DNA of 64,000 nucleotides, taken from the NCBI GenBank assembly GCA_001817065.1, contig MHHQ01000005.1, forward strand, positions 18,651-82,650. Direction: 5' to 3'. The position numbers and the translations under genes are program-made. The DNA comes from Candidatus Andersenbacteria bacterium RIFCSPHIGHO2_02_FULL_46_16 (GTDB lineage Bacteria > Patescibacteriota > Andersenbacteria > UBA10190). Below, in pieces: positions 1-64,000 of the stretch. The first letter of the stretch is position 1. The number at the start of each line of letters is the position of its first letter. The notes below the pieces were generated by a model. It was given only the letters and a program-made list of their open reading frames with translations. It ran no database searches and was not told where the DNA came from.

Positions 1-1
1 G

Positions 2-874
2 GACTGGCGCAATAAATCCATCAGCAGCGCTGGACCGTCTACGCCGGTGACGATAATTGGTTTAAGCGACGTACCCAGCGCAGGGGATGTCGTACAGGTG
101 GTGGAGGAAACAAGTGAGGCCAGAACTAAAGTAGCTTCACGCCGGGCACCGGTAAAGAAATTGACTAGCGGAGAGGATGACGGGCGACAGGTCTTGGCCT
201 TAGTGATAATTGCAGATGCGCACGGATCATTAGAAGCGATCACTCAAACGGTGGAGGCAATGATGCCGCCGGATGTAAAATTATCGATTGTCAGGGCTGA
301 CGTGGGTACGGTCACCGATTCTGACGTGCTGACTGCGGCCGCGGGTGATGCCATTGTTTATGCATTTAATACCACGGTCAGCGGGATGTCACGAAAACTG
401 GCGGACAAAGAGGGCGTGGAGATAAAAATGTTTGATGTGATTTATCATTTGTCGGAGGATGTGCGTTTAGAGATTGAAAAGCGGCTGCCGGTTGATATCG
501 TGAGAAATGATTTAGGTAAACTCAAAGTGTTACGAGTATTTTTCTCGACACCAAAAAAGAAGATAGTGGGGGGCGAAGTCACGCAAGGAAAAGTCAAAGT
601 AGGAGCGAGGGCAATTATTCGGCGTCCATCGCTGAGCAATAAAAAATCCCTCGTGGCCGCGAGAGGGAAAGATGAGAGCTTGATTGGCGAGGGGGAAATC
701 AAGGAAATGCAGCGTGAGAAAACGGCGATTACAGCAGCGCAGCAGGGCGATCAAATCGGATTGACGATTGAAGGAAAAGGTAAGATTAAAGAAGGTGATA
801 TTTTGGATATCTACATAGAGGAGAAAGTCAGACGCCAGATGGAAGCGGACAAGCCTAAAAGACAAACTACTTAA
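2..874 (+). CDS. infB: Translation initiation factor IF-2, C-terminal part (5' end truncated by window edge)
   Basis: Reading frame is open from the window start. C-terminal IF-2 domain residues (…IIADAHGSLEAI…VGTVTDSDV…). Followed directly by rbfA, the canonical infB-rbfA order. Confidence 0.85.
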   Translation, partial: DWRNKSISSAGPSTPVTIIGLSDVPSAGDVVQVVEETSEARTKVASRRAPVKKLTSGEDDGRQVLALVIIADAHGSLEAITQTVEAMMPPDVKLSIVRADVGTVTDSDVLTAAAGDAIVYAFNTTVSGMSRKLADKEGVEIKMFDVIYHLSEDVRLEIEKRLPVDIVRNDLGKLKVLRVFFSTPKKKIVGGEVTQGKVKVGARAIIRRPSLSNKKSLVAARGKDESLIGEGEIKEMQREKTAITAAQQGDQIGLTIEGKGKIKEGDILDIYIEEKVRRQMEADKPKRQTT

Positions 875-891
875 TATTCATTAATGAAGCT

Positions 892-1284
892 ATGAATAGC
901 CGAGGAAGACTAGACCAGTCACAACTCATCGGTGGCCTGCCGTTAGCTAAACCTTCTCATCGTATGGATCAGGTGAATGCCAACATCAAGAAACTGTTTG
1001 GGGAGATTCTCCTGACAGAGGCGGATTTGCCGGAGGGTGTGTTGGTCACAGTGACAGATGTGGACACAACCCCTAATTTGCGTTCGACACAAGTTTGGCT
1101 GTCAGTTTTGCCATCTAGCAGGGCAGTCGAAATAAAAAAAAAGATAAAACCGCAAATGTACGATTTACAGGGATCATTGAACCGGGCACTTGATATGCAC
1201 CCGTTACCAAGAATTAAATTATTAATTGACCATGGAGCAGAACACGCAGAAAAGATTCAGCGCAAGCTGGACGAACTTAGTTAA
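892..1284 (+). CDS. rbfA: Ribosome-binding factor A
   Basis: 130 aa. N-terminal 'RMDQVNANIKKLFGEIL' is typical of RbfA. Sits immediately downstream of infB. Confidence 0.85.
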   Translation: MNSRGRLDQSQLIGGLPLAKPSHRMDQVNANIKKLFGEILLTEADLPEGVLVTVTDVDTTPNLRSTQVWLSVLPSSRAVEIKKKIKPQMYDLQGSLNRALDMHPLPRIKLLIDHGAEHAEKIQRKLDELS

Positions 1285-1366
1285 ACGACGAGAAGACTGG
1301 GAGGGGCAGTCTGGCTTGCTGGGAAATTTGGACCTAGTGGTGCATGACATTCATGTGAGCCTAAAA

Positions 1367-2287
1367 ATGGCCAGGAGTGTTTTAATTGGCACTCACGAAC
1401 ATCCGGATGGGGATGCGTTAGGTTCAGCCTTGGCGCTAATGCATGTTTTACGGTTGCAGGGGAAGGAAGTGGCAGTATTTGCTCCTGATCCAGCACCAGA
1501 GATGTTTAAGTTTCTACCCGGGATTGAGCAGGTGGTGTATGGGGTACCGCCTGATCCGAGCCTATTTGACGTGGTGGTGCTACTGGATTCAACAACCACG
1601 GAGAGAGTGCGCCTGGACGGCTTGATTGAATCTCATCCGCTGACTATTTGTATCGATCATCACGTACACGATGCTTATCAATGCAAGCTGAATTTAATTG
1701 TGCCTGAGGCAGCGGCCACGGCGCATATCCTGACAGAATTTTTTAATAAAACAAATACACCGATTACGAAGGACGTAGCCACATGTTTGTTAACGGGGAT
1801 ATTTACGGACACCGGTTCCTTTATGCATGATTCAACCTCACCGGAGATTTTGAAATTAGCCGCAGCATTGATGGGTAAAGGGGCAAGGCTTTCCCATATT
1901 GCTCACGAAACTTACCAGAAGAAAGAGTTGCCGGGACTAAAGATATGGGGGAGGGCTTTGTCGCGCATAATGATGAATGAGAAGACTGGCGCTACTGTTT
2001 CAATAATTACCGCAGATGATCTGGCGGAATGCGGTGCAACGCTGGATGATTTATCAGGGGTAGTTAATATGCTGAACACACTGCCGGAAACAAAGTTTGC
2101 CTTATTGTTAACAGAATATGAAAAGGGAAAGATTAAAGGCAGTTTAAGATCTGAGCCGCATAAGGGCGTTGATGTGAGCGCCATAGCCAAGAAATTCGGC
2201 GGGGGAGGCCATAAACTAGCAGCCGGGTTTGAAGTAGTCGGTCATTTAGTAGAGAGTGATGGCCAGTGGCGAGTGGTCGCGCCATAA
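1367..2287 (+). CDS. nrnA: DHH/DHHA1 phosphoesterase, NrnA-like nanoRNase/pAp phosphatase
   Basis: DHH motifs 'HEHPDGDALGSALAL' and 'DHH'. C-terminal 'GGGGH' DHHA1 motif. The track ORF begins at a TTG at 1226 and overlaps rbfA; in-frame ATGs at 1232 and 1367, so the start is uncertain. Confidence 0.75.
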   Translation: MARSVLIGTHEHPDGDALGSALALMHVLRLQGKEVAVFAPDPAPEMFKFLPGIEQVVYGVPPDPSLFDVVVLLDSTTTERVRLDGLIESHPLTICIDHHVHDAYQCKLNLIVPEAAATAHILTEFFNKTNTPITKDVATCLLTGIFTDTGSFMHDSTSPEILKLAAALMGKGARLSHIAHETYQKKELPGLKIWGRALSRIMMNEKTGATVSIITADDLAECGATLDDLSGVVNMLNTLPETKFALLLTEYEKGKIKGSLRSEPHKGVDVSAIAKKFGGGGHKLAAGFEVVGHLVESDGQWRVVAP

Positions 2288-2318
2288 ATAAAGCTTAATT
2301 AACAGAAAGAAAAATAAT

Positions 2319-3161
2319 ATGCCTAAGGCAGCAGTGAAGGATAAACCGGCAAACACACTACGCTTTTTAGTGTTTGGTGACGTGGTGGGTCGGCCGGGGA
2401 GAGAAGCTTTGAATTACACCCTCCCGTTACTGCGCGATGAGTTCCAACCTGACGCTGTGATAATAAATATCGAAAATATTGCGCACGGAGCCGGTTTTTC
2501 TCCGGAGACTTGGTTAGAGGCGAAAAAATGGCAGGCGAATGTTTATACATTAGGCGACCATGCGTGGGACAATGAAGCGAGCATACCTTTGTTAGAGAAT
2601 AAGAAATTACCGATTGTGCGACCGGCCAATTACCCGGGACAAGTGCCAGGCAGCGGTTATTATCTTTTTACGCTGGGAGCTTTTGAGGTAGCAGTTATTA
2701 ATCTGCAAGGTCAAGTCTTTTTCAAGAATCATCCTAAGAATCCTTTCCATGCGCTGGACGAATTATTGGTTTTACCAGACATAAAGCGAGCCAATATTGT
2801 GTTGATTGATTTTCACGCGGAAGCTACTTCTGAAGCGCGCGGATTTGGATGGTATGCAGACGGACGAGTGTCAGCGGTGTGGGGCAGCCATACCCACGTT
2901 CCCACTGCAGACGAGCAAATATTAGCGGCTGGCACTGGTTACATTACAGATGTAGGGATGGTAGGAAATCATAATTCGATTATTGGGGCAGATAAAGCCG
3001 GGCCCTTGAAGACATTCCTGAACCAAACAAAAGAGCGCTTCACATACCTAGATGAGGGGGTGTATGAGATTGGCGCGTTGCTACTTGATATCGATCCGAA
3101 AACTGGCCAGACAAGTCGTATTGCGCAGATTAGGAAAATAATGAATGATACAGACAGATAA
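2319..3161 (+). CDS. YmdB-like metallophosphoesterase (TIGR00282 family, 2',3'-cyclic nucleotide phosphodiesterase-like)
   Basis: 'LRFLVFGDVVGRPGR', 'GDHAWDNE', 'DFHAEATSE', 'GSHTHVPTADEQ' metallophosphoesterase motifs. About 280 aa. Confidence 0.7.
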   Translation: MPKAAVKDKPANTLRFLVFGDVVGRPGREALNYTLPLLRDEFQPDAVIINIENIAHGAGFSPETWLEAKKWQANVYTLGDHAWDNEASIPLLENKKLPIVRPANYPGQVPGSGYYLFTLGAFEVAVINLQGQVFFKNHPKNPFHALDELLVLPDIKRANIVLIDFHAEATSEARGFGWYADGRVSAVWGSHTHVPTADEQILAAGTGYITDVGMVGNHNSIIGADKAGPLKTFLNQTKERFTYLDEGVYEIGALLLDIDPKTGQTSRIAQIRKIMNDTDR

Positions 3162-3200
3162 TAGCTTATTTGAGCTATTTATATGAGGAGGTGAGGTTAG

Positions 3201-3476
3201 ATGGTAAATAAAGACGACCTAATTGAGAAGGTAACTAACAGAACCCGCTTAACACACAAAGATGTGGAAGAAGTGGTGAATGCTTTGTTGGAACAAATTA
3301 TAGAGATTTTGTCGATGGGGGAGAAGGTAAATTTAACTGGTTTTGGTGCATTCGAGGTTAAAGACAGGAAAGGCAGAAAAGGGGTAGACCCGAGATCATT
3401 GCAACCGATGGAGATACCGACGGTTCGTGTGGCTAAGTTTCGAGCTGGCAAGACATTAAAGGAAAGCGTGAAATAA
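3201..3476 (+). CDS. hup: DNA-binding protein HU
   Basis: 91 aa. 'KDDLIEKV…LTGFGAFEVKDRKGRKGVDPRSLQPMEIPTVRVAKFRAGKTLKE' is a HU/IHF fold. Strong GAGGAGG Shine-Dalgarno upstream. Confidence 0.85.
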   Translation: MVNKDDLIEKVTNRTRLTHKDVEEVVNALLEQIIEILSMGEKVNLTGFGAFEVKDRKGRKGVDPRSLQPMEIPTVRVAKFRAGKTLKESVK

Positions 3477-3565
3477 ACGAAAAGCGAAAAAATCAAAACG
3501 TAAAATAGTAAACCGACCAAACTTATTTACATTAGCACTGATCTGCGATACTTTGTTTATCCAGT

Positions 3566-3594
3566 TTGTAAAAGTTTGTTATTTCTGGTAAATT
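3566..3594 (+). promoter_or_regulatory. Putative sigma70-type promoter for tRNA-Pro (TTGTAA, 17-nt spacer, TAAATT)
   Basis: -35-like TTGTAA at 3566-3571 and -10-like TAAATT at 3589-3594, about 20 nt before the tRNA 5' end. Confidence 0.3.
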
Positions 3595-3614
3595 TCTGCA
3601 ACGCAGGTGCAGCG

Positions 3615-3685
3615 CGGGGTGTAGTGTAACGGTAGCACGAGTCCTTTGGGAGGATTTAGTCCGAGTTCAAATCTCGGCACCCCGA
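3615..3685 (+). tRNA. tRNA-Pro (anticodon UGG)
   Basis: Hand-folded cloverleaf: acceptor CGGGGTG/CACCCCG, D-arm GTGT-AACGGTA-GCAC, anticodon arm AGTCC-TTTGGGA-GGATT (anticodon TGG), T-arm CCGAG-TTCAAAT-CTCGG, discriminator A. CCA not encoded. 71 nt. Confidence 0.75.
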
Positions 3686-3688
3686 CAC

Positions 3689-3733
3689 TTCTTCGCTCTT
3701 CACTATTGCTTCGAGCTTCGAAGTGCAAGCACT
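3689..3733. repeat. Direct repeat copy 1 (core GCTTCGAGCTTCGAAGTGCAAGCACT)
   Basis: A 26-bp exact core at 3708-3733 (about 45 bp imperfect) recurs at 3971-4015. Copy 1 immediately follows the tRNA-Pro 3' end and is followed by a T-run. Confidence 0.8.
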
Positions 3734-3970
3734 TTTTTTGGAGAGCAAACATTAATTCGGCAGACCAGATACGAAGAAATGCCCTGCGAAGCCCGATGGG
3801 GCGAAGTGTTGGCTAGTCAGGGACAACGCATCTTAATTTGACTTAACTAAGTGAAGATAAAAAACAGCTCATCGTTTTGAAGAACAATTACTTCATTCTC
3901 CAGAGTCCTGCAAAAAATCCTGTCTGCTCTATAGAGGCTAAATTAGATGCGTTGACCCTGGTTGGCTAGT

Positions 3971-4015
3971 GACTTCTCTTTTCGCTTACGCTTCGAGCTT
4001 CGAAGTGCAAGCACT
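3971..4015. repeat. Direct repeat copy 2 (core GCTTCGAGCTTCGAAGTGCAAGCACT)
   Basis: Exact 26-bp copy at 3990-4015. Together with copy 1 it brackets an inverted-repeat-bounded segment about 250 bp long. Confidence 0.8.
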
Positions 4016-4150
4016 GCTTGAAAGCGTGACCCCATCTTTACCCACCGGGATCTAATCTTTGTTTACCTGGTGCATTAAGATGGGAATAAGAAAAAAGGGA
4101 AAGGCAAATCCCCGGCTGGATGCCGGGGATTATTTATTAATGAGAATTGA

Positions 4151-6805
4151 TTATGTAGGAGGTGGAGCATAACCGCCATCACCGCCGCCGTCAGGCGCTG
4201 GAGCAGGTTCACCGCCACCACCGTCACCACCAGGGGGTGGGGCGAAATCACCACCACCGCCATCACCTTCACCACTATCAGCAGGCGGGGGAGGTGGATT
4301 GCCTTCACCATCATTCGGTGGCGGGGCAAAATTACCACCATTATCGGGAGGGGGTGGGGCTTGTTGGCCAGCTGGCGGGGGATTATATACGTCTCCACCG
4401 GGTGCTTCGTTGGTCGGGGGGGTGTAATAAGATCCAGTGCCGCTGTTAGGTGGGGGCTGGTTCATGGGTTGTGTGTAGGAAGGGTAATACGGTCCTGACG
4501 AATTTTGAGTCGGCATGGACTGGTAGACGCCAGGATTATAAACACCACCGGTGGATGATGGGGGACGATAACCGGAATCCATAGCGCCATCGGGGCGGTA
4601 CGGGGCTCCCGGCATGTAAGCGCCAGGTTGTCCTGTACTGTAATTATTTTGATTGGGTATATAAGACGAGGCACGGAAATTCGTGTTAAAAGAACCGTCT
4701 GGATTATACATGGCGCCGGGACCGGGCACAGGCTGTCCTTGAGGATTTACCGGTACAGCATTACCTTGGAATATTTTGGGGGTGCCGTCAGAATTTATCT
4801 CACCGCGCTGCAGGGCTGCTTCATATTCTTTTTTCTCTTCACCAGTCATCTTGGCAGGATCAAAGCGACGCTCAACCGCCAGTCCTGGCGGTGGTGCTTG
4901 GAAGAGAAAGAAGTTGCTAGCCCTTTCGGCGGGTGGGATTTCGCGGAAGGCTTTTAAGCAGTCGGCAGGGTTGGTACAACCGTTGTGCCCAACATACTGG
5001 GCGGGTGTCTGGGGCAAAATATTATACACAGGCACCGGCGGACGGAAGGAAGTCATACCTGGAAAAACTGGCGGCCGTCCCTTTTCTTCGGGTTTAAAGC
5101 CCACGTTGACGGGTGGCTTGAGAGCATAACCGCTGGGTGAAGTATAGTTACTGCAATCATTGGAACTGCAATATTTTTCAATGGCATTAATGTCCCGAAG
5201 TCCCCCCGGGCCAGCGAACGGCAGTTCCTTTAGGCCTTCAGGCTTTTGCCAGCCTTCAGGATCTTTTAAGCCGAATCGTTCGTGAAAACCGGCAATGCGC
5301 TGCATTTGCGGTGGTAAGTAGTTATCGATATTGGCTAAGGCCGTGGCATCGTCCTTGAATTGGTCGCGCAGTTGGGCTTTGTATTGCTCAAGCGCAGCAA
5401 TGTCATTAGGCGAAGGCTTAAAACGATATTCTAATTCTTTATACTTCGCGAACGCATTGGGACGATGTTGCTCCATAGCGCTTAATGTTTCGGGCGGAAT
5501 GTAATCAGGCCGCATGGTTTGTTGCAGACGGTCTAGATTGACGGTGGCAACCCAATAGGGCAGCAAGTCAGGAGGGACCATGGTGACACCAGGGACAAAG
5601 GTAGCGCTGAATGATTCTAGTTTGGCTAATGTGGCATCATCTGGCCTGACCCCTTCAAAGCGGCTAAGCGAATTAACTTTGTCTAATTCAATAATGGATC
5701 TGATTTGCTGCGGATAAATAGTGGCGGCTGTTTCATCAAGGGCGCCTTTGATATCGGCTGGAGTGATATAGCCATTGGCCGCAAACTCTTCAAAAACATC
5801 TCGAACAGCTTGCCGGGTGTCTAGGCTGTAAATGTGGTCGGCCTGTTCCTGCTGCAGCACACCGATGCTTTTGAGGGATTGCAAGCCCTGTACGACACCG
5901 GCAGTAACGGCTGGTTTATCAAGTTTGTCGGCGGCTTGATCGACGCCGCTGGCTGCGGCTTGGCTTAAGGCGTTAAAATCAGTTTCGGCGTCTTCTGGAA
6001 TAGTGGCGCTGTTTTGATCGATAGTGATCTGCAGGCCGGCGATTTGTTCTTCAAACTGGCGGGTGACTTCCTCATCTAGGTCGCGGTCAAATAGTTCATG
6101 CAGTGTATCCTCCACGCGCTGCACCGCCGCATTAGCAGCAGGGTGCTGGTCCTGGATTAATTGTTGGGCTTCAGCGGCGCGTTCGGTAACCCGGCGATAA
6201 GTACGTTCCGGTGCCCGACCGGGAGTAATGAGATTGAGAGAGCCGTCCCATATGTTCTCACCGAAAATTTCCAGACTATGAAGAAAACCACGACTGGTGC
6301 CTGGAGATGGCAAAGGGGGGGGCTGAACGTCAGCGGAAGAGTCGGAGGCTTTTTGCTGTAAGGCAGCGTCGGTTGGAGGAGGGACGGGGGCTAGAATCCG
6401 CTCGTCTTCGACAGTACCCAAAGCGGTGTATTGACCGACGAGCTGGCTAATGTCTAGACCAGTAGGGATTTGATCCGGTCCTATTTCCACTAATCCTTGT
6501 CCTTCAACGCCGATGAAATACTGCGTTTGGGTGGGCGCGTCGGGGTTGGGATATGCTTCGATCCAGCCGGTGATGACCAGGTCTGGATTTACTTCCTCGG
6601 CAGTAGTGGTCGCTTGTAAAACTTTTCCAGCGCCAGGAATGGCTGTAGGAAGGTTGTTATAATAAGGTCCCCAGTCGTAATAATTGGTTAATTGCGAATA
6701 GCTGGCGCTAACCGGCTGATATAAAAGCAGCCCAGTTATAATAACCGTGGCTGAAATAAAAAACGTGTGCCAAGAAAATCCCTTGGAAAGGTAGTGATAC
6801 TTCAT
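4151..6805 (-). CDS. Large secreted protein with extreme C-terminal Pro/Gly/Tyr/Asn-rich low-complexity tail
   Basis: 884 aa. N-terminal signal/TM segment 'WHTFFISATVIITGLLLYQPVSA'. C-terminal third is P/G/Y/N/Q-rich ('…PPPPADSGEGDGGGGDFAPPPGG…'). No catalytic motif recognised. Confidence 0.6.
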   Translation of the reverse strand: MKYHYLSKGFSWHTFFISATVIITGLLLYQPVSASYSQLTNYYDWGPYYNNLPTAIPGAGKVLQATTTAEEVNPDLVITGWIEAYPNPDAPTQTQYFIGVEGQGLVEIGPDQIPTGLDISQLVGQYTALGTVEDERILAPVPPPTDAALQQKASDSSADVQPPPLPSPGTSRGFLHSLEIFGENIWDGSLNLITPGRAPERTYRRVTERAAEAQQLIQDQHPAANAAVQRVEDTLHELFDRDLDEEVTRQFEEQIAGLQITIDQNSATIPEDAETDFNALSQAAASGVDQAADKLDKPAVTAGVVQGLQSLKSIGVLQQEQADHIYSLDTRQAVRDVFEEFAANGYITPADIKGALDETAATIYPQQIRSIIELDKVNSLSRFEGVRPDDATLAKLESFSATFVPGVTMVPPDLLPYWVATVNLDRLQQTMRPDYIPPETLSAMEQHRPNAFAKYKELEYRFKPSPNDIAALEQYKAQLRDQFKDDATALANIDNYLPPQMQRIAGFHERFGLKDPEGWQKPEGLKELPFAGPGGLRDINAIEKYCSSNDCSNYTSPSGYALKPPVNVGFKPEEKGRPPVFPGMTSFRPPVPVYNILPQTPAQYVGHNGCTNPADCLKAFREIPPAERASNFFLFQAPPPGLAVERRFDPAKMTGEEKKEYEAALQRGEINSDGTPKIFQGNAVPVNPQGQPVPGPGAMYNPDGSFNTNFRASSYIPNQNNYSTGQPGAYMPGAPYRPDGAMDSGYRPPSSTGGVYNPGVYQSMPTQNSSGPYYPSYTQPMNQPPPNSGTGSYYTPPTNEAPGGDVYNPPPAGQQAPPPPDNGGNFAPPPNDGEGNPPPPPADSGEGDGGGGDFAPPPGGDGGGGEPAPAPDGGGDGGYAPPPT

Positions 6806-6853
6806 AGGATGAGTTAAATTGGTTAATTTACATGGTTATTATACGCTTGATCT

Positions 6854-7258
6854 ATGATGACCTCAACGATGGCATTGGCGTTGATTTTATTAGCGGTGCT
6901 GATAGGTAGTTTTTATTATATTGTGCAGGCCGAAGGAGGATGGGGCGAGCTGCCAAGACTGATGGAAAGAGTAGGAATAAAGATTGATCAAATCCAAATG
7001 CCAAAATCCAAATTACCAATAGACGACGGTGCCAAGCTGCCATCAAGCCTACCTGAGGACTATGTTTCGGGTAAGTCTAGGTTTAGCCGGGGAATATGCG
7101 TGAAAGACAGCGACTGTTATGTTGGTGGATGCTCGGGAGAAGTATGCGGAAATGAAGAGGGGATGGGAACGACCTGTGAATATAGTGAGGATTTTCCAAG
7201 CGAAATAAAGTTTGAGTGTGCGTGTGTGGCCAAGGCGTGTGGATGGAGAACTAAATGA
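6854..7258 (+). CDS. Small secreted cysteine-rich protein
   Basis: 134 aa. N-terminal hydrophobic segment, then a Cys-rich C-terminus 'CVKDSDCYVGGCSGEVCGNEEGMGTTCEYSEDFPSEIKFECACVAKACGW' with 9 Cys. Confidence 0.5.
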   Translation: MMTSTMALALILLAVLIGSFYYIVQAEGGWGELPRLMERVGIKIDQIQMPKSKLPIDDGAKLPSSLPEDYVSGKSRFSRGICVKDSDCYVGGCSGEVCGNEEGMGTTCEYSEDFPSEIKFECACVAKACGWRTK

Positions 7259-7282
7259 CCAATGCTCAATGACCAATAACCA

Positions 7283-9034
7283 ATGAATGCCCAAGCCCCA
7301 ATTTCCAAATACGTTGCCTTATTGTTGTTTTTAGGAATTTTATACCTCGGCGCTGTAAACAGTAAAGAAGTTTTTGCGAGTGAGAAGATTGATAATTTTA
7401 CAGTTAATATAGCGATTAATGAAGATGCGACGATTGATGTGGAAGAAACGATCCGGTATGACTTTGGCACTGACGAAAGACACGGAATTTACCGGGAGAT
7501 TCCATATAAATACCAGGCGAGGGGAGGAAATTATTCGTTGGATATATCTGATCTTGATGTAACGATTGGTGACGAACAGGATTATGTGCCATTCGAGGTG
7601 TCCCGGGCTGGAGGAAATCTGGTAATCAAGATCGGCGATCCCGACGCTTATGTAACGGGAGTGAATACTTACACCATAAACTACAAGGTGGCAGGAGCGA
7701 TGAACTTTTTTGAAAGCCATGACGAGTTGTACTGGAACGTCACAGGCAACGGCTGGGTGGTACCGATGCAAAACATAATAGCCCGCATCAAATTACCAGC
7801 CGAGGTGAGCCAGGATAATCTGCGGCTGGCGTGCTTTGCCGGAACGGTAGGCTCCACTGCATCGTGTAACGATTTATTTTATGCGGAGGATAACGTTAGG
7901 TCGGGCGAGGCTTTATTTTCGCAGGATAGTCTTAGCCAAGGAGAGGGATTGACGATAGTCGTAGGTGTGCCAAAAGGGTTGATAATTGCACCGACCTGGG
8001 CGGATAAGATGGTTAAAGTAACACGTGATAATTGGATAGTTGTTCTGCCCTTTATTTCGCTGGGAATTTTGTACTCGATTTGGCGTAAATACGGCCGTGA
8101 TCCGAAAGGGCGCGGGGCTATCCCGGCGCAATATGATCCGCCAGAAGGTCTTTCACCGGCCCAGGCAGGAACAATTCTAGATGAACGAACCGATCAGACA
8201 GACCTAACCGCTGATATTGTCCATATGGCAGTGAATGGATATTTAAAGATCAGGCGAATAGAAGTAGACAAATTGTTCGGCAAGAATATTGATTATGAGT
8301 TAATCAAGGTGAAAGAAGCAGATAGGCTTTTGACTTCACCGGAGAAGGAGTTATATAAAAGTTTATTCGGGGAAAATAAGGAGCGGGTAAAAGTTTCTGA
8401 CTTAAAAAATAAGTTTTATAAGGATTGGGAGAAGGTAAAAAAAGTGACATATGAATCGGTGGTGGAGCTGGGTTATTTCCCCCGTAATCCGAACACAGTC
8501 CGGGCAATTTATATATTGATAGGTATTGTGCTGGGCGGGGGAGTTAGCTTTTTGAGCGCATCATTGCTGGGATCGATCGGTGTCGTCAGTGCAATAATAT
8601 CTGGTTTGGTAATAGTGATTTTTGGATTGCTGATGCCAGTTAAAACTATCAAAGGGGTATTAACTAAGGAATATATTTTAGGATTGAAGCGCTACATCTC
8701 TATTGCAGAGAAGGAAAGGATAAAATTCCATAACGCGCCGGAGAAAAATCCGGAGCTGTTCGATAGACTATTGCCCTTCGCCATGATGCTGGGCGTGGAG
8801 AAGGAATGGGCGAAACAGTTTGCCGATATTTATAAGCAATCGCCCAGCTGGTACGAAGGTCTGGCGGGTACACATTTTAATGCGGCGATATTAGCCTCCA
8901 GTTTGGGTGATTTTTCAACGACGGCGCAAAGCACGCTCACGAGCAGACCATCTTCCGCATCAGGTGGGGGCAGCGGCTTTTCCGGCGGGGGATCGGGAGG
9001 AGGGTTTGGAGGCGGGGGAGGAGGGAGCTGGTGA
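7283..9034 (+). CDS. DUF2207-family membrane protein
   Basis: Signal peptide, extracellular domain, two TM segments and a C-terminal glycine-rich tail 'GGGSGFSGGGSGGGFGGGGGGSW' typical of DUF2207 proteins. Confidence 0.6.
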   Translation: MNAQAPISKYVALLLFLGILYLGAVNSKEVFASEKIDNFTVNIAINEDATIDVEETIRYDFGTDERHGIYREIPYKYQARGGNYSLDISDLDVTIGDEQDYVPFEVSRAGGNLVIKIGDPDAYVTGVNTYTINYKVAGAMNFFESHDELYWNVTGNGWVVPMQNIIARIKLPAEVSQDNLRLACFAGTVGSTASCNDLFYAEDNVRSGEALFSQDSLSQGEGLTIVVGVPKGLIIAPTWADKMVKVTRDNWIVVLPFISLGILYSIWRKYGRDPKGRGAIPAQYDPPEGLSPAQAGTILDERTDQTDLTADIVHMAVNGYLKIRRIEVDKLFGKNIDYELIKVKEADRLLTSPEKELYKSLFGENKERVKVSDLKNKFYKDWEKVKKVTYESVVELGYFPRNPNTVRAIYILIGIVLGGGVSFLSASLLGSIGVVSAIISGLVIVIFGLLMPVKTIKGVLTKEYILGLKRYISIAEKERIKFHNAPEKNPELFDRLLPFAMMLGVEKEWAKQFADIYKQSPSWYEGLAGTHFNAAILASSLGDFSTTAQSTLTSRPSSASGGGSGFSGGGSGGGFGGGGGGSW

Positions 9035-9378
9035 TTATTAATTTTCAAAGGTCAATTTTCAAGGCTCAAATAATAACCAATCACGGACAAAATCCAAATG
9101 TTAAAGTTTAGAAATCCTAAATCCTAAACTGGAGAAATTCTAAATAAATTCGAAATTCTAAACTGACGAAATTTGAAACTGATTTAACTAAATAAGGAAG
9201 ATTGGGTAATAAGGAATGCTCAAGAACTAAGCCGTTGCTTCCGCCTCCGCCAGTTGGCGGATGGCGGAGCTATGTAGGGCGAGGACAGAAATGTTATTTT
9301 ATCAACAATAATGATTGCGGATCGTTACATTTGAAACAGTTGACGGCATGCTGCAAATTGTTTAAACAGTACGTACAA

Positions 9379-9453
9379 GCGGGTATCGTATAATGGCTAT
9401 TACAACAGATTTCCAATCTGTGAACACGGGTTCGACTCCCGTTACCCGCTCCA
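9379..9453 (+). tRNA. tRNA-Gly (anticodon UCC), CCA encoded
   Basis: Acceptor GCGGGTA/TACCCGC, anticodon arm ACAGA-TTTCCAA-TCTGT (anticodon TCC), T-arm ACGGG-TTCGACT-CCCGT, discriminator T, then CCA. The track ORF 9202..9393 overlaps it and is spurious. Confidence 0.8.
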
Positions 9454-9498
9454 CGAAATTATTCTGTGTATGCTTGTGCTGGCATCTTCGGCTATCTT

Positions 9499-9870
9499 TC
9501 AGATATTTTGATTAGGAAAATGCAGCATCGCCTTTTTTAAATATGCCCAATTGCACAAAAAGGGGAGTAATAAGGTTAGGCTATTTATAACAAGTTGTAC
9601 GTAGAGTGGAGTCCTGAAAGTATCAGGAATTTTTGAAGAAGCCGTTGGCAGTGCCGTAATTACCGCTAGGATGCTTAGAGGAAAGACAACGAACCAGAAC
9701 AATCTACGCGGAATCCTTCCTGCCAAAATGATTGATCCTATGATTAAATAAATAACTCCGACCAACGCGTGAACAATAAAACCAAACTGGCTTATAAGAG
9801 CCAATATAGATAGAAGAAAGAAAAGAAAGATATCGAACATCCCCAGAAGGTAGCGCCACAGTGGATTCAT
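9499..9870 (-). CDS. Small integral membrane protein (3-4 TM), hypothetical
   Basis: 123 aa, almost entirely hydrophobic segments. No recognisable motif. Confidence 0.4.
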   Translation of the reverse strand: MNPLWRYLLGMFDIFLFFLLSILALISQFGFIVHALVGVIYLIIGSIILAGRIPRRLFWFVVFPLSILAVITALPTASSKIPDTFRTPLYVQLVINSLTLLLPFLCNWAYLKKAMLHFPNQNI

Positions 9871-10273
9871 GACACAATTGTACTACATAAAATAAAACAT
9901 TTTTCCGGAGGAAATACAAACCAGCACAACAATGTATCTCTGCTTCCTTCGCCGTAGTTAATCCTCCTGTCTGACCTCACTTAAATTCAATTCTGGTATC
10001 CCGCTCCATTCTACACCCTCAGACGAAGAATGGCTCTGCATAGCTTTAGAGCGAAGCATGGGCTGTTCACAAACTTGCGTTCGTTTAACTATGACGGGCT
10101 ACGAAGGGCAAGCCACTTCTTCGGAGCTACGAAGGGCAAGTAATTTCACCCAGCCAAAGGCGGTAGCAGATGGAGCGAGGCTCGATCAGCAGGTCGAGGT
10201 TCCCCCCGAAGTGCGATTTGCCCTGGGCGGCCCGCTCACGTAATAAACAACCCTGACGAAAGTCCAGGGTTAT

Positions 10274-11209
10274 TTATTGTATACTCTTTTCCAATTGTTC
10301 AAGCTTTTTGCGTAAATTAGTGTTCACGGCAATATAGCCTCGTTTCTTTTTTTCCTTCTTAGTTTCCAAAACTTTTTCTGCATCAGTGAGACAATTTTTA
10401 AACCAATCAATCTTTTGTTTTACAAGTTCGAGCGCGTTTATATTTTTAGCGCATTCTCTTAAAGTTTCCAAAAATCTACCCATAACTTCTTCGTAACCCT
10501 CGACTGAATGTGTTTCTGGTGATGGTGTGCGGCCATAATATTCGTCGGTGACATGATACTCCCAATCAAATTCTAAATTTTCAAGACGTAAGTACTCTCT
10601 TAGATATTTCCCCTGTATAGCTTCGGAATAGGCTGCGAAGGCTTCGGCATCCACTTGTAATTGATGGTTTCCCGTTGCTTGGGAAAATTTTTCCAATTCT
10701 TCGGCCATTGTTTTTATGACGGGGATTACCCCTAAAAAATCATCGTCGGATTCATGCACTTTATAAAAACGTTGTATCTGGAGACGTATCATATTTGCAA
10801 CGTCTGATAATCCTTCTATCCTGTTTTTATCTAGTGCAGAATCCTCAAATCCCTTTAACAACCCAATGAATTTTTCACTGTCTACTATATTAAGAATTAT
10901 GTGCTTGCTGGTATCTTTCTCCCTTTCTTCCTCTGGTAGGGGCACAAATAGAGTTTCCCTTAAATCGAGTTCTAATCCAGTCTTTGCCAGAAAATCAGTA
11001 TATTTTTCAGAAAGTGCTTCCATTTTTTTACTCACTGAGCTAAGAGCCTCAAAATCGTCATTACCATTCTCTCCTATCCGTTCCCATACATTAGCGTTGT
11101 CGTTCGCATTTTCAATATCGATAATGAAATCAGACAGTTGATCTTGAGGGAGGTTAACTTCATTTTCCTCGGGATTTCCGTAGTTAGATGGATTGAATCT
11201 TTCTCGCAT
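10274..11209 (-). CDS. Hypothetical acidic cytoplasmic protein, AT-rich orphan gene
   Basis: 311 aa and no recognisable domain. Markedly more AT-rich than its neighbours. Flanked by GAGCTTCGAAGNGCAAG-type repeats. A stem-loop terminator lies just past its stop, at roughly 10246-10272. Confidence 0.55.
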   Translation of the reverse strand: MRERFNPSNYGNPEENEVNLPQDQLSDFIIDIENANDNANVWERIGENGNDDFEALSSVSKKMEALSEKYTDFLAKTGLELDLRETLFVPLPEEEREKDTSKHIILNIVDSEKFIGLLKGFEDSALDKNRIEGLSDVANMIRLQIQRFYKVHESDDDFLGVIPVIKTMAEELEKFSQATGNHQLQVDAEAFAAYSEAIQGKYLREYLRLENLEFDWEYHVTDEYYGRTPSPETHSVEGYEEVMGRFLETLRECAKNINALELVKQKIDWFKNCLTDAEKVLETKKEKKKRGYIAVNTNLRKKLEQLEKSIQ

Positions 11210-11502
11210 TTTTTAACATTATTACAGACACGTTGGGAAATCAAAGTAAACCATTGGGAACAATATTTCCTCTATTTGCTAAAATCAGGCACAAAGAAAG
11301 TCGCCTGCATATTCATAACCGCAGTTCGGACGTCACTTAAGAAGGAGCTCCCTTTTTCGTTCCTCGCTACGCGCGGAGCTTCGAAGAGCAAGCCAATCTT
11401 TAGGTGCAGTAGTTTATCTTCTGTTAAGTTTTAGCGAAGAAATTTTTAGTGGAGAAAAAGTGGCTAGATTAATGTTGCGCAGTCTATTACCTGGTCCTAT
11501 AA

Positions 11503-11844
11503 TTGACGCGTATGAAGCGAAGTAAAACAACGAAAAAACGAGACGAGTACACGGTTGTATTGGAAGATATAAGGGATAACTTCCGTGCTTTTGGCGAAGC
11601 CTTGCAATTAGTAATTGATAAGGTGCAACAAATTGAAGCATTGCAACAAGGAACCGAAAACAAACTGCAGAAAATTGAAGCGTCACAACATGGAACAGAA
11701 ACCAGGCTGGAAAAAATTGAGACGAGCGTTGATGTCATTAAAACAGAAGTGCGTCTGATCCGCCGTGATCAAGTCAGCCGGGATGAATTTGATTTACTAG
11801 AAAAACGGGTGTCGCGAATTGAGAAGAGGATGAGTGTACGGTAG
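11503..11844 (+). CDS. Small coiled-coil protein with internal repeat, hypothetical
   Basis: 113 aa. Heptad-rich, with duplicated 'QQGTENKLQKIEA / SQHGTETRLEKIET'. Divergent from the orphan gene. Confidence 0.45.
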   Translation: MTRMKRSKTTKKRDEYTVVLEDIRDNFRAFGEALQLVIDKVQQIEALQQGTENKLQKIEASQHGTETRLEKIETSVDVIKTEVRLIRRDQVSRDEFDLLEKRVSRIEKRMSVR

Positions 11845-12043
11845 TTTTCATGCCAGAGAATTTTGAGAGAATACGTAACTATAGTCTAACTTATACTGAC
11901 TTGGAGGACAGGGTTGAAGCGATTGGGAGGAAGTCGGAAAAACTACAAAAGTGGTAAAAATATTAAAAAGTGATGCTAATGGTTTATTATTGCGGTTGAG
12001 CAATAAGCTGGTTAATTAATTAAGCTGTGAATTACGAAACTAA

Positions 12044-12595
12044 ACCTACCCGTATTTTCCAGCCACGACTAAAACCATGCTGCTGATCCACGATCTCGGC
12101 AAAACTTTCTTCTGTCCCCTCAAGAGCAACCGCCTGGTTGACGATAGTGGCGGCATTAGACCATACAACAACGTCAGTGAGCTCAAGTGGTCAGAACATG
12201 AGCTTGAACATGGCAAGTTGGTCAAAGTCAAAGGTTTTCCCGGCTCTTTCAAGCTGATGCTGTTCCGCATCATGGTCTCTACCAACCGGACGGAATACAT
12301 CGTTACCAACAACCTAACTCAAAACTCCCTGGCTGATGCTCAACAAGCGAGCGCCACCAGGTGGAAGATTGAGCAGCTTCATCGCGAGGAGAAACAGCTG
12401 ACCGGTATTGAAAAGTGTCAGGCCAGAATTAACCGCTCTCAGCGTAATCATATTTGCCTGGCAATGTTGGCTTGGAGCGTGCTCACCCAAGCCGCCCACG
12501 CTGCCGGCAAAACCATCTACCAGCAGAAATTGTCGCCGTTGCAACGATTCGTGGTCAATCAGTGGCGGAATCCGGCGACAACATTTGTGTTGTAA
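12044..12595 (+). pseudogene. C-terminal fragment of a DDE transposase (IS701/IS4-like), N-terminally truncated IS remnant
   Basis: 'ATRWKIEQLHREEKQLTGIEKCQARINRSQRNHICLAMLAWSVL' matches the C-terminal catalytic-E signature of IS701/IS4 transposases (RWxIE…K…G…Q.R…H…L.ML). Only about 170 aa are present, and the frame opens abruptly after AT-rich DNA with no N-terminal DDE region. Confidence 0.6.
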
Positions 12596-12884
12596 CGGGA
12601 TTCTACAACTGAATATGTGGAGTGGTATGCGAAAGTCCTACTGGAAATAAGTCCGAACCCTGTCCACGAAGGAGCTCAATATATGAAGGAAGAAAGGTAT
12701 CCATTTTCTCATCGTTCGCTAATGCTAGCTGCTCCTATCCCACAAAGTGACTTCAGTTGGCGGGCAACTTTTATAAGTTTGGTTTGTTCGAATGATCATT
12801 TTGACTTGTCCGTGATTTTACTTTTTTTGTGCACAGAAGACAATTTTTTATGCTATCATTAGCAACAAAGGAATTAATTGATTA

Positions 12885-14516
12885 TTGATGATGCAGGATT
12901 TGATGAAGTGGGGGACAACTAATAATAAAAACCAGAGGTTCTTTAGGTTGGTTTGGGTGATTCTAGGAGCAGTGATGCTTTATGAGGTCTTTATTTATTC
13001 GGGTTTGGGATATTATCAATATCCTTATGTTCGCAGTGTGCCCCTGTGGTTAATGAAGCACGTATTGATCGTGGCGGGGGTAATCGGCTGGCTAGTACTG
13101 GTGGCGAAGGTGAATGTGGCGACAAGCGGCCGACGTTTAAGGAAGATACTGGCTAGCATTTTACTATTTATTGTAGGTGGAGCGATTTTTGCGTGGGTGG
13201 TTGAGATCGGTAAACCGGCTGGAGGATTTTTCTATAGTCCGCTTGATGAATCGTATACAGCGCCTTTTGCGTTTGTTTTGCTCTACATGCCGGTTGTACT
13301 AGTTTTTTTAACCGGCTTGCGGTTAATTACTAAGAAGGCTTCTGACAAAACGCTGACATTACTAGCAATTTTAGGCGGGATCGTCGCGGCAACATTGATC
13401 GCGCACGTCCTTTTCACCCAATGGATCTTGTCTGACATACCCCTAGACAAAGAATTTCTACGCGGTAAAGAAACGAGGGTAATTGGTAAGGGCTGGAAGG
13501 AAGCACCCGAGCAGTATGGCACACGCCTTTCCCCGCGGTTTGTTAGAACCGAACAGTTTCCCCAAGGTGACCGAGAGATAGAGTCCCTTCATCGAGCAGC
13601 GGAAAAATTGACAATTGATCAGTGGGGTGCGGTTTGCCAAAAAGTAAAGTGGGCGTCGTTAGGCCAAGGAATTTTGGGCAGCAAAGCAGCGAGTTCTTGC
13701 TGGTATGTCGGAGCAATAATCTATGAGGAACCTTTGTTTTGTGAAAAAACCACCGAGATGGTGGATGTTTGCCGGGCTGACTTGGCGTTACTGCTTGGGG
13801 ATATTGCCGTGTGTAAGGGAGAGAAGGATTGTATGGGCAGAAATCCTGGTCTATTGAACCAAGAAGGCATGTCGTGCGAAAGCCTAATAACAGAAGAAGA
13901 TAAGCAGGTGCCATTTTACACGGCGCTTGGTTTAACACCTTATGCGGAATGCCAACGTCGCACGCTGCAGGAGCAGCAGAAAACAATGACGTGGAGTGAA
14001 AATACATATAGGCTGGCGATGACAAAGCTAATTATTAATGAGTGGTATGCGGATACAGATAATCCCGACCAGTCATACGTTGAATTAAAAAACATCAGCA
14101 ACAACACGATAGTGTTAAAAGATGTGGAGATTAATCGAATACCCCTGCCCGCGATGACGATGGCCCCAAATGAGATTGTTGTATTTTACGGCAGTGATCT
14201 GCGAAAACTAACTGTTGACTTGAGCCGTTTATTTCTGCCGATAGCTAATGAAATGAAACCATTATTAAGTCGCGAATTAGATCTATCAATTTTTGGAGGG
14301 CAAGGTTCTTATACTGATGTACCGGCCAACATGTCTACAGGGGCGGTAAATTTGCAGCCGTTAAGGGAAGGAAAGTATTACGATCACTGGCAAGAAGTGT
14401 ACCAGCTAATGCCACCCACACCGGGGGAGGAGAATAATGTGATAAAGGCAATACCGCCGAGTCCAAGACCTAAGTCTACCCCCGGCGGCGTGGATATTCT
14501 TTTCCAGGGTATATAA
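12885..14516 (+). CDS. Membrane protein with multi-TM N-terminal region and Cys-containing extracytoplasmic C-terminal domain, hypothetical
   Basis: 543 aa, with about 5 TM segments in the first 180 aa, then a soluble domain. No motif recognised. Confidence 0.5.
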   Translation: MMMQDLMKWGTTNNKNQRFFRLVWVILGAVMLYEVFIYSGLGYYQYPYVRSVPLWLMKHVLIVAGVIGWLVLVAKVNVATSGRRLRKILASILLFIVGGAIFAWVVEIGKPAGGFFYSPLDESYTAPFAFVLLYMPVVLVFLTGLRLITKKASDKTLTLLAILGGIVAATLIAHVLFTQWILSDIPLDKEFLRGKETRVIGKGWKEAPEQYGTRLSPRFVRTEQFPQGDREIESLHRAAEKLTIDQWGAVCQKVKWASLGQGILGSKAASSCWYVGAIIYEEPLFCEKTTEMVDVCRADLALLLGDIAVCKGEKDCMGRNPGLLNQEGMSCESLITEEDKQVPFYTALGLTPYAECQRRTLQEQQKTMTWSENTYRLAMTKLIINEWYADTDNPDQSYVELKNISNNTIVLKDVEINRIPLPAMTMAPNEIVVFYGSDLRKLTVDLSRLFLPIANEMKPLLSRELDLSIFGGQGSYTDVPANMSTGAVNLQPLREGKYYDHWQEVYQLMPPTPGEENNVIKAIPPSPRPKSTPGGVDILFQGI

Positions 14517-14682
14517 AAAAGATACCGAAATTGACGCTGATATCGATCGAAGGGAATATCTTGGTGAGGATAACTGCAATCCCTGAGGTTTATAGGATCG
14601 GGTGCCGGAGAGGGTGAACGAAAAAGAAGCCACTGCGCAGTCACCCATGATGAAGCTCTAAACCCGTCCTAGCGATGCTGTT

Positions 14683-15144
14683 CTAGAAGGCTTGAGTAGT
14701 TAACAATTCTTGTTTAGTTATGCCCAATTTCGCGATTAGCTCTTGCATGCAAACTAATTTCTGGCGATGGATTTCTTCTCTTTTTAAACATGCTTGATAA
14801 ACACTCTCGGGACCAAAGTCACAGCTGCCCGACACAATCTCGGGCATGAGCTGCTGCTCGACCAATTCTTCATACAAAGTCACAAGCTCCGCGGGATCAG
14901 ACCTTTTTATTTGACGGAGTTCGGTTTGGCAGGCACTGCTGAGCTGTCCCGGTACAGGTTCTTGTGTTTCCTCAATAACGCCTTCACCCATGATCGGCTG
15001 CGGGGCGGCAAGCCTTTGAGAACGAATCAATACTAGCACCAGCACTAACAATGCCAGAGTGATAATGATTAAGGCCAGCAATAGAGGAGACTTTTGACTT
15101 GGGTTCTTCATGGATGGGAATATATTAATCATAACACTTGGCAA
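14683..15144 (-). CDS. Small membrane-anchored protein, hypothetical
   Basis: 153 aa. One TM segment 'LLLALIIITLALLVLVLVLI', then a soluble domain with 4 Cys. Confidence 0.45.
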   Translation of the reverse strand: MPSVMINIFPSMKNPSQKSPLLLALIIITLALLVLVLVLIRSQRLAAPQPIMGEGVIEETQEPVPGQLSSACQTELRQIKRSDPAELVTLYEELVEQQLMPEIVSGSCDFGPESVYQACLKREEIHRQKLVCMQELIAKLGITKQELLTTQAF

Positions 15145-15226
15145 TAAAAAGTTAAAAAGTACATAATCGGAGGATTACCCAGGTTAGCCAGGAAGAGCGT
15201 GTGATGGACACAGGGTTAGGTATATT

Positions 15227-16249
15227 ATGGAAATAAGGTTAAATTTTAAATCTTTGTATATGGTAAATTGGCAACAAAATAAAAAAATCATTATTACGGG
15301 GATAATACTGGTAATAGCGGTAGGGTGGTATTTATATAAAACAAGTAACCCGCCGGTAATTCCGTTTATGCAGTCCCAAAGCTTCCAGGAAGACATGGTG
15401 GGCAGCGCAGAGGTGCCAGCTGTCGCCAGGAAGGGAAGTGCGGCTATGCCGGGGGCAGCGGGTAATAGTTTGACAGCACCACTGGCATATGATGCCGCTG
15501 GTGTCCCGGAGAGTTTGAGTGAGGTACCGACGGCCGATGCCCGGAAAGTCGTGCAATCCGGTACGCTTGATCTAGTGGTTAATAAGGCAGAGGAGGCGGC
15601 TACGCAAGCACAAGCGCTGGCCCAGCAGGCGGGCGGTTTCGTGGAGAGTTTGCAGATTTATGAAGTGGTAGATGGCCAAAAGAGCGGGTCGGTCATTATC
15701 CGAGTGCCGGCAAATAAATTCCGGGAAACGATGGATAGCCTGAAAGCTTTGGCGATCAATACCGAGAATGAAGTAGTAAATACACAGGACGTGACAGCAC
15801 AATACGTGGATATTGAAGCCCGCTTAAAGAATATGCGAGCAGAAGAAGTGCAGTACTTGAGTATCATGGAAAGGGCAGTGAAGATTGAAGACGTTTTGAA
15901 TGTTACGCAACGACTAAGCGACGTGAGGGGTAGAATTGAACAACTAGAAGCTCAGCTGAAGTTATTAAAGGCTGAGGTGGAGATGTCATCAATAGTGGTC
16001 AATCTGACAGCCGAAGGGGACATTGAAGTGTTTGGGATACACTGGCGGCCGTTGGTGGTAATACGTCAGGCATTTAGAGACATGCTGAAGTCCTTAGCTG
16101 CGTACGCCGACCAAATTATAAAGTTCGTGTTTGCCTTACCGGTAATATTATTATGGATCGCCACCTGGGGAGTTGGTCTGCTGATAGCATGGAAGGTGGG
16201 AAACAGGATTAAACAGCGCTGGTTTGATAAGGATACGAATATTCATTAG
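15227..16249 (+). CDS. Membrane-anchored coiled-coil protein, DUF4349-like architecture
   Basis: N-terminal anchor, long coiled-coil, C-terminal TM segment. The DUF4349 assignment is from memory only. An alternative start lies at 15260. Confidence 0.4.
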   Translation: MEIRLNFKSLYMVNWQQNKKIIITGIILVIAVGWYLYKTSNPPVIPFMQSQSFQEDMVGSAEVPAVARKGSAAMPGAAGNSLTAPLAYDAAGVPESLSEVPTADARKVVQSGTLDLVVNKAEEAATQAQALAQQAGGFVESLQIYEVVDGQKSGSVIIRVPANKFRETMDSLKALAINTENEVVNTQDVTAQYVDIEARLKNMRAEEVQYLSIMERAVKIEDVLNVTQRLSDVRGRIEQLEAQLKLLKAEVEMSSIVVNLTAEGDIEVFGIHWRPLVVIRQAFRDMLKSLAAYADQIIKFVFALPVILLWIATWGVGLLIAWKVGNRIKQRWFDKDTNIH

Positions 16250-16277
16250 TCGACAGCGGGGCTACTAAAGAAGAAAA

Positions 16278-16305
16278 AAGCCCGGCATTGATAATAGCAG
16301 GGCTT
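16278..16305. terminator. Possible bidirectional stem-loop between convergent genes
   Basis: AAGCCC…GGGCTT 6-bp stem with a 16-nt loop, flanked by A-run and T-rich sequence. Weak. Confidence 0.25.
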
Positions 16306-16313
16306 GGTTAAAA

Positions 16314-16985
16314 TCAGTAAGGATTGTGAGGGTTTTGCATGTTGTAGGGAATAGTGGTGCGTTCGCCACGAAAATTAATCATTAGATGAGGCGATTCCCG
16401 TTGACGCAGAGCGACTATGTAAATTGGCTCAGCACATTTTACAGGGTCAGTAACAGAAAAGTCGCAAGAGAATGGGCGATCGATCAGATGGCAAAGGGTT
16501 TCCACGTGGGAGACTAATACATAGCAAATCGGCTGCGCTGAGTTGATGTGCCGGTTCATCAATGCCGTAAGGAGCTGAAAGATACGTGCTCGAACATGCG
16601 CGCGTGTCTCAAAGATTTCAGGATCATCAAATTCCGCTGCCTTCCAGTAAGCTTTTTCAATAGCCAAGGGGTCAGTGAGTGAACGATACCCAGCGAAAAT
16701 GCGTTGAGCGCGCTCTGGCTGATACTGCTGGACTGCAGCTAAGGCCGGTTCTTCTCCCAGTTTTGTTCCCATTAAAAAGGTATTTATGTATTGTCCTGAC
16801 CCGACGGCTCGTACTTTAGGAGAGGTGTACAAATGGATGGGATACCCGGCAGAAAAATTTTGGATAGGATATGAGCTGCGATAGAGAGCGGCCTTGCCTT
16901 GAAAAGTGATGTCAGGCGGTATGTCAGTATATTCGGTATGACCGTGACGCAGGAAAACAGCGCGGAACAATTCTTGGTCTGGCAT
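16314..16985 (-). CDS. Histidine phosphatase superfamily protein (phosphoglycerate-mutase-like)
   Basis: N-terminal 'FLRHGHTEYT' RHG motif of branch-1 histidine phosphatases. Confidence 0.6.
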   Translation of the reverse strand: MPDQELFRAVFLRHGHTEYTDIPPDITFQGKAALYRSSYPIQNFSAGYPIHLYTSPKVRAVGSGQYINTFLMGTKLGEEPALAAVQQYQPERAQRIFAGYRSLTDPLAIEKAYWKAAEFDDPEIFETRAHVRARIFQLLTALMNRHINSAQPICYVLVSHVETLCHLIDRPFSCDFSVTDPVKCAEPIYIVALRQRESPHLMINFRGERTTIPYNMQNPHNPY

Positions 16986-17165
16986 GGTAGGCCTTTCTCG
17001 AATAAGAGGTGGATTGGTAAGGTACTGAACAGAAAAGAGTACAGTGTTTTTAGCACGAAGTCAATAATAAATGGCGGAGTGTTTAGGCGGAGCTGAGAGG
17101 TGATGAGAGGGGAGACTAGATGGGCAGGTAAACAAATTTCGGGCAGACCGTGATATAATTAAGTT

Positions 17166-17579
17166 ATGAAATACGGACGATACGGATGGCCCTATTTGTT
17201 TTTACGAGTAGGGTTAGGGTTAACTTTCTTATTTATCGGGGTTGATATTTTGCGTCATCCGACGGTGTGGATTGGTTATGTGCCGCGCGAGACAATGCTT
17301 GGGTTGGACAGCGAAACAATGTTACGAATCGGCGGATTTTTTGATATGATCGTTGGAACTCTATTAATAATAAAGGCTTGGCCTAGAGTAGCCGGTGCGT
17401 TGGCAACGCTTCATTTAATAGGGATATTTTCTTTGAATGGGATTGATGGTGTGCTGGCTAGGAATATTGGATTATTGGGGGCGGCTATAGCAGTACTGGT
17501 GTGGCCGAATAGTTATCGCCGTAGGCGATGGTGGTGGAGTAAGCGCAGGAGATGGCGAGGGACGGAAGATGAGGTTTAA
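17166..17579 (+). CDS. DoxX-like small membrane protein
   Basis: 137 aa, 4 predicted TM segments, 'LRVGLGLTFLFIGVDIL' DoxX-like N-terminus, Arg/Trp-rich C-terminal tail. Confidence 0.5.
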   Translation: MKYGRYGWPYLFLRVGLGLTFLFIGVDILRHPTVWIGYVPRETMLGLDSETMLRIGGFFDMIVGTLLIIKAWPRVAGALATLHLIGIFSLNGIDGVLARNIGLLGAAIAVLVWPNSYRRRRWWWSKRRRWRGTEDEV

Positions 17580-17667
17580 TTGGAGTGATAGAGGTAGCCT
17601 AACAACTAGCGCAGGACACAAACAAAGCCAAAAATGCATTAACTGCAACGGCCGAAATAAAAATTAA

Positions 17668-17690
17668 AACAGCCCCTCGGGGCTGTTTTT
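17668..17690. terminator. Rho-independent bidirectional terminator
   Basis: AACAGCCCC-TC-GGGGCTGTT perfect 9-bp stem, with an A-run upstream and TTTTT downstream. Lies between convergent genes. Confidence 0.65.
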
Positions 17691-18840
17691 AGTACATGCT
17701 GAGAGGGTTAATGGGACGGCCCTGCTGACGAACTTCGAAGTGAAGATGAGGACCAGTCGATCGGCCGGTTGATCCAACCTTAGCGATAGTTTGACCTTGG
17801 TTGACGGACGCACCTTTAGAAACATAGATAGCTGAATTGTGAGCGTAGTAAGTGACTAATCCGCCACCATGGTTAATAATTACGAGGTTGCCATAACCGC
17901 CCAAGAAGCCAGTGAACTCAACCGTACCGGCGGCAGCGGCATAAATGGGCGGCAGTGATCGGTTGTCGATATCGATGCCAGTATGTCCCCAACGGAAATA
18001 CTGGGAAATGTGCTTGGAAGAGGTAGGCCAGATGAATCCAGCAGAGGTGTCGCTGGAAGCGGGAGGTACAGGACCATCAGCCACATGCGTCTCGTCGGCG
18101 ACGATACGAGGCGCAGAACGAGGAGCGATATAGCCGTCAGGGACGATTAGTTTTTGACCAACTGATAATTTACTAGTATCAGAGAGATCGTTGTATTGCG
18201 CGACATCTTTGGCATCCACATCATACTTATCGGCGATAGCCAGGAGCGTGTCACCAGAGTTAACAGTATGCAGGACGCCGGTTGTAGGTAAGATCGTCAG
18301 GTGGTCGCCGACATTAATAGTGTCTGAGCTAGACAATCCGTTAGCCCAGAGAATAGTGTTAGTACTGACATTGAATTGAGCAGCTATGCCAGCGATAGTG
18401 TCGCCAGGTTGGATGGTATAAATCTGTGATTTCTTGATGGCAACGGAGGTAGGCGGTGCTTCACTAGCCGGTTCTGGTACCACTGGATTTAATGGGGCAA
18501 CTAAAACATTGCCGCCCAGAGTTTGGGAAAAAGTAACTTCCGGATCCTCACCGGTGATTAGATCAATGCCCGTATTAACATCTAAAGCTGCTAATCTAGC
18601 CCCCCCAATGCCGGGAGAGTCAGTACTGGCATAAGCAGAGGGATCAAGAGGTCCTTCGATGACTTCTTCGCCAGCGATGACGTTATATAACAAAGAGTTG
18701 CGGTCTGTAACCGCAGCCTGATTACTGTGCCACGCTGCGCCAATGATAAGCGCGAGAAACGACGCGTGGATGATATATTTCTTAATAAGAGGAACTGAGT
18801 CCTGGCCGCTCGATAGGGTTGGAGGCGGTTCCTCCGACAC
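17689..18840 (-). CDS. M23 family metallopeptidase with two LysM domains
   Basis: LysM repeats ('YTIQPGDTIAGIAAQFNV', 'HTVNSGDTLLAIADKYDV') and M23 motifs 'HTGIDID…', 'GSTGRSTGPHLHFEV'. Confidence 0.8.
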   Translation of the reverse strand: MSEEPPPTLSSGQDSVPLIKKYIIHASFLALIIGAAWHSNQAAVTDRNSLLYNVIAGEEVIEGPLDPSAYASTDSPGIGGARLAALDVNTGIDLITGEDPEVTFSQTLGGNVLVAPLNPVVPEPASEAPPTSVAIKKSQIYTIQPGDTIAGIAAQFNVSTNTILWANGLSSSDTINVGDHLTILPTTGVLHTVNSGDTLLAIADKYDVDAKDVAQYNDLSDTSKLSVGQKLIVPDGYIAPRSAPRIVADETHVADGPVPPASSDTSAGFIWPTSSKHISQYFRWGHTGIDIDNRSLPPIYAAAAGTVEFTGFLGGYGNLVIINHGGGLVTYYAHNSAIYVSKGASVNQGQTIAKVGSTGRSTGPHLHFEVRQQGRPINPLSMY

Positions 18841-19224
18841 CTCTGTGAGGGACAGGTTAGATGGGGCGGGAGAAGATGTCTGGTCCCTAGTTCTCTTTGA
18901 TTGTTGATGATTTAAAATGCCGGTTGCTTAAAAAGCCAAATTGTATGTCCGGCGTGTTTGTTTTACTACCCTGCTAGCAGGGATAAGATGGTATTGTAGT
19001 TAGAGTAATGCATGAGTCAACATTGACATTGTTAAATTAATATCATGTTATATACAGAGTAGCAGCAGTATGCCCCGGGAGTTGCTTGAACGGGCAAAGT
19101 GTCAGATTTTTTTGACATTCGTTCGTGTGGATAAATAGAAGAGAAGAGAGTGCGAAAGGTTAAGAAATAAGCAAATCATCAGAATAAATTTCACTTATAT
19201 GATTAGATTAGAATAAAGAAATAT

Positions 19225-20079
19225 ATGAACATCTACGGTAATTTAACCGATATCAACTATTTAAAAAGCCGTTTAAAGCGAGCCGGTATTAAACCGCAAC
19301 GATCTGCCGGACAAAACTTCTTAATTTGCCCGGAGGTAGTGGAGGCGACGGTGATGGCAATAACAGGCGGACCCAAAAAGATTACAGAATTAGGAGCTGG
19401 CGTGGGGACTTTGACCGTCGCCTTGTTAGCAGCTGGCTTTGCAGTGAAGGCAATTGAAAGAGAGCAACAATTGGCTAAGGCAATAACAAAAGAAGTTCCT
19501 AGCCCAGGCCGGGCTAATTTAAAATTAGAGACAGGTGATTTGCGAAAGGTTGATTGGCGCTGGAGTGAGGACGGATCAATAGAGCAAAAATTTCAATTGG
19601 TGGGAAACATTCCATATAATTTATCCGGCTTGATAATTCGTCGTCTCGTGCAATTGGAGCCACAACCGGAAAGGGTGGTGTTAATGGTGCAGTGGGAAGT
19701 AGGGGAGCGCATCGTTGCCCAACCGCCCAAGATGGGACTGCTTGGTTTAGCAGTTAGTTTATGGGGTAAGTCGGATATTATTGTTAGGGTTCCAGCGGAT
19801 TGCTTCTGGCCTAAACCTAAAGTAGGGTCGTGCTTGATCATGCTATCTCCACATGGGGAGAGTAGGATAAAGACAGAGGAAAGAGAAAAGGTTATGGCAG
19901 TAGCTAAACCGTTTTTCATGGCTAAGCGGAAACAAATGGCTGGAGTATTAAAACAGAACTATAAACTGATGACTCGAGAGGAGGCAGAAATGACGCTTAA
20001 AAAAGCAAATATAAAAGGAACACAGAGACCGCAGGAAGTTGCTGTAGAGCAATGGCGAGCATTGGCGAGTGTGTTATGA
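19225..20079 (+). CDS. rsmA: 16S rRNA (adenine1518/1519-N6)-dimethyltransferase
   Basis: 'GQNFLI', SAM motif 'ELGAGVGTLT', 'VGNIPYNLS'. Confidence 0.85.
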   Translation: MNIYGNLTDINYLKSRLKRAGIKPQRSAGQNFLICPEVVEATVMAITGGPKKITELGAGVGTLTVALLAAGFAVKAIEREQQLAKAITKEVPSPGRANLKLETGDLRKVDWRWSEDGSIEQKFQLVGNIPYNLSGLIIRRLVQLEPQPERVVLMVQWEVGERIVAQPPKMGLLGLAVSLWGKSDIIVRVPADCFWPKPKVGSCLIMLSPHGESRIKTEEREKVMAVAKPFFMAKRKQMAGVLKQNYKLMTREEAEMTLKKANIKGTQRPQEVAVEQWRALASVL

Positions 20080-20142
20080 TTAGGAAGTAACAATATGATC
20101 GTTAAATTGTTTTAAGAACACTGGGGTGATGACGGACTAAAT

Positions 20143-21135
20143 ATGCCAAAGGTTATAATTATCATAATATTTGCAGTTTTGGTACTGGGCATTATATTGG
20201 GTGGGTCTTTTTTAGTGTGGCAACAATTTGGTGGATCTAATACGGCAGGAGAAACGCCGATCCAGGATAACACCGGCGCTTTGTTTGGCACATTACCGTC
20301 CGCGGAACAGACCCAGAACCAACCGACCGATGGAGCCTTACTTGATACGGGAGATAACGATCAAGACGGTTTAACAAATAGCGAGGAGCAGGTTTGGGGG
20401 ACGGACATTAATAATCCCGATACCGATGGGGACGGTTATTTAGACGGAGAGGAAGTAGTGGCAAACCATGATCCAAATAAACCCGCACCGGATGATTTAT
20501 TGGCGCCAACCCAGACTACCCAACTTACCGCAAACCAAGTACCAGCACCGCTGACTAATTTGACGACTGCCAGTATTGAACGATTCTTTGCAGACGATGT
20601 GGATTTATCCGGAGAACCAATAAATTTAACTACCGAGTATAACAACCAATACGCGGAGACTGATCGTTCCCCGGCAACCATGAGCGAATTTGCGGCAAGA
20701 CAAGTCGTCATTACAAAATTACCCAGACCGCAGGATAGCGCGCTGCCTGAGACCAAAGAAACAACGCCGGCATTGGTTGAGCAATACCTAACAATTGCCA
20801 ACAACCCCTCAGCGTTAGCTAATTCCAGTATTTATTCGGACGCACAGTTTGAGCTTTATCGAAACAACAACGCTGGCGCGATGAGCAATATTGCCAATAC
20901 AGTAAGATCGTATCGAACAGGTTTACAAAATGCGTCGGTGCCGGCGATAGCAGCACCCGTCCATATTTTGCTATTAGGATATACAGAGCTGCTGACGAAT
21001 ACTTTTGAGAAAATAGCTTTATGGAACGAGGATCCGGTGACGTCGATGGTTGCATCAAGACAATTAGAGGCGATAGACAGAACATATTATCCAATTATTC
21101 AAAATGAACTGCAGCGCCTGGAGGCTTTGCAGTAG
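20143..21135 (+). CDS. N-terminally membrane-anchored protein with thrombospondin type-3-like Ca-binding repeats
   Basis: TM anchor 'IIIIIFAVLVLGIILGG', then 'DTGDNDQDGLTNSEE…DTDGDGYLDGEE' (DxDxDGxxDxxE repeats). Confidence 0.55.
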   Translation: MPKVIIIIIFAVLVLGIILGGSFLVWQQFGGSNTAGETPIQDNTGALFGTLPSAEQTQNQPTDGALLDTGDNDQDGLTNSEEQVWGTDINNPDTDGDGYLDGEEVVANHDPNKPAPDDLLAPTQTTQLTANQVPAPLTNLTTASIERFFADDVDLSGEPINLTTEYNNQYAETDRSPATMSEFAARQVVITKLPRPQDSALPETKETTPALVEQYLTIANNPSALANSSIYSDAQFELYRNNNAGAMSNIANTVRSYRTGLQNASVPAIAAPVHILLLGYTELLTNTFEKIALWNEDPVTSMVASRQLEAIDRTYYPIIQNELQRLEALQ

Positions 21136-21144
21136 TGATAAGCT

Positions 21145-24100
21145 ATGACAATTCCAGTTTGGGGGCTGCTCGGTGTTTTTACTTCGACATTTGTGGCGCC
21201 ATTTGTAAGTGCTGTGGCACCAATCCCGCTCGCCCTACCGCAAACGGTTCGCTATGACGAATATATAGCCAATCAAATTGCCCGGGCGGAATTTTCTAGT
21301 GATCCACAACATTTATTATCAATATATAAGACAGCGGGTCAGGCGGAAGGACGGAAAGGAGAGCAAGGGCCCTTCATCACAGCTTTTATTTATAGCGGCA
21401 GTACTTGCAGCACTATTGGAGACGAGCAAAGTTATCGGATTGTACTACACAATATCGGCAATGAAACAGCTCAATCGATATCGGTGCAGAATTTGTACCC
21501 GGAATACACTAGCTTACTGAGGGCTGAACCAGAAGCCGAACATGACTCTACACAAAGATTGTTGACGTGGGGGGGGCAAGAATTAGCTAGCGGCGGCACG
21601 CTTACTTTCTACTTCAGCGTTAAAACAGAACAAGCAGCCGCGGGTTATCTCGATAACCTAACAGTCTATTACGGAGGAGGGGATAACGGTATGAAAGTTA
21701 CTATTGGCGAGCGGGCATTGTCGGGTGTTTGTACGGTAACAGACAGTATTAGAAGTTTTATAGCTGGCCGAGCGGCCCCTAAACCAGCGATTCTTTGTGA
21801 TCCAGCAGAACAAGGATGCTCCTCGAATTATCAAGGAGTAGGGCTGGGCCCTAATTACCGACGAGCCTTGCAACCGGGGAATCAACCTACCATCTGCTCG
21901 CTACATGACAAACAACTACGGCAAGGCCAAGTGATACCGTGTAGAGATAATCTGCCGCAATTAGGCCCCATGTTTGCTGAGGCGATGGCTGATATTCTAC
22001 CGGGGGAGTGCCGAACGTTAGAAGATAATCGTGTGGTTCAACCGGGTATGAACGATGCTTTGAATCGTCGAAGTAAACCGGCGGCTTATTACATGGGCCC
22101 ATTAAATGGTGTCGCTGTATATGAGAGCGGCAATGACTTTAAAAGAGTGGTGCATGAGAATTCTTTACTAGGCATCAAGAATCTGGACGGGGTTCGTGAT
22201 GTTTTAATGCCAGTGCATATAAGTAACTGGGGAGAATTTGTGAAGATAGCCCGTAATGTTTACTCGGGCAGCATGGATCCCGATGCAGCCGTGGCGGACA
22301 TGCAAGGGAGAAAGGCTACATGGGAAAGTAATGTTCAGTCACAGCATTCCTCACTTAATACCGCCTATGCCGTAGTGCAGAACGCACGAAAAAATAATTT
22401 TAAAAGCATTCTGTGCGGTGGATCCAATTTGTCTGATGTAAATACATGTAAACTGCTGTCCAATGCGCAGAGTACCATTCGCGCTGCCTGTTGTGGTTTA
22501 GAGATTTTGCTGCAAACACGGGCAGATCTGGCTAAGGGTATTATCCCAGCTATACCTTATGACTGTCCCAAGGCCAGAGCGTTTGGAACCGGGGGTTTGG
22601 AAACCGGGTTACCGCAAGTATATGCGGCCTATGAAGAAAGCCTGAACAGCAGCTCTTTCCCGGCAGCTCAAAACAAGAGCTTGAATGATTATTCCCTAAT
22701 GCTAGATAGCTGGGAAAGCAGATTCGTCCCGGCAATTGATAAATATAAGTCAGGCGACAAAGAAGCAATGGTTCAATTTATCAATAAGATGCAAGAAGAT
22801 CAGGTGACAGTATTCGCGAATAGTCTAATGAAGGCTTATCGAGAACAGATGTTGGTTGATATTAATAATGACAATAAAATTCGTTTGGGTATCTATGAGG
22901 ACAAATTAAATAAACCAAAGGAAATCGCTACTTCTTGCGCTAAAGAACTGCCCAACGAATATGATACACCGGACATCCGGTCGGTGGAATTAACGATGTG
23001 CGAAAACGGCACGCCATCACAACCAGTGGTCGCTGAGGTAAACTTGCGGGAAGAAACAAATGAAATTTATTCTCGCCAGCCGATTGCCCCGCCGCTGATT
23101 ACTCAGGTACAGGTTACTATAGACCAACGGATGACTTTTGGTTCATCATGTTCCGGCCGGCCAGGGGACCCTTGGTGGGCAGCGGATTGTTCGTGTGATT
23201 GCGGTCAGGTTGTCCCGGTTTCCGAAGGCAGCTTACAGTTTTGCATGGCCGGACAGGGGTATTATACGGTGGGCGGTTTACCGCCACCGCCGGGATGGCC
23301 AAGACCAGATTACTTACCTCCCGGAATTCCAGAACCATACGTCTATAACAATGTGCCTAATAGCTTGGCAGGCTGGTGGCAAGCGATTAAATATTCAAGC
23401 CGACAGGGGCTGGTGGAATTTAGTATTAATAGAGTCGAAACGAAAAGCTTATCGCTGAAAAAGGCAACTGTGCTTTCATGGATTGGTGAAAAATTTGTAC
23501 AACCCGTTATGGCTCAAGTGGGGATAACTTCTCCGTTGTCTTCACCGCCGATGCCACCCGATCCACCGCCACTAGATCCCCTAGAAACTTTGCCAGCCGG
23601 CACATGCGGTGACGGAACAATAGACGCAAATGAGAGTTGTGACGCAGCAGCAGTACCAAACGGATGTCCTGCAGATAGCATTTGCAGTCTTTGTATATGT
23701 ACGATGGGTGCACCGTCAGTAACTCCTGTGTTTATTCCGACACAAGGAGTGTCTCCGGCGATGTCTCCAGTTAGTCCAGTACCTTCGGTCTCGCCAGCAG
23801 CATCAGCTTCTATACAGCCGACTATCACACCCAGTCCGTCTCCGCTGATTCCACCGACGGTCCCAATTGATCCAACACCGCCGATTACTCCGACAATCCC
23901 GCCCACTGTAACCCCAATGGTAACGTTAGAGCCACCCAGCTTAGCTCCGTCGACAGAAGCCTCTCCAGCTAGTCCGGCACCTACATTATCTCCGGCTGTT
24001 ACACCAACAATAGCTATATCGCCAAGTCCGTCTCCACTGATTACACCGACGGTCCCAATTGATCCAACACCGCCGATTCCTCCGACAGTGCTGCCCACGG

Positions 24101-24567
24101 TAAGTCCAATGGCATCTAGGTCACCTTCACCACTAATTAGCCAGTCACCGTCGCCGAGCCCATCTTCTTTGATGTCTCCATCGCCATCTTTGCCCCCCTG
24201 CCCCTCCGCGAGCCCGCAACCTAGTGTCAACCCGTCACCCAATATTAGCCCCTCTCCCTCCTCATTGCCTTTACCATCCACCAGCATCCAATCACCATCT
24301 CCGGAAATTGTTAATCCAATTGTCTGGCATGATATCTGGGTAACTTCGAAGGCAGAATGCTTAGCTAATTTCCAAGGCTGTCATCATTTCAATCCGAGCG
24401 GTAGTTGTGTAGAAGAGCCGTCACCACCGCCACCTCCACCTCCCTCGCCGGAGATTTCTCCCTCATCACCACCTCCCTCGCCGTCAACAAAACAGAGCCC
24501 GCAGCCATCCCCTGTGGTTTCGCCAAAGCTGTGCGTGAACCCCGACGGAACAGTTGTTTATTATTAA
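21145..24567 (+). CDS. Giant secreted surface protein with Myxococcus-type Cys-rich motif and C-terminal Pro/Thr/Ser-rich tandem repeats
   Basis: 1140 aa with a signal peptide. 'CGDGTIDANESCDAAAVPNGCPADSICSLCIC' motif. Duplicated block 'SPSPSPLI(P/T)PTVPIDPTPPI(T/P)PT…'. Poly-Pro C-terminus. Confidence 0.6.
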   Translation: MTIPVWGLLGVFTSTFVAPFVSAVAPIPLALPQTVRYDEYIANQIARAEFSSDPQHLLSIYKTAGQAEGRKGEQGPFITAFIYSGSTCSTIGDEQSYRIVLHNIGNETAQSISVQNLYPEYTSLLRAEPEAEHDSTQRLLTWGGQELASGGTLTFYFSVKTEQAAAGYLDNLTVYYGGGDNGMKVTIGERALSGVCTVTDSIRSFIAGRAAPKPAILCDPAEQGCSSNYQGVGLGPNYRRALQPGNQPTICSLHDKQLRQGQVIPCRDNLPQLGPMFAEAMADILPGECRTLEDNRVVQPGMNDALNRRSKPAAYYMGPLNGVAVYESGNDFKRVVHENSLLGIKNLDGVRDVLMPVHISNWGEFVKIARNVYSGSMDPDAAVADMQGRKATWESNVQSQHSSLNTAYAVVQNARKNNFKSILCGGSNLSDVNTCKLLSNAQSTIRAACCGLEILLQTRADLAKGIIPAIPYDCPKARAFGTGGLETGLPQVYAAYEESLNSSSFPAAQNKSLNDYSLMLDSWESRFVPAIDKYKSGDKEAMVQFINKMQEDQVTVFANSLMKAYREQMLVDINNDNKIRLGIYEDKLNKPKEIATSCAKELPNEYDTPDIRSVELTMCENGTPSQPVVAEVNLREETNEIYSRQPIAPPLITQVQVTIDQRMTFGSSCSGRPGDPWWAADCSCDCGQVVPVSEGSLQFCMAGQGYYTVGGLPPPPGWPRPDYLPPGIPEPYVYNNVPNSLAGWWQAIKYSSRQGLVEFSINRVETKSLSLKKATVLSWIGEKFVQPVMAQVGITSPLSSPPMPPDPPPLDPLETLPAGTCGDGTIDANESCDAAAVPNGCPADSICSLCICTMGAPSVTPVFIPTQGVSPAMSPVSPVPSVSPAASASIQPTITPSPSPLIPPTVPIDPTPPITPTIPPTVTPMVTLEPPSLAPSTEASPASPAPTLSPAVTPTIAISPSPSPLITPTVPIDPTPPIPPTVLPTVSPMASRSPSPLISQSPSPSPSSLMSPSPSLPPCPSASPQPSVNPSPNISPSPSSLPLPSTSIQSPSPEIVNPIVWHDIWVTSKAECLANFQGCHHFNPSGSCVEEPSPPPPPPPSPEISPSSPPPSPSTKQSPQPSPVVSPKLCVNPDGTVVYY

Positions 24568-24626
24568 TTTTTCTGAGGTCACCTTGTTAGTTAAATAATA
24601 TAAGATATAATAATTAAATAATCATT

Positions 24627-25367
24627 ATGAATGAAACAACAGAAGGAAATAACCCGTATCAATCACCGGTAGGAGATCCATTAGACCAGCGTTCGCCGCT
24701 GGGGGAGGAGGTAGAGCGAACGGGTCTTCGAATAGCGGTGGTAGTAGCGGTAGTTATATTAGTACTATTTGGGTTGTATTGGGGTGGTAAATTGCTGTTA
24801 ATGCCAGGAGAAAAGGAGACTCCTGGGGGGCAAGGTGGCGTAGAGGTTTCGGTGGGATCGAAATGCAGTGATCCAACTGTTTATACGGACATTAATGTGG
24901 CATTAAGTAACGCGGGAGCAGTGTGCAAGATAGATTTGAGCGGACAAAATTTACCGTCACTGCCTATTTCGATTGGCTATTTTTCAAACTTAGTAGAACT
25001 AGATGTAAGTAATAATGAAATCTCTTGGCTGCCATCGGAGATAGGGTGGCTACAAAAGTTAGAGAAATTTGATACCAGTAATAATAAACTGCCTTCTTTA
25101 GCGCTAGAAATAGGGTGGCTTCGCAAGTTGAAGGAATGGAATTTATCGAACAACCAACTCACTTGGTTACCAAGTGAAATTGGCTGGTTAGTAGAGATGG
25201 AGAATTTGAACTTGTCTAATAACCAACTTAGTGCTGTTCCAATAGATTTAGGTTGGATGGCTAAGATGCAAAAATTAGATTTGTCTGGCAACCCTCCGGA
25301 AGTGGCAGCGTCTGCCGACAGACTGAGGCCTTATATGGCCGGTGCAAATATTGTTTTACCGCAGTAG
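24627..25367 (+). CDS. Membrane-anchored leucine-rich repeat (LRR) protein
   Basis: Anchor 'VVILVLFGLYWGG', then about 8 LRRs ('LDVSNNEISWLPSEIGWLQKLEKFDTSNNKL…'). Confidence 0.7.
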   Translation: MNETTEGNNPYQSPVGDPLDQRSPLGEEVERTGLRIAVVVAVVILVLFGLYWGGKLLLMPGEKETPGGQGGVEVSVGSKCSDPTVYTDINVALSNAGAVCKIDLSGQNLPSLPISIGYFSNLVELDVSNNEISWLPSEIGWLQKLEKFDTSNNKLPSLALEIGWLRKLKEWNLSNNQLTWLPSEIGWLVEMENLNLSNNQLSAVPIDLGWMAKMQKLDLSGNPPEVAASADRLRPYMAGANIVLPQ

Positions 25368-25382
25368 TTGTAAACCCCCACA

Positions 25383-25408
25383 CCCTAGCCTAAAGGCCAG
25401 GGCTTTTT
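25383..25408 (+). terminator. Rho-independent terminator after the LRR gene
   Basis: CCCTAGCC-TAAA-GGCCAGGG stem-loop followed by CTTTTT. Nested inside a larger inverted repeat, 25375-25385 against 25463-25473. Confidence 0.55.
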
Positions 25409-25613
25409 AGCGGAGCTAATATAAAAACCGTTCATCACCGGCCTTAAAGGCCGGCGCTTCTTGGGTGTGGGGGTAAAATTTGGCTGGCTCAATGTTCAAC
25501 CTGGTGCATGTCAGGCGGTGTTGATTTAGCGATGGCTGGACAGTGAACAGATAGTCTTTGATTGCCATGCGCGATAGATTATACTGGAGCTTATTGATGG
25601 ATAATCTTGTACT

Positions 25614-26498
25614 ATGAATCCGATAAATAAAATGGGGTGGCGAGTAGTGGGGATGACGACAGTGGTTGTATTAGTTATAGCTGGGTTATATTGGGGAGGA
25701 CAGAAATGGCTTAAAGGAGACGGTGATCAAACAACGACACCAGGCGGGTCTTTGTCTTTGGCCGATAAAACGCGAGATAGCGATGGCGATGGGATGGCCG
25801 ATTTGTACGAAACAGCTTTCTATAGTACTAATCCCAATAGTGCTGATACAGACGGTGATGGAACGGGTGATCGGGACGAGGTGGTGGCTGGCCGAGATCC
25901 GCTGATTCCAGGTCCAAACGATGTCAGTAAGCCGGCAACGGGTGAGCAAATCACTCAAGTGGACACCTTTACCAAAAAATATTTGGCATCGTTGCCAGAG
26001 GATGTGCCGCGCGAACAGATTCTGGATCAAGTAAGAATAGAAGCGTTCGTCAATGCGAATAAGGGAGCATTGCTGCCACCGGTCACTATAACTACTTCAT
26101 CGAATGAGGGAAAAGAGGCAGTGCAGGCTTACTTGGATGCCGTATCCAGCACACATAATAAAGAGTTGCGTATTGTTACGAGCGCAGATGTTGAGGCGGC
26201 ATTCCGGCTGCTGATTAATACCCAAGACAAGCAGCCAATGCAGGGGATTGTTGATGTTTTACGAAAGAATGTAGTGATACTGCAAAAAGTCACAGCACCG
26301 AACGAGGTAGCAGGCTTGCACGAAAAGATGATCGCAGCGACAACCGCGCTCCAAATCAACAGCGAGGGATTACTTAATATTGACCAGGATTTTGTCGGCG
26401 GTTTGATTGCGGCGAAAAAAATCGAGGAACTAGGTGGGGTGTTTCAGGAGATGGCGACATCGGTTAAGGAATTGGAGACTAAGTATGGATTGGAATAA
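25614..26498 (+). CDS. N-terminally membrane-anchored protein with TSP3-like Ca-binding repeats (paralog of 20143..21135)
   Basis: Anchor 'VVLVIAGLYWGG', then 'DSDGDGMADLYE…DTDGDGTGDRDE'. Same architecture as the 20143 gene. Confidence 0.55.
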   Translation: MNPINKMGWRVVGMTTVVVLVIAGLYWGGQKWLKGDGDQTTTPGGSLSLADKTRDSDGDGMADLYETAFYSTNPNSADTDGDGTGDRDEVVAGRDPLIPGPNDVSKPATGEQITQVDTFTKKYLASLPEDVPREQILDQVRIEAFVNANKGALLPPVTITTSSNEGKEAVQAYLDAVSSTHNKELRIVTSADVEAAFRLLINTQDKQPMQGIVDVLRKNVVILQKVTAPNEVAGLHEKMIAATTALQINSEGLLNIDQDFVGGLIAAKKIEELGGVFQEMATSVKELETKYGLE

Positions 26499-26590
26499 AC
26501 GAAACATGCATAAAACACAGGGGACGAAACATGCACAAAGCACAGAACACAAAACCCAAACAAAGCACAAAACTAACAGACCAAACAAAT
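26499..26590 (+). repeat. A+C-rich strand-biased intergenic repeat (family core CACAAAGC(C/A)CAAACAAA(A/G)CACA)
   Basis: 'gaaacatgcacaaagcacagaacacaaaacccaaacaaagcacaaaac'. The plus strand is almost devoid of G and T. Same family as 30798-31075, 32013-32180 and 33240-33300. Confidence 0.75.
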
Positions 26591-26620
26591 ATACCGGTAA
26601 TTTTTAAGGAAGAATGGAAA

Positions 26621-28360
26621 ATGGAAATAAGGAAACAAGAAAAAGAATATCGGAAAAAACTAAGCGTCGGGGCGCTAGTTTTGGGTTTAGTGGCTTTAAG
26701 CATGACGGCGGACGTACGTGATGCCTGGGCCGATCCGCATGGGATATTTTATACAGCAATCGGGCAACAACAATTGTTTTTTAACGTGTTAGCGGCACTG
26801 GATCAGGCCGACTATGTGGAAACAGCCTTTGATCGAGAAGCGCGCCGAAAAGCCCGGGAAGCAGTATCTGCCGAGCAGCCTTTTGCCAAAGAGACTGAGT
26901 CGGGCGGACGCTTTACAAAAGAAACAGAGGTGGCCAGCGATAGCGGATACTTAACACAGCCCGGCACACCGACATTGCTTAACCGAGCAGTGACTTTGGA
27001 TGGAGCAGACCTGTACACTGATCAGCTAGTGCGGGAATTCGGGGCGGAATCGGCGAGGCGTAACGCGGCAGCGGAGCTGCTGCAGACACTGTGCGCATAT
27101 GGGTTTGGTATTAAGGAATGTGATAATGAAATTAAACCAGGGCTAACACCTGAGCAGAGACAGGCCGAGGTCTTGGCTATGGAGCAGCGCCGGCGTGAAG
27201 CAGTAGTGGTAGATCCGTTGGAGTGGCAAGCTATGCCTGTTTTAAATGGTGTTTTAGCCGCATTGAATTCGGGAACAGAGGAGGATGAGACTGAACGAGC
27301 TTTAAGATGGGTATTTCAGATTAATGAACCATATGCTTTTTCAAACGAAGTGGCGTTATGGCGTCAGCAAATAAACCAACTACCCGAGTTGGAAAGACCA
27401 GCGCATCTGGCAACGCTGCAAGGGATGATTGATGAAGTGGCAACGCAATATATGCCAGATAAATCAGTGTCTTGGCCGTTTTTAGAAATTAAAACCGAGG
27501 CGGACGGAAGTGGCTCTTATAGACATCTTATATGGAACCCTATTAGCGCTTCTGATTGTTGGCCTAATAATAGGCGCACTGTCCCTTGTTTGGAATACAA
27601 CTACGGCGAAGCATTGTCTCAGGCTGGTTTGCCCACAGACGTAGCGTCTTATGTGAAAAGAGTTAATGATGCCATTTTTAGCGATTCGTCAAGACTAAGC
27701 AATGTAGCTTCAGAAGCATTTAAAAGAGTGGAATATCAACAAGGTTTGATAGAAAATGAGGGTTTGTTGGCGGACGCGAACCTAAAAAGCAATCCACCTC
27801 CTTCTCCGTCGCCGGACGTAACGCCGTTATCAAGTTACGGGGAATTATCGTTGCTGATTAATAATCCGGTAGCAGCGCGGAAAGCTAGCGTTTATGGCAT
27901 ACCAAACGTACTGGGGCAACTAGCGACCAGCCAGCAAGCCAGTTCGTTAACAGGCTTGGATAATCCGGGAGGCGTGCAATTAGTGAAAAGAAGCGGCAGC
28001 AGCGGTACGCCGGGGAGCGGAGAGCCGGAATGCAGTAATGGAGTAAATGACGACGGTGATAATTATATTGATTACCCGCTGGATCCGGAATGTGCTAGTG
28101 CAACCGACACTTCAGAAAGCCAGTCGGGACCGCAAGCCGCGGCGAGCAACACCGGCCCGCAGGTGGCTGGAGCGCTGGATTTATTATTTAAGCCCAGTGA
28201 GAATTTCTTTGATAAAGATAAGGATCCGACCTCTCCGTCGGCTAATATAATTTCACCAATACTGGAGTTTGGCGCACGCCATGCCTTGCGGGTAATGACC
28301 GCTGGCAAGTGGCGGCCGGGGACAACTGCTGGTGTTACGTGCGGATTTACGTGTGATTAA
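26621..28360 (+). CDS. Secreted protein with a Cys/Asp-rich 'ECSNGVNDDGDNYIDYPLDPEC' motif, hypothetical
   Basis: The track ORF starts at 26531 inside the CA-rich repeat. The probable true start is ATG 26621, preceded by AAGGAAG, followed by a signal peptide 'LSVGALVLGLVALSMTA'. Confidence 0.55.
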   Translation: MEIRKQEKEYRKKLSVGALVLGLVALSMTADVRDAWADPHGIFYTAIGQQQLFFNVLAALDQADYVETAFDREARRKAREAVSAEQPFAKETESGGRFTKETEVASDSGYLTQPGTPTLLNRAVTLDGADLYTDQLVREFGAESARRNAAAELLQTLCAYGFGIKECDNEIKPGLTPEQRQAEVLAMEQRRREAVVVDPLEWQAMPVLNGVLAALNSGTEEDETERALRWVFQINEPYAFSNEVALWRQQINQLPELERPAHLATLQGMIDEVATQYMPDKSVSWPFLEIKTEADGSGSYRHLIWNPISASDCWPNNRRTVPCLEYNYGEALSQAGLPTDVASYVKRVNDAIFSDSSRLSNVASEAFKRVEYQQGLIENEGLLADANLKSNPPPSPSPDVTPLSSYGELSLLINNPVAARKASVYGIPNVLGQLATSQQASSLTGLDNPGGVQLVKRSGSSGTPGSGEPECSNGVNDDGDNYIDYPLDPECASATDTSESQSGPQAAASNTGPQVAGALDLLFKPSENFFDKDKDPTSPSANIISPILEFGARHALRVMTAGKWRPGTTAGVTCGFTCD

Positions 28361-30297
28361 TGATTATGAGGATTATTAGAAACAATATTGCTCTACCCCC
28401 ATACCAGACAATTTCATCAGTCAGGGCAGTGATGGGTGATGGGCTCTTTCATTCCTATAAGAAAGCCTCGTTTTTTAGCCTGTGGTATGGTGGTTTAATT
28501 GTTTTGATACTGGTTTGTTTGGTTGGTTTAAGACCAGCGTTAGCGCAGGAATTAGCACCGGTTGATCTTGATGTGCCTAGGTTGGCGCATGAGACGCAGA
28601 GTGAGCTTATTGCTCTGGGTTGCGAAGAAGTGGATCTTACAAACAAACAGGCTTTGCTAGCGGCCAGAGCGCAGAGCTGGCAACTAATAATACCGGTTGA
28701 TGCTAATGGGAATAGCATGACGTTCTGTTCTATACAGGCAGTAGAAAAATTGCAGCCGTTGAGAGGAGGACAAGTTAAACAAGCCGCGACTGGTTGGCGT
28801 GAAGTATTAGGAAGAATTGGTCTTTTTGGTTTTGATGCCACTTCTTTTCTTCTAACGGGCTCGATTGGTTGGCTTTTTACTTTAGGTGCTCAAATAGGTG
28901 GTTCCGTGTTTAGTTACACTATTTTGCTTTTAACACCGTTGTTTCTTGTTTCTGAGCATATAACAAACAGTACTGTGAGAAGCCTCTGGCCGATAGTTCT
29001 GGGCATAGTTAATCTTGGATTTATGTTAGCTTTGGTTTTTATTGCACTGACAACAGTCTTACGGTTAGAGGTTGGCGGTGGAGTAAGGCGGTCACTGCCA
29101 CGCTTGTTGCTAGCAGCGCTGTTAGTAAATTTTAGTTTAGTGATAGCCGGCGTAGTAATTGATTTTACACGATTGTTAATAAGGGTCTTGGCGGTTGTTT
29201 TCTCGGTGCCTGATCTTACTAGTGACTTGCCTGGTCTTTTAGAGCCAGCTGGTAATTTCGGTCCCATATATGAGGCATTGAAAACCGTGGGGCCGACGTG
29301 GTCATCATCAACTAATGCTCTTAGGGCTTTTATTGGTATGTTAATTGTCTGGATGGTGGCTAGCTCGGGGTTGGTGCTTTTGTTCAATTTGGCAATGCGG
29401 TACATAATGTTGCTTGGTTTGTTGATAGTTTCCCCGTTCGCCTATTTGTTTGTGGCTCTGCCAAATACAGCTAAATTGGCTGGTTTATGGTGGTCATCGT
29501 TTTTTAAATATGTTTTTTATGCGCCAGCAGCACTGTTGATATTGCTGCTAGTTGGGAAGATGAGTCAGATGTCTCTCCCCGGAATCACCGATGGGGTTGC
29601 AAGTGGTTTGGTAAGTGTAATGTTTTTGACCGTCGGTTTTATCGCGGCAGCTCGTGCCGGTAAGTATGCGGGCATTGCGGGATCAGCGGCGATGATTAGT
29701 TTTGCACAAAAAACGGGGCAAAAAGGGAGAAATTTGATGTATAGGGGAGCAAGGGGAATGGGTAGGGGATACATGGCAGCCACAGGGGCTCGAGCTGCCA
29801 CTAAGTATGCTGGTGCGCAGATTGGTTTATTTGGCCGGACGGCCGGTAAAAACCTGTTGTCTTACATTCCTGGTGCGGGCAAAGCAGCAAAGACAAAGGG
29901 TGGCCCGATGGCCGATCGCTTGTTACCAAGTAAAGGTGAACGACAAGCTCGGGCTGCGGCAGTTACGGCGGCCAGGGCTGGTAATTATAATGACCCGTCT
30001 TTGGGATCATCTAGATTGGCAAACAGCGTTGTTGGCGCTCATTTAGCTAGGCAGGCAGGACCTCAGCTTGCAAATATGGGCGCAGTGGGTACCGCAAGCC
30101 AAATTAATGCGGCAGTTAAGAATAAAGAATTAGTTAGAAATTTGGACGATACACAAAGGGCTAATTTAGAAGCTCAAATATTAGTTAATACGTCTTTCAG
30201 TGTTGCCCCAGAAGAAAATGAGAAAGTACGGCAGAGGTTGATCAATGAGTTGAATAACACAATAAGAGACGTTGAATCAAAAGACTATAAAGCCTAA
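28360..30297 (+). CDS. Polytopic membrane protein, VirB6/TrbL-like (putative T4SS channel component)
   Basis: 645 aa, at least 8 TM segments, then a Gly/Ala/Arg-rich hydrophilic tail. Start ATG overlaps the upstream stop (TAATG). Assignment is by architecture and context only. Confidence 0.4.
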   Translation: MIMRIIRNNIALPPYQTISSVRAVMGDGLFHSYKKASFFSLWYGGLIVLILVCLVGLRPALAQELAPVDLDVPRLAHETQSELIALGCEEVDLTNKQALLAARAQSWQLIIPVDANGNSMTFCSIQAVEKLQPLRGGQVKQAATGWREVLGRIGLFGFDATSFLLTGSIGWLFTLGAQIGGSVFSYTILLLTPLFLVSEHITNSTVRSLWPIVLGIVNLGFMLALVFIALTTVLRLEVGGGVRRSLPRLLLAALLVNFSLVIAGVVIDFTRLLIRVLAVVFSVPDLTSDLPGLLEPAGNFGPIYEALKTVGPTWSSSTNALRAFIGMLIVWMVASSGLVLLFNLAMRYIMLLGLLIVSPFAYLFVALPNTAKLAGLWWSSFFKYVFYAPAALLILLLVGKMSQMSLPGITDGVASGLVSVMFLTVGFIAAARAGKYAGIAGSAAMISFAQKTGQKGRNLMYRGARGMGRGYMAATGARAATKYAGAQIGLFGRTAGKNLLSYIPGAGKAAKTKGGPMADRLLPSKGERQARAAAVTAARAGNYNDPSLGSSRLANSVVGAHLARQAGPQLANMGAVGTASQINAAVKNKELVRNLDDTQRANLEAQILVNTSFSVAPEENEKVRQRLINELNNTIRDVESKDYKA

Positions 30298-30299
30298 TC

Positions 30300-30797
30300 T
30301 TGTGCAGATTGTTTAATATGGGTCTTGATTATAATAGTATACCGTCGGGATCGGTGGTAACCGTGTCGCAAGCCGAAGGAGAGCAATATGTGGCGGGATT
30401 GTTTGAATTGCCCCAGATAGCTCGACAAGCCATGGTGTCGACGCGAACAGGGGCGTTTGTGAGAGGCCTGACTAAGGCTTATGGGCTGGAACAGATTAAA
30501 GCGCCGATAATTGCATTGTCAATATTAAAAACAGGGATTGGCAAGATACCGCTTAGTGGGTTGGGGGCTTATTTATCTGGCCAACTAAGGCTTCCTAACG
30601 ATAAAGCGCAAAGGATGGCGCGCGAGATAGAACAAGATTTATTTGAACCAGTTCGGCAGGAGCTGGAGGCGCATTGGGCGAAGCAGAAAAAAGAGGAACC
30701 GGGAAGGCAAGCACAGACGAAAGCGACAGAAGGAGGAGCAAGGAATGTGCTGAATCTTAAGATGGACAAAGCTCCGCCTAAGCCACCGTGGAGATAG
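30300..30797 (+). CDS. Hypothetical protein of the T4SS-like cluster
   Basis: 165 aa, no motif. An alternative start lies at 30318. Confidence 0.4.
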   Translation: MCRLFNMGLDYNSIPSGSVVTVSQAEGEQYVAGLFELPQIARQAMVSTRTGAFVRGLTKAYGLEQIKAPIIALSILKTGIGKIPLSGLGAYLSGQLRLPNDKAQRMAREIEQDLFEPVRQELEAHWAKQKKEEPGRQAQTKATEGGARNVLNLKMDKAPPKPPWR

Positions 30798-31075
30798 TAC
30801 ACAAAACATTCACAAAACACAGTGCACAAAGCCCAAACAAAACACAAAAGACAAACTGATACAAACACGACGCACTTATCCTACCGTTACGGTTGAGAAG
30901 GGGAATGAAACATTCACAAAACACAGTGCACAAAGCCCAAACAAAACACAAAAGACAAACTGATACAAACACGACGCACTTATACTGCTATTACTTTTGA
31001 GAGTAAGGGCGAAACATTCCCAAAACATAGTACACAAAGCCCAAACAAAACACAGTACACAAACACGAATAAACA
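30798..31075 (+). repeat. Tandem array (about 2.7 copies, 104-bp period) of the A+C-rich repeat
   Basis: Unit 'cattcacaaaacacagtgcacaaagcccaaacaaaacacaaaagacaaactgatacaaacacgacgcacttat…' starts at 30807, 30911 and 31015. Copies 1 and 2 are nearly identical; copy 3 is diverged. Confidence 0.85.
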
Positions 31076-31102
31076 GCGCGGACAGACTCTAAATGAGATT
31101 TA

Positions 31103-31483
31103 ATGACACGACATACAAGTCCATATCGTGATCTGGAGGAACGAACATTATTGTTTGCCAAAGAGGTATTAAGAATGTGTCAGTCTTTACCTAAAAGTAC
31201 TATTAATAATAGGTTGATTGATCAACTGATTAGATCGGCCGGGTCAGTAGGGGCGAATTACCGAGAGGCAAACGACGCTATAAGCAAGAAGGATTTTGTT
31301 CATCGTTTACGTATTGCACGAAAGGAAGCAAAGGAAACGAGCTATTGGCTTGATTTGTTACGGGAGGTTAATGTGGAACTGGTGGATAAAATTTCAGTAT
31401 TACAACAAGAGGCAATAGAGCTGAGAAATATCTTGTCTGCTATAATTCAGAAATGTGAGGTTAAGTCCCGTGAACGTGTTTGA
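31103..31483 (+). CDS. Four-helix-bundle protein (TIGR02436 family, '23S rRNA intervening-sequence protein'-like)
   Basis: 126 aa. 'SAGSVGANYREA…KDFVHRLRIARKEAKETSYWLDL' matches the family signature. Confidence 0.65.
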   Translation: MTRHTSPYRDLEERTLLFAKEVLRMCQSLPKSTINNRLIDQLIRSAGSVGANYREANDAISKKDFVHRLRIARKEAKETSYWLDLLREVNVELVDKISVLQQEAIELRNILSAIIQKCEVKSRERV

Positions 31484-31545
31484 TAGGTTTGTAATATTGG
31501 ATTTTGTTTGGGCTTTGTGTTTTGAGTTTTTATATAGTTTATAAT

Positions 31546-31992
31546 ATGCGATTTCAAGTTCCCCAATTCGTCGACATTGAAGATCGGATTATTGGTCCGC
31601 TGACGCTAAAGCAATTTGCTTTTTATCTGATTGCGGCCATGATCATTGGCATTTTATATGTCATGGTAAGTTTAGGCGTGCTGATCGTGTTGGCATTGCC
31701 GATTGCGGGGACAGCTTTGCTGTTTGCTCATGCGAGGTTTTATGGGCAGCCGTTCGGTCAGGTGCTGATTAATGGCATTAGCTATGCTATGGGGTCGAAG
31801 TTGTATTTATGGCGAAGAACTGACAAGGATAACAAGATAAAAATCAGCGGGTCGGAGTTTAGCGATGAAGCGGAAGTATATGGGGTTTCATCTATTGACT
31901 TGATGAGCCAAACTTTAAACACAGAAGGAAATGTCGTGGGAGCAGATTTAGAGGACCCGTTGCTCGAAGAACCGGAGGGGAGCAAGGATTGA
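31546..31992 (+). CDS. PrgI-family protein (VirB3-like T4SS component)
   Basis: 'MRFQVPQFVDIEDRIIGPLTLKQFAFYL' matches the PrgI N-terminal signature, followed by two TM segments. The track ORF starts at TTG 31504. ATG 31546 is directly abutted by TATAAT. Confidence 0.6.
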   Translation: MRFQVPQFVDIEDRIIGPLTLKQFAFYLIAAMIIGILYVMVSLGVLIVLALPIAGTALLFAHARFYGQPFGQVLINGISYAMGSKLYLWRRTDKDNKIKISGSEFSDEAEVYGVSSIDLMSQTLNTEGNVVGADLEDPLLEEPEGSKD

Positions 31993-32012
31993 TTTTATAC
32001 AAAGGGCAGGTT

Positions 32013-32180
32013 AGAAACATTCCCAAAGCACAGTGCACAAAACCCAAACAAAACACAACAACCTAAACCTTACAAACAATCGACGAAACTTATCCAAAAC
32101 ACAGTCTTTGCAAACTTAACAAACCATAACAAAGCGGTGACAAAATTTTACGAACAACGATAAAAACAGATAAAAACACA
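32013..32180 (+). repeat. A+C-rich strand-biased intergenic repeat copy
   Basis: 'gaaacattcccaaagcacagtgcacaaaacccaaacaaaacacaaca…cgacgaaacttatccaaaacacag…'. Confidence 0.75.
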
Positions 32181-32188
32181 GGGTATGG

Positions 32189-32350
32189 AAGTCACATTAT
32201 GAAATGCCACAAATATAGTGACGGGCCCTGTCGGCGCTGCACCCCCACCCGACGGCTTCGGTCTGCCAGGCGGGCAGCCTGCAGGCGCTCGGTGGGGGTC
32301 CCCCGCGCCGCCACCCGTTTATTTAAGAGTGGCATTTCATAATGTGACAT
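32189..32350. repeat. Palindromic element: perfect 20-bp inverted repeats flanking a 118-bp GC-rich core
   Basis: GTCACATTATGAAATGCCAC at 32191-32210 and its exact reverse complement at 32329-32348. The core is about 75% GC and internally self-complementary (GCGCtgcaCCCCCACC / GGTGGGGGtcccccGCGC). Confidence 0.75.
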
Positions 32351-32507
32351 CTATACAAACTTAATTCCAAAATATCCTCTTAAGGACCAATGAATGAACG
32401 AGATGGGGACCGTGGGAAGGAAAGGGAAGAAGTAGAAATACGGAGAAGGGGAGGCTTGCAACAAAAAGAATAGAAAGGGGCAGGGCGATAAGGTAAACTA
32501 TTAAGTG

Positions 32508-33239
32508 ATGTTAGAGAAGGACCAAAAAGGCAAATCCAGTCAGGAACTAGTGCAGATTACGGCGGTACGCGACGGAGTGGTGGTATTGGGGAATAATACC
32601 TTGCGGGCGACTTTGATCGTGTCTTCATTAAACTTCGCCTTAAAGTCTGAAGAGGAGCAAGATGCAATAATTTATGCCTTTCAAGGTTTTCTAAACTCAC
32701 TGGATTTCCCGGTACAGATTTTAGTGATGTCGAGAAAGCTGGATATTACATCCTATTTAGAGGAGCTGGATTCTCGTAAAGAACGGCAAAAAAATGAACT
32801 GCTGCGCTTGCAGATGGCCGAATATATTAATTTTATTTCAGAATTGGTCAAGGGTGGTAATATTATGACCAAGACTTTTTTTGTCTCCGTTTCGTTTGCG
32901 ATGGCGCAGAGCCGACAGTTGAACACGTTGGAAAAACTGGCCAAGACATGGCAAGGCATTGGAAAAGGCAATAAGCCATTTACTGACGTAGAGTTTGAGC
33001 ATTACAAGAAGCAATTAATGCAACGGGTGGAGCAAGTAGCTGTTGGTTTAAGAGGAGTGGGTTTACGTGTGGCACCGCTACAGACGCAAGAAGTGCTGGA
33101 ATTGTTTTACAGCATCCTAAATCCTGTTACGTCACGCAATTTACGTTTGCACAATGTAGCCAAACTGAGCGTAGAGGAAACCGGGGCACCAGACTTAGTG
33201 TCTAGCAACAGATCAGAGCAGCCGTGGGTGAGCAGGTAG
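32508..33239 (+). CDS. VirB4/TrbE-family N-terminal domain (CagE_TrbE_VirB-like), a separate ORF
   Basis: 'ITAVRDGVVVLGNNTLRATLIVSSLNFALKSEEEQDAIIYAFQGFLNSLDFPVQILVMSRKLD' resembles the conserved N-terminal region of VirB4 ATPases. No Walker motifs. The ORF ends at TAG 33237-33239. Confidence 0.5.
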   Translation: MLEKDQKGKSSQELVQITAVRDGVVVLGNNTLRATLIVSSLNFALKSEEEQDAIIYAFQGFLNSLDFPVQILVMSRKLDITSYLEELDSRKERQKNELLRLQMAEYINFISELVKGGNIMTKTFFVSVSFAMAQSRQLNTLEKLAKTWQGIGKGNKPFTDVEFEHYKKQLMQRVEQVAVGLRGVGLRVAPLQTQEVLELFYSILNPVTSRNLRLHNVAKLSVEETGAPDLVSSNRSEQPWVSR

Positions 33240-33300
33240 AGTACAAAACGTAGACAAAGCACAGACAGGCACAAAGTCCAAACAAAGCACAAGCCGTACA
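33240..33300 (+). repeat. A+C-rich strand-biased repeat copy, located between the two VirB4 pieces
   Basis: 'gtacaaaacgtagacaaagcacagacaggcacaaagtccaaacaaagcacaagccgtaca'. Confidence 0.7.
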
Positions 33301-33468
33301 TGTTTTATAAACTGCCATTAATCGGTAAAACCGTACAAACGGGATAGATTAGGCATTAGAAAATAGAAATATAGTAACCAGTAATCCGTAACTTGAAAAT
33401 GAGAATAAATAGGGTAGAGAGGGATGTTTATGGCTCGCTAGGGCTGGTTTTAATATATCTGTTATACT

Positions 33469-35298
33469 GTGGATATGCTGGGATTTAAAATTAAGAGGCA
33501 AACTAAGCAACAAAAGAAACCCGAGAAAGCCTTGCCTGAAGACCAGGCTAAGTTAAAGCAATGGCAGGAGGGAGTGGTGCGTTTGAAGGACATTCTAGCC
33601 CCAGCGGCTTTTTCAGTGTCCACTAAATATGTTGAGATAGACGGCAAGTTTGCCACGACGTTATTTGTGACGGCTTATCCGCGCTATCTGGAAACTAATT
33701 GGCTGTCACCAATAGTGAATTTTGATGTGGAGTTCGATATGGGGATGTTCGTTTATCCACAAGACTCCGCCACGATTTTAAGGCAATTGAAAAAACAGAT
33801 CACCCAAGTGTCCGCTTCGATAATCATGCGGACGGAGAAAGGTAAAGTGAGGGATCCACAGTTAGAAACTGCCTACCGAGACATTGAAGAACTGCGGGAC
33901 AGACTGGTGCAGGGAACGGAACGATTTTTTCAATTAAGTTTGTATCTGACGCTATATGCCGACAGTCAAGAAGAGTTAGAGGAAACTGTCGGACAGATTG
34001 AAGTGTTGTTAGAAGGCCGCCTGGTCTATATTAAGCCGGCTATATTCCAAATGAAGGAAGGATTCTTTTCGACCATTCCGCTGGGGCAGGACAAGCTGGC
34101 GAGAACTACCAACATGAGCTCATCGTCGCTATCAACAACCTTCCCTTTCGTGAGCTCCGACCTTTCTAGCAGTAATGGAATTTTGTTCGGTATTAATTTG
34201 CACAACAACAGCTTAATATTGTTTGATCGATTTAGTTTGGGCAATGCTAATATGGTGATCTTCGCTAAGTCTGGCGCGGGTAAATCGTACGCGGTTAAAC
34301 TTGAGATATTGCGGCAATTGATGTTTGATACGGAAGTGATTGTAATTGATCCGGAAAAGGAATACCGTTATTTGTCTGACTCGGTGGGCGGGGCTTATCT
34401 GCGGATAGCCACAGCGTCCGACCACAGGATCAACCCATTTGATTTGCCGGAGTTGGGAGAGGAAGACGAGCCAGAAACGGTGCTGCGGGAGAATATAACT
34501 CGTTTAATTGGTTTGGTTTCGCTGATGGCCGGGGGGTTTTCGCCAGAGGAAAACTCGGTGGTAGATAAGGCTTTGTGGGAAACATATGCGCTGAAAGATA
34601 TTACTAAAGGCATTAGATGGACAAAGCCTGAGGTGCCGACTTTGCAGGATTTTTATAATATTGTTGGCGACATGGAAGGCGGCGCTAATATTGCCTTGCG
34701 GATTGAGCGGTTTGTGGAAGGGACTTTTGCTGGGGTTTTTAACCGACCAACCAACATCGACTTGGATAATCAACTAGTAGTGTTCAATGTGCGTGATATG
34801 GAGGAGGAGCTGCGGCCGCTAGCTATGTATGTCGTCTTGGGGTTCATTTGGAACAAAGTACGTAGCTCGTTAAAGAAAAGAATACTGGTAGTGGACGAGG
34901 CGTGGGTGATGATGCAACACGAGGAGTCGGCTAAGTTTATGTTCTCCATCGCAAAACGGGCACGCAAATATTACTTAGGTGTAACGACGATTACGCAGGA
35001 TATACAGGATTTTCTGGATTCTAAGTACGGTAAACCGATTGTCACAAACTCTTCTTTGCAGCTGCTACTGCGCCAGTCGCCAGCGGCGATCGATTTGTTG
35101 GCGGATGTGTTTTATCTGACCGACCACGAGAAGTTTAGATTATTGGAAAGTGATGTGGGAGAAGGTATTTTATTTGCCGGGCTGAAACATGTAGCGATTA
35201 AAGTAGTGGCCAGTTATGCGGAGGACCAGGTAATAACCAGCGATCCACAGCAGGTGCTGGCGATTGAGGCGGCGAAGAGAGAGATGGCGGCTAATTGA
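33469..35298 (+). CDS. virB4: VirB4/TraE-family type IV secretion ATPase (C-terminal two-thirds)
   Basis: Walker A 'FAKSGAGKSY', Walker B 'ILVVDEAWVMM', 'YYLGVTTITQDIQDF'. N-terminal region 'YVEIDGKFATTLFVTAYPRYL' is VirB4-like. Track start is GTG 33469; first ATG at 33475. Confidence 0.8.
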   Translation: MDMLGFKIKRQTKQQKKPEKALPEDQAKLKQWQEGVVRLKDILAPAAFSVSTKYVEIDGKFATTLFVTAYPRYLETNWLSPIVNFDVEFDMGMFVYPQDSATILRQLKKQITQVSASIIMRTEKGKVRDPQLETAYRDIEELRDRLVQGTERFFQLSLYLTLYADSQEELEETVGQIEVLLEGRLVYIKPAIFQMKEGFFSTIPLGQDKLARTTNMSSSSLSTTFPFVSSDLSSSNGILFGINLHNNSLILFDRFSLGNANMVIFAKSGAGKSYAVKLEILRQLMFDTEVIVIDPEKEYRYLSDSVGGAYLRIATASDHRINPFDLPELGEEDEPETVLRENITRLIGLVSLMAGGFSPEENSVVDKALWETYALKDITKGIRWTKPEVPTLQDFYNIVGDMEGGANIALRIERFVEGTFAGVFNRPTNIDLDNQLVVFNVRDMEEELRPLAMYVVLGFIWNKVRSSLKKRILVVDEAWVMMQHEESAKFMFSIAKRARKYYLGVTTITQDIQDFLDSKYGKPIVTNSSLQLLLRQSPAAIDLLADVFYLTDHEKFRLLESDVGEGILFAGLKHVAIKVVASYAEDQVITSDPQQVLAIEAAKREMAAN

Positions 35299-35320
35299 TA
35301 ATAGAGTAAGTACGTGTTAT

Positions 35321-35983
35321 ATGGTGTTTGACGCTGGCCAAGATGGAGGTAGGCAAGAAGAAAAACAAGGTTTACGTAATCAAGTCTCAGACACGAGAAG
35401 GAAAGTGCTGCAAAGAAAAGCTGAATTAGCTGCGCTTAAAACCGCAGAAAAGGTTTCGAGTAAAGCAACTGGGGTAGTGGGGAAACAAGCGGGTCGCGCA
35501 GGGGGAAAAGTAGCCGCTAAGACGGCAGGTGTTCCGGTCCAAGTTGGTGAAAAGGCATTAGCAGCGACAGGTGTCGGCGCGCCTGTTGCTGCCGCAATAA
35601 TGGCTGCTCGACTAGTGGCGGAAAAAGGGGTAAGTGAAGCGACAGGGCAAATTGCTAAGCAGGCTTCCCGCCAATTGAGCAAAGCGCCGTTTAAACCATT
35701 AATAGCCGCACAAAAAAGACGCGTAAAAAAGGCCCAACAAAACGCGGGGGAAGCTGAAGAGGCTTTAGCGGAGTTTGGTGAAGATAGCGTAATGGACATT
35801 GTGGATGGAAAAATAAGGAAGGTTGTAGGAAAATTTGTTAGTATACCGGTGGAGGTCGCGTTTGGGTTGTTGTTGACGGTTTTTATGTTCCCATTTGTTA
35901 TTTTGGCAGTGGGTATAGTATTAGCAATAGTTAATATAGAAAGGTTGATACCAATAATTAGGCTGATGTCGTCAATTATTTAA
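35321..35983 (+). CDS. Ala/Lys-rich protein with C-terminal TM segments, hypothetical T4SS-cluster component
   Basis: The track ORF starts at TTG 35264 and overlaps virB4. ATG 35321 lies after the virB4 stop. The C-terminus has two hydrophobic helices. Confidence 0.4.
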   Translation: MVFDAGQDGGRQEEKQGLRNQVSDTRRKVLQRKAELAALKTAEKVSSKATGVVGKQAGRAGGKVAAKTAGVPVQVGEKALAATGVGAPVAAAIMAARLVAEKGVSEATGQIAKQASRQLSKAPFKPLIAAQKRRVKKAQQNAGEAEEALAEFGEDSVMDIVDGKIRKVVGKFVSIPVEVAFGLLLTVFMFPFVILAVGIVLAIVNIERLIPIIRLMSSII

Positions 35984-36007
35984 CTTTTTGAGTAGTGAGC
36001 TAACCCA

Positions 36008-36436
36008 ATGAAATATTTTTTACATAGCAAAATAAGAAGTGGAAAGGTTTTAATTATAACGTTTATACTATTCTATGGTTTAGGGTTGCCACATTCAGTT
36101 AAAGCACAGGCCGCGGTCCCTTGCCCTTGGGGCTTTTTGGAAGTGCTTGATGTAGACGGCGTTAGAGATATTTGCAGTATTATTGGTGGCAGCGGTGCTA
36201 CGGCTACAACGGCAATTGGAAGATTGTTGAGTTGGGTGACGTTAAGCTTGACAGCGCTAGTGATGATGGCAGCAGCGGTTGGCATTGTGATAGGCGGTTA
36301 TATATATATGACGGCGGGGGGCAGCGCGGATCGGGTGCAGCTGGCAAAAACTTGGATAATTGCTGCTTTACTGGGGATTACGATCGCTTTAACGGCTTTT
36401 GTGCTGCTGAATACAATTAGCACAACACTGGTTTGA
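36008..36436 (+). CDS. VirB2/TrbC-like pilin (putative)
   Basis: 142 aa. Signal peptide ending 'VKAQA', then two hydrophobic helices separated by a short loop ('VTLSLTALVMMAAAVGIVIGGYIYMTAGGSADRVQLAKTWIIAALLGITIALTAFVLL'), the classic T4SS pilin topology. Confidence 0.5.
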   Translation: MKYFLHSKIRSGKVLIITFILFYGLGLPHSVKAQAAVPCPWGFLEVLDVDGVRDICSIIGGSGATATTAIGRLLSWVTLSLTALVMMAAAVGIVIGGYIYMTAGGSADRVQLAKTWIIAALLGITIALTAFVLLNTISTTLV

Positions 36437-36441
36437 TTTCA

Positions 36442-37995
36442 TTAAAGATGAATTTTTCTAGAGGGATGATTAGAAGTCTGGTTTTTTGTTATAGTAAGCA
36501 GGAGATGACTGAAGGTTTGCGCGATTAGACAAGTAACTATTGTCCAATGGAGAGCAGCGAGATCGTTTTTCCAGTAAATGGTATCGGCTAGGCCGAAGAT
36601 AAGAATAGACAATAGGGCGAGGGTAAGGGTTTGTGTTTGGTAAGTGATCAAAAAATGATTGGTTTGTATTGGTGTGATTGAGTGTTGATTATGCCCACCG
36701 GTGATTTTTAGTACGCTACGCCAAGCATGAACGAGAATATAGGCATTGAGCAGGATAAAGCTGACTAAGCCCAACAAGCCGGTGTTAAGCCAGAAAGAGA
36801 GAAGCCAGTTGTGGGGATCTCGAAAGACAAATTCTGGTAGCGGGGATTCACATTTTTTTGTTGAAAGCTGACAGTTAGCGAATTGTGTAAAGCGTTCGTG
36901 CAGTTGGTTTTGGTAGGCCGGTTCGAAAGTACCCAGCCCGACGCCGAGAAGGGGGTGATCCTTTATCAGATCCACGCTGATGCTCCAAAGCTGTTGGCGA
37001 ACAGACAATGAATTATGAGTATCCGAGGAGGAAAGGGGCTGCAGGAGATAGGTTAAGCGTCCCGTGGACGATAGATAACCAAGGGAGATAAACACGAGAG
37101 TAAGAACAGCCCCCCAGCGAAGGTAAAGAGGTCGACGAGTGGCGGTAGATGTTGAGGTTGGTTGAAAAAGGATTAAGCCGATAGAGACGGAAATAAAAGC
37201 GGCAGAAATACCAGCGACTGACTGCGTAGCGAGCAGGGCGGCAGCGAGGATGAGCGAAGAGGGGAGATAGAAAAGTCGTTGATGGCGGTTAAAGAACAAC
37301 CAGACGGAGATAACAAGTAGCGGGACTAAATATAGTGCTAAAGAGTTTGGTACGTCATAAACACTCTTGATACGAGCAAGGTGATTTATTTGCGACAACC
37401 CAAGCAACGCGACAATATTACCGGACAGAACAAGTGATTGAATAATCAAGAAATAATAATTAGGTGAGAAAGTTTTGGCAGGAAGAGTTTTTGTTTCGGC
37501 AAAGGGGCTTCGAAGAGGTTCTGGGGCAGAGTCAGATGAAGGGAAGAAAGACTGGGCGGATATTATCAGCCAACCCAGCAGAAGGGGAACAATGATCCAT
37601 CCTTTTAGTATGCCCAGACTGGTAAGGATGTGTGGCGAGATAATCGTGCTAACGATGGCCGAAAGGACAAAAAGAGCAATCAGCAGATGGAGGAATGACG
37701 GTAGGGCGCGCCAGATTATTGGCCACTGTCTGCGAATAGAAGGTTGAATAAAGGTAAAAAAGAAAACAGTTACAATAGACGCTTCCAGTAAATTGGTGGG
37801 AAGACTGAAGAAAGAAAACTGAATAAGATAGGTGGGCAATAAGGCTGTGAGTAAAACCAGCGCGCTGGACGGGCGAGACAAAGTTAACAGGGACAGCAGA
37901 AGAAGAGCAGGGACGATAAGAAAAACGATCATGGACGGGGGATGATTAAGGAAATAATAATTGCCACGGTGATCAGAAGGTGGGAGTACAGCCAA
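36442..37995 (-). CDS. O-antigen ligase (Wzy_C) family polytopic membrane protein
   Basis: 'HPLLGVGLGTFEPAYQ…HNWLLSFWLNTGLLGL' Wzy_C-like motif. At least 10 TM segments. Confidence 0.6.
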   Translation of the reverse strand: MAVLPPSDHRGNYYFLNHPPSMIVFLIVPALLLLSLLTLSRPSSALVLLTALLPTYLIQFSFFSLPTNLLEASIVTVFFFTFIQPSIRRQWPIIWRALPSFLHLLIALFVLSAIVSTIISPHILTSLGILKGWIIVPLLLGWLIISAQSFFPSSDSAPEPLRSPFAETKTLPAKTFSPNYYFLIIQSLVLSGNIVALLGLSQINHLARIKSVYDVPNSLALYLVPLLVISVWLFFNRHQRLFYLPSSLILAAALLATQSVAGISAAFISVSIGLILFQPTSTSTATRRPLYLRWGAVLTLVFISLGYLSSTGRLTYLLQPLSSSDTHNSLSVRQQLWSISVDLIKDHPLLGVGLGTFEPAYQNQLHERFTQFANCQLSTKKCESPLPEFVFRDPHNWLLSFWLNTGLLGLVSFILLNAYILVHAWRSVLKITGGHNQHSITPIQTNHFLITYQTQTLTLALLSILIFGLADTIYWKNDLAALHWTIVTCLIAQTFSHLLLTITKNQTSNHPSRKIHL

Positions 37996-39374
37996 CTATT
38001 GATAAATTGGGAGTGGATGAAGAGGGCTGTAAGACTATACAGTCCGGCCAGGGCGCGGGGATCGCGGTAAAGGAGTGAGCGCGTAATAAATAAACGAAGC
38101 AAATAAGACCAGGGCAGAAGGAAAAGGGAAAGACCGATCAGGCCGGTGGTGGCCCAGATAGTTAGTAAGCTGTTATCAGCTCCCGCGCGGGAGTGAATAG
38201 AGTAATTGGCCACAGTTTGCGCCTCGCCCGGGGCAAATTGATAGGCATTGTAACCAACCCCCAATAATGGATTATCCCGGACAATTTGCCAACCGTTGGC
38301 CAAGCTGGCGAGACGAAGCTCGACGGTGGGGTCGATGGTGAGAAGGCCAGACAAACGGGGACCAAGGGCAAAAATCATGATTGTACTGATAATTATTGCT
38401 AAACCAAGAACAGCGCTGATAGTGACGAGGCGGCGCCGGTTAGACTTAACTTCTTGCTGATAAAGAAACAGGGGGGAGAGGAGAATGGCCGCTGCGCCAG
38501 CAGCCACTTGGGTGCTGCGAGATTGGGTGGTAATAAGAGCTATTATTACTAGAATAAAACCCGGTAGGCGCCATGTTTTATTCTGCCAAAGAAGAATCAT
38601 AGGGAGAGCCAGCACAAGAAATAAGCCAATAAAGTTGGGGTCTAGCCAGGTAGAAACTAAACGAAATTGATGCGGATCCCAACCCGCCCGGGCTAACAAA
38701 GAAAGGTCTGGGAAAAACGCCAGCTGCGCTAAACCGGTAGATACTAACAACAAAACAGTGAGGTTTAAACCATACCAGACAAAATGGTGGAGGGCGGGGC
38801 TCTTAAGCAAATAGATAAGGGCGGGTAAAAGCAATAAATTAGCGGATAAACGAAGCCAGTAGGAAAAGGCAACTAAAACGTTACTTAAACCAAGGTTGGG
38901 CGCGTGAAGGATAAGAGTAAAAAGTGACCAGATGATAAAGGGCGTGATCAGCCAGAGGATTACTCGGTTGAGTTGAGCTGACTGACTGCTTATTTTTTGT
39001 GCTGCCCGTTCGTCCAAGCGAGAGGTTGTGTTAGTAATTGATTGATGGTGGAGCTCGATGCTTGGAGGAAGTTTTCGGAATAGGCATGGTGGGCGGGAGA
39101 TGTTAAGGTGAATGTTTTGATCAGCGGATCGAATATAAGTTTTTTTTATACCGACGATGAGCAAGAGAATAGCGACGGCCAAGTCACTGGGTAACAGTCC
39201 GCCACCTTGGCCCGGTAAGGGGAGACGAACCAACTGACCGGTTAAAAGAGAGAAGAATAACAAACCGATAGCTAAACGCGGTAACCGAATTAACCAAACA
39301 GCAAGAAGGGCCCCTAGTCCACCAATGGCGACAACAAGCGGTAAAGCCAACGAAGATAACGCTGAAAAAGCCAT
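37929..39374 (-). CDS. O-antigen ligase (Wzy_C) family polytopic membrane protein (second copy)
   Basis: 'LLGVGYNAYQF…HSRAGADNSLLTIWATTGLIGL' Wzy_C-like motif. The maximal ORF overlaps the downstream ligase gene by 67 nt, so the real start is probably internal. Confidence 0.55.
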   Translation of the reverse strand: MAFSALSSLALPLVVAIGGLGALLAVWLIRLPRLAIGLLFFSLLTGQLVRLPLPGQGGGLLPSDLAVAILLLIVGIKKTYIRSADQNIHLNISRPPCLFRKLPPSIELHHQSITNTTSRLDERAAQKISSQSAQLNRVILWLITPFIIWSLFTLILHAPNLGLSNVLVAFSYWLRLSANLLLLPALIYLLKSPALHHFVWYGLNLTVLLLVSTGLAQLAFFPDLSLLARAGWDPHQFRLVSTWLDPNFIGLFLVLALPMILLWQNKTWRLPGFILVIIALITTQSRSTQVAAGAAAILLSPLFLYQQEVKSNRRRLVTISAVLGLAIIISTIMIFALGPRLSGLLTIDPTVELRLASLANGWQIVRDNPLLGVGYNAYQFAPGEAQTVANYSIHSRAGADNSLLTIWATTGLIGLSLFLLPWSYLLRLFITRSLLYRDPRALAGLYSLTALFIHSQFINSWLYSHLLITVAIIISLIIPRP

Positions 39375-40030
39375 ATCGGTTTAGAGTAGTGCTTGTGAAA
39401 GTAGTTGTCAGCTGATTTGTCGTAGAGATGTGTCTTGGCTGCTTGGTCGGACAGACTTGCACCTCGCTGATGAAGGACGCGCCAGGAGGGCAATAGATGA
39501 ACTGACCAGCCGGCTAGCCAAGCGCGGCGGCATAGGTCAACGTCCTCCCAGTAAAGGAAAAAACTCGGATCAAATCCGGATAATTCCTCAAAGACAGAGC
39601 GTCGAATGAGCATGGCACCACCGCTAACCCAGCCGACAGCTTGTGGGTTGGAGGGCAAAGAAATAGGTGTAAGACGGCGGCTAAAGAGCGACCAAAGATT
39701 GACTGACTGGCCATAACACTTTGTTTCATAAACTTTGTTATGGTTATAGAGGAGGGGACCAACAACGCCTACTTTAGGATGGTTAGATAAGTAGCCCAAC
39801 GGGAGTGTGAGAGAATTGGGGAGAAGAGCTGCGTCGGGATTAAGGAACAGGATAAACTCATTGGTTAGTTGTCTTGCGCCAACATTGGCAGCGGCGGCAA
39901 AACCAATATTATTCTTATTATTGTTTATAACCTGCTGATTGGTGACACCGTTTTGCTGCAAGCTGGCCAGGCACGCCTGCAACTGCGCGGCTGAGGTTTG
40001 AAAGGTTACCACGACAGCGCCGATGGACAT
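39314..40030 (-). CDS. Family 2 glycosyltransferase
   Basis: 'IGAVVVTFQT' GT2 N-terminal strand, 'NPDA', 'GGAMLIRRSVFEELSGFDPSFFLYWEDVDLCRR'. Confidence 0.7.
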   Translation of the reverse strand: MSIGAVVVTFQTSAAQLQACLASLQQNGVTNQQVINNNKNNIGFAAAANVGARQLTNEFILFLNPDAALLPNSLTLPLGYLSNHPKVGVVGPLLYNHNKVYETKCYGQSVNLWSLFSRRLTPISLPSNPQAVGWVSGGAMLIRRSVFEELSGFDPSFFLYWEDVDLCRRAWLAGWSVHLLPSWRVLHQRGASLSDQAAKTHLYDKSADNYFHKHYSKPIWLFQRYLRWLYRLLSPLVD

Positions 40031-40063
40031 AAGGTTGAGAAAATAGAAATTAAGAAACGATAA

Positions 40064-40951
40064 TCAGTAATTAGAAAGCGGCATTGGAGCAGGACCAGTT
40101 GTTCGATTGATAGCGTCGCGAAGCGCCTGGATGACAACCGGATGTCGGCGACGCAGGCGGTGATAAGCATAGCGCAGACGGTTGGCAATCCACCAATAAC
40201 ACCGCCATGGCCAAAACGTTTCTCGCTCCAAGAACAAAGCGCCATTGCGAACAAGATAATAGGTTTTTTTTGTTGAGGCGGCGGAATCCGAGGACTCTTC
40301 GTCATGAATGACGGTAATATTAGAGGCAGTCCTGAGTGGCAGATGACGCCGCATGGTCTGCTGGCTAAACAAAACATCTTCCCAGTACATAAAATATTCA
40401 GAGGGTAAGCCATGATTGAGGAGTAATAGATTAAGGGGGGCGGAGAAACAGGCGCCATGAATGTAGGGGAGAGTAAAGAGATGCCGGTTTTGATGGGTCG
40501 GTAGGGCAATATTAGTCAAACGACACCGACCAGTGAGCAAGTTGACTTGTCCGCTTAATTGGGGCGGTTGGTTGGGCTGGTGGACAGTTAACCCGAGCAA
40601 AATGTTGTCTGGGTAGTCGCTCCACCACTGACGCAGCTTGGTAAAAGTATCCCTAGGAACAATAACGTCATTGTTTAAACAGGTAATGATGTCGGAGGGG
40701 GAAGCTTGGAGGGTAGAGATAACGCCCAGCCCCATATTTATTCCAGCAGCGTAACCGGCATTATTGGGCGGATTTAGTTGGACCAGCCGAGGATTAGTCT
40801 TGAGGGAAAGCCCGGTGGGGCCATGGTTAATAACTATAATAAAATCAGGCGGGTCGTTATTTTGTAAAAGCGACTGGACGGTCCGGTTAGTAGGGGCCGG
40901 GTCACCGTAGTGGACAGTAATTGCAAAATGTTTTTTTATTTGTGGATTCAT
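40064..40951 (-). CDS. Family 2 glycosyltransferase
   Basis: 'FAITVHYG', 'NAGYAAGINMG', 'GACFSAPLNLL…YFMYWEDVLFSQ'. The track start 41008 overlaps the upstream gene, so internal ATG 40951 is preferred. Confidence 0.6.
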   Translation of the reverse strand: MNPQIKKHFAITVHYGDPAPTNRTVQSLLQNNDPPDFIIVINHGPTGLSLKTNPRLVQLNPPNNAGYAAGINMGLGVISTLQASPSDIITCLNNDVIVPRDTFTKLRQWWSDYPDNILLGLTVHQPNQPPQLSGQVNLLTGRCRLTNIALPTHQNRHLFTLPYIHGACFSAPLNLLLLNHGLPSEYFMYWEDVLFSQQTMRRHLPLRTASNITVIHDEESSDSAASTKKTYYLVRNGALFLERETFWPWRCYWWIANRLRYAYHRLRRRHPVVIQALRDAINRTTGPAPMPLSNY

Positions 40952-40976
40952 TGTGGATAAATATGTGGAAAGGGCT

Positions 40977-41915
40977 CTATTTTTGTGGATAAGTATGGTA
41001 AAAACCATACCAAAAATGGCTATTTATAGCTATTTTGTATATTAATGGGAGACTATATTTGGGGCTGATTATTTTGGTTATTTGACGAATTATAAACAGT
41101 AGTCCGCTGTAGTAGATAAGCGCGTGCTTAAACCAATGTGAAAGTGAGTTCGTCTTGGGGACGGCAACAGAAGGGTGCTGGGACTGGAAAAGACGAAAAC
41201 CATGCCCCGCGGCTTGCTGGCGATCCAATACACGCTGAGTTGAGTAGTAGTGGTAGTGGTGTCCGATAGCTTCTGGCAGCACGGATAGTTGCAAGTTTTT
41301 TTGGGCGGCCAAACGGCGGCCTAGATCAATATCTTCCCAACCATAGGAATTATATTGAGGACGGAAGGGAGGAGAGGGCAGGACTGATCGCTTGAGAGAC
41401 AAATGGGAACCGTAAAAGTAATGGTTAGGATCAGCGACTGCTTGACCCAGCAAGGCATCAAAGTTGTTTTGACTGCCACCATGCGTCATCCATTCCATGA
41501 GCGGAGTAGGGTGAAGACGAGGATCCCACACCACAAATCCTAAGGCGGCAATCTGAGCGTCGGGATAATGGGAGTGGAAATTTAAGTGGGCCATTAGTGA
41601 ACCTGGGCGCAAAACAATGTCAGCCCCGAGAAACAGCAAGAGACTTGAGCTACTTTGGGCTATGGCATGATTACGAGCAGTGCCGGCGCCGGCATGCGGA
41701 GAGGAAATGATTTGATAAGGCCAAGAGCTTGCGTGGCATAGACGACGAGCGGTTATTAATGATTCGTCGGTGGAGCCGTCATCTGACAAGACTGCGCTTA
41801 TTTGCCAATGGCTGGGGATGGACTGGCCAAAGAGTGCAGGCAGGGTGAGGGGGAGCTGCTGGGCATTATTGAAGACGGGAATAATAACAGCGCAGTGTTG
41901 GTTTTGGTTATTCAT
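40977..41915 (-). CDS. Family 2 glycosyltransferase
   Basis: 'CAVIIPVFNNAQQL', 'SDDGSTDES', 'GADIVL' GT2 motifs. Confidence 0.7.
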   Translation of the reverse strand: MNNQNQHCAVIIPVFNNAQQLPLTLPALFGQSIPSHWQISAVLSDDGSTDESLITARRLCHASSWPYQIISSPHAGAGTARNHAIAQSSSSLLLFLGADIVLRPGSLMAHLNFHSHYPDAQIAALGFVVWDPRLHPTPLMEWMTHGGSQNNFDALLGQAVADPNHYFYGSHLSLKRSVLPSPPFRPQYNSYGWEDIDLGRRLAAQKNLQLSVLPEAIGHHYHYYSTQRVLDRQQAAGHGFRLFQSQHPSVAVPKTNSLSHWFKHALIYYSGLLFIIRQITKIISPKYSLPLIYKIAINSHFWYGFYHTYPQK

Positions 41916-41933
41916 TGCTAAATATTATAACAG

Positions 41934-42116
41934 CCTAAGTCACCGTAAATAAATAACTTAACCATCTCTCGCCCACTATGCACCAATCTGCGACTTTTTT
42001 TCAATCGCGAAACATTCAACGTAGTACTGCGCTTCGTATTTCGCTCAATCGAAAAAGTCGTATCTCGGCGCAGATTGAACGAGATCTGGCCAAGTTATTT
42101 ATTTACGGCGCCTAAG
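41934..42116. mobile_element. MITE-like element copy A: about 25-bp terminal inverted repeats, 183 bp, non-coding
   Basis: Left end CCTAAGTCACCGTAAATAAATAACTT, right end AAGTTATTTATTTACGGCGCCTAAG, an imperfect reverse complement. Internal sequence is shared with copy B at 59347-59618. Confidence 0.55.
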
Positions 42117-42120
42117 AGGG

Positions 42121-43560
42121 TCAGCCTAATGGGGGTGGGACAGGATCAGTGGTACCCGCACGCAATAGACGAAAATGGGCGGGCGAGACGATATTGGCAC
42201 TAAAAACTGCTACACCGTACACACCGGTGAGAAGAATAGCCCTAACTGCTACCGGTACAGTTGACGGCAAAAGATACAAAAAGACGCTGCAGCCAATAAA
42301 TGTAAATAAGATTTTAAAGACCAGGCTGTAGGGTAGCGATAAACCAGTAGTGCGATGCACATACCAGGCAGCACTACCAGCGGCAATTAATTCAGTGGCG
42401 ACAGTAGTCCACGCGGCGGCGGCGGCGCCATAGCGCGGTATTAGGAGCAGGTTGGCACAGGTATTAAAGACCGCTAGTGCTAAGTATAGCCGAAGGAGGA
42501 AGGATTGCCGTCCCAAGGCGACCAAAGCGAAACCAAACAGATTGCCAAAAAACATAATAACGAGAGCGAGGCTGAGGATTTGCAGAAGGGGTGCCGCAGC
42601 GATAAAAGTTGGCCCGGCAATTAATAATAGAATTGGCTGACTAAAATACAGCAGGACAAGCAAGGAATATAAGGAGAGGACGAGTAAAACTCGAAGGCCT
42701 TCGATGAGATATTGGTTGACATGGGGGAGGTCTTGCTGAGACAGTGCCGCAGTGATACGGGGCAACAATAAACCGCCGAACATAGCGGGGAAAAAGAGAG
42801 CACTTTCAATAATGCGATAAGCGGCGCCATACCAACCAATTTCCCAGGCGGGACGAAAAAAAGACAGGATCAGCATATCGATACGAAAATAAACAGCATT
42901 AACTAACAACATTGCTCCCAGTGGCCAAGATACGATGATGATTTTTTTCCACGCCGACCAGGCAAAAACAAGCCGCCAGGGCGTAACTGGAAGCAGCCAG
43001 TGGTGCAGCAGATAGGCTAAGGCGGTGCCAATAGTAAAGGCCATTATCATCGAACTGATGTTGGCGGCGGATGTGCTAAGCAAAAAAATACTGGCTATCT
43101 GAGCAAGCCGCCCGACCAGATCGCCTAAGGTAGCGCGCCATACTACCTGACGATGTTGATAAATTCCCAGCAATAACTGACTGAATGATTGGCAGGACAG
43201 GCCAAACGACATAATAATAAAGGGCAAGGCGTAGGGACGCAGGTTGGGGATAATAAGGGTAATGACGGTGGCAAGCAGAAAGACTGCACCAAGCAGCAGA
43301 AGGCGCAAGGAAAAGACTTGAGACAGGAGGACGGGGGATTGATGGGGTTGCTCGGCGACGGTTCTGGTGAGGGTTAGATAGAGGCCAAAGTCGGCGGCCA
43401 GCTGCACGAGAGCACCAATAGAGAGAAGAAGTACATATGAACCAAACTGGCTTGGTCCAAGCAGGCGAGTAATTAAAGCAGTAACAACAATACCGAGGAG
43501 TATGTTGATGAGTCGCCCGATAGTTGCGATGGTGGTATTAGTAAGAATAGATTGGGCCAT
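42121..43560 (-). CDS. Wzx-type polysaccharide/oligosaccharide flippase (MOP superfamily)
   Basis: 479 aa, about 12-14 TM segments, 'polysaccharide biosynthesis protein'-type N-terminus. Confidence 0.65.
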   Translation of the reverse strand: MAQSILTNTTIATIGRLINILLGIVVTALITRLLGPSQFGSYVLLLSIGALVQLAADFGLYLTLTRTVAEQPHQSPVLLSQVFSLRLLLLGAVFLLATVITLIIPNLRPYALPFIIMSFGLSCQSFSQLLLGIYQHRQVVWRATLGDLVGRLAQIASIFLLSTSAANISSMIMAFTIGTALAYLLHHWLLPVTPWRLVFAWSAWKKIIIVSWPLGAMLLVNAVYFRIDMLILSFFRPAWEIGWYGAAYRIIESALFFPAMFGGLLLPRITAALSQQDLPHVNQYLIEGLRVLLVLSLYSLLVLLYFSQPILLLIAGPTFIAAAPLLQILSLALVIMFFGNLFGFALVALGRQSFLLRLYLALAVFNTCANLLLIPRYGAAAAAWTTVATELIAAGSAAWYVHRTTGLSLPYSLVFKILFTFIGCSVFLYLLPSTVPVAVRAILLTGVYGVAVFSANIVSPAHFRLLRAGTTDPVPPPLG

Positions 43561-43634
43561 GTCGCTGAGGGCGGAGATAGAGAATAGTAAGCCTTGAACA
43601 AGAGTTACTAAAGTCTATGCCGGGTCCGGGTGGT

Positions 43635-44159
43635 TTAGATGAAAACTGGCCGAACAACAACGCGTCTATTAGGCTCGTCACCCAAACTAGCGGTGGTAAC
43701 GTCGGGACGAACAGACAGAGCTGTGTGAACAACGTGGCGATCGGTCGCGTTCATCGGCGGCAGAACGACGGCGCGACCAGTGCGTCCAGCTTTCTGCGCT
43801 GATTCCTCGGCCAGGCTCTGGATGCTTAATTCGTGAGAAGCTAAATAACCATTAACATCAACGGTGACATAAACTGGCTGGCGTAATTGACGGCGCATAA
43901 TGGAGCGCAAAATATATGACAAGGCGTTTAAGTGGGCGCCTTTTAGCCCGATCAACAGACGACCCGACTGTTTGGCTTCGATATTGATATGAATTTGTTG
44001 ACGAGGCAGACCGGCTTTGTCTTTAGTGAGTTTGCTGGCACAAGAAACCCGGGAGCCGGAAAAACTCATAACATCAAGTAGGTGCCTGACGTCTTCTTCA
44101 ATTAAGGCGATGGTTTCGGGGTTGAGGTTGGTTTGAGTGGCAGTTGTGGGCATAAACAT
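43635..44159 (-). CDS. jag: Jag-like protein (KH/R3H RNA-binding, SpoIIIJ-associated)
   Basis: Follows yidC, the canonical yidC-jag order. Start ATG overlaps the yidC stop (TAATG). C-terminal R3H-like 'GEPNRRVVV'. Confidence 0.65.
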   Translation of the reverse strand: MFMPTTATQTNLNPETIALIEEDVRHLLDVMSFSGSRVSCASKLTKDKAGLPRQQIHINIEAKQSGRLLIGLKGAHLNALSYILRSIMRRQLRQPVYVTVDVNGYLASHELSIQSLAEESAQKAGRTGRAVVLPPMNATDRHVVHTALSVRPDVTTASLGDEPNRRVVVRPVFI

Positions 44160-44908
44160 TACATTGCAACAGAGCTGGTTATATGTAAACGTTTTTTAAA
44201 TACGTACTGCTGCACTATACCAAAAATTGTCGTGGCTACCCAGTATAGCGCTAAAGCGGCCGGTAGTTTCATAGAAATAAATACCGTCATGACCGGAAAC
44301 ATAAAGGCCATATTCTTTTGCATAGAGGCCATCATGGCCGCGCTTTGGTCGTCATTAGGGGCGGGGGGTGGGGTGGTGGGCGAGACAGACTTCATGAGGA
44401 TAAACTGGCTGACTCCCGCGACGATGGCTAATAATAAACTGCTTTGGGCCAGGTTAATGGTCAGAAAATTAAAGTTAACACTCGATGGCGCAGGAACAAA
44501 AGCATAGAGGTATTGAAAAGTGTCGGGACTGATGCCAATAAGAAAAACCCGATAGAGCGCAATTAAGATAGGCAGCTGAATTAAAAGGGGTAAACAACCG
44601 CTGGCTGGGTTAATGCCGGCTTTCTTATAGAGCTGCATGGTGGCCTCGGCTTTTTTGGTCTGGTCGTGCGCGTGGTCCTTTTGTATTTTCTTTAGTTCCT
44701 TTTTAAGGTCAGCCATTTTAGTTTGGTTTTTTTGCATCTGCTTGGCCTGGTGAAGGGAGGGGGGGATAAGGATTAACCGCACAATAATAGTGACAATTAG
44801 AATACTGATACCAATCCCATGACCAGGCACCAGATCCGTAATGATCACTAACAAATTGAAGAGGGGGCGAAACAGCAGTTCTTGATAGACGAAAAAAAGA
44901 GGATTCAT
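44159..44908 (-). CDS. yidC: Membrane protein insertase YidC (short form)
   Basis: 249 aa. Conserved YidC/Oxa1 core with 'IRLILIP' and 5 TM segments. Sits within rnpA-yidD-yidC-jag synteny. Confidence 0.8.
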   Translation of the reverse strand: MNPLFFVYQELLFRPLFNLLVIITDLVPGHGIGISILIVTIIVRLILIPPSLHQAKQMQKNQTKMADLKKELKKIQKDHAHDQTKKAEATMQLYKKAGINPASGCLPLLIQLPILIALYRVFLIGISPDTFQYLYAFVPAPSSVNFNFLTINLAQSSLLLAIVAGVSQFILMKSVSPTTPPPAPNDDQSAAMMASMQKNMAFMFPVMTVFISMKLPAALALYWVATTIFGIVQQYVFKKRLHITSSVAM

Positions 44909-44926
44909 ATATAGAGCTAATAAAGA

Positions 44927-45190
44927 CTACGGTTTTACTTGAGGAACAGGGTCAGGGCCACCAGCGGTGAAGGGATGACAGCGAACGACGCGGCGGAGGG
45001 CTAACAATAGACCGGGCCAGCCGTGTTGATTGATAGCTTGGACTGCATACTCGGAGCAAGTAGGTGTGAAGCGGCATATGCCGTGCGGAAAAATTAGTTT
45101 AGTAAGGCTATGATCAGGAGAAACAGTGATTTGGTATAAACGAATAAGTCGTCCGATGAAGTATAGGACGAGGTTTGGCTTAGTGGACAT
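44927..45190 (-). CDS. yidD: Membrane protein insertion efficiency factor YidD
   Basis: 87 aa. 'YQITVSP……CRFTPTCSEYA' YidD signature. Confidence 0.75.
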   Translation of the reverse strand: MSTKPNLVLYFIGRLIRLYQITVSPDHSLTKLIFPHGICRFTPTCSEYAVQAINQHGWPGLLLALRRVVRCHPFTAGGPDPVPQVKP

Positions 45191-45253
45191 AGAATAAGAG
45201 TATCGGTTATTGATGAAAGAGAAAACTAAGAGGGCGGGTACTCTAAAGTAAGG

Positions 45254-45583
45254 TCAGATGGAGGACTGAGACTGGCTATTTAACGATGCAACCAGGCTGT
45301 CTTTTAGCGGCGAAATAGAGCTGAGCTGACCAATGGCCGGCTTAGCAATTAACACAAGATTGGTTCCCGCCGGAAAGTCCGCTGTCAGCGGCCGAATTAT
45401 CTCGCGTAGCCAGCGCTGGTATTTGTGCCGACGAACGGCAGACGGACTAATTTTTTTACTAACAACGCAAGCAAATTGAACTTGGGGAGATGGGTTAGGT
45501 GGGAGATATATATGGATCCTAACGTAAGGAGTGTGCAGGGCTTGGCCGTGGCAGATGGTTTGCTTAATGTCTTTTTCCTTCAT
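45254..45583 (-). CDS. rnpA: Ribonuclease P protein component
   Basis: 109 aa, basic protein, between rpmH and yidD. Confidence 0.8.
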   Translation of the reverse strand: MKEKDIKQTICHGQALHTPYVRIHIYLPPNPSPQVQFACVVSKKISPSAVRRHKYQRWLREIIRPLTADFPAGTNLVLIAKPAIGQLSSISPLKDSLVASLNSQSQSSI

Positions 45584-45726
45584 TACTGACGAGGAGTGAC
45601 GCGATGGCGCTTTTTCCGTCGGCGGCTAGCCACAACACCGGTGCGTTTTTTCCGTTTTTTTGCGGCCAGAAAACCGAATCGACGAGAGCGTCTGCGTTTG
45701 GATGGCTGATAAGTTCTTTTAGGCAT
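45583..45726 (-). CDS. rpmH: 50S ribosomal protein L34
   Basis: Hand translation gives MPKRTYQPSKRRRSRRFGFLAAKKRKKRTGVVASRRRKKRHRVTPRQ (47 aa), with L34 hallmarks. Its TAA stop overlaps the rnpA ATG. Not in the ORF track (below 60 aa); the track ORF 45564..45755 is a wrong-frame artefact. Confidence 0.85.
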   Translation of the reverse strand: MPKRTYQPSKRRRSRRFGFLAAKKRKKRTGVVASRRRKKRHRVTPRQ

Positions 45727-45807
45727 AATAAGTAAATACAATTATTTAGTAACAATACATACCTAGCGCTCGTTGGTCAAATGGTATGCGATAGAATTGT
45801 CTATGCA

Positions 45808-45880
45808 ATGTTATCAACAGATTGTCCACACTATTTCCACAAATAGATGATTTTGTGCTTTACAGCTCTGTGGATAACTA
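45808..45880. promoter_or_regulatory. DnaA-box cluster in the rpmH-dnaA intergenic region (dnaA promoter / oriC part)
   Basis: TTATCAACA (45811), TTGTCCACA (45822), TTTCCACAA (45834) and perfect TGTGGATAA (45869, reverse complement of TTATCCACA), all within 90 bp before the dnaA ATG. Confidence 0.55.
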
Positions 45881-45895
45881 TGTTATTATTCATCG

Positions 45896-47302
45896 ATGAC
45901 TGATGAACAGCTATGGAAGGCAGCGTTGGGTCAGTTGGAGCTTAAAGTAAGTCAGGGAAACTTCTTAACCTGGTTTAAGTCTACTAAGATCCAACACCGA
46001 CAAGGAGGAAAAGTGGTTATTGAAACACCCTCTGCGTTTACGTTCGAGTGGTTATCTAAGAAATATAAAATGCCGATCCTGGAAACCTTACAAGGGCTTG
46101 ACGCGAGTATTATCAACATCGACTTTACGATAAGCTCAGCAACTGCCCGACAAAGAGTACTCAAAAAAAACTTTCGGGTGATGGCTCACAAAGTGGCGAA
46201 AAAAGCACCAACGGAAATAATAGGGGAGGGCAACAAACCAGCAGTAGCGCCAATCGCGGATAGTCAGGCGCAGCGATTAGCTAAAACCCTTAACCCAAAA
46301 TATGTTTTTGATACCTATGTGGTCGGCCCCAGCAACGAAATGGCTCACGCCGCTTGCCGCGCGGTAGCGTCTAAGCCAGGGGAAGCGTATAACCCGCTAT
46401 TTATTTATGGCGGCGTTGGTTTAGGAAAAACCCATTTATTGCAGGCGGTGGGTAATGAGATACTGAAGAACACTCCGTCAGCGAGAGTGTTGTACGCATC
46501 TTCAGAAAAGTTTATTAATGAGTTTGTCCAGTCAATCAAAGAAAGAAGAACCCAGGCCTTTAAACAATATTACCGGGAAGTTGATGTACTAATCATAGAC
46601 GATGTGCAGTTTATGGCGGGTAAAGGGAAGACGCAGGAAGAGCTTTTCCATACATTCAACGCCCTCCATAGTCAGAACATTCAAGTGATCCTGAGTAGCG
46701 ACCGATCACCGCGGGCCATACCTACCCTAGAAGAAAGACTGCGCTCACGATTGTCCGGAGGAATGATTGCCGATATAAAACAACCAGACTACGAAACACG
46801 TTTGGCAATTATCTCAAGTAAAGCAGAGAAGCTTGGCAGCACGATTGACGATGAGTCACTCGCGTACATCGCTAAGAACATTCAAAAGAACGTGCGCGAG
46901 TTGGAAGGAGCCTTAAACCGGGTTATTGCCCACTGTGAGCTAAGTAACAGTAAGGCAAGTTTGGAATACACTAAAAAGATATTGGAGGGGATATTAGAGC
47001 AGTCAAACCAAAAAACGATCGACTCTAAAAGTGTGCTGGAAGTAGTTAGTTTGTACTACAACATGTCGCTTGACGACCTGTGCGGCAAGTCTAGAAAGAA
47101 AGAGATTGTCCGGCCGCGCCAGATTGCGATGTACCTGCTGCGCAAAGAAAATCGCGTTTCTTTTCCAACTATCGGTGATTATTTTGGCGGCCGAGACCAC
47201 ACCACAGCGATGCATGCCTGTGAAAAAATTGAGAAGTTACTCGAACACGACGAAGAGTTATTGCAGGAACTTAACTTTATCAGGGAGCGTCTCTATGCAT
47301 AA
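45896..47302 (+). CDS. dnaA: Chromosomal replication initiator DnaA
   Basis: Walker A 'GGVGLGKTHLLQAVG', 'VDVLIIDDVQF', C-terminal DNA-binding helix. 468 aa. Confidence 0.95.
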   Translation: MTDEQLWKAALGQLELKVSQGNFLTWFKSTKIQHRQGGKVVIETPSAFTFEWLSKKYKMPILETLQGLDASIINIDFTISSATARQRVLKKNFRVMAHKVAKKAPTEIIGEGNKPAVAPIADSQAQRLAKTLNPKYVFDTYVVGPSNEMAHAACRAVASKPGEAYNPLFIYGGVGLGKTHLLQAVGNEILKNTPSARVLYASSEKFINEFVQSIKERRTQAFKQYYREVDVLIIDDVQFMAGKGKTQEELFHTFNALHSQNIQVILSSDRSPRAIPTLEERLRSRLSGGMIADIKQPDYETRLAIISSKAEKLGSTIDDESLAYIAKNIQKNVRELEGALNRVIAHCELSNSKASLEYTKKILEGILEQSNQKTIDSKSVLEVVSLYYNMSLDDLCGKSRKKEIVRPRQIAMYLLRKENRVSFPTIGDYFGGRDHTTAMHACEKIEKLLEHDEELLQELNFIRERLYA

Positions 47303-47604
47303 CGTCAATACCTCAGTAGTTTTATTTCCTGTGGATAGACTGTTAAAAGAAAGGAGAAAAGATGTTGAAAGAGCTAGGGGTAAATATTTAATACACACTG
47401 TTTATGCCCGATTTATTAGTAAAAACCGCCATTTTATCCACGTTTTATCTACTATAAATATTGCTTTACAAGGCTTTATAGCACCGATATCCACATATTT
47501 CCCCTGCTCTACTACTACTACTATATTAATTAACTAGACGTACGTAGAAGCACTGCCTTGTGGGGATAAAGGAAAAGGTTAAATAAAAAACAGATAAAAT
47601 ACCT
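47303..47604. promoter_or_regulatory. Candidate oriC (dnaA-dnaN intergenic): DnaA boxes plus AT-rich unwinding element
   Basis: DnaA-box-like 9-mers CTATCCACA (reverse complement of 47330-47338), TTATCCACG (47434-47442) and ATATCCACA (47487-47495). AT-rich 'tactactactactatattaattaa' block at 47510-47540. Confidence 0.55.
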
Positions 47605-48708
47605 ATGAGATTTATTGGAACACAAAAGAATTTAGTAGAGGGGGTAAGTGCGGTGTCGGCTCTGGCTGGCCGTAATCCACAGCTGCCTATTTTGCAGAAC
47701 GTGCTATTAGAAGTGCGTGATGGAGTTTTGAATTTAACATGTACTGATTTAGAGGTGGGGGCACACGTGACAGTGGTTGGTAAAGCGGAAAAGGAGGGTA
47801 GTGGCGCAGTGTCGGCAAGGCAGTTGTTGGAGTACATACAACAATTGCCTGGTCTGGAGCCGGTGATATTGGAGTTAAAAAAGACTAGCTTAATGGTCTC
47901 AACGAAAAATTTCAGTGCCCAATTTCCAGTTATGGCAGTGGATGATTTTCCGATCCTCCCAATACCGCAAGACAAGGACAGGGTAGTGGTTGATAGCCGC
48001 CTGTTTTGTCAGAGTATTTCTAATACTTTATTTGCCGCAGCAAAGGACGAAACAAGACCTGAGATACATAGCGTGATGGTAAGCGGCGGAGAAGATGAGA
48101 TAAGGGTGGTGGCGACGGACAGTTTTAGGTTGGCGGAGCAGGTTTTGCCTTGGAGTAAGAAGAACAAGGAATTTAGTTTTTTGTTACCAGTAAATGCGGC
48201 GCAGGAGACAGTGAGGTTATTCGGGGGAAAGGATGAATTGGGACTGTTAATTGAACATAATTACATTGCTTTTCAGTCGGAGGGATGTAATCTTTCAGCC
48301 AGACTGATTGATGGTACTTATCCGAATTATCAACAAATAATCCCAAACAAGTTCAACTCTAACTGCGTGGTTGATGTGGAGGAGTTTTTGCGAGCACTGA
48401 AAGTTTTGTCGGTTTTCATTCCGAGGGAGTCTCGGCGGGTGTCTTTAAAGGTGAAACCGGAAAAGGAAACAATAAATATAAAAGTGGAGGGAGGGGAGAG
48501 TGGTTCAGGCGAGGTGGACGTAGGAATAGAAGGAACAGGCAAAGAAGTTGACGTGCTCTTTAATATTCAATATTTATTGGAAGGATTCCAGCACATGGCT
48601 AGCGATCGGTGCGAGATGTCCTTTGGAGGGGCAAGCGATCCCTTGTTGATAAAACCGCACAACAGCTCGGTTAAACAGCTGTACGTAATAATGCCGATAC
48701 AGGCATAG
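47605..48708 (+). CDS. dnaN: DNA polymerase III beta sliding clamp
   Basis: 367 aa, three-domain clamp, follows dnaA. Confidence 0.9.
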   Translation: MRFIGTQKNLVEGVSAVSALAGRNPQLPILQNVLLEVRDGVLNLTCTDLEVGAHVTVVGKAEKEGSGAVSARQLLEYIQQLPGLEPVILELKKTSLMVSTKNFSAQFPVMAVDDFPILPIPQDKDRVVVDSRLFCQSISNTLFAAAKDETRPEIHSVMVSGGEDEIRVVATDSFRLAEQVLPWSKKNKEFSFLLPVNAAQETVRLFGGKDELGLLIEHNYIAFQSEGCNLSARLIDGTYPNYQQIIPNKFNSNCVVDVEEFLRALKVLSVFIPRESRRVSLKVKPEKETINIKVEGGESGSGEVDVGIEGTGKEVDVLFNIQYLLEGFQHMASDRCEMSFGGASDPLLIKPHNSSVKQLYVIMPIQA

Positions 48709-48710
48709 GT

Positions 48711-49901
48711 ATGGATTTAGTTAGAATAAACTTAACGAACTTTAGAAACTTTAGTCCAAAAACTGAAATTGAACTACCGCGGGCTGGTTTGTTAGTGGCG
48801 GCAGCGCCGAACGCGGTGGGAAAAACAAATTTTTTGGAGAGTATTATGGTTTTGCTGAGAGGGAAGACCTGGCGGGCAAGAATTCAGGAATGCGTTAAGT
48901 GGGGCGAAGATAGTTTTTTGTTGGAAGGGGAGATTGAGCGCCAACAGGACAATGATAGCCGGGTGGCGATTCGCTACCATAAACCATCACGTAAAATAAG
49001 GATTGAAGAGGATGGCTTGCCGGCTTCGGTGGTGGCTTTTTATGCCCACTATCCCTTTGTGATGTTTGTGCCAGAGGATACGTTTTTGTTATCGCGCGGT
49101 CCCGCACAACGAAGAAATTTTATCAATCATGTTCTGGTATGTCAGCCTAACTATATAGCTGCTCTGGTGCAGTACTATCGGGTACTGCGGCAGCGTAATG
49201 AAGCATTGAAGAAGGCGCGTAGCGCGGCTGATATTTCGACGTGGACTGACTTACTGGTGGAGTATGCTACTAGCGTGTGGCGCCATCGGGATAATCTGGT
49301 GACTTATTGGAACGACAAAATTAACGAGATGTACCATAGTTTATCTGGTGAAGAGAAGGAGTTTAGTATTAGCTTGGCTTTTGGTACGCGAGACCGCGAA
49401 AGACTGGTGGATGAACTTAATCAGGCTTTTCGCCTAGAGCATCGATATGGCTACACGCTATATGGGCCACACCGGGATGATTTGGTTGTATTAACTAAAC
49501 AAAAGCGAGTGGCAACGGCTTTGTCGGGCGGGCAAATGAAAAGCTTGGTAGTGGCGTTAAAGATATTGTCCCACCGCTATGTGCGGCAGGTGACGAAGGA
49601 AGAGCCGCTGCTTTTGCTGGATGATGTGTTTAGCGAGCTGGACGAGAATAGACAGGTGGCCTTAGTGGAAAATCTACCCAATACCCAGACGATAATAACC
49701 TGTACTGTTTTGCCGGAAGCGTTACGTCGGCGCGAGGGCGTTTATTTATTGGACTTGCGTTCAATTATTCAAGAGAAGGGTCGGGAGAAGAAGTATGTGG
49801 GAACGGGCGTGGCGGGAGAGGCGGCGGTGAGTCCTTTATTGGATGGAGGGGGGAGAGTCAAACAATATCAAACAGAACCGGAAAAAGTGGCGGTAAATTG
49901 A
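48711..49901 (+). CDS. recF: DNA replication and repair protein RecF
   Basis: Walker A 'AAPNAVGKTNFLESI', ABC signature 'LSGGQMKSL', Walker B 'LLLDDVFSELD'. 396 aa, which is C-terminally extended. Confidence 0.85.
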   Translation: MDLVRINLTNFRNFSPKTEIELPRAGLLVAAAPNAVGKTNFLESIMVLLRGKTWRARIQECVKWGEDSFLLEGEIERQQDNDSRVAIRYHKPSRKIRIEEDGLPASVVAFYAHYPFVMFVPEDTFLLSRGPAQRRNFINHVLVCQPNYIAALVQYYRVLRQRNEALKKARSAADISTWTDLLVEYATSVWRHRDNLVTYWNDKINEMYHSLSGEEKEFSISLAFGTRDRERLVDELNQAFRLEHRYGYTLYGPHRDDLVVLTKQKRVATALSGGQMKSLVVALKILSHRYVRQVTKEEPLLLLDDVFSELDENRQVALVENLPNTQTIITCTVLPEALRRREGVYLLDLRSIIQEKGREKKYVGTGVAGEAAVSPLLDGGGRVKQYQTEPEKVAVN

Positions 49902-49902
49902 T

Positions 49903-50166
49903 ATGACAAAGAGCCTAGCCGAGATAATGAAACTGTCCCGGGTGGGGATTGATGAGTTTGATGTGCGGTACTGGGTGCAGCGGTATGTGGAGGGTTTGTT
50001 GGGGGGAGGGGTGCGTTGCAGGGAAGTAAAGGGTGGACGAATGGTGTTGGTGGCTGAGTCGGCCTGTTTGCGCCAAGAGCTTTATTTGTTGAAGGAAGAT
50101 CTGCGGGTAGCGGTACAGCAAAACACGGGATATGAAGCAAGAGAGATCGAGGTTGGGTATCTATAG
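49903..50166 (+). CDS. DUF721/DciA-like small protein (recF-downstream)
   Basis: 87 aa in the position occupied by DUF721 (YaaB/DciA-like) genes in dnaA-dnaN-recF operons. The motif match is weak. Confidence 0.45.
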   Translation: MTKSLAEIMKLSRVGIDEFDVRYWVQRYVEGLLGGGVRCREVKGGRMVLVAESACLRQELYLLKEDLRVAVQQNTGYEAREIEVGYL

Positions 50167-50171
50167 AAGGG

Positions 50172-53039
50172 TTAGTCGATTGTGACGGTGTGTTTGGCGG
50201 ATTCGGTGGTGTTGCCTGTTTTGTCATAAGCAATGGCGAAGACCGTATAAGTGCCTGGTCCAGGTGAGTCAGGCCAGATGATTTCGTAGCGGTTGGGGAT
50301 GGTGGAATGTGGGTTAGTAGTGCGTCCGATTCGTTTAGTTCCAGGGTCTCCTTCTTTGGTATAGAGGACGTCGATGATATCAATGCCGCTGCTGTCGTTG
50401 GCGGTTACCTTGGCGGTAAGAGGGAAGTTGGTGGCCTTAAGGGTGGAGCCGTTGGTAGGAGTATGTAAGGTAACAGACGGGGGGCTGTCGTCCGGGTTAA
50501 TAATAAAGGTCCGATGGGCGCGGCCAATCAAATTGTCTTCAGTGATAGCCATAATTAACACTGTTTTGCGACCAGAGAAGGAGGACTCGAAAGTCAGGTC
50601 AGCAGTAAGGGGATCGTCAGGTTTTCTGACGGCTACCTCTCGACCATCAATCAGGAAGCGTACTTCCTTGATCTTTTTAGGAGAATCCACTTCGGCCTTA
50701 ATGGTGGTGGGACTATCGGTCAATACAGTGGTATTAGGTTCGGTGATAGAAACTTTAGGCAAATCCTCGGCATTATGAGTGCCGCATTCTAGGATAGGCA
50801 GGGAGTCGGTATACTGGGGTTCTTCTGGTTTGTCCTTACTTTCCGCATTGTGCTTCAGGCGCCACCTGGTGACGCTTTCCTCCCAGCGGTTGAATTGCCC
50901 GTCGTTTTCAGCGTTAGACGGGGCGGCGCCTAGGGGGTGAGCACGAGAAATATAAAACAATATACTATGAATCTCCTTGAAGGTGGTTGGCCGGCCAATG
51001 GCCACAGGACAGTCTAAAGAATAAACCACATTACTGTCAGGGTCCCATTTGCCTTTAACTTCCGGGATCTCTCCACGCAAAATGGCGTGCGGGACATTTT
51101 TGGTCGGTTCAGGTGGCACAAAGGTTTCGATCGGAGTGCCTTCGAGGGCTTGTTTGAAGAAGGTGTTCCAAATGGGGGCGGCGGTGAGAGAGCCGTCGGA
51201 ACGTTTACCCATAGGTGAGTTGTCGTTGTTGCCCGTCCAAACACCGGCGACTAGGCTGGGCGTATAACCAAGCGTCCATCCGTCGCGAAAGTCTTGGGTG
51301 GTGCCAGTTTTAGCGGCGACCGGTCGGCTACCTAAATTAAGATAATTATTGGGACCGAAGGTGGCGGATCGAGTGAAATTGTCCGACAAGACATTAGAGA
51401 CGGTTCTGGCCAATTGGGCAGTGATGACTTGTTGTCCCACGAGTTCTTCTTGGGTGGCATCAAAGAGGGTTTCTTCGTGGTCGGCTGTTTTGAGAATGGA
51501 GCGAAGGGGCTGGCGAACGCCGTCATTGGCGAAGACACCATAAGCGGAAACCTCGTCTAGTAAAGTAACTTCACCGCCACCTAGAACTAACGACAAACCG
51601 TATCGGTCCGGATCATTTAGTGATGACATCCCCATGGCTTGGGCAAGGTCGGTAGCTTCTTTGACCCCGGCCAAGTACAGGGTTTTTACGGCGGGGATGT
51701 TCAGTGAGTTAGATAGGGCGAACCGCATAGAAACAGGCCCGCGTTCCGAGAGGTTGTAGTTTTTGGGTTGGTAGCCTTGGCCAAAGTCGGTTTCAGCATC
51801 TATCAAAATAGTTTCTGGGGTATAGCCTTTTTTCCAGGCAGCGGCATAAACAAATGGTTTTATAGAGGAACCAGGTGAGCGATGGCGAATAGCTACGTTA
51901 ACATTTCCGTCGATTTCTTCATTAAAATAATCAACCGAACCAGCCATGGCGAGAATGTCACCGTTTTTGGGGTCGATGGCAACCAAGGCGGCGTTTGAGG
52001 CGCCTTGCCCTCGGAGTTTTTCCTGCTGCTTTTTGAGGGTGTCCTCGGCGATTGTCTGCAGCCGCATGTCGAGAGTGGTCGTAACTACCAGGCCGCCTTG
52101 CTCAACAACTCGTTCGCCATATTCCTGATCAAGTTGTTGTTTGACGTAGAAGACAAAATGAGGCGCCGAAATAGCTTCAGCCCGCGGTCGAAAATCTAGC
52201 GGCTCTTGTTTGGCCTGCTCAGCTTCCTGTTCGTTGATAAATTTTAAGTTGACCATGCGGTTTAAGATAGATTCCTGGCGGCTTTTCAAGTCTTCAAAGT
52301 GAGACCCGTACGGAGAGTAGTAGGTGGGTGCTTTAGGGAGAGCAGCGACAATAGTGGCTTGAGCTAAGGTGAGGTCTGCAGCAGAGCGGCCAAACAAAGT
52401 TTGTGAGGCAGCTTCTACTCCATAAGATTGGCTGCCGTAAGGAATCTCATTGAGGTACATGGCCAATATTTCCTCTTTACTGAGACGTTGCTCTAGCTCC
52501 ATAGCCAGAACGGCCTCTTTAACTTTGCGGCGGATGGTTCTTTCGGGGGTTAAGATAGAATTTTTAATTAGTTGCTGGGTGATAGTGGAGCCACCTTGAG
52601 CGCGTGAACCACTTAAGGGCTTGAGGATTACACCACGAGCGATGCCTTTTAAATCAATACCGTGGTGTTCAAAAAACTGATCATCTTCAGCGGTGACTGT
52701 CGCATTAATGAGGTGTTTAGCAATACGGTCTAGCGAGACGGTCGTGCGGCGTACCTCACCGATCTCATAAAGAAGGTGGGTGCCAGTGCGGTCATAGATT
52801 TTGGTGGATTGAACAACTTGTCGTGAATTTATTTTTTGGGGGTCGGGTAAGTCGCGGCTCCACCATAAAACAATTGTGGCAAAGGCAAGTAAGCCAAGGC
52901 CAAGCAACCCCAGAGTAATTGGCACAAGCCGAAAACGTAGGCGACGCAAGGAGGAGGGCACAATTAATTTACCGGGGCGGCGGGTGCGCCGCTCGTGATA
53001 TTTATCAGGCGTTCGATTGGTTAGGCGGCGAATAGCCAT
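50172..53039 (-). CDS. Class A penicillin-binding protein (PBP1A: glycosyltransferase + transpeptidase) with C-terminal beta-rich extension
   Basis: GT51 motifs 'TAEDDQFFEHHGID', 'GGSTITQQLIKN'. Transpeptidase 'SPGSSIKPF' (SxxK) and 'KTGTT'. About 250-aa C-terminal Ig-like extension. Confidence 0.85.
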   Translation of the reverse strand: MAIRRLTNRTPDKYHERRTRRPGKLIVPSSLRRLRFRLVPITLGLLGLGLLAFATIVLWWSRDLPDPQKINSRQVVQSTKIYDRTGTHLLYEIGEVRRTTVSLDRIAKHLINATVTAEDDQFFEHHGIDLKGIARGVILKPLSGSRAQGGSTITQQLIKNSILTPERTIRRKVKEAVLAMELEQRLSKEEILAMYLNEIPYGSQSYGVEAASQTLFGRSAADLTLAQATIVAALPKAPTYYSPYGSHFEDLKSRQESILNRMVNLKFINEQEAEQAKQEPLDFRPRAEAISAPHFVFYVKQQLDQEYGERVVEQGGLVVTTTLDMRLQTIAEDTLKKQQEKLRGQGASNAALVAIDPKNGDILAMAGSVDYFNEEIDGNVNVAIRHRSPGSSIKPFVYAAAWKKGYTPETILIDAETDFGQGYQPKNYNLSERGPVSMRFALSNSLNIPAVKTLYLAGVKEATDLAQAMGMSSLNDPDRYGLSLVLGGGEVTLLDEVSAYGVFANDGVRQPLRSILKTADHEETLFDATQEELVGQQVITAQLARTVSNVLSDNFTRSATFGPNNYLNLGSRPVAAKTGTTQDFRDGWTLGYTPSLVAGVWTGNNDNSPMGKRSDGSLTAAPIWNTFFKQALEGTPIETFVPPEPTKNVPHAILRGEIPEVKGKWDPDSNVVYSLDCPVAIGRPTTFKEIHSILFYISRAHPLGAAPSNAENDGQFNRWEESVTRWRLKHNAESKDKPEEPQYTDSLPILECGTHNAEDLPKVSITEPNTTVLTDSPTTIKAEVDSPKKIKEVRFLIDGREVAVRKPDDPLTADLTFESSFSGRKTVLIMAITEDNLIGRAHRTFIINPDDSPPSVTLHTPTNGSTLKATNFPLTAKVTANDSSGIDIIDVLYTKEGDPGTKRIGRTTNPHSTIPNRYEIIWPDSPGPGTYTVFAIAYDKTGNTTESAKHTVTID

Positions 53040-53136
53040 AAGGATTAGTTAATGGATAATCCGGTGTAACAATGCTCAACAAGAGACAAGAAAGCAAGTT
53101 TAGATAATTGGCAGAAGAAATTCAAGGGAGGTGTTG

Positions 53137-54513
53137 TTATAGCCTTTTGGTTGGATCGACGAGAAAGCCTTTAAGGTCACGGCGGCCAATAATCATGTTG
53201 TATTTCATATGCGAACGATCGGCAATGAAAGCCTTAGTCTTGATTTGGCGGTCTCGTAGACGAAGGGTGAGTTCAATAACGGGGCGTTTTTCTTTACCAA
53301 GTGCACCTCGGACGGGAACTTTTTTGTCTTGGACTAGGCGGGTGTGCAGGTGGTGTTTTCGGGCCAGCAGTTCATCTATAGTTGTACGCCAGGCACCAGT
53401 GTCTACTTTGGCAGCGATAGTGTGGGAATGACCGTCGGCGTCTAAGATTTCTACGGTTTCATGCACACCTAGAATTAGATGACCGGAGACATCCTCGATT
53501 TCTTGCTCAACTTCTCCCCCAAAAAGATTTTGACCGAGACGAACGCCACGCTCAGGGGTAGACACCGTCAAGTCTTCCACGCGTTTAAGGCGAGAGAGTA
53601 GGGGGGCCATATTGGCGAGCTGGATTTCTAGGCCGGGCTTGGCGTTAATCTCCAGGACGGTGGGACCATCGTCACGGTCGAGGGCGATATCGACACCGGA
53701 GTAGGCTAAGCCAAGGGCTTGGGCGGATTTGGTGGCGAGGAGTAGTGATTGCTTCCAGTGCGGTATGTGAAGGCCCGACAGGTTGAGTCGTGAACCAGGG
53801 AGGTTTTCAATAACATGTCCGCGGTGGATGGCGGTGGTGGTAATGCCACAGGCAAGGTCAATGCCAATCCCGATGCCGCCTGCATGTAAATTGGCTTTGC
53901 CGTGAGACTCCAAGGTAGGCAGACGAAGCATCGCCATAATCGGCACGTGGTTGTAAACAACAATACGTAAATCCGCCACGCCTTGTTTGGAGTAAGGTTT
54001 AAGGTCGGGGTGGTTTTTTATCCGCTGCTCAAAAAGAGCAACATCGGGGATGTTGGACGGGGAGAAATTTCCATCGAGCGTATCAAGGACGTGTTTGCGA
54101 AGCTGGGGGATAAATATTTCGGTTTTATCGGCTTTAACCCAGTTACCTTTTTTGTTGCGACCAAAAATGACGATGATGCCTTCGCCGCCATAAGAAGAAC
54201 GGGGCTTAATAACGAAGGAGGCGGGAAGTTTAGTCCAACGGAAGCGCGCGAGCTCCTGCCGATTTTTAATGGCGGCATAGAGCCGTGGGGTGGGTAGGCC
54301 AGAGCGCTGCAGCAACTTTTTGGTAGCAAGTTTATCCTGAGCAATTTTTGAACCGGTTGAGATGAGGCTGTGTCCAGTATAGCGGAGGGAACGTGCATTA
54401 AGGCCAAGAAGTTGGCGGGAGGTTTTACGGAAGGCGTTTGGCATGGCGAAGTAGTTCGCGGAAGCGGAAATATTCCGTAATGCGTAAGCCGCCCCATTGT
54501 CCGAGAGCGACAT
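53137..54513 (-). CDS. RimK-like ATP-grasp ligase fused to a C-terminal retropepsin-like ('putative ATP-dependent zinc protease', DTGA) domain
   Basis: ATP-grasp motifs 'VIKPRSSYGGEGI', 'ADLRIVVY', 'GKANLHAGGIG'. C-terminal 'AAKVDTGAWRTTI…GRRDLKGFLVDP' has the aspartyl-protease DTGA motif. The track start overlaps the upstream gene by 89 nt; an internal ATG at 54444 reduces this to 20 nt. Confidence 0.65.
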   Translation of the reverse strand: MSLSDNGAAYALRNISASANYFAMPNAFRKTSRQLLGLNARSLRYTGHSLISTGSKIAQDKLATKKLLQRSGLPTPRLYAAIKNRQELARFRWTKLPASFVIKPRSSYGGEGIIVIFGRNKKGNWVKADKTEIFIPQLRKHVLDTLDGNFSPSNIPDVALFEQRIKNHPDLKPYSKQGVADLRIVVYNHVPIMAMLRLPTLESHGKANLHAGGIGIGIDLACGITTTAIHRGHVIENLPGSRLNLSGLHIPHWKQSLLLATKSAQALGLAYSGVDIALDRDDGPTVLEINAKPGLEIQLANMAPLLSRLKRVEDLTVSTPERGVRLGQNLFGGEVEQEIEDVSGHLILGVHETVEILDADGHSHTIAAKVDTGAWRTTIDELLARKHHLHTRLVQDKKVPVRGALGKEKRPVIELTLRLRDRQIKTKAFIADRSHMKYNMIIGRRDLKGFLVDPTKRL

Positions 54514-55978
54514 TAATTGGAACGGTCAGTAAGATTATTTCTGGATAAGACAGGATCAGGGTGCGGAATAATTCTGAGCTAACAATAAAGTAACAGATAG
54601 TAGAAAGGACGAGTGTCCAGGCGGTGATGGTTAAAGCAGAGCGGACGCCTAGTTTGAATTGAGCAGCAATAAACTCCTCAGCCAAAATAGTGAGAATGAG
54701 AGCAGGAAAGATGGAAAAGGAGAGAATAGAGTTCTGATTATTAGCTACGCCAAACCCGAGAAGGAGCAATAAGCTCAAGCTGACGCTGGTGAGGACTAAA
54801 GCCATACGAGGGAGATACAACAGCCGCAGACGACGAAGCACTGATCGGGTGAGGGTGCCAGAGATGACAATGACAACAAAGACAATCAGGCCGTAAGTTA
54901 GACCCATAACTAAGAAGGAGAGAGTCGTCATAGCGGGAGTGATTAGACCAAACGATTTAATGCCAACAACCTGTCGGGCAAAAGCCAAGATGGTAGCAAT
55001 TACTGGTAACATCAAGATGAGGACAATACTATTAATAGGAATGCCGCGGTTGATCAGGAAGTTGATACCAAAAGACATGAAATTAGTCAGACCTAAGTCA
55101 GACACCGTACGAGCACTAAACTGACCTAAGAGCCGATGTTCGGTGGCAGAGGAGAGAACGACTGTCTTGGCTTCCTCGGGGGTGGTGGTGGTAGAAAGGG
55201 CATCAAGTAGCAGAGGACGAGTAAGCAGGATATAGTTAGGTTGGAGTTGGTCGAAGGCGGACTGAGCGGTGGGGGTAAGAACGCCAAACGGAGTTTCAGA
55301 TAAAAGAACAATACCTTTGTCAGTAAAAGAGGCAGAGTCCTGCGGCAGGTTCTCGGTTGGTTTAATATGTTGGGCAAACTTGGTCAGCACATTTGCGCCC
55401 ACACCACCGGAGGTCCACATGATGATCAAGTGAGACTGGTTAAGAGAGGGGCGCAGATCGAGCAGCTGGCTAGTTAAGTCCTCTTCGATGAGAACTTCTG
55501 GTTGCCCGCTTTTGGCGTGAACTGTGAGTAGTAACACGCCAGCGTCCGCAGCGTGCTGGCGGCTTGTTTCTATCTGGTCGTCTGAGGCGTTATTGTCTAA
55601 AACAAGAACGATCAAGTGATGGAAGACGCGGATTTCTTTGGTGTCTTCATAGATGTTTTGATCAGTGGTGACTTTAAGCTTGACTAAGTAGGAGGCTTGT
55701 TTGCTGTATGCGTGATTTACTTTGCTGCCAGTAGCGCTGGTACCATCACCAAAATCCCAAACAATTCCTTCAACGGTTTCAGAGCCGAGGCTGCTTACTT
55801 GGCTATCAAAACTAAGTGGCTGACCGACAATAGCGTCGCGGGCTGTGCCAGCGCTAATATTAAGCGAGGGTTCATTGGTTGTGTCGGCGTCCTGGTTGTT
55901 TGCTTGGGCAAAGACTAAACCTGGCAATATAAACAAAAGCGGCAGGGACAGGAATAGTAAGATAAGTTTTTTTGGCAT
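54425..55978 (-). CDS. Secreted PKD-domain protein fused to a C-terminal multi-TM domain (7TM 'inactive-transglutaminase-associated' type inferred from context)
   Basis: Signal peptide. PKD motif 'WDFGDGTSATGSKVNHAYSKQASYLVKLKV'. Central soluble domain and a C-terminal region with about 7 TM helices. Confidence 0.5.
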   Translation of the reverse strand: MPKKLILLFLSLPLLFILPGLVFAQANNQDADTTNEPSLNISAGTARDAIVGQPLSFDSQVSSLGSETVEGIVWDFGDGTSATGSKVNHAYSKQASYLVKLKVTTDQNIYEDTKEIRVFHHLIVLVLDNNASDDQIETSRQHAADAGVLLLTVHAKSGQPEVLIEEDLTSQLLDLRPSLNQSHLIIMWTSGGVGANVLTKFAQHIKPTENLPQDSASFTDKGIVLLSETPFGVLTPTAQSAFDQLQPNYILLTRPLLLDALSTTTTPEEAKTVVLSSATEHRLLGQFSARTVSDLGLTNFMSFGINFLINRGIPINSIVLILMLPVIATILAFARQVVGIKSFGLITPAMTTLSFLVMGLTYGLIVFVVIVISGTLTRSVLRRLRLLYLPRMALVLTSVSLSLLLLLGFGVANNQNSILSFSIFPALILTILAEEFIAAQFKLGVRSALTITAWTLVLSTICYFIVSSELFRTLILSYPEIILLTVPINVALGQWGGLRITEYFRFRELLRHAKRLP

Positions 55979-55999
55979 AGTTATAAGGATATCTTTATT

Positions 56000-56488
56000 T
56001 TACGCTGAAATGTTATGTAATTGGTATTTATTGTCAACAAGACAAAGTGCGGCGGCTAAAGCATCAGCCGCATCGTCCGGTTGGGGTAGGTTATTTAAAT
56101 GGAGGCGGCCTTGGATGGCTTGTTGCACTTGTTTTTTGTCAGCATGACCGAAACCAGTAATTTGCGACTTGATTTGCAGAGGGGTGAGTGAATAAACTGG
56201 GACGTGATGAAAGCGCAGCAGATAAGAAAACACCCCGCGGGCCTGGGCGGTTAGCATGGCAGTGCTGGTGTTAGTATTAAAGAATATTTGTTCAATGACG
56301 GCCACATCGGGGCGGTATTGTTTAATGAGGACGGATAAGTCCTGACCTAATTGCAGTAAACGGTCGGCGGTGGAAAGGATGGGCTTTGTGGTCAGGCAAC
56401 CACAACTAACAAAAATTTGCGACTGCTTGGTGTTGAGCAGGCCATAGCCGGTGCGTGCTAAGCCGGGATCGAGGCCGAGGATGATCAT
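56000..56488 (-). CDS. ruvC: Holliday junction resolvase RuvC
   Basis: 'IILGLDPGLARTGYGL' and catalytic acidic residues. 162 aa. Confidence 0.85.
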   Translation of the reverse strand: MIILGLDPGLARTGYGLLNTKQSQIFVSCGCLTTKPILSTADRLLQLGQDLSVLIKQYRPDVAVIEQIFFNTNTSTAMLTAQARGVFSYLLRFHHVPVYSLTPLQIKSQITGFGHADKKQVQQAIQGRLHLNNLPQPDDAADALAAALCLVDNKYQLHNISA

Positions 56489-56537
56489 AAGAATAGGCGG
56501 TCTAGGAAGTAAGCTGATGCAAGGAAATGATTGGTAG

Positions 56538-57065
56538 TTAAATTGTTACGTCGGTAAAAACTGACCTAACGTCAGGATGGTCTTGGAGGTTTTTAATGAG
56601 GTTGGTTAGCGGTTGTTGGTAAGCGGGATTGCTGGGCTGGATAAACTGGGGAGCAAATTGGCCGAGAGCAGTTTGCTTGAATTTCCATAAAACACTATGC
56701 GGTTCACTGAGAGTGGCTTCGTGTTGGTTGAGCAGATGGCGGATTTCAGCTACGGTGCGTTTGGTGTTGTTGGTATCGACAATAATCAGCAAGGCAGCGC
56801 CACCGGGACCAAAGGCTTCATAAGTCGCCGATTGCAGGGTAGTGGAGGATGTTTTTTGGAGAAGGTTATCAATGTTGTCCTGGGGCATGTTGGCTTGCTT
56901 GGCTTTAGCAATTGCTTCACGGAGCGACGGGTTTTGGTCGGGGTTGGGGTTAGACCGAGTGGCAGCACTGATTTGTTTAGCCAAGCGGGTAAATTGTTCA
57001 CCGCGCTTGCTGTCAGTGACTGATTTTTTATGTTTAATTTGATGCCACTTAGAATGTCCAGACAT
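56538..57065 (-). CDS. yebC: YebC/PmpR-family transcriptional regulator (compact 175-aa form)
   Basis: 'MSGHSKWHQIKHKKSVTDSKRGEQFTRLAKQI' is the canonical YebC N-terminus. Shorter than the usual 240 aa or so. Confidence 0.8.
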   Translation of the reverse strand: MSGHSKWHQIKHKKSVTDSKRGEQFTRLAKQISAATRSNPNPDQNPSLREAIAKAKQANMPQDNIDNLLQKTSSTTLQSATYEAFGPGGAALLIIVDTNNTKRTVAEIRHLLNQHEATLSEPHSVLWKFKQTALGQFAPQFIQPSNPAYQQPLTNLIKNLQDHPDVRSVFTDVTI

Positions 57066-57104
57066 GCCTCAAGTTTAAGATGCGAAAGTAAAAGAGCAAG
57101 CAGG

Positions 57105-57797
57105 TTAATTAGTCGGCGCGGACGATGTGATAATCTCTGCTTGCTGGGCAATAATCAGGCTGTTGATAACTTGGGGGACAGTATTGATGGAGACGAGCCC
57201 AATGGTTGGTCCGTTAATGAAACTGTCGGTGAGACGACATGGTGTCTGGGACTGGAATAAACCGACGGACCCTCGATAGATTTTAGTTTGGCTGATGGCG
57301 ACGTGACTATTGGGCAGGCAACTGATGGCCGGGGAGGCATCGTTGATGGAAACGTGTTGCAGATCAATACTGGCTTGTGGTTGGGCCATGAGGCCAAGCC
57401 AGGTTTGGTTGAGGGGATGTTTTTCGTTGGACTGGAAAGTGATCGGAAGGGTGCTGGTTCCTTGGGCAAATAAACGACCATCAACAACTAGGGCGGTGTT
57501 TTCGGCGGCAAATATTTTAACACCCGGCTCAACGGTAACCGTAACTAAAGGATTAATGCGGGTGGTATTAACTAAGAGATACGGATTATGGCTAGCAGTG
57601 AGAGTTATGTTTTCCCGAATCACCGAAGGCAAGAAGATGCCGGTGGTAAAGAGAGGGGTGTGATAGTCGGGCTGGACAATAAATTCTGGTAAATAGAGAC
57701 GACTTTGCCAGTCGGTAGGAAATTTGTGTTCAATAGCGACAGCGAGCGGGAGTAAAAATAAGGCAAGAGTAATTAAGAGAGTGGGCAGGTGACGCAT
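57105..57797 (-). CDS. Secreted hypothetical protein
   Basis: Signal peptide 'LLITLALFLLPLAVA'. Beta-rich, no motif. Confidence 0.45.
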   Translation of the reverse strand: MRHLPTLLITLALFLLPLAVAIEHKFPTDWQSRLYLPEFIVQPDYHTPLFTTGIFLPSVIRENITLTASHNPYLLVNTTRINPLVTVTVEPGVKIFAAENTALVVDGRLFAQGTSTLPITFQSNEKHPLNQTWLGLMAQPQASIDLQHVSINDASPAISCLPNSHVAISQTKIYRGSVGLFQSQTPCRLTDSFINGPTIGLVSINTVPQVINSLIIAQQAEIITSSAPTN

Positions 57798-58184
57798 AGT
57801 ATAGACATATATATATTACACCAATACAAATTTTTACTGGTGATTTAAGCAGCTGTAAATGGCATGGGTTAAAGGGAGAAGTGAGGAAAATAAGGATATC
57901 CTCGGCTGATAACTGTAGACAGTAGAAGATAAGTATCGAGGCGTTTAGTCGCTGCGTCGGAGACGAAGCCACTGAACCCAACTGGATGCAGATCCCCCTA
58001 ATGATTGCCTACAGTTATCAACAGGGAACTACTAATAATAACGCAAAGGAAGGGTGATGGTCAAATGCGGGGGCGTGACTGACTGGTTGGCGATGGAGAA
58101 GATGGTAAACTGGTCTTTCGGGCTGGAGGTTTGTCACGGAAGAGACTTAGTGTTAGAGGGTTTAGTTATTGTTATACTTAGAAG

Positions 58185-59213
58185 ATGGCTATTGAAACAA
58201 CAAATACGTCTGTGACGGTGACAGCGACTCGCAGCAGTGAAGATGTGTCATTGGACATGGCGCTTCGTCCCAAGAGTTTGGCAGAGTTTATTGGACAAGC
58301 CAAATTGAAACAGTCCTTGCAGGTGTTTTTACAAGCTGCGAAAGATCGTGGGGAGGCGATGGATCATGTGTTGTTGGCTGGACCACCCGGCTTGGGCAAG
58401 ACAAGCTTGGCGCATATTATTGCTCACGAATTGGGTAGCAATATCAAGGTGACGGCTGGGCCGGCCTTAACTAAGGTGGCTGATTTGGCGGGCGTTTTAA
58501 CAAACCTGGAGGAAGGAGATGTTTTGTTTATTGATGAGGTGCATCGGTTACAGCGATCAATTGAAGAGGTGCTATATCCAGCGATGGAGGATTATTCTTT
58601 GGACTTAGTGGTAGGACAGGGTCCGGGAGCGAGAACGTTGCGGTTGGAATTACCGCGGTTTACTTTAGTGGGGGCCACGACGCGGGTGGGTATGTTGGGA
58701 TCGCCTTTGCGTGACCGGTTTGGCATGACTTACCGGCTGGACTTTTATGAAGAGGATGAGGTGGTAAAAATTCTAAGGAGGTCGGCAAAATTATTGGGAG
58801 TGGCTATTGATAAAGAGTCGTTAGTGGAGGTGTCCCGACGATGTCGACGAACACCGCGGGTGGCAAATAGATTATTAAAGAGAATCCGTGATTTTGCCCA
58901 AGTTAAAAAGCACAAGATGGTGGAGAAGGACGTCGTGGAAATGGCGTTAGAAATGCTGGAGATTGATGAGGTGGGGCTTGACTCGGTGGACCGGTTAGCC
59001 ATGAGGGTACTGGCGGAACAGTTCAAGGGTGGTCCAGTAGGCTTACAAACACTAGCAGCGGTCATGGCGGAAGAAGAAAGAACTTTGGAAGAAGTTATTG
59101 AACCATATTTATTGCAGTGCGGTTTTATACAAAGAACGCCAAGAGGCAGATTGTTAACAGAGAGCGGGATGAGACATATTGGGCTAAATGATGAGCAAGG
59201 CAAGTTGGTTTAG
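58185..59213 (+). CDS. ruvB: Holliday junction branch-migration helicase RuvB
   Basis: 'LLAGPPGLGKTSLA' Walker A, 'VLFIDEVHRL' Walker B, sensor motifs. 342 aa. Confidence 0.9.
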   Translation: MAIETTNTSVTVTATRSSEDVSLDMALRPKSLAEFIGQAKLKQSLQVFLQAAKDRGEAMDHVLLAGPPGLGKTSLAHIIAHELGSNIKVTAGPALTKVADLAGVLTNLEEGDVLFIDEVHRLQRSIEEVLYPAMEDYSLDLVVGQGPGARTLRLELPRFTLVGATTRVGMLGSPLRDRFGMTYRLDFYEEDEVVKILRRSAKLLGVAIDKESLVEVSRRCRRTPRVANRLLKRIRDFAQVKKHKMVEKDVVEMALEMLEIDEVGLDSVDRLAMRVLAEQFKGGPVGLQTLAAVMAEEERTLEEVIEPYLLQCGFIQRTPRGRLLTESGMRHIGLNDEQGKLV

Positions 59214-59346
59214 AGAGATTTAGCACAACAACTTATCCCAAAGGATCCTTTTAGGGCAAACAATAATGATTCGGCTAAAAACTTAACTAACCCACGGCGA
59301 GTTACTAGGAAGCAAGAGGAGGGTCTTGTTTTTTGACTCTGGGTGA

Positions 59347-59618
59347 GCTAAGTCACCGTCTCAAAATAACTTAACCGTCTCTCGCCCACTATGCAATCTA
59401 CGACTTTTTCTCCAGCCTTCGCCAAGGCTACGGCCGGCAGGTAATCGCGAAACACTTACCGTAGTACTGCGCTTCGTATTTCGCTCCAGCTGTCGCTACC
59501 ACCTTCGCTAAAGCTACGGTGGTCAAGAAAGCTATGGCCGGCAGGCAATCGAAAAAGCTGTATCTCGGCGCAGATTGAACGAGAGATCTGACCAAGTTAT
59601 TTATTTACGGTGCATAAG
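59347..59618. mobile_element. MITE-like element copy B (272 bp; two internal duplications of about 35 and 75 bp relative to copy A)
   Basis: Ends GCTAAGTCACCGTCTCAAAATAACTT … AAGTTATTTATTTACGGTGCATAAG. Shares 'ctctcgcccactatgca', 'gtagtactgcgcttcgtatttcgctc' and 'gtatctcggcgcagattgaacgag' with copy A. Confidence 0.55.
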
Positions 59619-59670
59619 TCGTATTGAATGTTTGTTTTTGGAAGTTTGGTAAGCTAGTGTTTAAAAAGGT

Positions 59671-60198
59671 ATGAGCATCGCTAATGTTATTACGGGTAGC
59701 CGCTTGATATGGTTTGTGGTTTTTATTTGGGCGGTCGAGACTGACCGGTTGGGTTGGGCGGCCTTAATGTTTTTGGCGGCATGGGGGTTGGATGCGGCGG
59801 ACGGTTGGATGGCGCGTCGGTTGGGGCAAGTGACTGAGTTTGGTTATGTTTTTGACAAAGCGGTAGATAGAACTGTTTTAATAGTTGGCTTGATGGTTTT
59901 ATTAATGAACCAAGTAGTGCCGGATTATGCTTTCTTGATTTTAGCGAAAGACGTTGCTGCTTTGCCAAGCGTTACGGTACAATTCAAGTCGATGCGGGTA
60001 ATCCCTAGTATGGGGAAAGGAGGAAAACTGGTGGTAGTGGGACAGGGGTTGGCGGTGTTTTGGGTATGGGCTAACTTACCGGGTGGTTGGTGGGTAGTGT
60101 TGGGAGTGGCAATGCTTGGGGTGGTGGTGGGCGGGCAGTATGTTTGGCGGGTTTATAGCAATAGTGGGAGGAGCACCCCTGAGGCTGTGGAAAACTAA
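59671..60198 (+). CDS. CDP-alcohol phosphatidyltransferase family protein
   Basis: 'DAADGWMARRLGQVTEFGYVFDKAVDR' matches D-G-x2-A-R…G-x3-D-x3-D. Multi-TM. Confidence 0.7.
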   Translation: MSIANVITGSRLIWFVVFIWAVETDRLGWAALMFLAAWGLDAADGWMARRLGQVTEFGYVFDKAVDRTVLIVGLMVLLMNQVVPDYAFLILAKDVAALPSVTVQFKSMRVIPSMGKGGKLVVVGQGLAVFWVWANLPGGWWVVLGVAMLGVVVGGQYVWRVYSNSGRSTPEAVEN

Positions 60199-60266
60199 TA
60201 ATAGTGAATTTAGTGCGAGTGTTATAATATAAAGATAGAAAATAAACAGACGAAATAAACAAAAGT

Positions 60267-62261
60267 ATGGAGGGGAATCTACAACCAGATTTTTTTAGCG
60301 TAGGAGCGCGAGTAACTTCAGCGGCAGCATTGGCTGTTTTTTTGTTGTTAGGATTACCGCTGTTGGTGTCGGCTAGCGAGGCAGACGTGGTGATTAACGA
60401 ATTGATGTGGGACGGTGAAGAATATGTTGAGCTGTTCAATCAAACAGGGCAGGAGATTAGTTTGGCAGGGTGGACTTTAACTCGGCAACAGGCAGGCGGC
60501 GAGGTAAAGGAACTTGTGGAATGGGAGGAGGAAGACGAGCTAGGGGCTGGTGAATATTATTTACTGGAAAGCAAGGAAGAAGCGACAACGGTGATAGCGG
60601 ATAAGGTGGACTCGAGTGTCATGCTGGTTAATACAGGAGAGCTGATTACTTTGTGGGATGCGCAGAAGAATATGGTGGACCAGGCCAACCGGCTTGGTGG
60701 GTGGTTTGCCGGAGACGGTAAGACAGAGAAAGCGATGGAGAGGACGGCGGCGGGGAGCGACGGTCTAATAGCTAGCAGCTGGCATACGTCAACCGGCGAG
60801 ACGGGTGGGCGACTCGGAACGCCAAAACAGATAAATAGTCAGCCTCATATTAACGAGGCGCCGGAGGCGGCAATGACTGCGCCGAGCAGCGGATTGGTAG
60901 GGGAGCAATTAATTTTCACAGCGGAGGATGCGAGCGATGCAGAGGATGACGATTTAACATATGAGTGGACAATGGGTGACGATACTGTCCTGAGTGGAGT
61001 GGAGGTAGCGCATAGCTATAATCGAGCGGGAACGTTTGCGGTAGAAGTAACCGTGTCGGATGGGCAGGCAGAAGATAAGGTGGTGAGTGAAGTCGTCATA
61101 AAAGAGCCAGAATATTCAGACGAAATCATTGTTAATGAGTGGCTGCCTGACCCGGTAGGGAATGATGCCGAGGGAGAGTTTATTGAATTAAAAAATAAAG
61201 GGAATAAGCTGGTTGATTTAGCAGGTTGGCAGCTGGATGACGGGGAAGGAGGAAGTGCTGAGTATGTTATTCCGGCGGGAGTAAAAATTGCGGCAGGGGA
61301 AATTAAATTATTTAAGCGGGAAGAGACTGGGCTTGCATTAAATAATAGCAGTGACAGTGTGCGGCTGAAGGATCCGTTAGGACGGATCAAAGCAGAGCAA
61401 GGTTATGAAACAACTAAAGAAGGGTACTCTTTTAACTGGAAGGTGGACGGTAGTCCATTACTTAGCACGACGCCAACACCCGGGTTGGCAAATAATATAA
61501 CAGTGCCGGTTAACGAAGAAGAAGTTGATGAGGAGGAAGACGAGAGGGCCCTGGCAGTTAAAGGTGTGGTGGCAGGGAGTAAAATAACTAAAATCGTTTT
61601 AGCGCAGGTGAGGCAAGAGGAAAAAGGGGCGATGGTGGAGGTAGTTGGTGTGGTGAGCGTACCGCCCGGGGTGTTGGGGGACAGAGTAATTTATTTGTCT
61701 GGTTCTGGGGTGCAGGTATATTTATCTAAGGCAGATTGGCCAAAAATTAACCTGGGTGACACGATTAGGCTAACGGGAGAAGTATCGGCAAGCAGCGGAG
61801 AGACAAGGCTTAAGTTGGCACAAGCGAGCGATATCACAATTACCAGCAAAGGGGCTGCGCCACAACCGCATCGTCTGGAGACGGGTGAGGTGGGGGAGGA
61901 AACGGAAGGATGGCTGGTAACGATACAAGGAAAGGTAACAGAGACTAGCGGGGATACTTTTTATATGGATGATGGCAGCGGTGAGACAAGGGTATACATT
62001 AAGTCTTCAACCAAGATAGATAAGCCGCAAATGAAAAAGGGGGCTGTGGTAACGGTGACCGGAGTTGTTTCAGAAACGAGTAGCGGCTATCGGGTGTTGC
62101 CGAGATGGCAGGAAGATGTGCGGCTAGGGTTGGTGGCTGGCATGACAAGTTTTCCGGCGACGGGTGGAGAAAGCAGTTGGCTGATGATTGCAGTGGGGAT
62201 GGCGGTGTGGCTGTTAAAGGGAGCGCGGCAAAAAGGGGAGCCGCTGGTTAGGAATTGGTAA
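60267..62261 (+). CDS. Secreted protein with two lamin-tail domains (LTD) and a PKD domain, C-terminal membrane anchor
   Basis: LTD signatures 'VVINELMWDGEEYVELFNQTGQEISLAGWTL' and 'IIVNEWLPDPVGNDAEGEFIELKNKGNKLVDLAGWQL'. PKD-like 'TYEWTMGDDTVLSGVEVAHSYNRAGTFAVEVTVSDG'. C-terminal TM segment. Confidence 0.65.
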   Translation: MEGNLQPDFFSVGARVTSAAALAVFLLLGLPLLVSASEADVVINELMWDGEEYVELFNQTGQEISLAGWTLTRQQAGGEVKELVEWEEEDELGAGEYYLLESKEEATTVIADKVDSSVMLVNTGELITLWDAQKNMVDQANRLGGWFAGDGKTEKAMERTAAGSDGLIASSWHTSTGETGGRLGTPKQINSQPHINEAPEAAMTAPSSGLVGEQLIFTAEDASDAEDDDLTYEWTMGDDTVLSGVEVAHSYNRAGTFAVEVTVSDGQAEDKVVSEVVIKEPEYSDEIIVNEWLPDPVGNDAEGEFIELKNKGNKLVDLAGWQLDDGEGGSAEYVIPAGVKIAAGEIKLFKREETGLALNNSSDSVRLKDPLGRIKAEQGYETTKEGYSFNWKVDGSPLLSTTPTPGLANNITVPVNEEEVDEEEDERALAVKGVVAGSKITKIVLAQVRQEEKGAMVEVVGVVSVPPGVLGDRVIYLSGSGVQVYLSKADWPKINLGDTIRLTGEVSASSGETRLKLAQASDITITSKGAAPQPHRLETGEVGEETEGWLVTIQGKVTETSGDTFYMDDGSGETRVYIKSSTKIDKPQMKKGAVVTVTGVVSETSSGYRVLPRWQEDVRLGLVAGMTSFPATGGESSWLMIAVGMAVWLLKGARQKGEPLVRNW

Positions 62262-62578
62262 CTAGGCAAACAATTTACAAACCGAGAACAAATTTTCCAA
62301 ACCATAACAAATTGGTAACAAACTTTACAAACAAACTTATTCCAACGGGACCCCTTTGGGGCAAACCATAACGAACCCCAAGCTTGCTAGTGTAATTTAC
62401 GGTCAATTTAAAAACGGTAACAAGCAAGCAAAAAAAGTGAGAGTTTTGTGTCTAGGCTTGGTCAGGGATAAAAAGTAATAGCGCATTGATTGTTTTGGGG
62501 TATCTTTATGATTGATGTCGTTAAATGGTTTAGGAATTAGCGGCATTTTTAGTTATATTGATTGAACTGAAGTAAATT

Positions 62579-63649
62579 ATGAAAAACAAAAATAAAGCTA
62601 GAATTGTAATTTTAGGCGGAGGCAATGGAACTTCGCGGCTTTTAATTGCGCTCTTGCCTTTATTGATCAAGGAAGAGATTGCCTCGCTACATGCTATAGT
62701 GCATATGTCAGATGATGGAGGTTCAACCGGTCGGTTACGTGATCAATATGGTGTATCGGCAGTGGGGGATCTGACTAAGTCGCTGATGGCGTTAAGTCCG
62801 ATGAGGGGCGATTTGCGTGGGAATGAATTTTTAGCAGCCTTGGAATATAGATTTAGCGAAGGGGATTTTCAGGGACATACGGTGCGTAATATTTTGTTGG
62901 TGGCATTAGAGAAGACACAACCAGCAGCTGAGGCGGTGGATGAGGGTGACGCACCGATTGATCGAGCGCTGGCTGTACTAGCTCGGGTTTTACGGGTGCC
63001 GAAGCATGCCGGGGTGGTGCCGACAACGACTACTTCGTTGACGGAGCAGGCGGTGATTCTTTTTAATGGCGACAGTAATTTATTGGGAGAGGGGCAGCAC
63101 TCTATTTCTCATCGGGTAAATATGCAGGCGGATCCTCGCTGGCAACCCGGTGATGTCAAGGTTCGGTTTGCCGAAGGGGATGTCCCATTAAACAAGAGAG
63201 CGGAGAAAATTTTAGAACAGGCCACGCATATTATTGTGGCACCGGGGCACACTTATGGGACAATTTTACCGACACTGGCACTGCCTGATTTACAGCGGGT
63301 GATAAAGCGAACGCATGCAAAACTATTAACTGTGATGACGTTGTTAACAACACCGCATCAGACAGCGGGCTGGGACGGGGAGGATTTTGTTAGTGTTTAT
63401 GAATCATATTTAGGCAGAGGAATGGATGTGGTAATAGCGAACAAGCAGGAGGCGACTATTGAGATGGTAGAGGGACAGGACTGGGTACGGTTTAAAGGAC
63501 GGAAAGTATCGTATCGGTTGATCGAGGATAATTTGGTAAGCGGGTCTTTGCAAACAGCGCAGCGGGGAGATGTGGTGCCGCGAGCGGTGGTAGTGCATGA
63601 CAGCGCTAGATTACAGAAACTGATTGGGAACTTGTTAGGGCTGGTTTAA
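62579..63649 (+). CDS. YvcK/CofD (UPF0052) family protein
   Basis: 'IVILGGGNGTSRLL…MSDDGGSTGRLR' signature. Confidence 0.75.
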   Translation: MKNKNKARIVILGGGNGTSRLLIALLPLLIKEEIASLHAIVHMSDDGGSTGRLRDQYGVSAVGDLTKSLMALSPMRGDLRGNEFLAALEYRFSEGDFQGHTVRNILLVALEKTQPAAEAVDEGDAPIDRALAVLARVLRVPKHAGVVPTTTTSLTEQAVILFNGDSNLLGEGQHSISHRVNMQADPRWQPGDVKVRFAEGDVPLNKRAEKILEQATHIIVAPGHTYGTILPTLALPDLQRVIKRTHAKLLTVMTLLTTPHQTAGWDGEDFVSVYESYLGRGMDVVIANKQEATIEMVEGQDWVRFKGRKVSYRLIEDNLVSGSLQTAQRGDVVPRAVVVHDSARLQKLIGNLLGLV

Positions 63650-63705
63650 CAGGTATGTTGGTGAGGGGCTAACTAACAGGTAATTAGACAGTGTATAATC
63701 AATCC

Positions 63706-64000
63706 ATGGACGGTGATCAGTCGAGAGCTTATGGGACAGTGGAGGCCAGATTGGATGCTCTGAATGTGCAGCAGGAGGAGCGGCTGGCGCGACGGCGAGC
63801 GCGGTTATTGCAGTTGCCGTATGTTGATCTGTTCGCTTTTCCTTTTGAGCCCAGTATTCTTGAGATGGTACCCAAAACTGAAGCGCAAGTGGTCGGGGCG
63901 GTGCTGTTTTATAAACGGGGGAATGACATAAAGATTGGCGCGGTTAATCCGCAAATCGAAGGGTTTGTTGAGTTATTGGACAGACTTAAAGTGCGGTTTG
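63706..64000 (+). CDS. GspE/PilB-type secretion ATPase, N-terminal (T2SSE_N-like) domain; 3' end beyond window
   Basis: Frame open to the window end. 'LLQLPYVDLFAFPFEPSILEMVPKTEAQVVGAVLFYKRGNDIKIGAVNP' resembles the GspE N-terminal domain. TGTGTATAAT extended -10 lies 7 nt upstream of the ATG. Confidence 0.45.
   Translation, partial: MDGDQSRAYGTVEARLDALNVQQEERLARRRARLLQLPYVDLFAFPFEPSILEMVPKTEAQVVGAVLFYKRGNDIKIGAVNPQIEGFVELLDRLKVRF

Follow-up and report, generated by a model that had tools for sequence, protein, structure and literature searches.

Genes and features beside tRNA-Gly

The locus lies in a 64-kb stretch of a Candidatus Andersenbacteria genome from the Rifle aquifer (hereafter, the window), in which a tRNA-Gly gene is followed by an islet with the features listed here.

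9379–9453, + strand: tRNA-Gly(tcc) with encoded CCA (ARAGORN; Rfam, 64.4 bits); the insertion point is its 3' end
9450–9457, + strand: TCCACGAA, the left member of an 8-bp direct repeat pair (made up of the discriminator base, CCA, and CGAA)
9499–9870, − strand: gene for a small hydrophobic membrane protein of 123 aa (GRAVY 1.15, pI 10.1, GC 0.392)
9986–10008, + strand: remains of the 3' end of another tRNA-Gly, TTCAATTCTGGTATCCCGCTCCA (17/23 identity to 9431–9453)
10009–10072, + strand: putative decayed copy of a tRNA 3'-end element (arm CCATTCT..AGAATGG, then hairpin CTCTGCATAGC-TTTA-GAGCGAAGCATGGGC)
10096–10141, + strand: repeat copies c3 and c4, tandem 3'-half units GGGCTACGAAGGGCAAGCC / GAGCTACGAAGGGCAAGT (nhmmer profile positions 24–40 and 17–38)
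10142–10273, no strand: remainder of the GC-rich non-coding block, with a hairpin (~10244–10266) just past the stop of the 311-aa gene
10274–11209, − strand: gene for an acidic, mostly helical protein of 311 aa (pI 4.76; GC 0.375, GC3 0.327; the lowest GC in the window)
11370–11394, + strand: repeat copy c5 (core 11376–11393), a 3'-half copy in the gap that separates the 311-aa gene from the divergent 113-aa gene (nhmmer positions 16–40)
11503–11844, + strand: gene for a basic coiled-coil protein of 113 aa, divergent from the 311-aa gene
12062–12645, + strand: IS701-family remnant, comprising the C-terminal half of the transposase (ORF 12077–12595) and the right terminal inverted repeat, which ends in GCGAAAGTCCTACT
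12663–12670, + strand: right 8-bp direct repeat TCCACGAA, 12 nt before homology to the relative L022 resumes (12682)
12682–12884, + strand: ancestral spacer downstream of tRNA-Gly, displaced by 3.2 kb (local alignment to L022 11896–12158)

When the islet cargo was scanned against Pfam, NCBIfam, PHROG, and PADLOC, the only family assigned was IS701, for the transposase fragment; outside the islet, DUF2207/LTD was matched. The 123-aa protein, whose ORF several public annotations also list as a gene, had no match in any of the four collections. The 113-aa gene contains a 42-nt tandem duplication (11624–11707), corresponding to an internal duplication of 14 residues, and its matches in Pfam, NCBIfam, and PHROG were weak and to coiled-coil-type families. 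The transposase ORF matched positions 160–316 of the 318 in the NCBIfam IS701 model NF049921 (E 7e-42) and also the C-terminus of Pfam DDE_Tnp_1; its score of 143.9 lay under the 250-bit cut-off, and it falls short of a full-length DDE transposase (~290–320 aa), with no N-terminal part in any upstream frame. The initial annotation, made from the sequence, had already described a small membrane protein, a 113-aa coiled-coil protein with an internal duplication, and the C-terminal remnant of an IS701/IS4-like transposase, as well as a GC-rich non-coding block with two repeat copies and a further copy between the divergent genes, all of which agree with the present results.

The right inverted repeat of the IS (~12626–12645) matched the ends of the copies in L284 and L282, and the L284 copy has a 286-aa transposase and both IS ends. 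Compared with the IS701 family (NF049921 subgroup), the islet copy retains the C-terminal 157 model positions and a right inverted repeat matching that of L284, but the left ~570 bp, which would hold the other inverted repeat and the N-terminal part (half) of the transposase, are missing, and the remnant is therefore unable to transpose. A second Andersenbacteria genome, L282, has a remnant with the same truncation, and there it follows a tRNA at a distance of ~460 nt. An inverted pair at 11900–11915 and 12656–12671 was considered as the IS ends and rejected, the copies in L284 and L282 placing the right end at ~12645.

The 311-aa protein had no hit in Pfam, NCBIfam, PHROG, or PADLOC and is acidic and free of recognizable domains, as first described; it is not an orphan, however, since at least 56 clusters of remote homologues were found, forming an uncharacterized family of ~305–320 aa. 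An AlphaFold2 model built with the alignment reached a pLDDT of 82.7 and a pTM of 0.80, and no fold match to it was found in the PDB or BFVD. Judged from this confident model, the protein is a member of an uncharacterized helical family with a predicted fold unlike known ones, and the family adds an uncharacterized helical protein worth study. The contigs bearing its homologues have a GC of 0.35–0.41, and the homologues occur in housekeeping contexts, with neighbors that are unrelated from locus to locus; none was found by tblastn in phages or plasmids. A defence or toxin pair made up of the 311-aa and 113-aa proteins, as had been suggested, gained no support from these contexts or from the searches, in which PADLOC gave no hit for either protein and PHROG gave only coiled-coil noise of unknown function.

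Boundaries and origin of the islet

The tRNA-Gly region of the window is 94% identical to that of L022, and the homology ends at 9451. In two related species, L022 and L023, the only informative relatives, DUF2207, tRNA-Gly, and the downstream genes are kept in the same order without the islet, the flanks being joined at an empty site; all flanking genes are present, and tblastn of the 123-aa, 311-aa, 113-aa, and transposase genes gave no match in either genome. The absence of the islet genes from relatives is thus as the initial annotation had anticipated. The empty site in L022 reads tRNA-Gly, CTTGT, and then TATGAGGG, and the L022 side of the spacer alignment begins 5 nt past its tRNA-Gly; the alignment is convincing over the first ~75 nt and weak over the remainder (score 51, many gaps). 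The sequence TCCACGAA occurs as only two + strand copies in the 64-kb window, at 9450 and 12663, that is, at both junctions, and the islet is therefore placed at 9458–12662, whereas its right edge had first been set at 12880 (edge now ~12662–12681). In the putative empty site, the same 8 bp are single-copy. Terminal inverted repeats are absent from the islet. An identical arrangement was found in 23 contigs from independent assemblies, among which there was no empty variant; the arrangement is therefore not an assembly artefact.

In a blastn search of the window, the longer interval 9452–15201 had no counterpart in L022 or L023. A single insertion of this whole interval was ruled out by the synteny of the 543-aa and 153-aa genes in L281 and by the L022 flank at 12682; because L281 keeps the two genes in synteny and their composition is native, they lie outside the islet. 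The contig of L281, the closest relative by nucleotide identity, begins inside the spacer and is uninformative on the islet; L281 was therefore rejected as an empty site.

The GC content drops after tRNA-Gly, as had been noted: it is 0.419 over 9454–12880 versus 0.469 for the whole window, the 6th lowest among 303 windows of the same size (lowest 2%). Against the core genes (GC 0.473 ± 0.023, GC3 0.475 ± 0.043), the 311-aa gene is 3.4 SD below in GC3, the 123-aa gene 3.5 SD below in GC, and the transposase 3.9 SD above in GC3. A short repeat was also found inside the islet. The last 9 nt of the relic tRNA-Gly end, CCCGCTCCA, repeat the true tRNA end at 9445–9453, and on both strands of the window they occur only at 9445 and 10000. 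The 17/23 match of the relic is weak on its own, because one equally good chance match occurs elsewhere in the window; its end, GTATCCCGCTC, is also found on a real tRNA-Gly in L220. Searches of Pfam, NCBIfam, and PHROG (ORFs of at least 100 aa, plus one 61-aa ORF in Pfam) revealed no integrase or recombinase in the islet, only the truncated DDE transposase.

These results suggest that the islet is probably a small, composite, now immobile, horizontally acquired DNA of 3.2 kb at the exact 3' end of tRNA-Gly. The initial annotation had proposed a decayed island targeted to the tRNA, and this holds for the exact 3'-end insertion, the absence from L022 and L023, the odd composition, and the decayed IS; the targeting mechanism itself we infer from the 8–9-bp repeats, because no integrase is present. 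The islet may have been assembled in at least two layers. The inner layer would be a 546-bp segment with the 123-aa gene, bounded by the 9-bp tRNA-terminus repeat CCCGCTCCA, whose inner copy lies inside the 23-nt relic of another tRNA-Gly 3' end; such a layer would be the footprint expected if a recombinase, lost since then, had acted site-specifically at the 3' end of a tRNA. The outer layer would be a 2.65-kb segment made up of hairpin-element relics, the low-GC 311-aa gene, the 113-aa gene, and the IS remnant, and the donor of the 311-aa gene was probably one of the lower-GC Patescibacteria.

An IS701 element might instead have landed 4 nt past the CCA and made the 8-bp duplication that flanks the whole segment, its left half later being replaced by other genes. 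The remnant does lie rightmost in the islet and keeps an intact right inverted repeat, and the equally truncated copy near a tRNA in L282 would fit such a course of events. However, 17 nt separate the end of the right inverted repeat (~12645) from the TCCACGAA copy at 12663, a gap that speaks against simple creation of this repeat by the IS, and there is no left inverted repeat at 9458. The target duplications of the IS701 family are usually 4–5 bp, which also counts against this origin, and the truncation point common to the islet and L282 indicates that the fragment had lost its mobility before arriving at one or both of these sites. We therefore consider an IS701-driven origin unlikely.

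It is also rather improbable that the region is ancestral and was deleted beside the tRNA in L022 and L023 separately, with no horizontal acquisition. The junction is visible in only these two relatives, which have no established branching order, and the neighboring 543-aa–153-aa block is present in L281 and absent from L022, indicating that the locus does undergo changes in gene presence and absence. A history of loss nevertheless sits poorly with the compositions of the 311-aa, 123-aa, and transposase genes, which depart from the core by 3.4–3.9 SD in opposite directions, and with the IS remnant and the relic of a foreign tRNA-Gly end within the region. Furthermore, the 8-bp direct repeat that bounds the region occurs once in the putative empty site, and the only gene found to be closely related to the 311-aa gene, at 62% identity, is in a different context.

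Horizontal acquisition at the tRNA is therefore preferred, and the islet as such is an ordinary example of tRNA-adjacent gene gain, a routine process seen here in a Patescibacteria (CPR) genome; to our knowledge, few such islets have been described in this group. Like tRNA-associated genomic islands, it is inserted exactly at a tRNA 3' end, is absent in relatives, has atypical composition, and carries short direct repeats containing the end of the tRNA, an internal relic of a tRNA 3' end, an IS fragment, and cargo without an assignable function. It differs from them in its very small size (3.2 kb), in having no integrase or other recombinase, and in its repeats, which are 8 bp for the outer TCCACGAA and 9 bp for the inner CCCGCTCCA (within the 17/23 relic), whereas tRNA islands usually have a longer att core than 8–9 bp. 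In addition, the 3' end of the islet's own tRNA is ancestral, being identical to that of L022.

Repeat copies in the window

The pattern GAGCTWCGAAG-N-GCAAG gave 6 matches in the window at ≤2 mismatches versus 0.48 expected, a number reached in 0 of 100 shuffles. Five of the six, c1–c5, are real family members; all are on the + strand and, in the 64 kb of genome examined, all lie within lineage-specific DNA. Two of them lie by tRNA-Pro, where the repeat family had been recognized in the initial annotation.

3615–3686: tRNA-Pro(tgg)
3686–3817, + strand: c1, the only complete element copy in the window (nhmmer profile positions 1–40, E 3e-9)
3818–3960, no strand: 143-bp MITE with 26-nt terminal inverted repeats, between c1 and c2
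3971–4015, + strand: c2, repeat core at 3997 (86% identical to c1 over 43 nt; nhmmer positions 19–40)

Copy c1 begins right past the discriminator base of tRNA-Pro, has its repeat core at 3715 and the architecture of the same-strand class, and is absent after tRNA-Pro in L022 and L023. The MITE that follows it is flanked by a perfect 10-bp target duplication, GTTGGCTAGT (3808–3817 and 3961–3970). In the islet, GCTACGAAGGGCAAG occurs at 10098 and 10126, within a block (10000–10299) whose GC is 0.52; c3 and c4 are partial units, because a profile of 64 units matched them at positions 24–40 and 17–38 only. By eye, the segment 10009–10072 resembles the far ends of same-strand elements in L217, L178, and L264, suggesting that it is a decayed element copy. 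The rest of the block (10142–10273) had no Rfam match even at E ≤ 5, and across the window Rfam returned tRNAs only, both at the gathering score and at E ≤ 5.

The repeats did not behave as ordinary terminators: none of the 12 terminator-like sites in the window, a count equal to the shuffle expectation, coincided with a repeat copy, and a role as promoters or terminators found no support. The copies in the window also folded no better than shuffled sequences (z −0.3 to −1.9). Nor do they bound the islet; the repeats at its junctions are TCCACGAA and CCCGCTCCA, which differ from this family. Instead of being att sites or duplicated tRNA 3' ends, as first thought, the islet repeats match, by profile comparison, the 3' half of a structured unit that is widespread and abuts tRNA ends in many uncultured bacteria, and they are probably debris of tRNA-flank DNA rather than the recombination sites of the islet. 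It is highly improbable that they are working att-like sites with the 311-aa gene as an excisable cassette: although c4 (10124–10141) and c5 (11376–11393) are direct repeats, 15/18 identical, that flank this gene, and all five copies are in lineage-specific DNA, c2–c5 retain only the 3' half of the unit, which at other loci forms a complete hairpin at tRNA ends, no recombinase is present, all 23 of 23 population contigs have the same arrangement with no empty variant, and the repeat was not found flanking the homologues of the 311-aa gene elsewhere.

The hairpin element at tRNA ends

In metagenomes, 34 of the 91 full units abut a tRNA end, and the unit is a covarying hairpin that is conserved in sequence across contigs of GC 0.36–0.69. 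Elements at tRNA 5' ends are palindromes of ~105 nt, next to which the first 12 nt of the tRNA are duplicated; a significant duplicate (10–12 of 12 nt) of tRNA positions 1–12 was detected ~93–107 nt away in 14 of 18. Such a duplicate was found in none of the 15 elements at 3' ends, including c1, and this class starts at the first base past the tRNA discriminator. Tandem re-insertion at a regenerated target was observed in L212. The element was not found in 86 other Patescibacteria loci. When 20 loci with canonical elements were searched with Rfam, tRNAs, one FMN riboswitch, and one rRNA end were detected, none of them at the element, and a viral scan for the repeat gave 53 single hits, approximately the chance expectation under a rough estimate of the collection size. 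A keyword search of the literature, which was not exhaustive, returned no description of a comparable tRNA-end element.

Tentatively, these elements might form a class, so far undescribed, of mobile elements that are small and structured and have exact mature tRNA ends as their insertion sites, a possibility that we regard as doubtful. Insertion at a 5' end would then be accompanied by the 12-bp duplication of tRNA positions 1–12, and insertion at a 3' end would begin immediately after the discriminator base. The positions at which RNase P and RNase Z generally cleave coincide with the element boundaries at tRNA ends, and the targeted tRNAs are unrelated in sequence; the choice of target may therefore be read from the tRNA rather than from the DNA sequence, possibly through a tRNA:DNA hybrid or a transposase guided by structure or by RNA. 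The element is a more useful result than the islet and deserves follow-up: if it is mobile, its target choice would be unusual, and if it is a functional RNA, it would be a new tRNA-linked motif. The elements may also seed hotspots, for example, for the two tRNA-adjacent insertions in the window.

Like MITEs and REP/BIME sequences, the tRNA-end element is short and non-coding, with hairpin units in inverted pairs, and in one class terminal inverted repeats are combined with a flanking duplication of 12 bp, the pattern expected of a transposed MITE. Unlike MITEs, its 3'-end class has no duplication, and unlike all of these it has no known partner transposase or RAYT and no Rfam family. Furthermore, the element lies at exact tRNA ends rather than being scattered randomly between genes or tied to one target sequence, and its primary sequence is conserved across the GC range given above.

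Borders and gain of the tRNA-Gly islet

Relatives with a conserved gene order were collected by a scan with the neighboring DUF2207 protein, taking one genome per species, which yielded two loci, L022 and L023 (78% and 58% amino acid identity to the DUF2207 protein of the window, respectively). Both keep tRNA-Pro, the 134-aa gene, DUF2207, and tRNA-Gly, followed by the 223-aa, 137-aa, LysM-M23, and RrnaAD genes, and DUF4349 is also present in L022. The 884-aa, 123-aa, 311-aa, 113-aa, 543-aa, and 153-aa genes and the transposase fragment were found in neither locus. The features in and beside the islet are as follows.

9379–9453, tRNA-Gly(tcc)
9499–9870, (-), hydrophobic 123-aa ORF
GC-rich non-coding block (GC 0.52), with GCTACGAAGGGCAAG at 10098 and 10126
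within 10009–10141 (10098, 10126), (+), repeat copies c3 and c4, 3' halves
311-aa ORF, acidic (pI 4.76), no domain match
11370–11394, (+), repeat copy c5, 3' half
113-aa coiled-coil ORF, divergent, with an internal tandem repeat of 42 nt
12885–15201, 543-aa and 153-aa genes (543-aa: weak Lamin Tail Domain match), directly beside the islet; syntenic in L281, not in L022/L023

In L022, tRNA-Gly is followed by 5 nt and then by TATGAGGGAGAGG..., and the window homologue of this flank begins at 12682; the first ~75 nt of the alignment are convincing and the remainder is weak. The 8-mer TCCACGAA, which consists of the discriminator base, CCA, and CGAA, occurs on the + strand of the window only at 9450 and 12663. 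Because these copies mark both junctions, the islet corresponds to 9458–12662 (3,205 bp) plus one repeat copy. The displaced flank, the junction repeats, and the two relatives, which hold tRNA-Gly without the islet genes and thus provide the empty site sought in the initial annotation, bear out its view of the region as inserted DNA; every feature that it listed is present in the sequence, and its right border (12880) was placed ~200 nt too far, the junction repeat lying at 12663. These comparisons establish the gain of the islet and its borders. An ancestral region lost twice, once in each relative, is the less likely account of the same absences. We consider that the region is probably a composite and decayed islet that was gained horizontally and inserted at the 3' end of tRNA-Gly, and a tRNA-adjacent islet of this sort is an ordinary feature.

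The source is a population of Candidatus Andersenbacteria in the Rifle aquifer, and the locus also occurs in GCA_001817145.1, GCA_001817135.1, and ENA and JGI contigs. The 23 contigs encoding the 311-aa protein are near-identical and have the same arrangement, which rules out an assembly artefact; an empty site cannot be shown by them. A third relative, L281, has the 543-aa, 153-aa, and DUF4349 genes in the same order (74–88% amino acid identity), but is uninformative on the islet because its contig begins within the spacer. Since the 543-aa and 153-aa genes are syntenic in L281 and host-like in composition, they represent a separate presence/absence difference outside the islet.

Composition and parts of the islet

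The drop in GC content noticed initially after tRNA-Gly was confirmed, the region ranking sixth lowest among 303 same-sized windows. Core genes had a GC of 0.473 ± 0.023 and a GC3 of 0.475 ± 0.043; the values were 0.375 and 0.327 for the 311-aa gene, the GC of the 123-aa gene was 0.392, and the GC3 of the transposase fragment was 0.642. The contigs holding homologues of the 311-aa gene have a GC of 0.35–0.41, which fits a lower-GC donor of this gene.

A word-indexed search returned a single homologue of the 311-aa protein (62% identity), and an exhaustive phmmer search of 1.8 billion representatives (E ≤ 1e-3) returned 56 clusters, mostly of 300–320 aa; the protein is therefore not an orphan, as had been supposed, although it does lack a recognizable domain. 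Its AlphaFold2 model (31-sequence alignment, pLDDT 82.7, pTM 0.80) is predicted to be predominantly helical with one beta hairpin; it had no fold match at E < 0.001 in PDB or BFVD, and a profile search against PDB sequences gave coiled-coil noise alone. PADLOC and PHROG returned nothing useful for the cargo, the 311-aa gene had no match in phages or plasmids, and the neighbors of its homologues are housekeeping genes that differ from genome to genome, so that the suggested defence or toxin pair of 311-aa and 113-aa proteins gains no support. In L021, the contig of the 62% identical homologue, a ~30-nt direct repeat (CGTTCCACTATTCTTTGGAA..GTGGAAT, at 277–310 and 659–690) brackets an ArsR-type HTH gene that immediately precedes that homologue; this repeat could be a duplicated operator or promoter.

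The final 9 nt of tRNA-Gly, CCCGCTCCA, occur in the window only at 9445 and 10000. The second copy closes a 23-nt stretch identical at 17 of 23 positions to the T-loop and acceptor end of tRNA-Gly, and the stretch resembles real tRNA-Gly ends elsewhere, e.g., in the metagenomic locus L220. This match is weak alone, because there is one equally good chance match elsewhere in the window; where it lies, the exact 9-mer, and the sequence behind it make the stretch a plausible relic 3' end of another tRNA-Gly. This putative relic delimits an inner segment of 546 bp containing the 123-aa gene alone. From the 8–9-bp repeats and the relic tRNA end, the islet would have been built in layers, and its insertion may have proceeded by a recombinase-type mechanism; domain and profile scans of the ORFs found no integrase anywhere in the region. 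A ~100-nt GC-rich stretch after the tandem repeat copies (10142–10243), for which no ORF support, Rfam match, or homologue was found, terminates in GGCGGCCCGCTCAC, which is similar to the acceptor end of a tRNA-Gly with CAC, the first bases of the 5' arm of the hairpin element described below, directly after it.

The transposase C-terminus, initially called IS701/IS4-like, is a truncated IS701 fragment: its 172-aa ORF matches positions 160–316 of the 318 in the NCBIfam IS701 model NF049921 (E 7e-42). Comparison with L282 and with L284, where both IS ends accompany a 286-aa transposase, located the right terminal inverted repeat (...GCGAAAGTCCTACT, ~12645). At the left end, the window copy lacks ~570 bp. 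A gap of 17 nt separates the right inverted repeat from the 8-bp junction repeat downstream of it, so that the IS did not simply create this junction repeat, and the same gap argues against the less likely explanation that the IS701 element nucleated the event. The same fragment, with 81.5% nucleotide identity and an identical truncation point and right end, occurs at L282 9520–10640 (GCA_002778765.1, another Andersenbacteria genome, CG10), in an otherwise unrelated context where a tRNA gene (by eye tRNA-Glu(ttc)) lies ~460 nt upstream. In the L282 DNA between this tRNA and the fragment, GGGGTTCGACACTTCTC resembles a T-loop fragment fused to the 5' arm of the hairpin element.

A hairpin element at tRNA ends

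The repeat pattern had six matches in the window against 0.48 expected, five of which, each on the + strand, are members of one family (3715, 3997, 10098, 10126, and ~11376–11378). They are not ordinary terminators, an identity that would have counted against the islet, and no Rfam family matches them. A metagenome scan for GAGCTWCGAAGNGCAAGC returned at least 120 loci (L161–L280; contig GC 0.36–0.69). In 64 distinct cases among the matches listed, a conserved arm C-N-CT(T/A)CT(T/A)CGCTC and a variable hairpin precede the 18-mer, giving the unit consensus C-N-CTWCTWCGCTC, variable hairpin, GAGCTWCGAAG-N'-GCAAGC. The unit would fold into a helix CNCTWC/GAAGN'G, a 3x3 internal loop TWC/TWC, and a helix GCTC/GAGC with an extension. 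The sole unconstrained pair of helix 1 was CG in 30 cases, AU in 25, UA in 4, UG in 2, and other in 1, and double changes were many in the extension pairs. The covariation score (0.191) was far above all slid controls and above the shuffles (0.053; 0 of 500 reached 0.191), so that the predicted hairpin structure is supported by covariation.

Among the matches listed (670 kb, 89 tRNAs), 34 of 91 full units begin ≤6 nt from a tRNA end. Units of the 3'-end class lie on the same strand as the tRNA, just past the discriminator (15 tRNAs, 9 of them tRNA-Gly). Units of the 5'-end class (19 tRNAs) abut the tRNA 5' end on the other strand; their 18-mer is mostly 24–27 nt from the tRNA, and 16 of 22 show a distance of precisely 25 nt. 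The 5'-end element is a ~105-nt palindrome of two inverted units, and a significant flanking duplicate of tRNA positions 1–12 was found in 14 of 18 such cases among the matches listed; the 3'-end class had a duplication in 0 of 15. In L212, two 5'-end elements stand in tandem, with the same 12-mer after each. The distribution is patchy, since none was found in 86 other Patescibacteria loci (1.36 Mb). No Rfam family was found for the element in the related loci checked, nor a description in the literature searched, non-exhaustively, and the element is the part worth following up.

Copies in the window and a second insertion after tRNA-Pro

A lineage-specific segment of 3.15 kb (3687–6839) directly follows tRNA-Pro, in place of 144 bp in L022. 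The features here are as follows.

3615–3686, tRNA-Pro
3686–3817, (+), c1, directly past the tRNA-Pro discriminator; the only complete copy
3818–3960, MITE of 143 bp between c1 and c2, with 26-nt terminal inverted repeats (81% complementary)
3971–4015, (+), c2, 3' half
884-aa gene, (-), acidic (pI 4.5), proline-rich, no family match

The MITE is flanked by a perfect 10-bp target duplication, GTTGGCTAGT (3808–3817 and 3961–3970), and has no second copy within the window. A weak 17-nt match suggests that the ancestral tRNA-Pro flank may now lie near 4085. Copy c1 is not present after tRNA-Pro in L022 or L023, and c1–c5 all sit in DNA absent from both relatives. By eye, 10009–10072, after the relic tRNA-Gly end, resembles the distal part of an element of the 3' class. 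Because of this resemblance, and because c2–c5 are 3' halves of a unit that abuts tRNAs, the islet repeats are debris of tRNA-flank DNA and not recombination sites of the islet, such as the att sites proposed initially; the 3' halves likewise make a repeat-bounded cassette a less likely explanation. GC skew is positive in nearly all 1-kb bins across the window (1–64000), and + strand genes predominate within the first 36 kb, as would fit a single replication arm; c1–c5 share the strand with positive GC skew.

Follow-up and report, generated by a model that had tools for sequence, protein, structure and literature searches.

Lineage-restricted exported proteins and variable adhesin-like proteins encoded upstream of a chromosomal type IV secretion-like locus in Andersenbacteria

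We analysed a 64,000-nt window of the genome of Candidatus Andersenbacteria bacterium RIFCSPHIGHO2_02_FULL_46_16 (GCA_001817065.1, contig MHHQ01000005.1) and found, next to a type IV secretion system (T4SS)-like cluster, genes for conserved exported proteins and variable adhesin-like proteins that probably form the exterior parts of this adjoining T4SS, those that face the host. Five ORFs, encoding two small membrane proteins (S1 and S2), two larger proteins (L1 and L2) and a leucine-rich repeat (LRR) protein, are all present on the forward strand at the positions given in Table 1. On the basis of gene context, we lean towards S1, S2 and L2 being lineage-specific extracytoplasmic accessories of a patescibacterial T4SS, and L1 and the LRR proteins being variable surface adhesins. 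The region would then correspond to the upstream, extracytoplasmic half of a chromosomal T4SS-like locus, with three lineage-restricted proteins, S1, S2 and L2, as its conserved core. The original prediction, that these proteins may provide the adhesin or substrate set of the T4SS, draws on the same gene context. We assigned signal-peptide cleavage and membrane topology by visual inspection of the translations.

Table 1. Genes and features of the locus, with nucleotide positions counted within the window
Feature	Residues	Position (nt)	Strand	Remarks
S1		20143..21135	+	330 aa, single-pass membrane protein
S1 membrane helix	4-26	20152-20220	+	N-terminal
S1 TSP3 repeats, two	71-111	20353-20475	+	
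L1		21145..24567	+	1140 aa, 30 Cys, hydrophobic N-terminus
L1 DUF11 beta-sandwich	89-172	21409-21660	+	
L1 invariant Cys module GxxCxGxPGDPxWAxxCSCxCG		23140-23205	+	Ortholog alignment
L1 lineage-specific insertion		~23245-24303	+	Ortholog alignment
L1 CGDG motif, inside insertion	821-852	23605-23700	+	
L1 conserved C-terminal piece		24319-24363	+	Ortholog alignment
LRR protein		24627..25367	+	246 aa
LRR protein S2-type membrane anchor	34-54	24726-24788	+	
LRR protein leucine-rich repeats, ~six	92-224	24900-25298	+	
S2		25614..26498	+	294 aa, single-pass membrane protein
S2 GLYWGG anchor	9-29	25638-25700	+	
S2 TSP3 repeats, two	55-96	25776-25901	+	
S2 helical C-terminal domain	105-294	25926-26495	+	
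L2		26621..28360	+	579 aa; ORF open from 26531 (609 aa form)
L2 invariant mature N-terminus ADPH..FYT..GQQQLFFNVLAALDQADYVE		26729-26821	+	
L2 helical core	130-440	27008-27940	+	Predicted model
L2 lineage-specific acidic disulfide loop	471-491 (579-aa form)	28031-28093	+	
VirB6/TrbL-like polytopic membrane protein		28360..30297	+	Many hydrophobic segments in translation
165-aa conserved protein		30300..30797	+	Between VirB6-like gene and PrgI
PrgI (VirB3-like)		31504..31992	+	PF12666 29.8 bits, cut-off 27
TrsD/TraC-like protein		32505..33239	+	Resembles VirB4 N-terminal part; NCBIfam TrsD E = 4.8e-8
VirB4-type ATPase		33469..35298	+	PF19044 P-loop_TraG 81.5 bits; AAA_10 and DUF87 also match
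VirB2-like T4SS pilin candidate		36008..36436	+	PF18895 23.5 bits, just under cut-off 26.6

Profile matches of the downstream ORFs confirmed that a T4SS-like cluster directly follows the S, L and LRR genes. The L003 ortholog of the VirB6-like protein weakly matches TrbL (PF04610), the TrsD-like protein is matched by VirB4 families in its N-terminal part and has orthologs carrying PF26593, and the pilin candidate keeps the same position in relatives. The 165-aa protein matches nothing in Pfam or NCBIfam; its orthologs are co-located in most loci, but the four most distant loci (L024, L025, L026 and L028) lack it. No relaxase or coupling protein was matched among the cluster ORFs scanned. With VirB4, TrsD-like, VirB3/PrgI, VirB6 and VirB2-like pilin genes and no relaxase, the cluster has the composition of a Patescibacteria MPF-FATA-like T4SS locus; it is chromosomal and related to monoderm conjugation systems. 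The patescibacterial T4SS, a relative of the monoderm MPF-FATA conjugation class, was described by Quinonero-Coronel et al. 2025 (PMC12102498), and shares with our locus the VirB6-like, PrgI/VirB3, TrsD-like, VirB4 and VirB2-like pilin proteins, a chromosomal location and the lack of relaxase and coupling protein, but S1, S2, L2, L1 and the LRR protein are not among its listed components. In that survey of Patescibacteria, PrgB-like adhesins were not detected and VirB8 homologs were very rare; its main text does not mention Andersenbacteria (PMC12102498). In the one patescibacterium tested genetically, Southlakia epibionticum, the T4SS is reported to be essential for epibiotic growth (Wang et al. 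2023, as related in PMC12857230). Since the exported proteins described here are linked to channel genes across a class-level lineage, they supply specific candidates for the machine's outer part, and the adjoining LRR and DUF11 proteins, which vary, are candidates for determining host range. What limits the value of the S and L2 families is that they occur in a single uncultured lineage, lack a recognisable fold and are tied to the T4SS only by gene context.

The linkage of S and L2 to the T4SS-like cluster is tight and durable, extending over 25 species-level genomes and one further MAG. In all 25 species-level genomes compared, the named ones of which are Candidatus Andersenbacteria, and in L001/L003, the VirB6-like, PrgI, TrsD-like, VirB4 and pilin genes are immediately preceded by an S gene and L2, and protein identity falls to about 25-30%. 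In nearly all loci the L2 and VirB6-like genes overlap or leave a gap of at most ~16 nt; of 23 scorable loci, 19 have the VirB6-like gene directly after L2. Synteny alone is, however, weak evidence of shared function, since the unrelated rRNA methyltransferase KsgA is as syntenic as S and L2 in most loci. The same observation favours an alternative in which S1, S2, L1, L2 and the LRR protein form an independent surface or attachment system, or an envelope structure, decorating the envelope and binding host or calcium with no contact to the secretion machine, while their adjacency to the T4SS reflects frozen gene order in streamlined genomes. None of the five proteins matches any T4SS family, and TSP3, DUF11 and LRR are generic surface-protein domains, as this alternative would have it. 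But the S-L2-VirB6 adjacency outlasts the link to KsgA, being kept in the most distant relatives (L024-L026), where KsgA is no longer nearby; in the window the stop codon of L2 overlaps the start of the VirB6-like gene by one base; and the VirB6-like gene comes after L2 in 23/23 loci with checkable downstream sequence. We consider such an independent system somewhat unlikely. Promoter and terminator scans returned fewer promoter-like sites than in shuffled sequence, and we therefore drew no operon boundaries.

The small proteins S1 and S2 each possess one N-terminal hydrophobic helix and two D-x-D-x-D-G-x-x-D repeats, in agreement with the single membrane anchor and DxDxDGxxDxxE-type repeats first ascribed to them. 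S1 exceeds the gathering cut-off of Pfam TSP3_bac (PF18884, 32.9 bits for a cut-off of 25), S2 scores below it (17.9 bits), and matches at E < 0.01 are found in 58 of the 65 S-family members. The repeats also match the B domain of Bap (PDB 7c7r, 7c7u) in sequence (E = 1.7e-6) and in structure, the TSP3 region of the S2 model superposing on it at 1.1-1.7 Å rmsd with 42% identity; the likeness covers ~50 residues, the remainder of the S proteins being unrelated to Bap. S1 and S2 align with each other by BLASTP (E = 3e-11) and by hhalign (probability 99.94%, E = 6e-37, 265 columns), and by these alignments are true paralogs over their whole length, well past the repeats. S1 has orthologs at 20/25 species loci, plus L001/L003, and S2 has ~65 full-length homologs, among which the only taxon names are Andersenbacteria. 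In nine genomes S2 is devoid of TSP3 repeats, implying that calcium binding is not essential for its role.

The AlphaFold2 model of S2 (pLDDT 82.9 overall, > 90 in the C-terminal domain) predicts an all-helical ectodomain, and the C-terminal domain of S1 is likewise confidently modelled as all-helical. The C-terminal domain of S2 has no significant similarity to known folds, the nearest being weak four-helix-bundle sensor domains, and neither sequence nor Foldseek searches related this domain to a known T4SS component. A match between the S-family profile and the CagY repeats of H. pylori (E = 5.7e-9) was treated as not significant because its score sums ten weak matches to near-identical repeats, of which the best single one reaches 10.6 bits (E = 2.3). 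In other monoderm T4SSs, VirB8-like proteins and adhesins supply the cell-wall-spanning or surface-exposed part. The S proteins resemble VirB8-like scaffolds (PrgL and PrgD of pCF10, TraM and TraH of pIP501) in that they are small, have one N-terminal helix and an extracytoplasmic domain, and are encoded in a T4SS locus, often as two paralogs. In contrast to the NTF2-like alpha+beta fold of these scaffolds, the S ectodomain is confidently modelled with helices only, which led us to discard a VirB8-like identity; sequence searches against VirB8 families gave no match. We picture S1 and S2 with a short N-terminal stretch in the cytoplasm and a single membrane helix, followed on the outside by a flexible linker, a TSP3 pair that may bind calcium and a helical domain of ~190 residues.

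L2, whose start at 26621 is the one given by gene callers and orthologs, is no "giant" protein as had been announced, being 579-609 aa long. Its N-terminus reads as a Sec-type n-h-c signal ending in AWA, and the predicted mature N-terminus is invariant. The protein carries a CxxxC at its C-terminus; its paired cysteines (158/167 invariant) fit an extracytoplasmic location. The core is modelled as helical with a pLDDT of ~88, the N-terminal region being poorly modelled; L2 would thus be a Sec-exported, mostly helical protein. Foldseek found no match for the model in PDB or BFVD, the family (44 members) has no significant match in Pfam, and 145 matches were obtained among 1.84 billion representatives; by these searches, L2 is a narrow orphan family. 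In Gram-negative T4SSs the stalk and pilus-tip protein, VirB5/TraC, is similarly Sec-exported and largely helical, and its gene lies directly upstream of virB6 as L2 does upstream of the VirB6-like gene. Among L2 homologs, the most distant (about 200-240 aa) are of VirB5 size, whereas L2 of the window is more than twice as long. Neither sequence nor Foldseek comparison relates L2 to VirB5 structures, and we did not retain it as VirB5-like, gene position and export signal being the only traits that fit.

Pertussis toxin passes the inner membrane through Sec, after which the Ptl T4SS, which has no coupling protein, exports it. In the same manner, L1 and L2, and perhaps the LRR proteins, could be substrates released or displayed by the T4SS: the N-termini of L1 and L2 are of Sec type, no coupling protein or relaxase is found near the cluster (see also PMC12102498), and the LRR domain resembles those of type III effectors, though in the NCBIfam effector models the repeats alone match, with scores far under the cut-offs. 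We find this improbable, since in a monoderm cell a Sec-exported protein meets no outer membrane on its way out, the LRR and S proteins retain a membrane anchor, and L2, being invariant and in such close coupling to VirB6, looks more like a structural part than a cargo. According to the accessory reading that we prefer, S1, S2 and L2 would join the VirB6/VirB3/VirB4 membrane complex and build, or serve as a scaffold for, the part of the T4SS that spans the cell wall or is exposed at the surface.

The LRR protein has an acidic N-terminal tail and exceeds the Pfam cut-offs for LRR_14 (41.2 vs 40), LRR_4 (37.5 vs 27) and LRR_8 (33 vs 27), and its gene shows a DNA repeat period of 69 nt. The resemblance of its membrane anchor to that of S2, pointed out in the original prediction, is significant and reflects real homology: 22 of 56 residues are identical (E = 2e-6) and, when an S2-anchor HMM was run over 2011 ORFs, S2 orthologs and LRR proteins were matched and no other membrane protein was, the LRR anchors scoring 38-45 bits (40.6 bits for that of the window). 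The idea that a common anchor is reused on a different ectodomain also stands, since the LRR genes of the five closest relatives bear the S2-type anchor. These genes, sometimes in two copies, are restricted to those relatives (L004-L007 and L022). A recent duplication of the anchor was ruled out because DNA identity in its core is ~60-70% (alignment read by eye) and the arrangement is common to the five related species. The LRR proteins may have arisen by fusion of an S2-type anchor with an LRR ectodomain, which suggests that this anchor positions ectodomains beside the secretion machine. A bolder proposal, which we deem unlikely, is that S1, S2 and L2 constitute the missing extracellular portion of the T4SS, of neither VirB8 nor VirB5 type, with the GLYWGG helix as a portable docking anchor for interchangeable host-binding ectodomains (the TSP3/helical domain or the LRR). 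If this were true, the epibiont's essential secretion or uptake apparatus would bear a modular head for recognising hosts.

L1 and the LRR proteins would make up a variable layer of interchangeable surface-displayed binding proteins, to which L1 would contribute a DUF11 domain, a Cys-rich composition, which fits an extracytoplasmic location, and expandable Pro/Ser/Thr spacers. The homolog search for L1 gave two proteins, probably because low-complexity words swamped it, and the orthologs used here come from the fetched loci. L1 aligns with its L001 ortholog at E = 1e-93 (BLASTP) and exceeds the DUF11 gathering cut-off (PF01345, 27.0 bits vs 24.6); DUF11 is matched in 9 of 11 orthologs with a best E of 7.8e-10. 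The gene is absent from nine clusters, and where present its product ranges from 409 to 1418 aa with varying inserted domains (Calx-beta, for example); such variation is as expected of host-facing proteins. PrgA, PrgB and PrgC of pCF10 are likewise surface proteins encoded upstream of channel genes, and PrgC has long Pro-rich spacers as L1 does, but sequence similarity is lacking and their domain content differs from the DUF11, Cys module, LRR and TSP3 found here. Reading of the translations of L1, L2, S1, S2 and the LRR protein disclosed no LPXTG sorting motif near the C-terminus.

The locus had been read as two gene pairs of the same architecture, each made of a small anchored protein and a large secreted protein with a Cys-rich motif. 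L1 and L2 are, however, unrelated (BLASTP E = 0.95; hhalign probability 0.1%), which ruled them out even as distant paralogs. Their Cys-rich motifs do exist, but are of different repeat types, score below the thresholds, lie in lineage-specific insertions restricted to close relatives, and are not family features: the CGDG motif of L1 reaches 13 bits against myxo_disulf_rpt (TIGR02232, cut-off 20.8), and the loop of L2, present in 6 of 44 family members, 16.6 bits against acid_disulf_rpt (NF033662, cut-off 41). Duplication, as a unit, of a gene for a small anchored TSP3 protein together with one for a large secreted protein is almost certainly the wrong explanation, already contradicted by these dissimilar L1 and L2 and non-homologous motifs, by nine genomes with S1-S2-L2 and no L1 and by three ordered L1-S2-S1-L2, in spite of the S1-L1 ... 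S2-L2 order in the window and the paralogy of S1 and S2. What was duplicated is the S gene alone, and what is syntenic in relatives is S and L2, the S1-L1 and S2-L2 pairings not being conserved, as the three L1-S2-S1-L2 genomes indicate. The L1 segment holding the CGDG motif is missing from 7 of 10 orthologs, and three (P0122, L004 and L005) have at this position their own variable insertion without a matching motif. In the window, the last ~250 residues of the L1 insertion are 57% Pro/Ser/Thr, and the gene contains a 99-nt internal duplication (23822-23920 and 24014-24112).

The five + strand genes at positions 20143-28360 of the window encode two small TSP3-repeat membrane proteins (S1 and S2), two large proteins (L1 and L2) and an LRR protein, and the T4SS-like cluster adjoins them directly downstream, as the original prediction had placed it. 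In both S1 and S2, a single hydrophobic helix at the N-terminus is followed by two D-x-D-x-D-G-x-x-D repeats; S1 scores above the Pfam TSP3_bac threshold and the window's S2 under it, in a family of which 58 of 65 members match. Since the two proteins are alike far beyond the repeats (BLASTP, E = 3e-11; profile-profile comparison, probability 99.94%, E = 6e-37 over 265 columns), S1 and S2 are, on sequence grounds, real paralogs, which bears out the proposed duplication of the small proteins. The shared architecture had been extended to the large proteins, and this part fell: L1 and L2, with a BLASTP E-value of 0.95 and an hhalign probability of 0.1%, are by both measures unrelated. The Cys-rich motifs taken as their common feature are present, but neither reaches its NCBIfam cut-off, and the two are of different repeat types; CGDG...C...C sits in an L1 segment absent from 7 of 10 orthologs, and the acidic ECSNG...DPEC loop occurs in only 6 of 44 L2 family members.

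Genes of the S1-L2 region and the adjoining T4SS-like cluster (window coordinates)
Feature	Position	Strand	Length	Remarks
KsgA (rRNA adenine dimethylase)				directly upstream of S1-L2 region
S1	20143-21135	+	330 aa	
L1	21145-24567	+	1140 aa	
LRR protein	24627-25367	+	246 aa	
S2	25614-26498	+	294 aa	
L2	ORF open from 26531; start 26621	+	579 aa	start per gene callers and orthologs
Polytopic VirB6-like protein	28360-30297			start overlaps L2 stop
Conserved protein			165 aa	downstream of VirB6-like gene, in T4SS-like cluster
23S rRNA-intervening-sequence protein (23S-IVP)	31103-31483			PF05635, 74.9 bits; between 165-aa gene and PrgI
PrgI/VirB3	from 31504			T4SS-like cluster
TrsD/TraC-like protein	32505-33239			resembles VirB4 N-terminal part
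VirB4	33469-35298			full P-loop VirB4
VirB2-like pilin candidate	from 36008			T4SS-like cluster
Two tandem Wzy_C (O-antigen ligase-like) membrane proteins	36442-39374	-		just downstream of pilin gene

Gene order was compared in 25 loci from a one-genome-per-species scan, to which two exact-protein look-ups added further loci, with genes assigned in each locus by phmmer; the organism-named homologs are from Candidatus Andersenbacteria, a class-level Patescibacteria (CPR) lineage. An S gene lies immediately 5' of L2 in most loci (a gap of ~0.5-0.8 kb is found in L007, L025 and L028), and the VirB6-like gene directly follows L2 in 19 loci, two contigs ending too early to be scored. Four distant loci, in which L2 is a ~220-aa protein plus a second ORF, have one extra ORF before the VirB6-like gene. 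The PrgI, TrsD-like, VirB4 and pilin genes then follow. Nine clusters (L012-L014, L018-L021, L023 and L027) lack L1 and are arranged S1-S2-L2, and three genomes have the order L1-S2-S1-L2. Hence the duplicated unit is the S gene and not the predicted S+L pair: the placement of S gene and L2 before the T4SS genes is kept in relatives, whereas neither the S1-L1 nor the S2-L2 pairing is. In the nine L1-less genomes S2 is ~260 aa long and has lost both TSP3 repeats, S1 keeping its own; the joint loss possibly reflects one evolutionary event in one clade. LRR genes are restricted to the five closest relatives.

The predicted common anchor of the LRR protein and S2 held up. Around the membrane helix 22 of 56 residues are identical (E = 2e-6). 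The relatives with LRR genes are L004-L007 and L022, some of which have two copies, and in each of them the anchors of the LRR proteins resemble that of the genome's own S2. An HMM built on the first 36 residues of S2 orthologs and searched against 2011 ORFs (the window and 28 loci) matched only S2 orthologs and LRR proteins, at 38-45 bits for primary LRR copies and 14-23 bits for second copies; S1, the VirB6-like protein, the Wzy proteins and other membrane proteins in this set gave no match. Because of this specificity, we read the similarity as homology and not as generic hydrophobicity. The DNA identity of the anchor core is only ~60-70% (alignment read by eye), which indicates that the event is old.

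The AlphaFold2 model of S2 (mean pLDDT 82.9, >90 from residue ~110 on) consists of the membrane helix, a disordered linker, the TSP3 pair, ~50 residues of which fit the Bap B domain with an rmsd of 1.1-1.7 A, and an all-helical C-terminal domain ending in a four-helix bundle. A fold search with this domain gave no significant match (E above 1, TM ~0.5), the best being periplasmic four-helix-bundle sensor domains; its modelled all-helical structure rules out an NTF2-like VirB8 fold. The S-family profile also matches the middle repeats of the T4SS protein CagY from H. pylori (PDB 6odi_b; full-sequence E = 5.7e-9), over S2 residues ~122-185 (25977-26168), through the common motif LP.D...IL..E.L.AF ... 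KEAV.AYLD.(I/V)S. This score sums ten weak matches to near-identical repeats (best single match 10.6 bits, E = 2.3) and is probably due to chance, though curious given the T4SS context.

L2 has a predicted Sec-type signal ending AWA (read by eye), an invariant mature N-terminus (ADPH..FYT..GQQQLFFNVLAALDQADYVE), paired cysteines and a helical core (model pLDDT ~88). No family member had a significant Pfam match, and neither a PDB sequence search nor Foldseek of the model against PDB and BFVD returned any match. When 1.84 billion cluster representatives were searched exhaustively with HMMER, no more than 145 proteins matched (143 with E < 1e-10), so that L2 forms, at the level of profile searches, an orphan family with sharp limits. 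Its gene stands where virB5 classically does, and the protein is exported and helical; nothing further speaks for identifying it as VirB5. Between the S2 stop and L2, a 25-nt stretch is directly repeated in tandem (26499-26548; copies 80% identical), and the ATG at 26531 falls in the second copy.

L1 contains a DUF11 beta-sandwich domain (9 of 11 orthologs) and many conserved cysteines, including the invariant module GxxCxGxPGDPxWAxxCSCxCG. In the window, L1 bears a ~350-residue insertion, which holds the CGDG motif and whose C-terminal ~250 residues are ~57% Pro/Ser/Thr; a 99-nt direct duplication within it (23822-23920 and 24014-24112, 87% identity, spaced 192 nt) suggests ongoing spacer expansion. 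A Gly-rich 257-aa antisense ORF (23514-24287, - strand) crosses the low-complexity part; it is almost certainly spurious and due to the repetitiveness of the Pro/Ser coding strand. In L025, a distant, GC-rich relative, an upstream 284-aa protein (200-1054) carries CPGDPFWVG ... NWDCFCRWDEQVAC, which resembles the invariant module, so that proteins other than L1 encoded close to the cluster may also have it.

Gene context tips the balance modestly towards a joint reading, in which S1, S2 and L2 would serve the patescibacterial T4SS as extracytoplasmic accessories peculiar to this lineage, and L1 and the LRR proteins would be displayed at the cell surface for binding, varying between relatives. 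L2 and the VirB6-like gene overlap. The main caveat is that gene order is kept for unrelated genes also, such as KsgA; yet the S-L2-VirB6 link is retained even in distant relatives without KsgA close by. The literature supports the T4SS setting: PMC12102498 describes this T4SS class as common across Patescibacteria and without relaxases, with PrgB-like adhesins undetected and almost no VirB8 homologs, and PMC12857230 describes it as essential for epibiotic growth in Southlakia. VirB4 function appears split between the TrsD/TraC-like protein and the P-loop VirB4, which PMC12102498 presents as typical of Patescibacteria. Thus the original prediction was confirmed in part as an observation and supported in part as an interpretation. 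The families would be previously undescribed accessories that accompany a known secretion system in a single uncultured lineage; narrow as this lineage is, they provide, on gene context, candidates that can be tested as outer components of a machine that is essential and poorly understood.

In L001 and L003 too, the tandem Wzy_C genes lie just downstream of the pilin gene; their products might act on surface components linked to the T4SS cluster, by glycosylation or polymerisation. The 23S-IVP family also lies within the T4SS cluster beside PrgI in L017 and L026, and not in most relatives. A DDE transposase fragment is found at 12077-12595. GC skew is positive over the window (1-64000), with a steadily climbing cumulative skew, and the + strand holds most genes, consistent with one leading-strand replichore.

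Follow-up and report, generated by a model that had tools for sequence, protein, structure and literature searches.

Repeat-bearing spacers and a putative two-gene VirB4 in the type IV secretion cluster of a Candidatus Andersenbacteria genome

We analyzed a 64-kb stretch of DNA (the window) from a metagenome-assembled genome (MAG) of Ca. Andersenbacteria. The block at ~25.6–36.4 kb is very probably a chromosomal, origin-proximal type IV secretion system (T4SS) of the Patescibacteria (CPR) with an ancestral two-gene VirB4, and the A+C-rich repeat that lies between the two genes is very probably not what separated them. Judging from profiles and from related genomes, the VirB4 motor appears to be naturally encoded by two genes (a small TrsD-like ORF and a large ATPase ORF), the repeat in the spacer having come later. 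A first-pass annotation of this DNA had described a VirB4 divided over two ORFs, and had left the choice between a gene split by a repeat-bearing spacer, an inactivated gene, and a lineage that naturally has a two-gene VirB4. The ORFs that it listed are all present on the + strand with the same coordinates, and it is the last of its three readings that agrees with the existence of a standalone small-ORF family and of two ORFs in relatives without the repeat.

Gene content and genomic context

The genes are given here in order (window coordinates, + strand unless stated). The first encodes a membrane-anchored protein of 294 aa with a TSP3 (thrombospondin-type-3) repeat (25614–26498; a weak TSP3_bac match and one N-terminal TM segment), a conserved upstream neighbor with orthologs at the same position in the orthologous clusters L005–L009. 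It is followed by a secreted or anchored protein of 579 aa with a C-terminal Cys/Asp motif (26621–28360; hydrophobic segment at aa 14–32; the longest ORF starts at 26531, within a repeat), which has no Pfam match, matches an acidic double-disulfide repeat weakly (E = 0.005), and is conserved in position in the relatives. Next is a polytopic membrane protein of 645 aa (28360–30297), with hydrophobic segments over aa 35–434, where the 12 overlapping hydrophobic windows of the raw scan are not an exact TM count. This protein has no Pfam match of its own and no match to TrsL of pSK41; its assignment as probably VirB6-like is supported by its fold and by a transitive Pfam match. The top six PDB Foldseek matches of its AF2 model (pLDDT 71) are TrwI/VirB6 of R388 (E = 2.8e-3, prob 1.0, TMt 0.43–0.50), its homolog P0409 carries PF04610 TrbL, and 2 out of 6 orthologs show a weak TrbL match.

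A soluble protein of 159 aa (30318–30797) has no family match in profile searches and is a conserved member of the cluster (orthologs of 144–198 aa at the same position). The PrgI/VirB3-like membrane protein (31546–31992; 148 aa from the ATG at 31546) was identified by PF12666 (E = 9e-7, 29.8 bits vs a cutoff of 27) and has two overlapping hydrophobic windows at aa 15–65. Downstream of the two VirB4 ORFs lie a protein of 220 aa with C-terminal TM segments (35321–35983), a conserved cluster member, and a putative VirB2-like T4SS pilin of 142 aa with a signal-like N-terminus and hydrophobic segments (36008–36436). The match of the latter to PF18895 (E = 6e-5, 23.5 bits) is just below the cutoff of 26.6; the L005 ortholog carries PF18895, and the L007 ortholog carries it weakly.

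The gene order around the motor is prgI(virB3)-trsD-virB4. dnaA (45896–47302) is found 9.5 kb downstream of the cluster, dnaN and ksgA are also present in the window, and the synteny from ksgA to dnaA is the same in relatives. Scanning 38 ORFs across the 64-kb window directly, we found no relaxase, coupling protein (T4CP) or reverse transcriptase, and the public gene calls and Pfam hits for 23.5–45.3 kb likewise include none of the three. Within the 64-kb window the cluster thus lacks the combination of MPF, relaxase and VirD4/TcpA-type coupling protein that marks a conjugative T4SS, and the suggestion of the first-pass annotation (which had seen no relaxase or coupling protein either) that the system is non-conjugative agrees with this and with the literature. 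The features of the Patescibacteria-clade T4SS were found: a FATA-type VirB4 with an adjacent TrsD homolog, VirB3/PrgI, VirB6 and a VirB2-like pilin, no associated relaxase in the 64-kb window, and a chromosomal location near dnaA. The cluster appears to be related to the monoderm conjugation machinery, class MPF_FATA in the T4SS literature.

The two ORFs and their relation to VirB4

The large ORF (33475–35298, 607 aa) would encode the core of VirB4, i.e., the rest of the N-terminal domain and a RecA-like ATPase; the ORF itself starts at 33469, and 33475 is the ATG used in public gene calls. The ATPase motifs reported for it were recovered as Walker A AKSGAGKS (aa 264–271, 34264–34287) and Walker B ILVVDE (aa 470–475, 34882–34899). 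The core matches the NF045971 conju_CD1110 model (E = 2e-112, 376.9 bits vs a curated cutoff of 325), also P-loop_TraG, AAA_10 and DUF87, as well as the solved C-terminal domain of a Gram-positive VirB4 (4ag5, E = 7e-42), and we assign it as a predicted VirB4 ATPase of the monoderm (FATA) type. Only positions 240–726 of TIGR00929 VirB4_CagE and 293–716 of TIGR02746 TraC-F-type are covered, with scores of 138 and 179 bits against cutoffs of 643 and 567, so the core does not classify as a single-chain VirB4. The best 120 core homologs are all 581–657 aa long, and the named top homologs all come from Andersenbacteria or unclassified 'bacterium' MAGs.

The small ORF (32508–33239, 243 aa; start at 32505 or 32508) encodes a TrsD-like or 'TraC-like' (PF26593) protein that, according to profiles, orthologs and Foldseek, would correspond to the N-terminal ~200 aa of VirB4 as a separate polypeptide. 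It has no Walker A motif or P-loop, as had been noted before, and matches single-chain VirB4 models near their N-termini (positions 3–125 of NF045971 conju_CD1110) and at positions 98–231 of NF045975. Its match to NF041427 TrsD (33.1 bits, E = 4.8e-8, profile positions 12–160 of 201) does not reach the curated TrsD/TraD cutoff of 200 bits, and we consider the protein a homolog, and not a member, of the staphylococcal/enterococcal TrsD/TraD subfamily. Precomputed hits place it in Pfam PF26593 "TraC-like", a large standalone family related to TrsD/TraD of pGO1/pSK41, and it aligns colinearly with TrsD of pSK41 (hhalign E = 0.007). Among 1,544 homologs in the word index, the best 120 are all standalone proteins of 218–262 aa; a profile search gave 3,184 matches, with lengths below 500 aa for 148 of the 150 best cluster representatives. 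There are 63 invariant columns over 32 orthologs that are 56–87% identical to the window protein. A sequence search of the PDB gave no match for the small ORF. The 13 best PDB Foldseek matches of its AF2 model (moderate confidence, pLDDT 66) come without exception from R388 T4SS entries, the chains being apparently TrwK/VirB4.

That the two pieces tile one protein, as the first-pass annotation expected, can be seen in both models and natural fusions. In conju_CD1110 (752 positions) the small ORF covers 3–125 and the core 176–733, and in Pfam TraC_F_IV they cover 38–177 and 298–373, respectively. The fused protein P0335 (797 aa; three Ca. Colwellbacteria MAGs) aligns with the small ORF over residues 8–211 (38% identity, E = 1e-42) and with the core over residues 221–791 (52% identity). 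In a second fused form, P0379 (898 aa), residues 8–224 match the small-ORF profile and residues 323–892 align with the core. The tail of the small ORF (aa 210–243) and the head of the core (aa 1–27) are poorly conserved and linker-like.

One could instead regard the small ORF as an independent accessory TrsD that merely resembles the VirB4 N-terminus, with the 607-aa protein as a complete, short monoderm VirB4 and 'split VirB4' as a misnomer. Whether the large ORF alone amounts to a full-length VirB4 depends on the reference. It does against TrsE of pSK41, which itself has a TrsD partner: core aa 39–577 are colinear with TrsE aa 36–617 of 672 (its N-terminal ~92%; 25% identity, E = 1e-45). Against the single-chain models it does not. 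We find the accessory interpretation unlikely, given that the CD1110 and Mbov_0397 models and the fused CPR proteins hold the two parts in matching order with no overlap, that TraC_F_IV is shared between the two ORFs, and that the small-ORF model matches R388 chains that are apparently VirB4. The disagreement is also largely semantic, as both readings describe two genes and one machine.

The junction between trsD and virB4

The two ORFs lie in different frames and are separated by 229 nt (235 nt to the public-call ATG) with stops in all three frames. As described previously, this spacer holds one copy of the A+C-rich repeat (33238–33292), a solo arm in the terms used below, which begins at the stop codon of the small ORF. 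A TrsD homolog adjoins virB4 in all of L001–L009, and the gap is 1 nt in L005 (with a Shine-Dalgarno sequence), 14 nt in L007, 75 nt in L009 and 80 nt in L008, all of them repeat-free. In L006 the prgI-trsD pair is inverted and lies on the strand opposite virB4. L008 belongs to a 95% relative, and the last ~26 nt of its 80-nt spacer are nearly identical to those of the window (one mismatch); we therefore take the spacer to be older than the repeat.

These junctions bear directly on the proposal that a single virB4 was split, into two translated halves or a pseudogene, when the A+C-rich repeat recently inserted. The exact start of the spacer copy at the small-ORF stop codon, the restriction of the repeat to the species of the window, and the fused single-chain homologs known in another CPR lineage would all fit such an event. 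We nevertheless judge it very improbable, because orthologs without the repeat already have two ORFs, each with its own stop and start codons, which refutes it; in addition, the spacer of the 95% relative predates the repeat, the standalone small-ORF family is very large and conserved, and prgI-trsD is inverted in L006. The alternative of an inactivated gene is not supported either, given the same standalone family, repeat-free two-ORF relatives and L006 inversion. A sequencing or assembly frameshift, conceivable in a MAG with the two ORFs in different frames, can be dismissed, since the cluster sequence is identical in four independent assemblies (L001–L004) from different samples and the split is therefore not an assembly error, the gap has stops in every frame, and the other genomes examined have the same two-gene structure.

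Repeats and an inserted gene in the operon spacers

The A+C-rich repeat has 7 matches in the 64 kb (0 expected), all within 26.5–33.3 kb, and is absent from the orthologous clusters L005–L009. Copies with overlapping 25-nt sub-repeats are found at 26494–26590, from the stop codon of the upstream gene onward; three tandem 104-nt units (100, 88 and 66% identity) are found at 30785–31096; and a solo arm lies downstream of prgI (32007–32105). The last of the tandem units is the 5' arm of an IVS-like element, and the sole inverted copy, a G+T-rich arm at 31492–31530 (– strand; repeat search and fold), is the 3' arm of the hairpin. Between the arms lies an inserted PF05635 gene (23S_rRNA_IVP, a four-helix bundle; 31103–31483, Pfam E = 7e-21), which is not part of the T4SS and is also absent from L005–L009. 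The inverted repeat arms that flank it pair in the predicted fold.

We compared this arrangement with rRNA IVSs with PF05635 ORFs. What is shared are two complementary arms that form a long stem and an optional PF05635 gene in the loop, and the window element at 31011–31545 has both the stem-forming arms and the ORF in the loop. What differs is the location: the window copies, most of them solo arms, lie in the mRNA spacers of a protein-coding operon and not in an rRNA helix. Among 45 copies in other CPR genomes, 25 have a partner arm 32–177 nt away and 4 have a partner ~390–430 nt away, flanking a PF05635 gene. Family member L034 lies inside a CPR 16S rRNA gene, as 161 nt inserted at the tip of a helix; CPR rRNA insertions with 23S_rRNA_IVP ORFs have been reported (PMC11270868). 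By sequence and predicted fold, the A+C-rich repeats look like arms of a hairpin element that resembles rRNA IVSs, is distributed over CPR lineages and in some copies has a PF05635 gene. A more tentative proposal is that the repeat is part of an undescribed IVS-like mobile hairpin, which would insert in rRNA helix tips and operon junctions, would have colonized five T4SS junctions here, and in its complete form could be an RNase III site that segments the polycistronic mRNA. The arms of such an element, the first A+C-rich and the second G+T-rich, would enclose a loop, for a total of ~120 nt if empty and ~500 nt if the PF05635 gene is present.

We note a second repeat in the operon spacers, likewise in the species of the window only. 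Between prgI and the trsD-like gene lies a 174-nt near-perfect palindrome with a GC-rich core (32183–32356, no strand assigned), similar to a MITE (small non-autonomous mobile repeat). Its predicted fold is very stable (dG = -102.8 kcal/mol, z = -9.7), it has no Rfam match, and it is absent from the 95% relative. Copies 97–100% identical are found at many unique JGI metagenome sites, some as the complete palindrome and others as half units of 97 nt.

Comparison with known systems

In the survey of Patescibacteria T4SSs by Quinonero-Coronel et al. 2025 (PMC12102498), TrsD is the most abundant T4SS component (2,272 homologs, 1,664 of them next to virB4) and is described as a remote homolog of the VirB4 N-terminus; relaxases are mostly absent, and proximity to dnaA is reported. 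A review is in agreement with the survey (PMC12857230). The window shares with these systems the monoderm-type VirB4, the adjacent TrsD homolog, PrgI/VirB3, the VirB6-like protein and the VirB2-like pilin, the lack of a nearby relaxase, and a chromosomal position close to dnaA, rnpA, rpmH and ksgA. There is no essential difference; the window has extra mobile repeats and the PF05635 gene in its operon spacers, and a single pilin gene, not an array.

The trsC-trsD-trsE genes of pSK41/pGO1 (MPF_FATA, pGO1 subclass) have the same order of a VirB3-like protein, a ~230-aa TrsD and a VirB4 ATPase, although the small ORF matches their TrsD well under the NCBI family cutoff. The conjugative plasmid pSK41 encodes a relaxase, a VirD4-like coupling protein and a CHAP hydrolase, none of which occurs in the 64 kb of the window. 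Its VirB6 belongs to the TrbL family, and the window VirB6-like protein is not alignable to TrsL. Taken together, the two window proteins cover the whole of single-chain VirB4s (CD1110 of a C. difficile CTn, Mbov_0397, and the 797-aa Colwellbacteria protein), in matching order and with no overlap; the difference is that in the window the N-terminal module of ~200 aa is encoded as a polypeptide of its own. In the TrwK/VirB4-TrwM/VirB3-TrwI/VirB6 inner-membrane complex of R388 (PDB 7o41, 8rtb, 7o3v), the core aligns with TrwK 305–736, and R388 chains are the best PDB matches of the small-ORF model (apparently TrwK) and of the 645-aa model (TrwI). The R388 system, which is conjugative and diderm, has VirB5, VirB8-11 and an outer-membrane core complex, its VirB4 is a single chain, and its likeness to the window proteins is at the fold level only (10–18% identity).

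Discussion

We propose that the two-gene VirB4 is the ancestral state and would be selectively maintained, and that in this Andersenbacteria species alone pre-existing intergenic junctions of the operon were lengthened by small repeated elements. Acting in trans, the TrsD-like subunit would provide the portion of the VirB4 N-terminal domain that lies next to the membrane and VirB3, and would anchor the hexameric ATPase core to PrgI/VirB3 and to the VirB6-like channel. With ATP hydrolysis as the energy source, the VirB2-like pilin would be assembled and macromolecules translocated where the cell touches a host cell, in a T4SS that is presumably not conjugative. The co-inversion of prgI and trsD hints that the closest partner of TrsD may be VirB3.

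The two-gene VirB4 (TrsD and VirB4) of CPR T4SSs is already known, as is the system itself with its TrsD component, both published for Patescibacteria in 2025 (PMC12102498). The 'minimal, unusual T4SS' suggested at first is thus not a novelty, and the locus adds a further example of the Patescibacteria T4SS; it does not reveal a minimal T4SS of a new kind whose motor is broken or bipartite. The junction states documented here, i.e., abutting (1–14 nt), 75–80 nt apart, 229–235 nt apart, with prgI-trsD inverted, and fused, could be useful for structural studies of the way in which TrsD completes VirB4. The fresh material is incidental and consists of the IVS-like repeat arms and the species-restricted palindromic repeat. 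T4SS genes including a TrsD homolog are essential in Ca. Southlakia epibionticum, according to Wang et al. 2023 as cited in PMC12102498 and PMC12857230. The locus shows that small IVS-like and palindromic repeats can build up in the counterpart of an operon that is essential for the epibiotic growth of a cultured relative.

Gene content and genomic setting of the T4SS cluster

The window sequence matches the Ca. Andersenbacteria MAG GCA_001817145.1, a member of the Parcubacteria group within the Patescibacteria. A run of co-directional genes, all on the + strand, spans 25.6-36.4 kb of the window and encodes, in this order, a TSP3-repeat membrane-anchored protein (25614-26498), a secreted or anchored protein of 579-609 aa (26531/26621-28360) that has a Cys/Asp motif at its C-terminus, a polytopic protein of 645 aa (28360-30297), a 159-aa protein (30318-30797), a PF05635 "23S rRNA intervening sequence protein" (31103-31483), a PrgI/VirB3-like protein (31546-31992; PF12666, 29.8 bits against a cutoff of 27), a protein of 243 aa that lacks a P-loop (32508-33239, the small ORF), a VirB4-type ATPase of 607 aa (33475-35298, the large ORF or core; Walker A AKSGAGKS, Walker B ILVVDE), a C-terminally membrane-anchored protein of 220 aa (35321-35983), and a VirB2-like pilin (36008-36436; PF18895, slightly below cutoff). 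The spacer between the small ORF and the core is 229-235 nt long, has stops in all frames and carries one copy of an A+C-rich repeat. ORFs, domain matches, spacer and repeat copy were all found again, and the first-pass annotation had described the block correctly, coordinates included.

The 645-aa protein, encoded by ORF2, is fast-evolving (23 homologues). The six best PDB matches of its AF2 model (pLDDT 71) are TrwI/VirB6 chains, and PF04610 (TrbL) is present in one homologue; with the support coming from this fold search and this one homologue, the label "VirB6-like" is reasonably supported. The ORF2 profile found no match among PDB sequences, and hhalign of ORF2 against pSK41 TrsL gave E = 0.41. 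PADLOC defence models returned nothing for the PF05635 protein or the unknown proteins of the cluster.

The cluster is chromosomal, with ksgA (19225-20079) on one side and a cell-envelope glycosylation block on the other, followed by yidC and then dnaA (45896-47302). Relatives have matching synteny; their gene calls additionally place yidD, rnpA and rpmH between yidC and dnaA. Only two tRNAs are found in the whole window. No relaxase, coupling-protein or reverse-transcriptase domain was found in 38 ORFs across the 64 kb or in the public gene calls for 23.5-45.3 kb; with neither relaxase nor coupling protein found in these, the earlier reading of a non-conjugative T4SS is right.

Several other genes lie near the cluster. 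Conserved upstream genes at 20143-25367 encode a TSP3-repeat protein (330 aa), a surface protein (1140 aa; a DUF11/CLIPPER domain, then a long low-complexity stretch rich in Pro, Ser and Thr) and a protein with leucine-rich repeats, which are possible adhesins or T4SS-linked substrates. The first two are syntenic in L005, one of the five orthologous loci in relatives (L005-L009), and similar arrangements are found in L007 and L009. A cell-wall hydrolase (Peptidase_M23 plus LysM; 17689-18840, - strand), encoded 7.8 kb upstream, is a candidate functional analogue of VirB1, which the cluster does not have; some CPR VirB1-like proteins have M23/LysM domains, according to a 2025 survey (PMC12102498). 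The 172-aa ORF at 12077-12595 matches part of the DDE_Tnp_1 transposase domain (E = 5e-5) and is probably a transposase remnant.

Two ORFs tile one VirB4

Alignment places the two ORFs side by side on one VirB4, which they tile. Against the NCBI CD1110-family model of a single-chain VirB4 (752 positions), the alignment of the small ORF runs from position 3 to 125 and that of the large ORF from 176 to 733 (E = 2e-112 for the large ORF, above the curated cutoff). The Mbov_0397 model gives the same tiling pattern, and on Pfam TraC_F_IV the tiling is at positions 38-177 and 298-373. A profile search with the small ORF, covering 1.84 billion representatives, turned up two fused relatives among the best 150 matches. 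One, P0335 (797 aa, found in three Ca. Colwellbacteria MAGs), aligns at residues 8-211 with the small ORF (38% identity, E = 1e-42) and at residues 221-791 with core aa 28-597 (52% identity); in the other, P0379, the N-terminus matches the small-ORF profile and residues 323-892 align with the core. The alignment check proposed in the first-pass annotation thus bears out the tiling, as both pieces cover one single-chain VirB4 (the CD1110 model, P0335). Against PDB, the small ORF sequence has matches at chance level only.

The two-gene arrangement is older than the repeat

Three explanations had been proposed for the two ORFs: a virB4 that is naturally encoded by two genes, one that was split by insertion of the repeat, or one that is inactivated. 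The first is the correct one. The small ORF belongs to a large standalone family: a word index found 1,544 homologues, of which the best 120 are all 218-262 aa long with Pfam PF26593 ("TraC-like"), and the profile search found 3,184 matches, with 148 of the 150 best representatives shorter than 500 aa and the longer ones having low-complexity tails. The family has 63 invariant columns across 32 orthologues. The best 120 core homologues are likewise all 581-657 aa. Comparison of orthologs, another check suggested at the outset, found two genes at each of the loci L005-L009 and an uninterrupted gene at none. The gap between the trsD-like gene and virB4 is 1 nt in L005 (with a Shine-Dalgarno sequence), 14 nt in L007, 75 nt in L009 (VirB4 89% identical to that of the window) and 80 nt in L008 (95% identical), and the A+C-rich repeat is absent from all four. 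The final ~26 nt of the spacer differ by one mismatch between the window and L008, so a spacer existed before the repeat. In L006 (GCA_016197005.1, Andersenbacteria), prgI and the trsD-like gene (8810-9953) are jointly inverted with respect to the other genes of the cluster, with virB4 on the opposite strand, which is only possible if the genes are independent.

Splitting by the repeat is therefore wrong, as repeat-free relatives already have two genes, the standalone family is large and a spacer predates the repeat. Both types of element in the cluster enlarged pre-existing junctions and created none. Inactivation of the gene is wrong as well, and an assembly artefact is excluded since the window arrangement is identical in four assemblies from different samples.

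Repeats in the operon spacers

The A+C-rich motif occurs seven times in the window (none expected by chance), always in spacers of the T4SS operon: at 26494-26590, 30785-31096 (three 104-nt units in tandem), 32007-32105 and 33238-33292, with an inverted copy at 31492-31530 (- strand). Most copies begin at stop codons or immediately after. The PF05635 gene sits between the final direct copy and the inverted one, and pairing of both arms is predicted. Both this gene and all the A+C-rich repeats are absent from L005-L009. The 22-nt core of the repeat (CACAAARYCCAAACAAARCACA) is not private to the window genome, being found in 43 stretches (L010-L052) from many CPR lineages, where it usually forms the 5' side of a ~120-nt hairpin whose 3' arm is G+T-rich. 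The partner arm lies 32-177 nt downstream in 25 of 45 copies, giving hairpins of ~120 nt, and ~390-430 nt away, flanking a PF05635 gene, in 4 of 45; L020, L030 and L031 have the PF05635 gene between the arms, as in the window. In L034 (Parcubacteria GW2011_GWC2_48_17), a 16S rRNA gene holds one copy as an insertion of 161 nt in the tip of a helix. The architecture is the same as that of rRNA intervening sequences, which have been reported, along with 23S_rRNA_IVP ORFs, from the rRNA genes of CPR bacteria (PMC11270868). By appearance, the A+C-rich hairpin is a mobile element similar in type to rRNA intervening sequences, and operon spacers seem to be among its landing sites.

In L034 (4710-5700 and 6362-7862), the 16S rRNA gene is interrupted at helix tips three times within its first 550 positions, by inserts of 149, 161 and 174 nt, and a second 16S rRNA match lies further along the contig, overlapping a group I intron match.

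Rfam had no family over 26.3-33.6 kb, even at E <= 1, and hairpin strand asymmetry, examined through G-U pairs and folding energy for signs of function at the RNA level, showed no consistent bias. A diversity-generating retroelement, with the PF05635 protein as an Avd-like protein and the A-rich repeats as template and variable repeats, was rejected as there is no reverse transcriptase in the ORFs scanned and the repeats are intergenic, not at the 3' end of a target ORF.

The second type of element, at 32183-32356, is a near-perfect palindrome of 174 nt (dG = -102.8 kcal/mol, z = -9.7). Its core is GC-rich, and Rfam has no match for it. JGI metagenome contigs (L053-L084) contain copies with 97-100% identity at many unique sites; these are either complete palindromes or half units of 97 nt that stop exactly at the centre. 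This element is MITE-like. In one of these contigs (L072), a half unit adjoins sequence that reads like the 3' part of a putative tRNA gene.

Sequence upstream of virB4

A TATACT hexamer lies 6-9 nt upstream of the virB4 ATG and is conserved in the three genomes with a 75-235 nt spacer (window 33449-33477, L008 8014-8036, L009 8976-9003). Its context in the window is ...TGTTATACTGTGGATATG; L008 differs from this at one position, and L009 has GGTATACTACATTTGATATG. The hexamer could be an extended -10 promoter yielding a leaderless virB4 mRNA; it was not flagged by a consensus promoter scan because a -35 element is absent. The scan for internal promoters found 12 promoter-like sites, fewer than the 16.5 in shuffled controls, and for this reason TGTTATACT, conserved 6 nt before the virB4 ATG, is taken as no more than a lead.

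Relation to known systems and proposed function

The order prgI(virB3)-trsD-virB4 in the window equals that of trsC-trsD-trsE in pSK41/pGO1. Residues 36-617 of pSK41 TrsE (672 aa) are colinear with core aa 39-577 (E = 1e-45), and pSK41 TrsD is colinear with the small ORF (hhalign E = 0.007). The small ORF matches the TrsD HMM at E = 5e-8, yet well under the subfamily cutoff. Quinonero-Coronel et al. (2025) described Patescibacteria T4SSs in which VirB4 forms a clade related to MPF_FATA; PrgI/VirB3, VirB6 and VirB2-like pilins are encoded nearby, relaxases almost never accompany them, and they are often close to dnaA, dnaN, rnpA, ksgA and rpmH (PMC12102498). Given the match to these features, the cluster is an instance of this already known system; the repeats are the only fresh material, and the hairpin family resembling intervening sequences is a modest side lead.

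The joint inversion of prgI and the trsD-like gene in L006 fits a tight PrgI-TrsD partnership and suggests that the two genes form a functional pair. The TrsD-like protein would act in trans as the module of the VirB4 N-terminal domain that lies close to the membrane and VirB3, and may connect the ATPase hexamer with PrgI and the VirB6-like channel. In Ca. Southlakia epibionticum, T4SS genes that include a TrsD homologue are reported to be essential for growth as an epibiont (PMC12102498; 2025 review, PMC12857230), and a 2026 preprint reports tubular structures at a CPR-host interface that may be T4SS pili. The VirB4 ATPase would provide the energy for pilin assembly and for macromolecule transfer at host contact.
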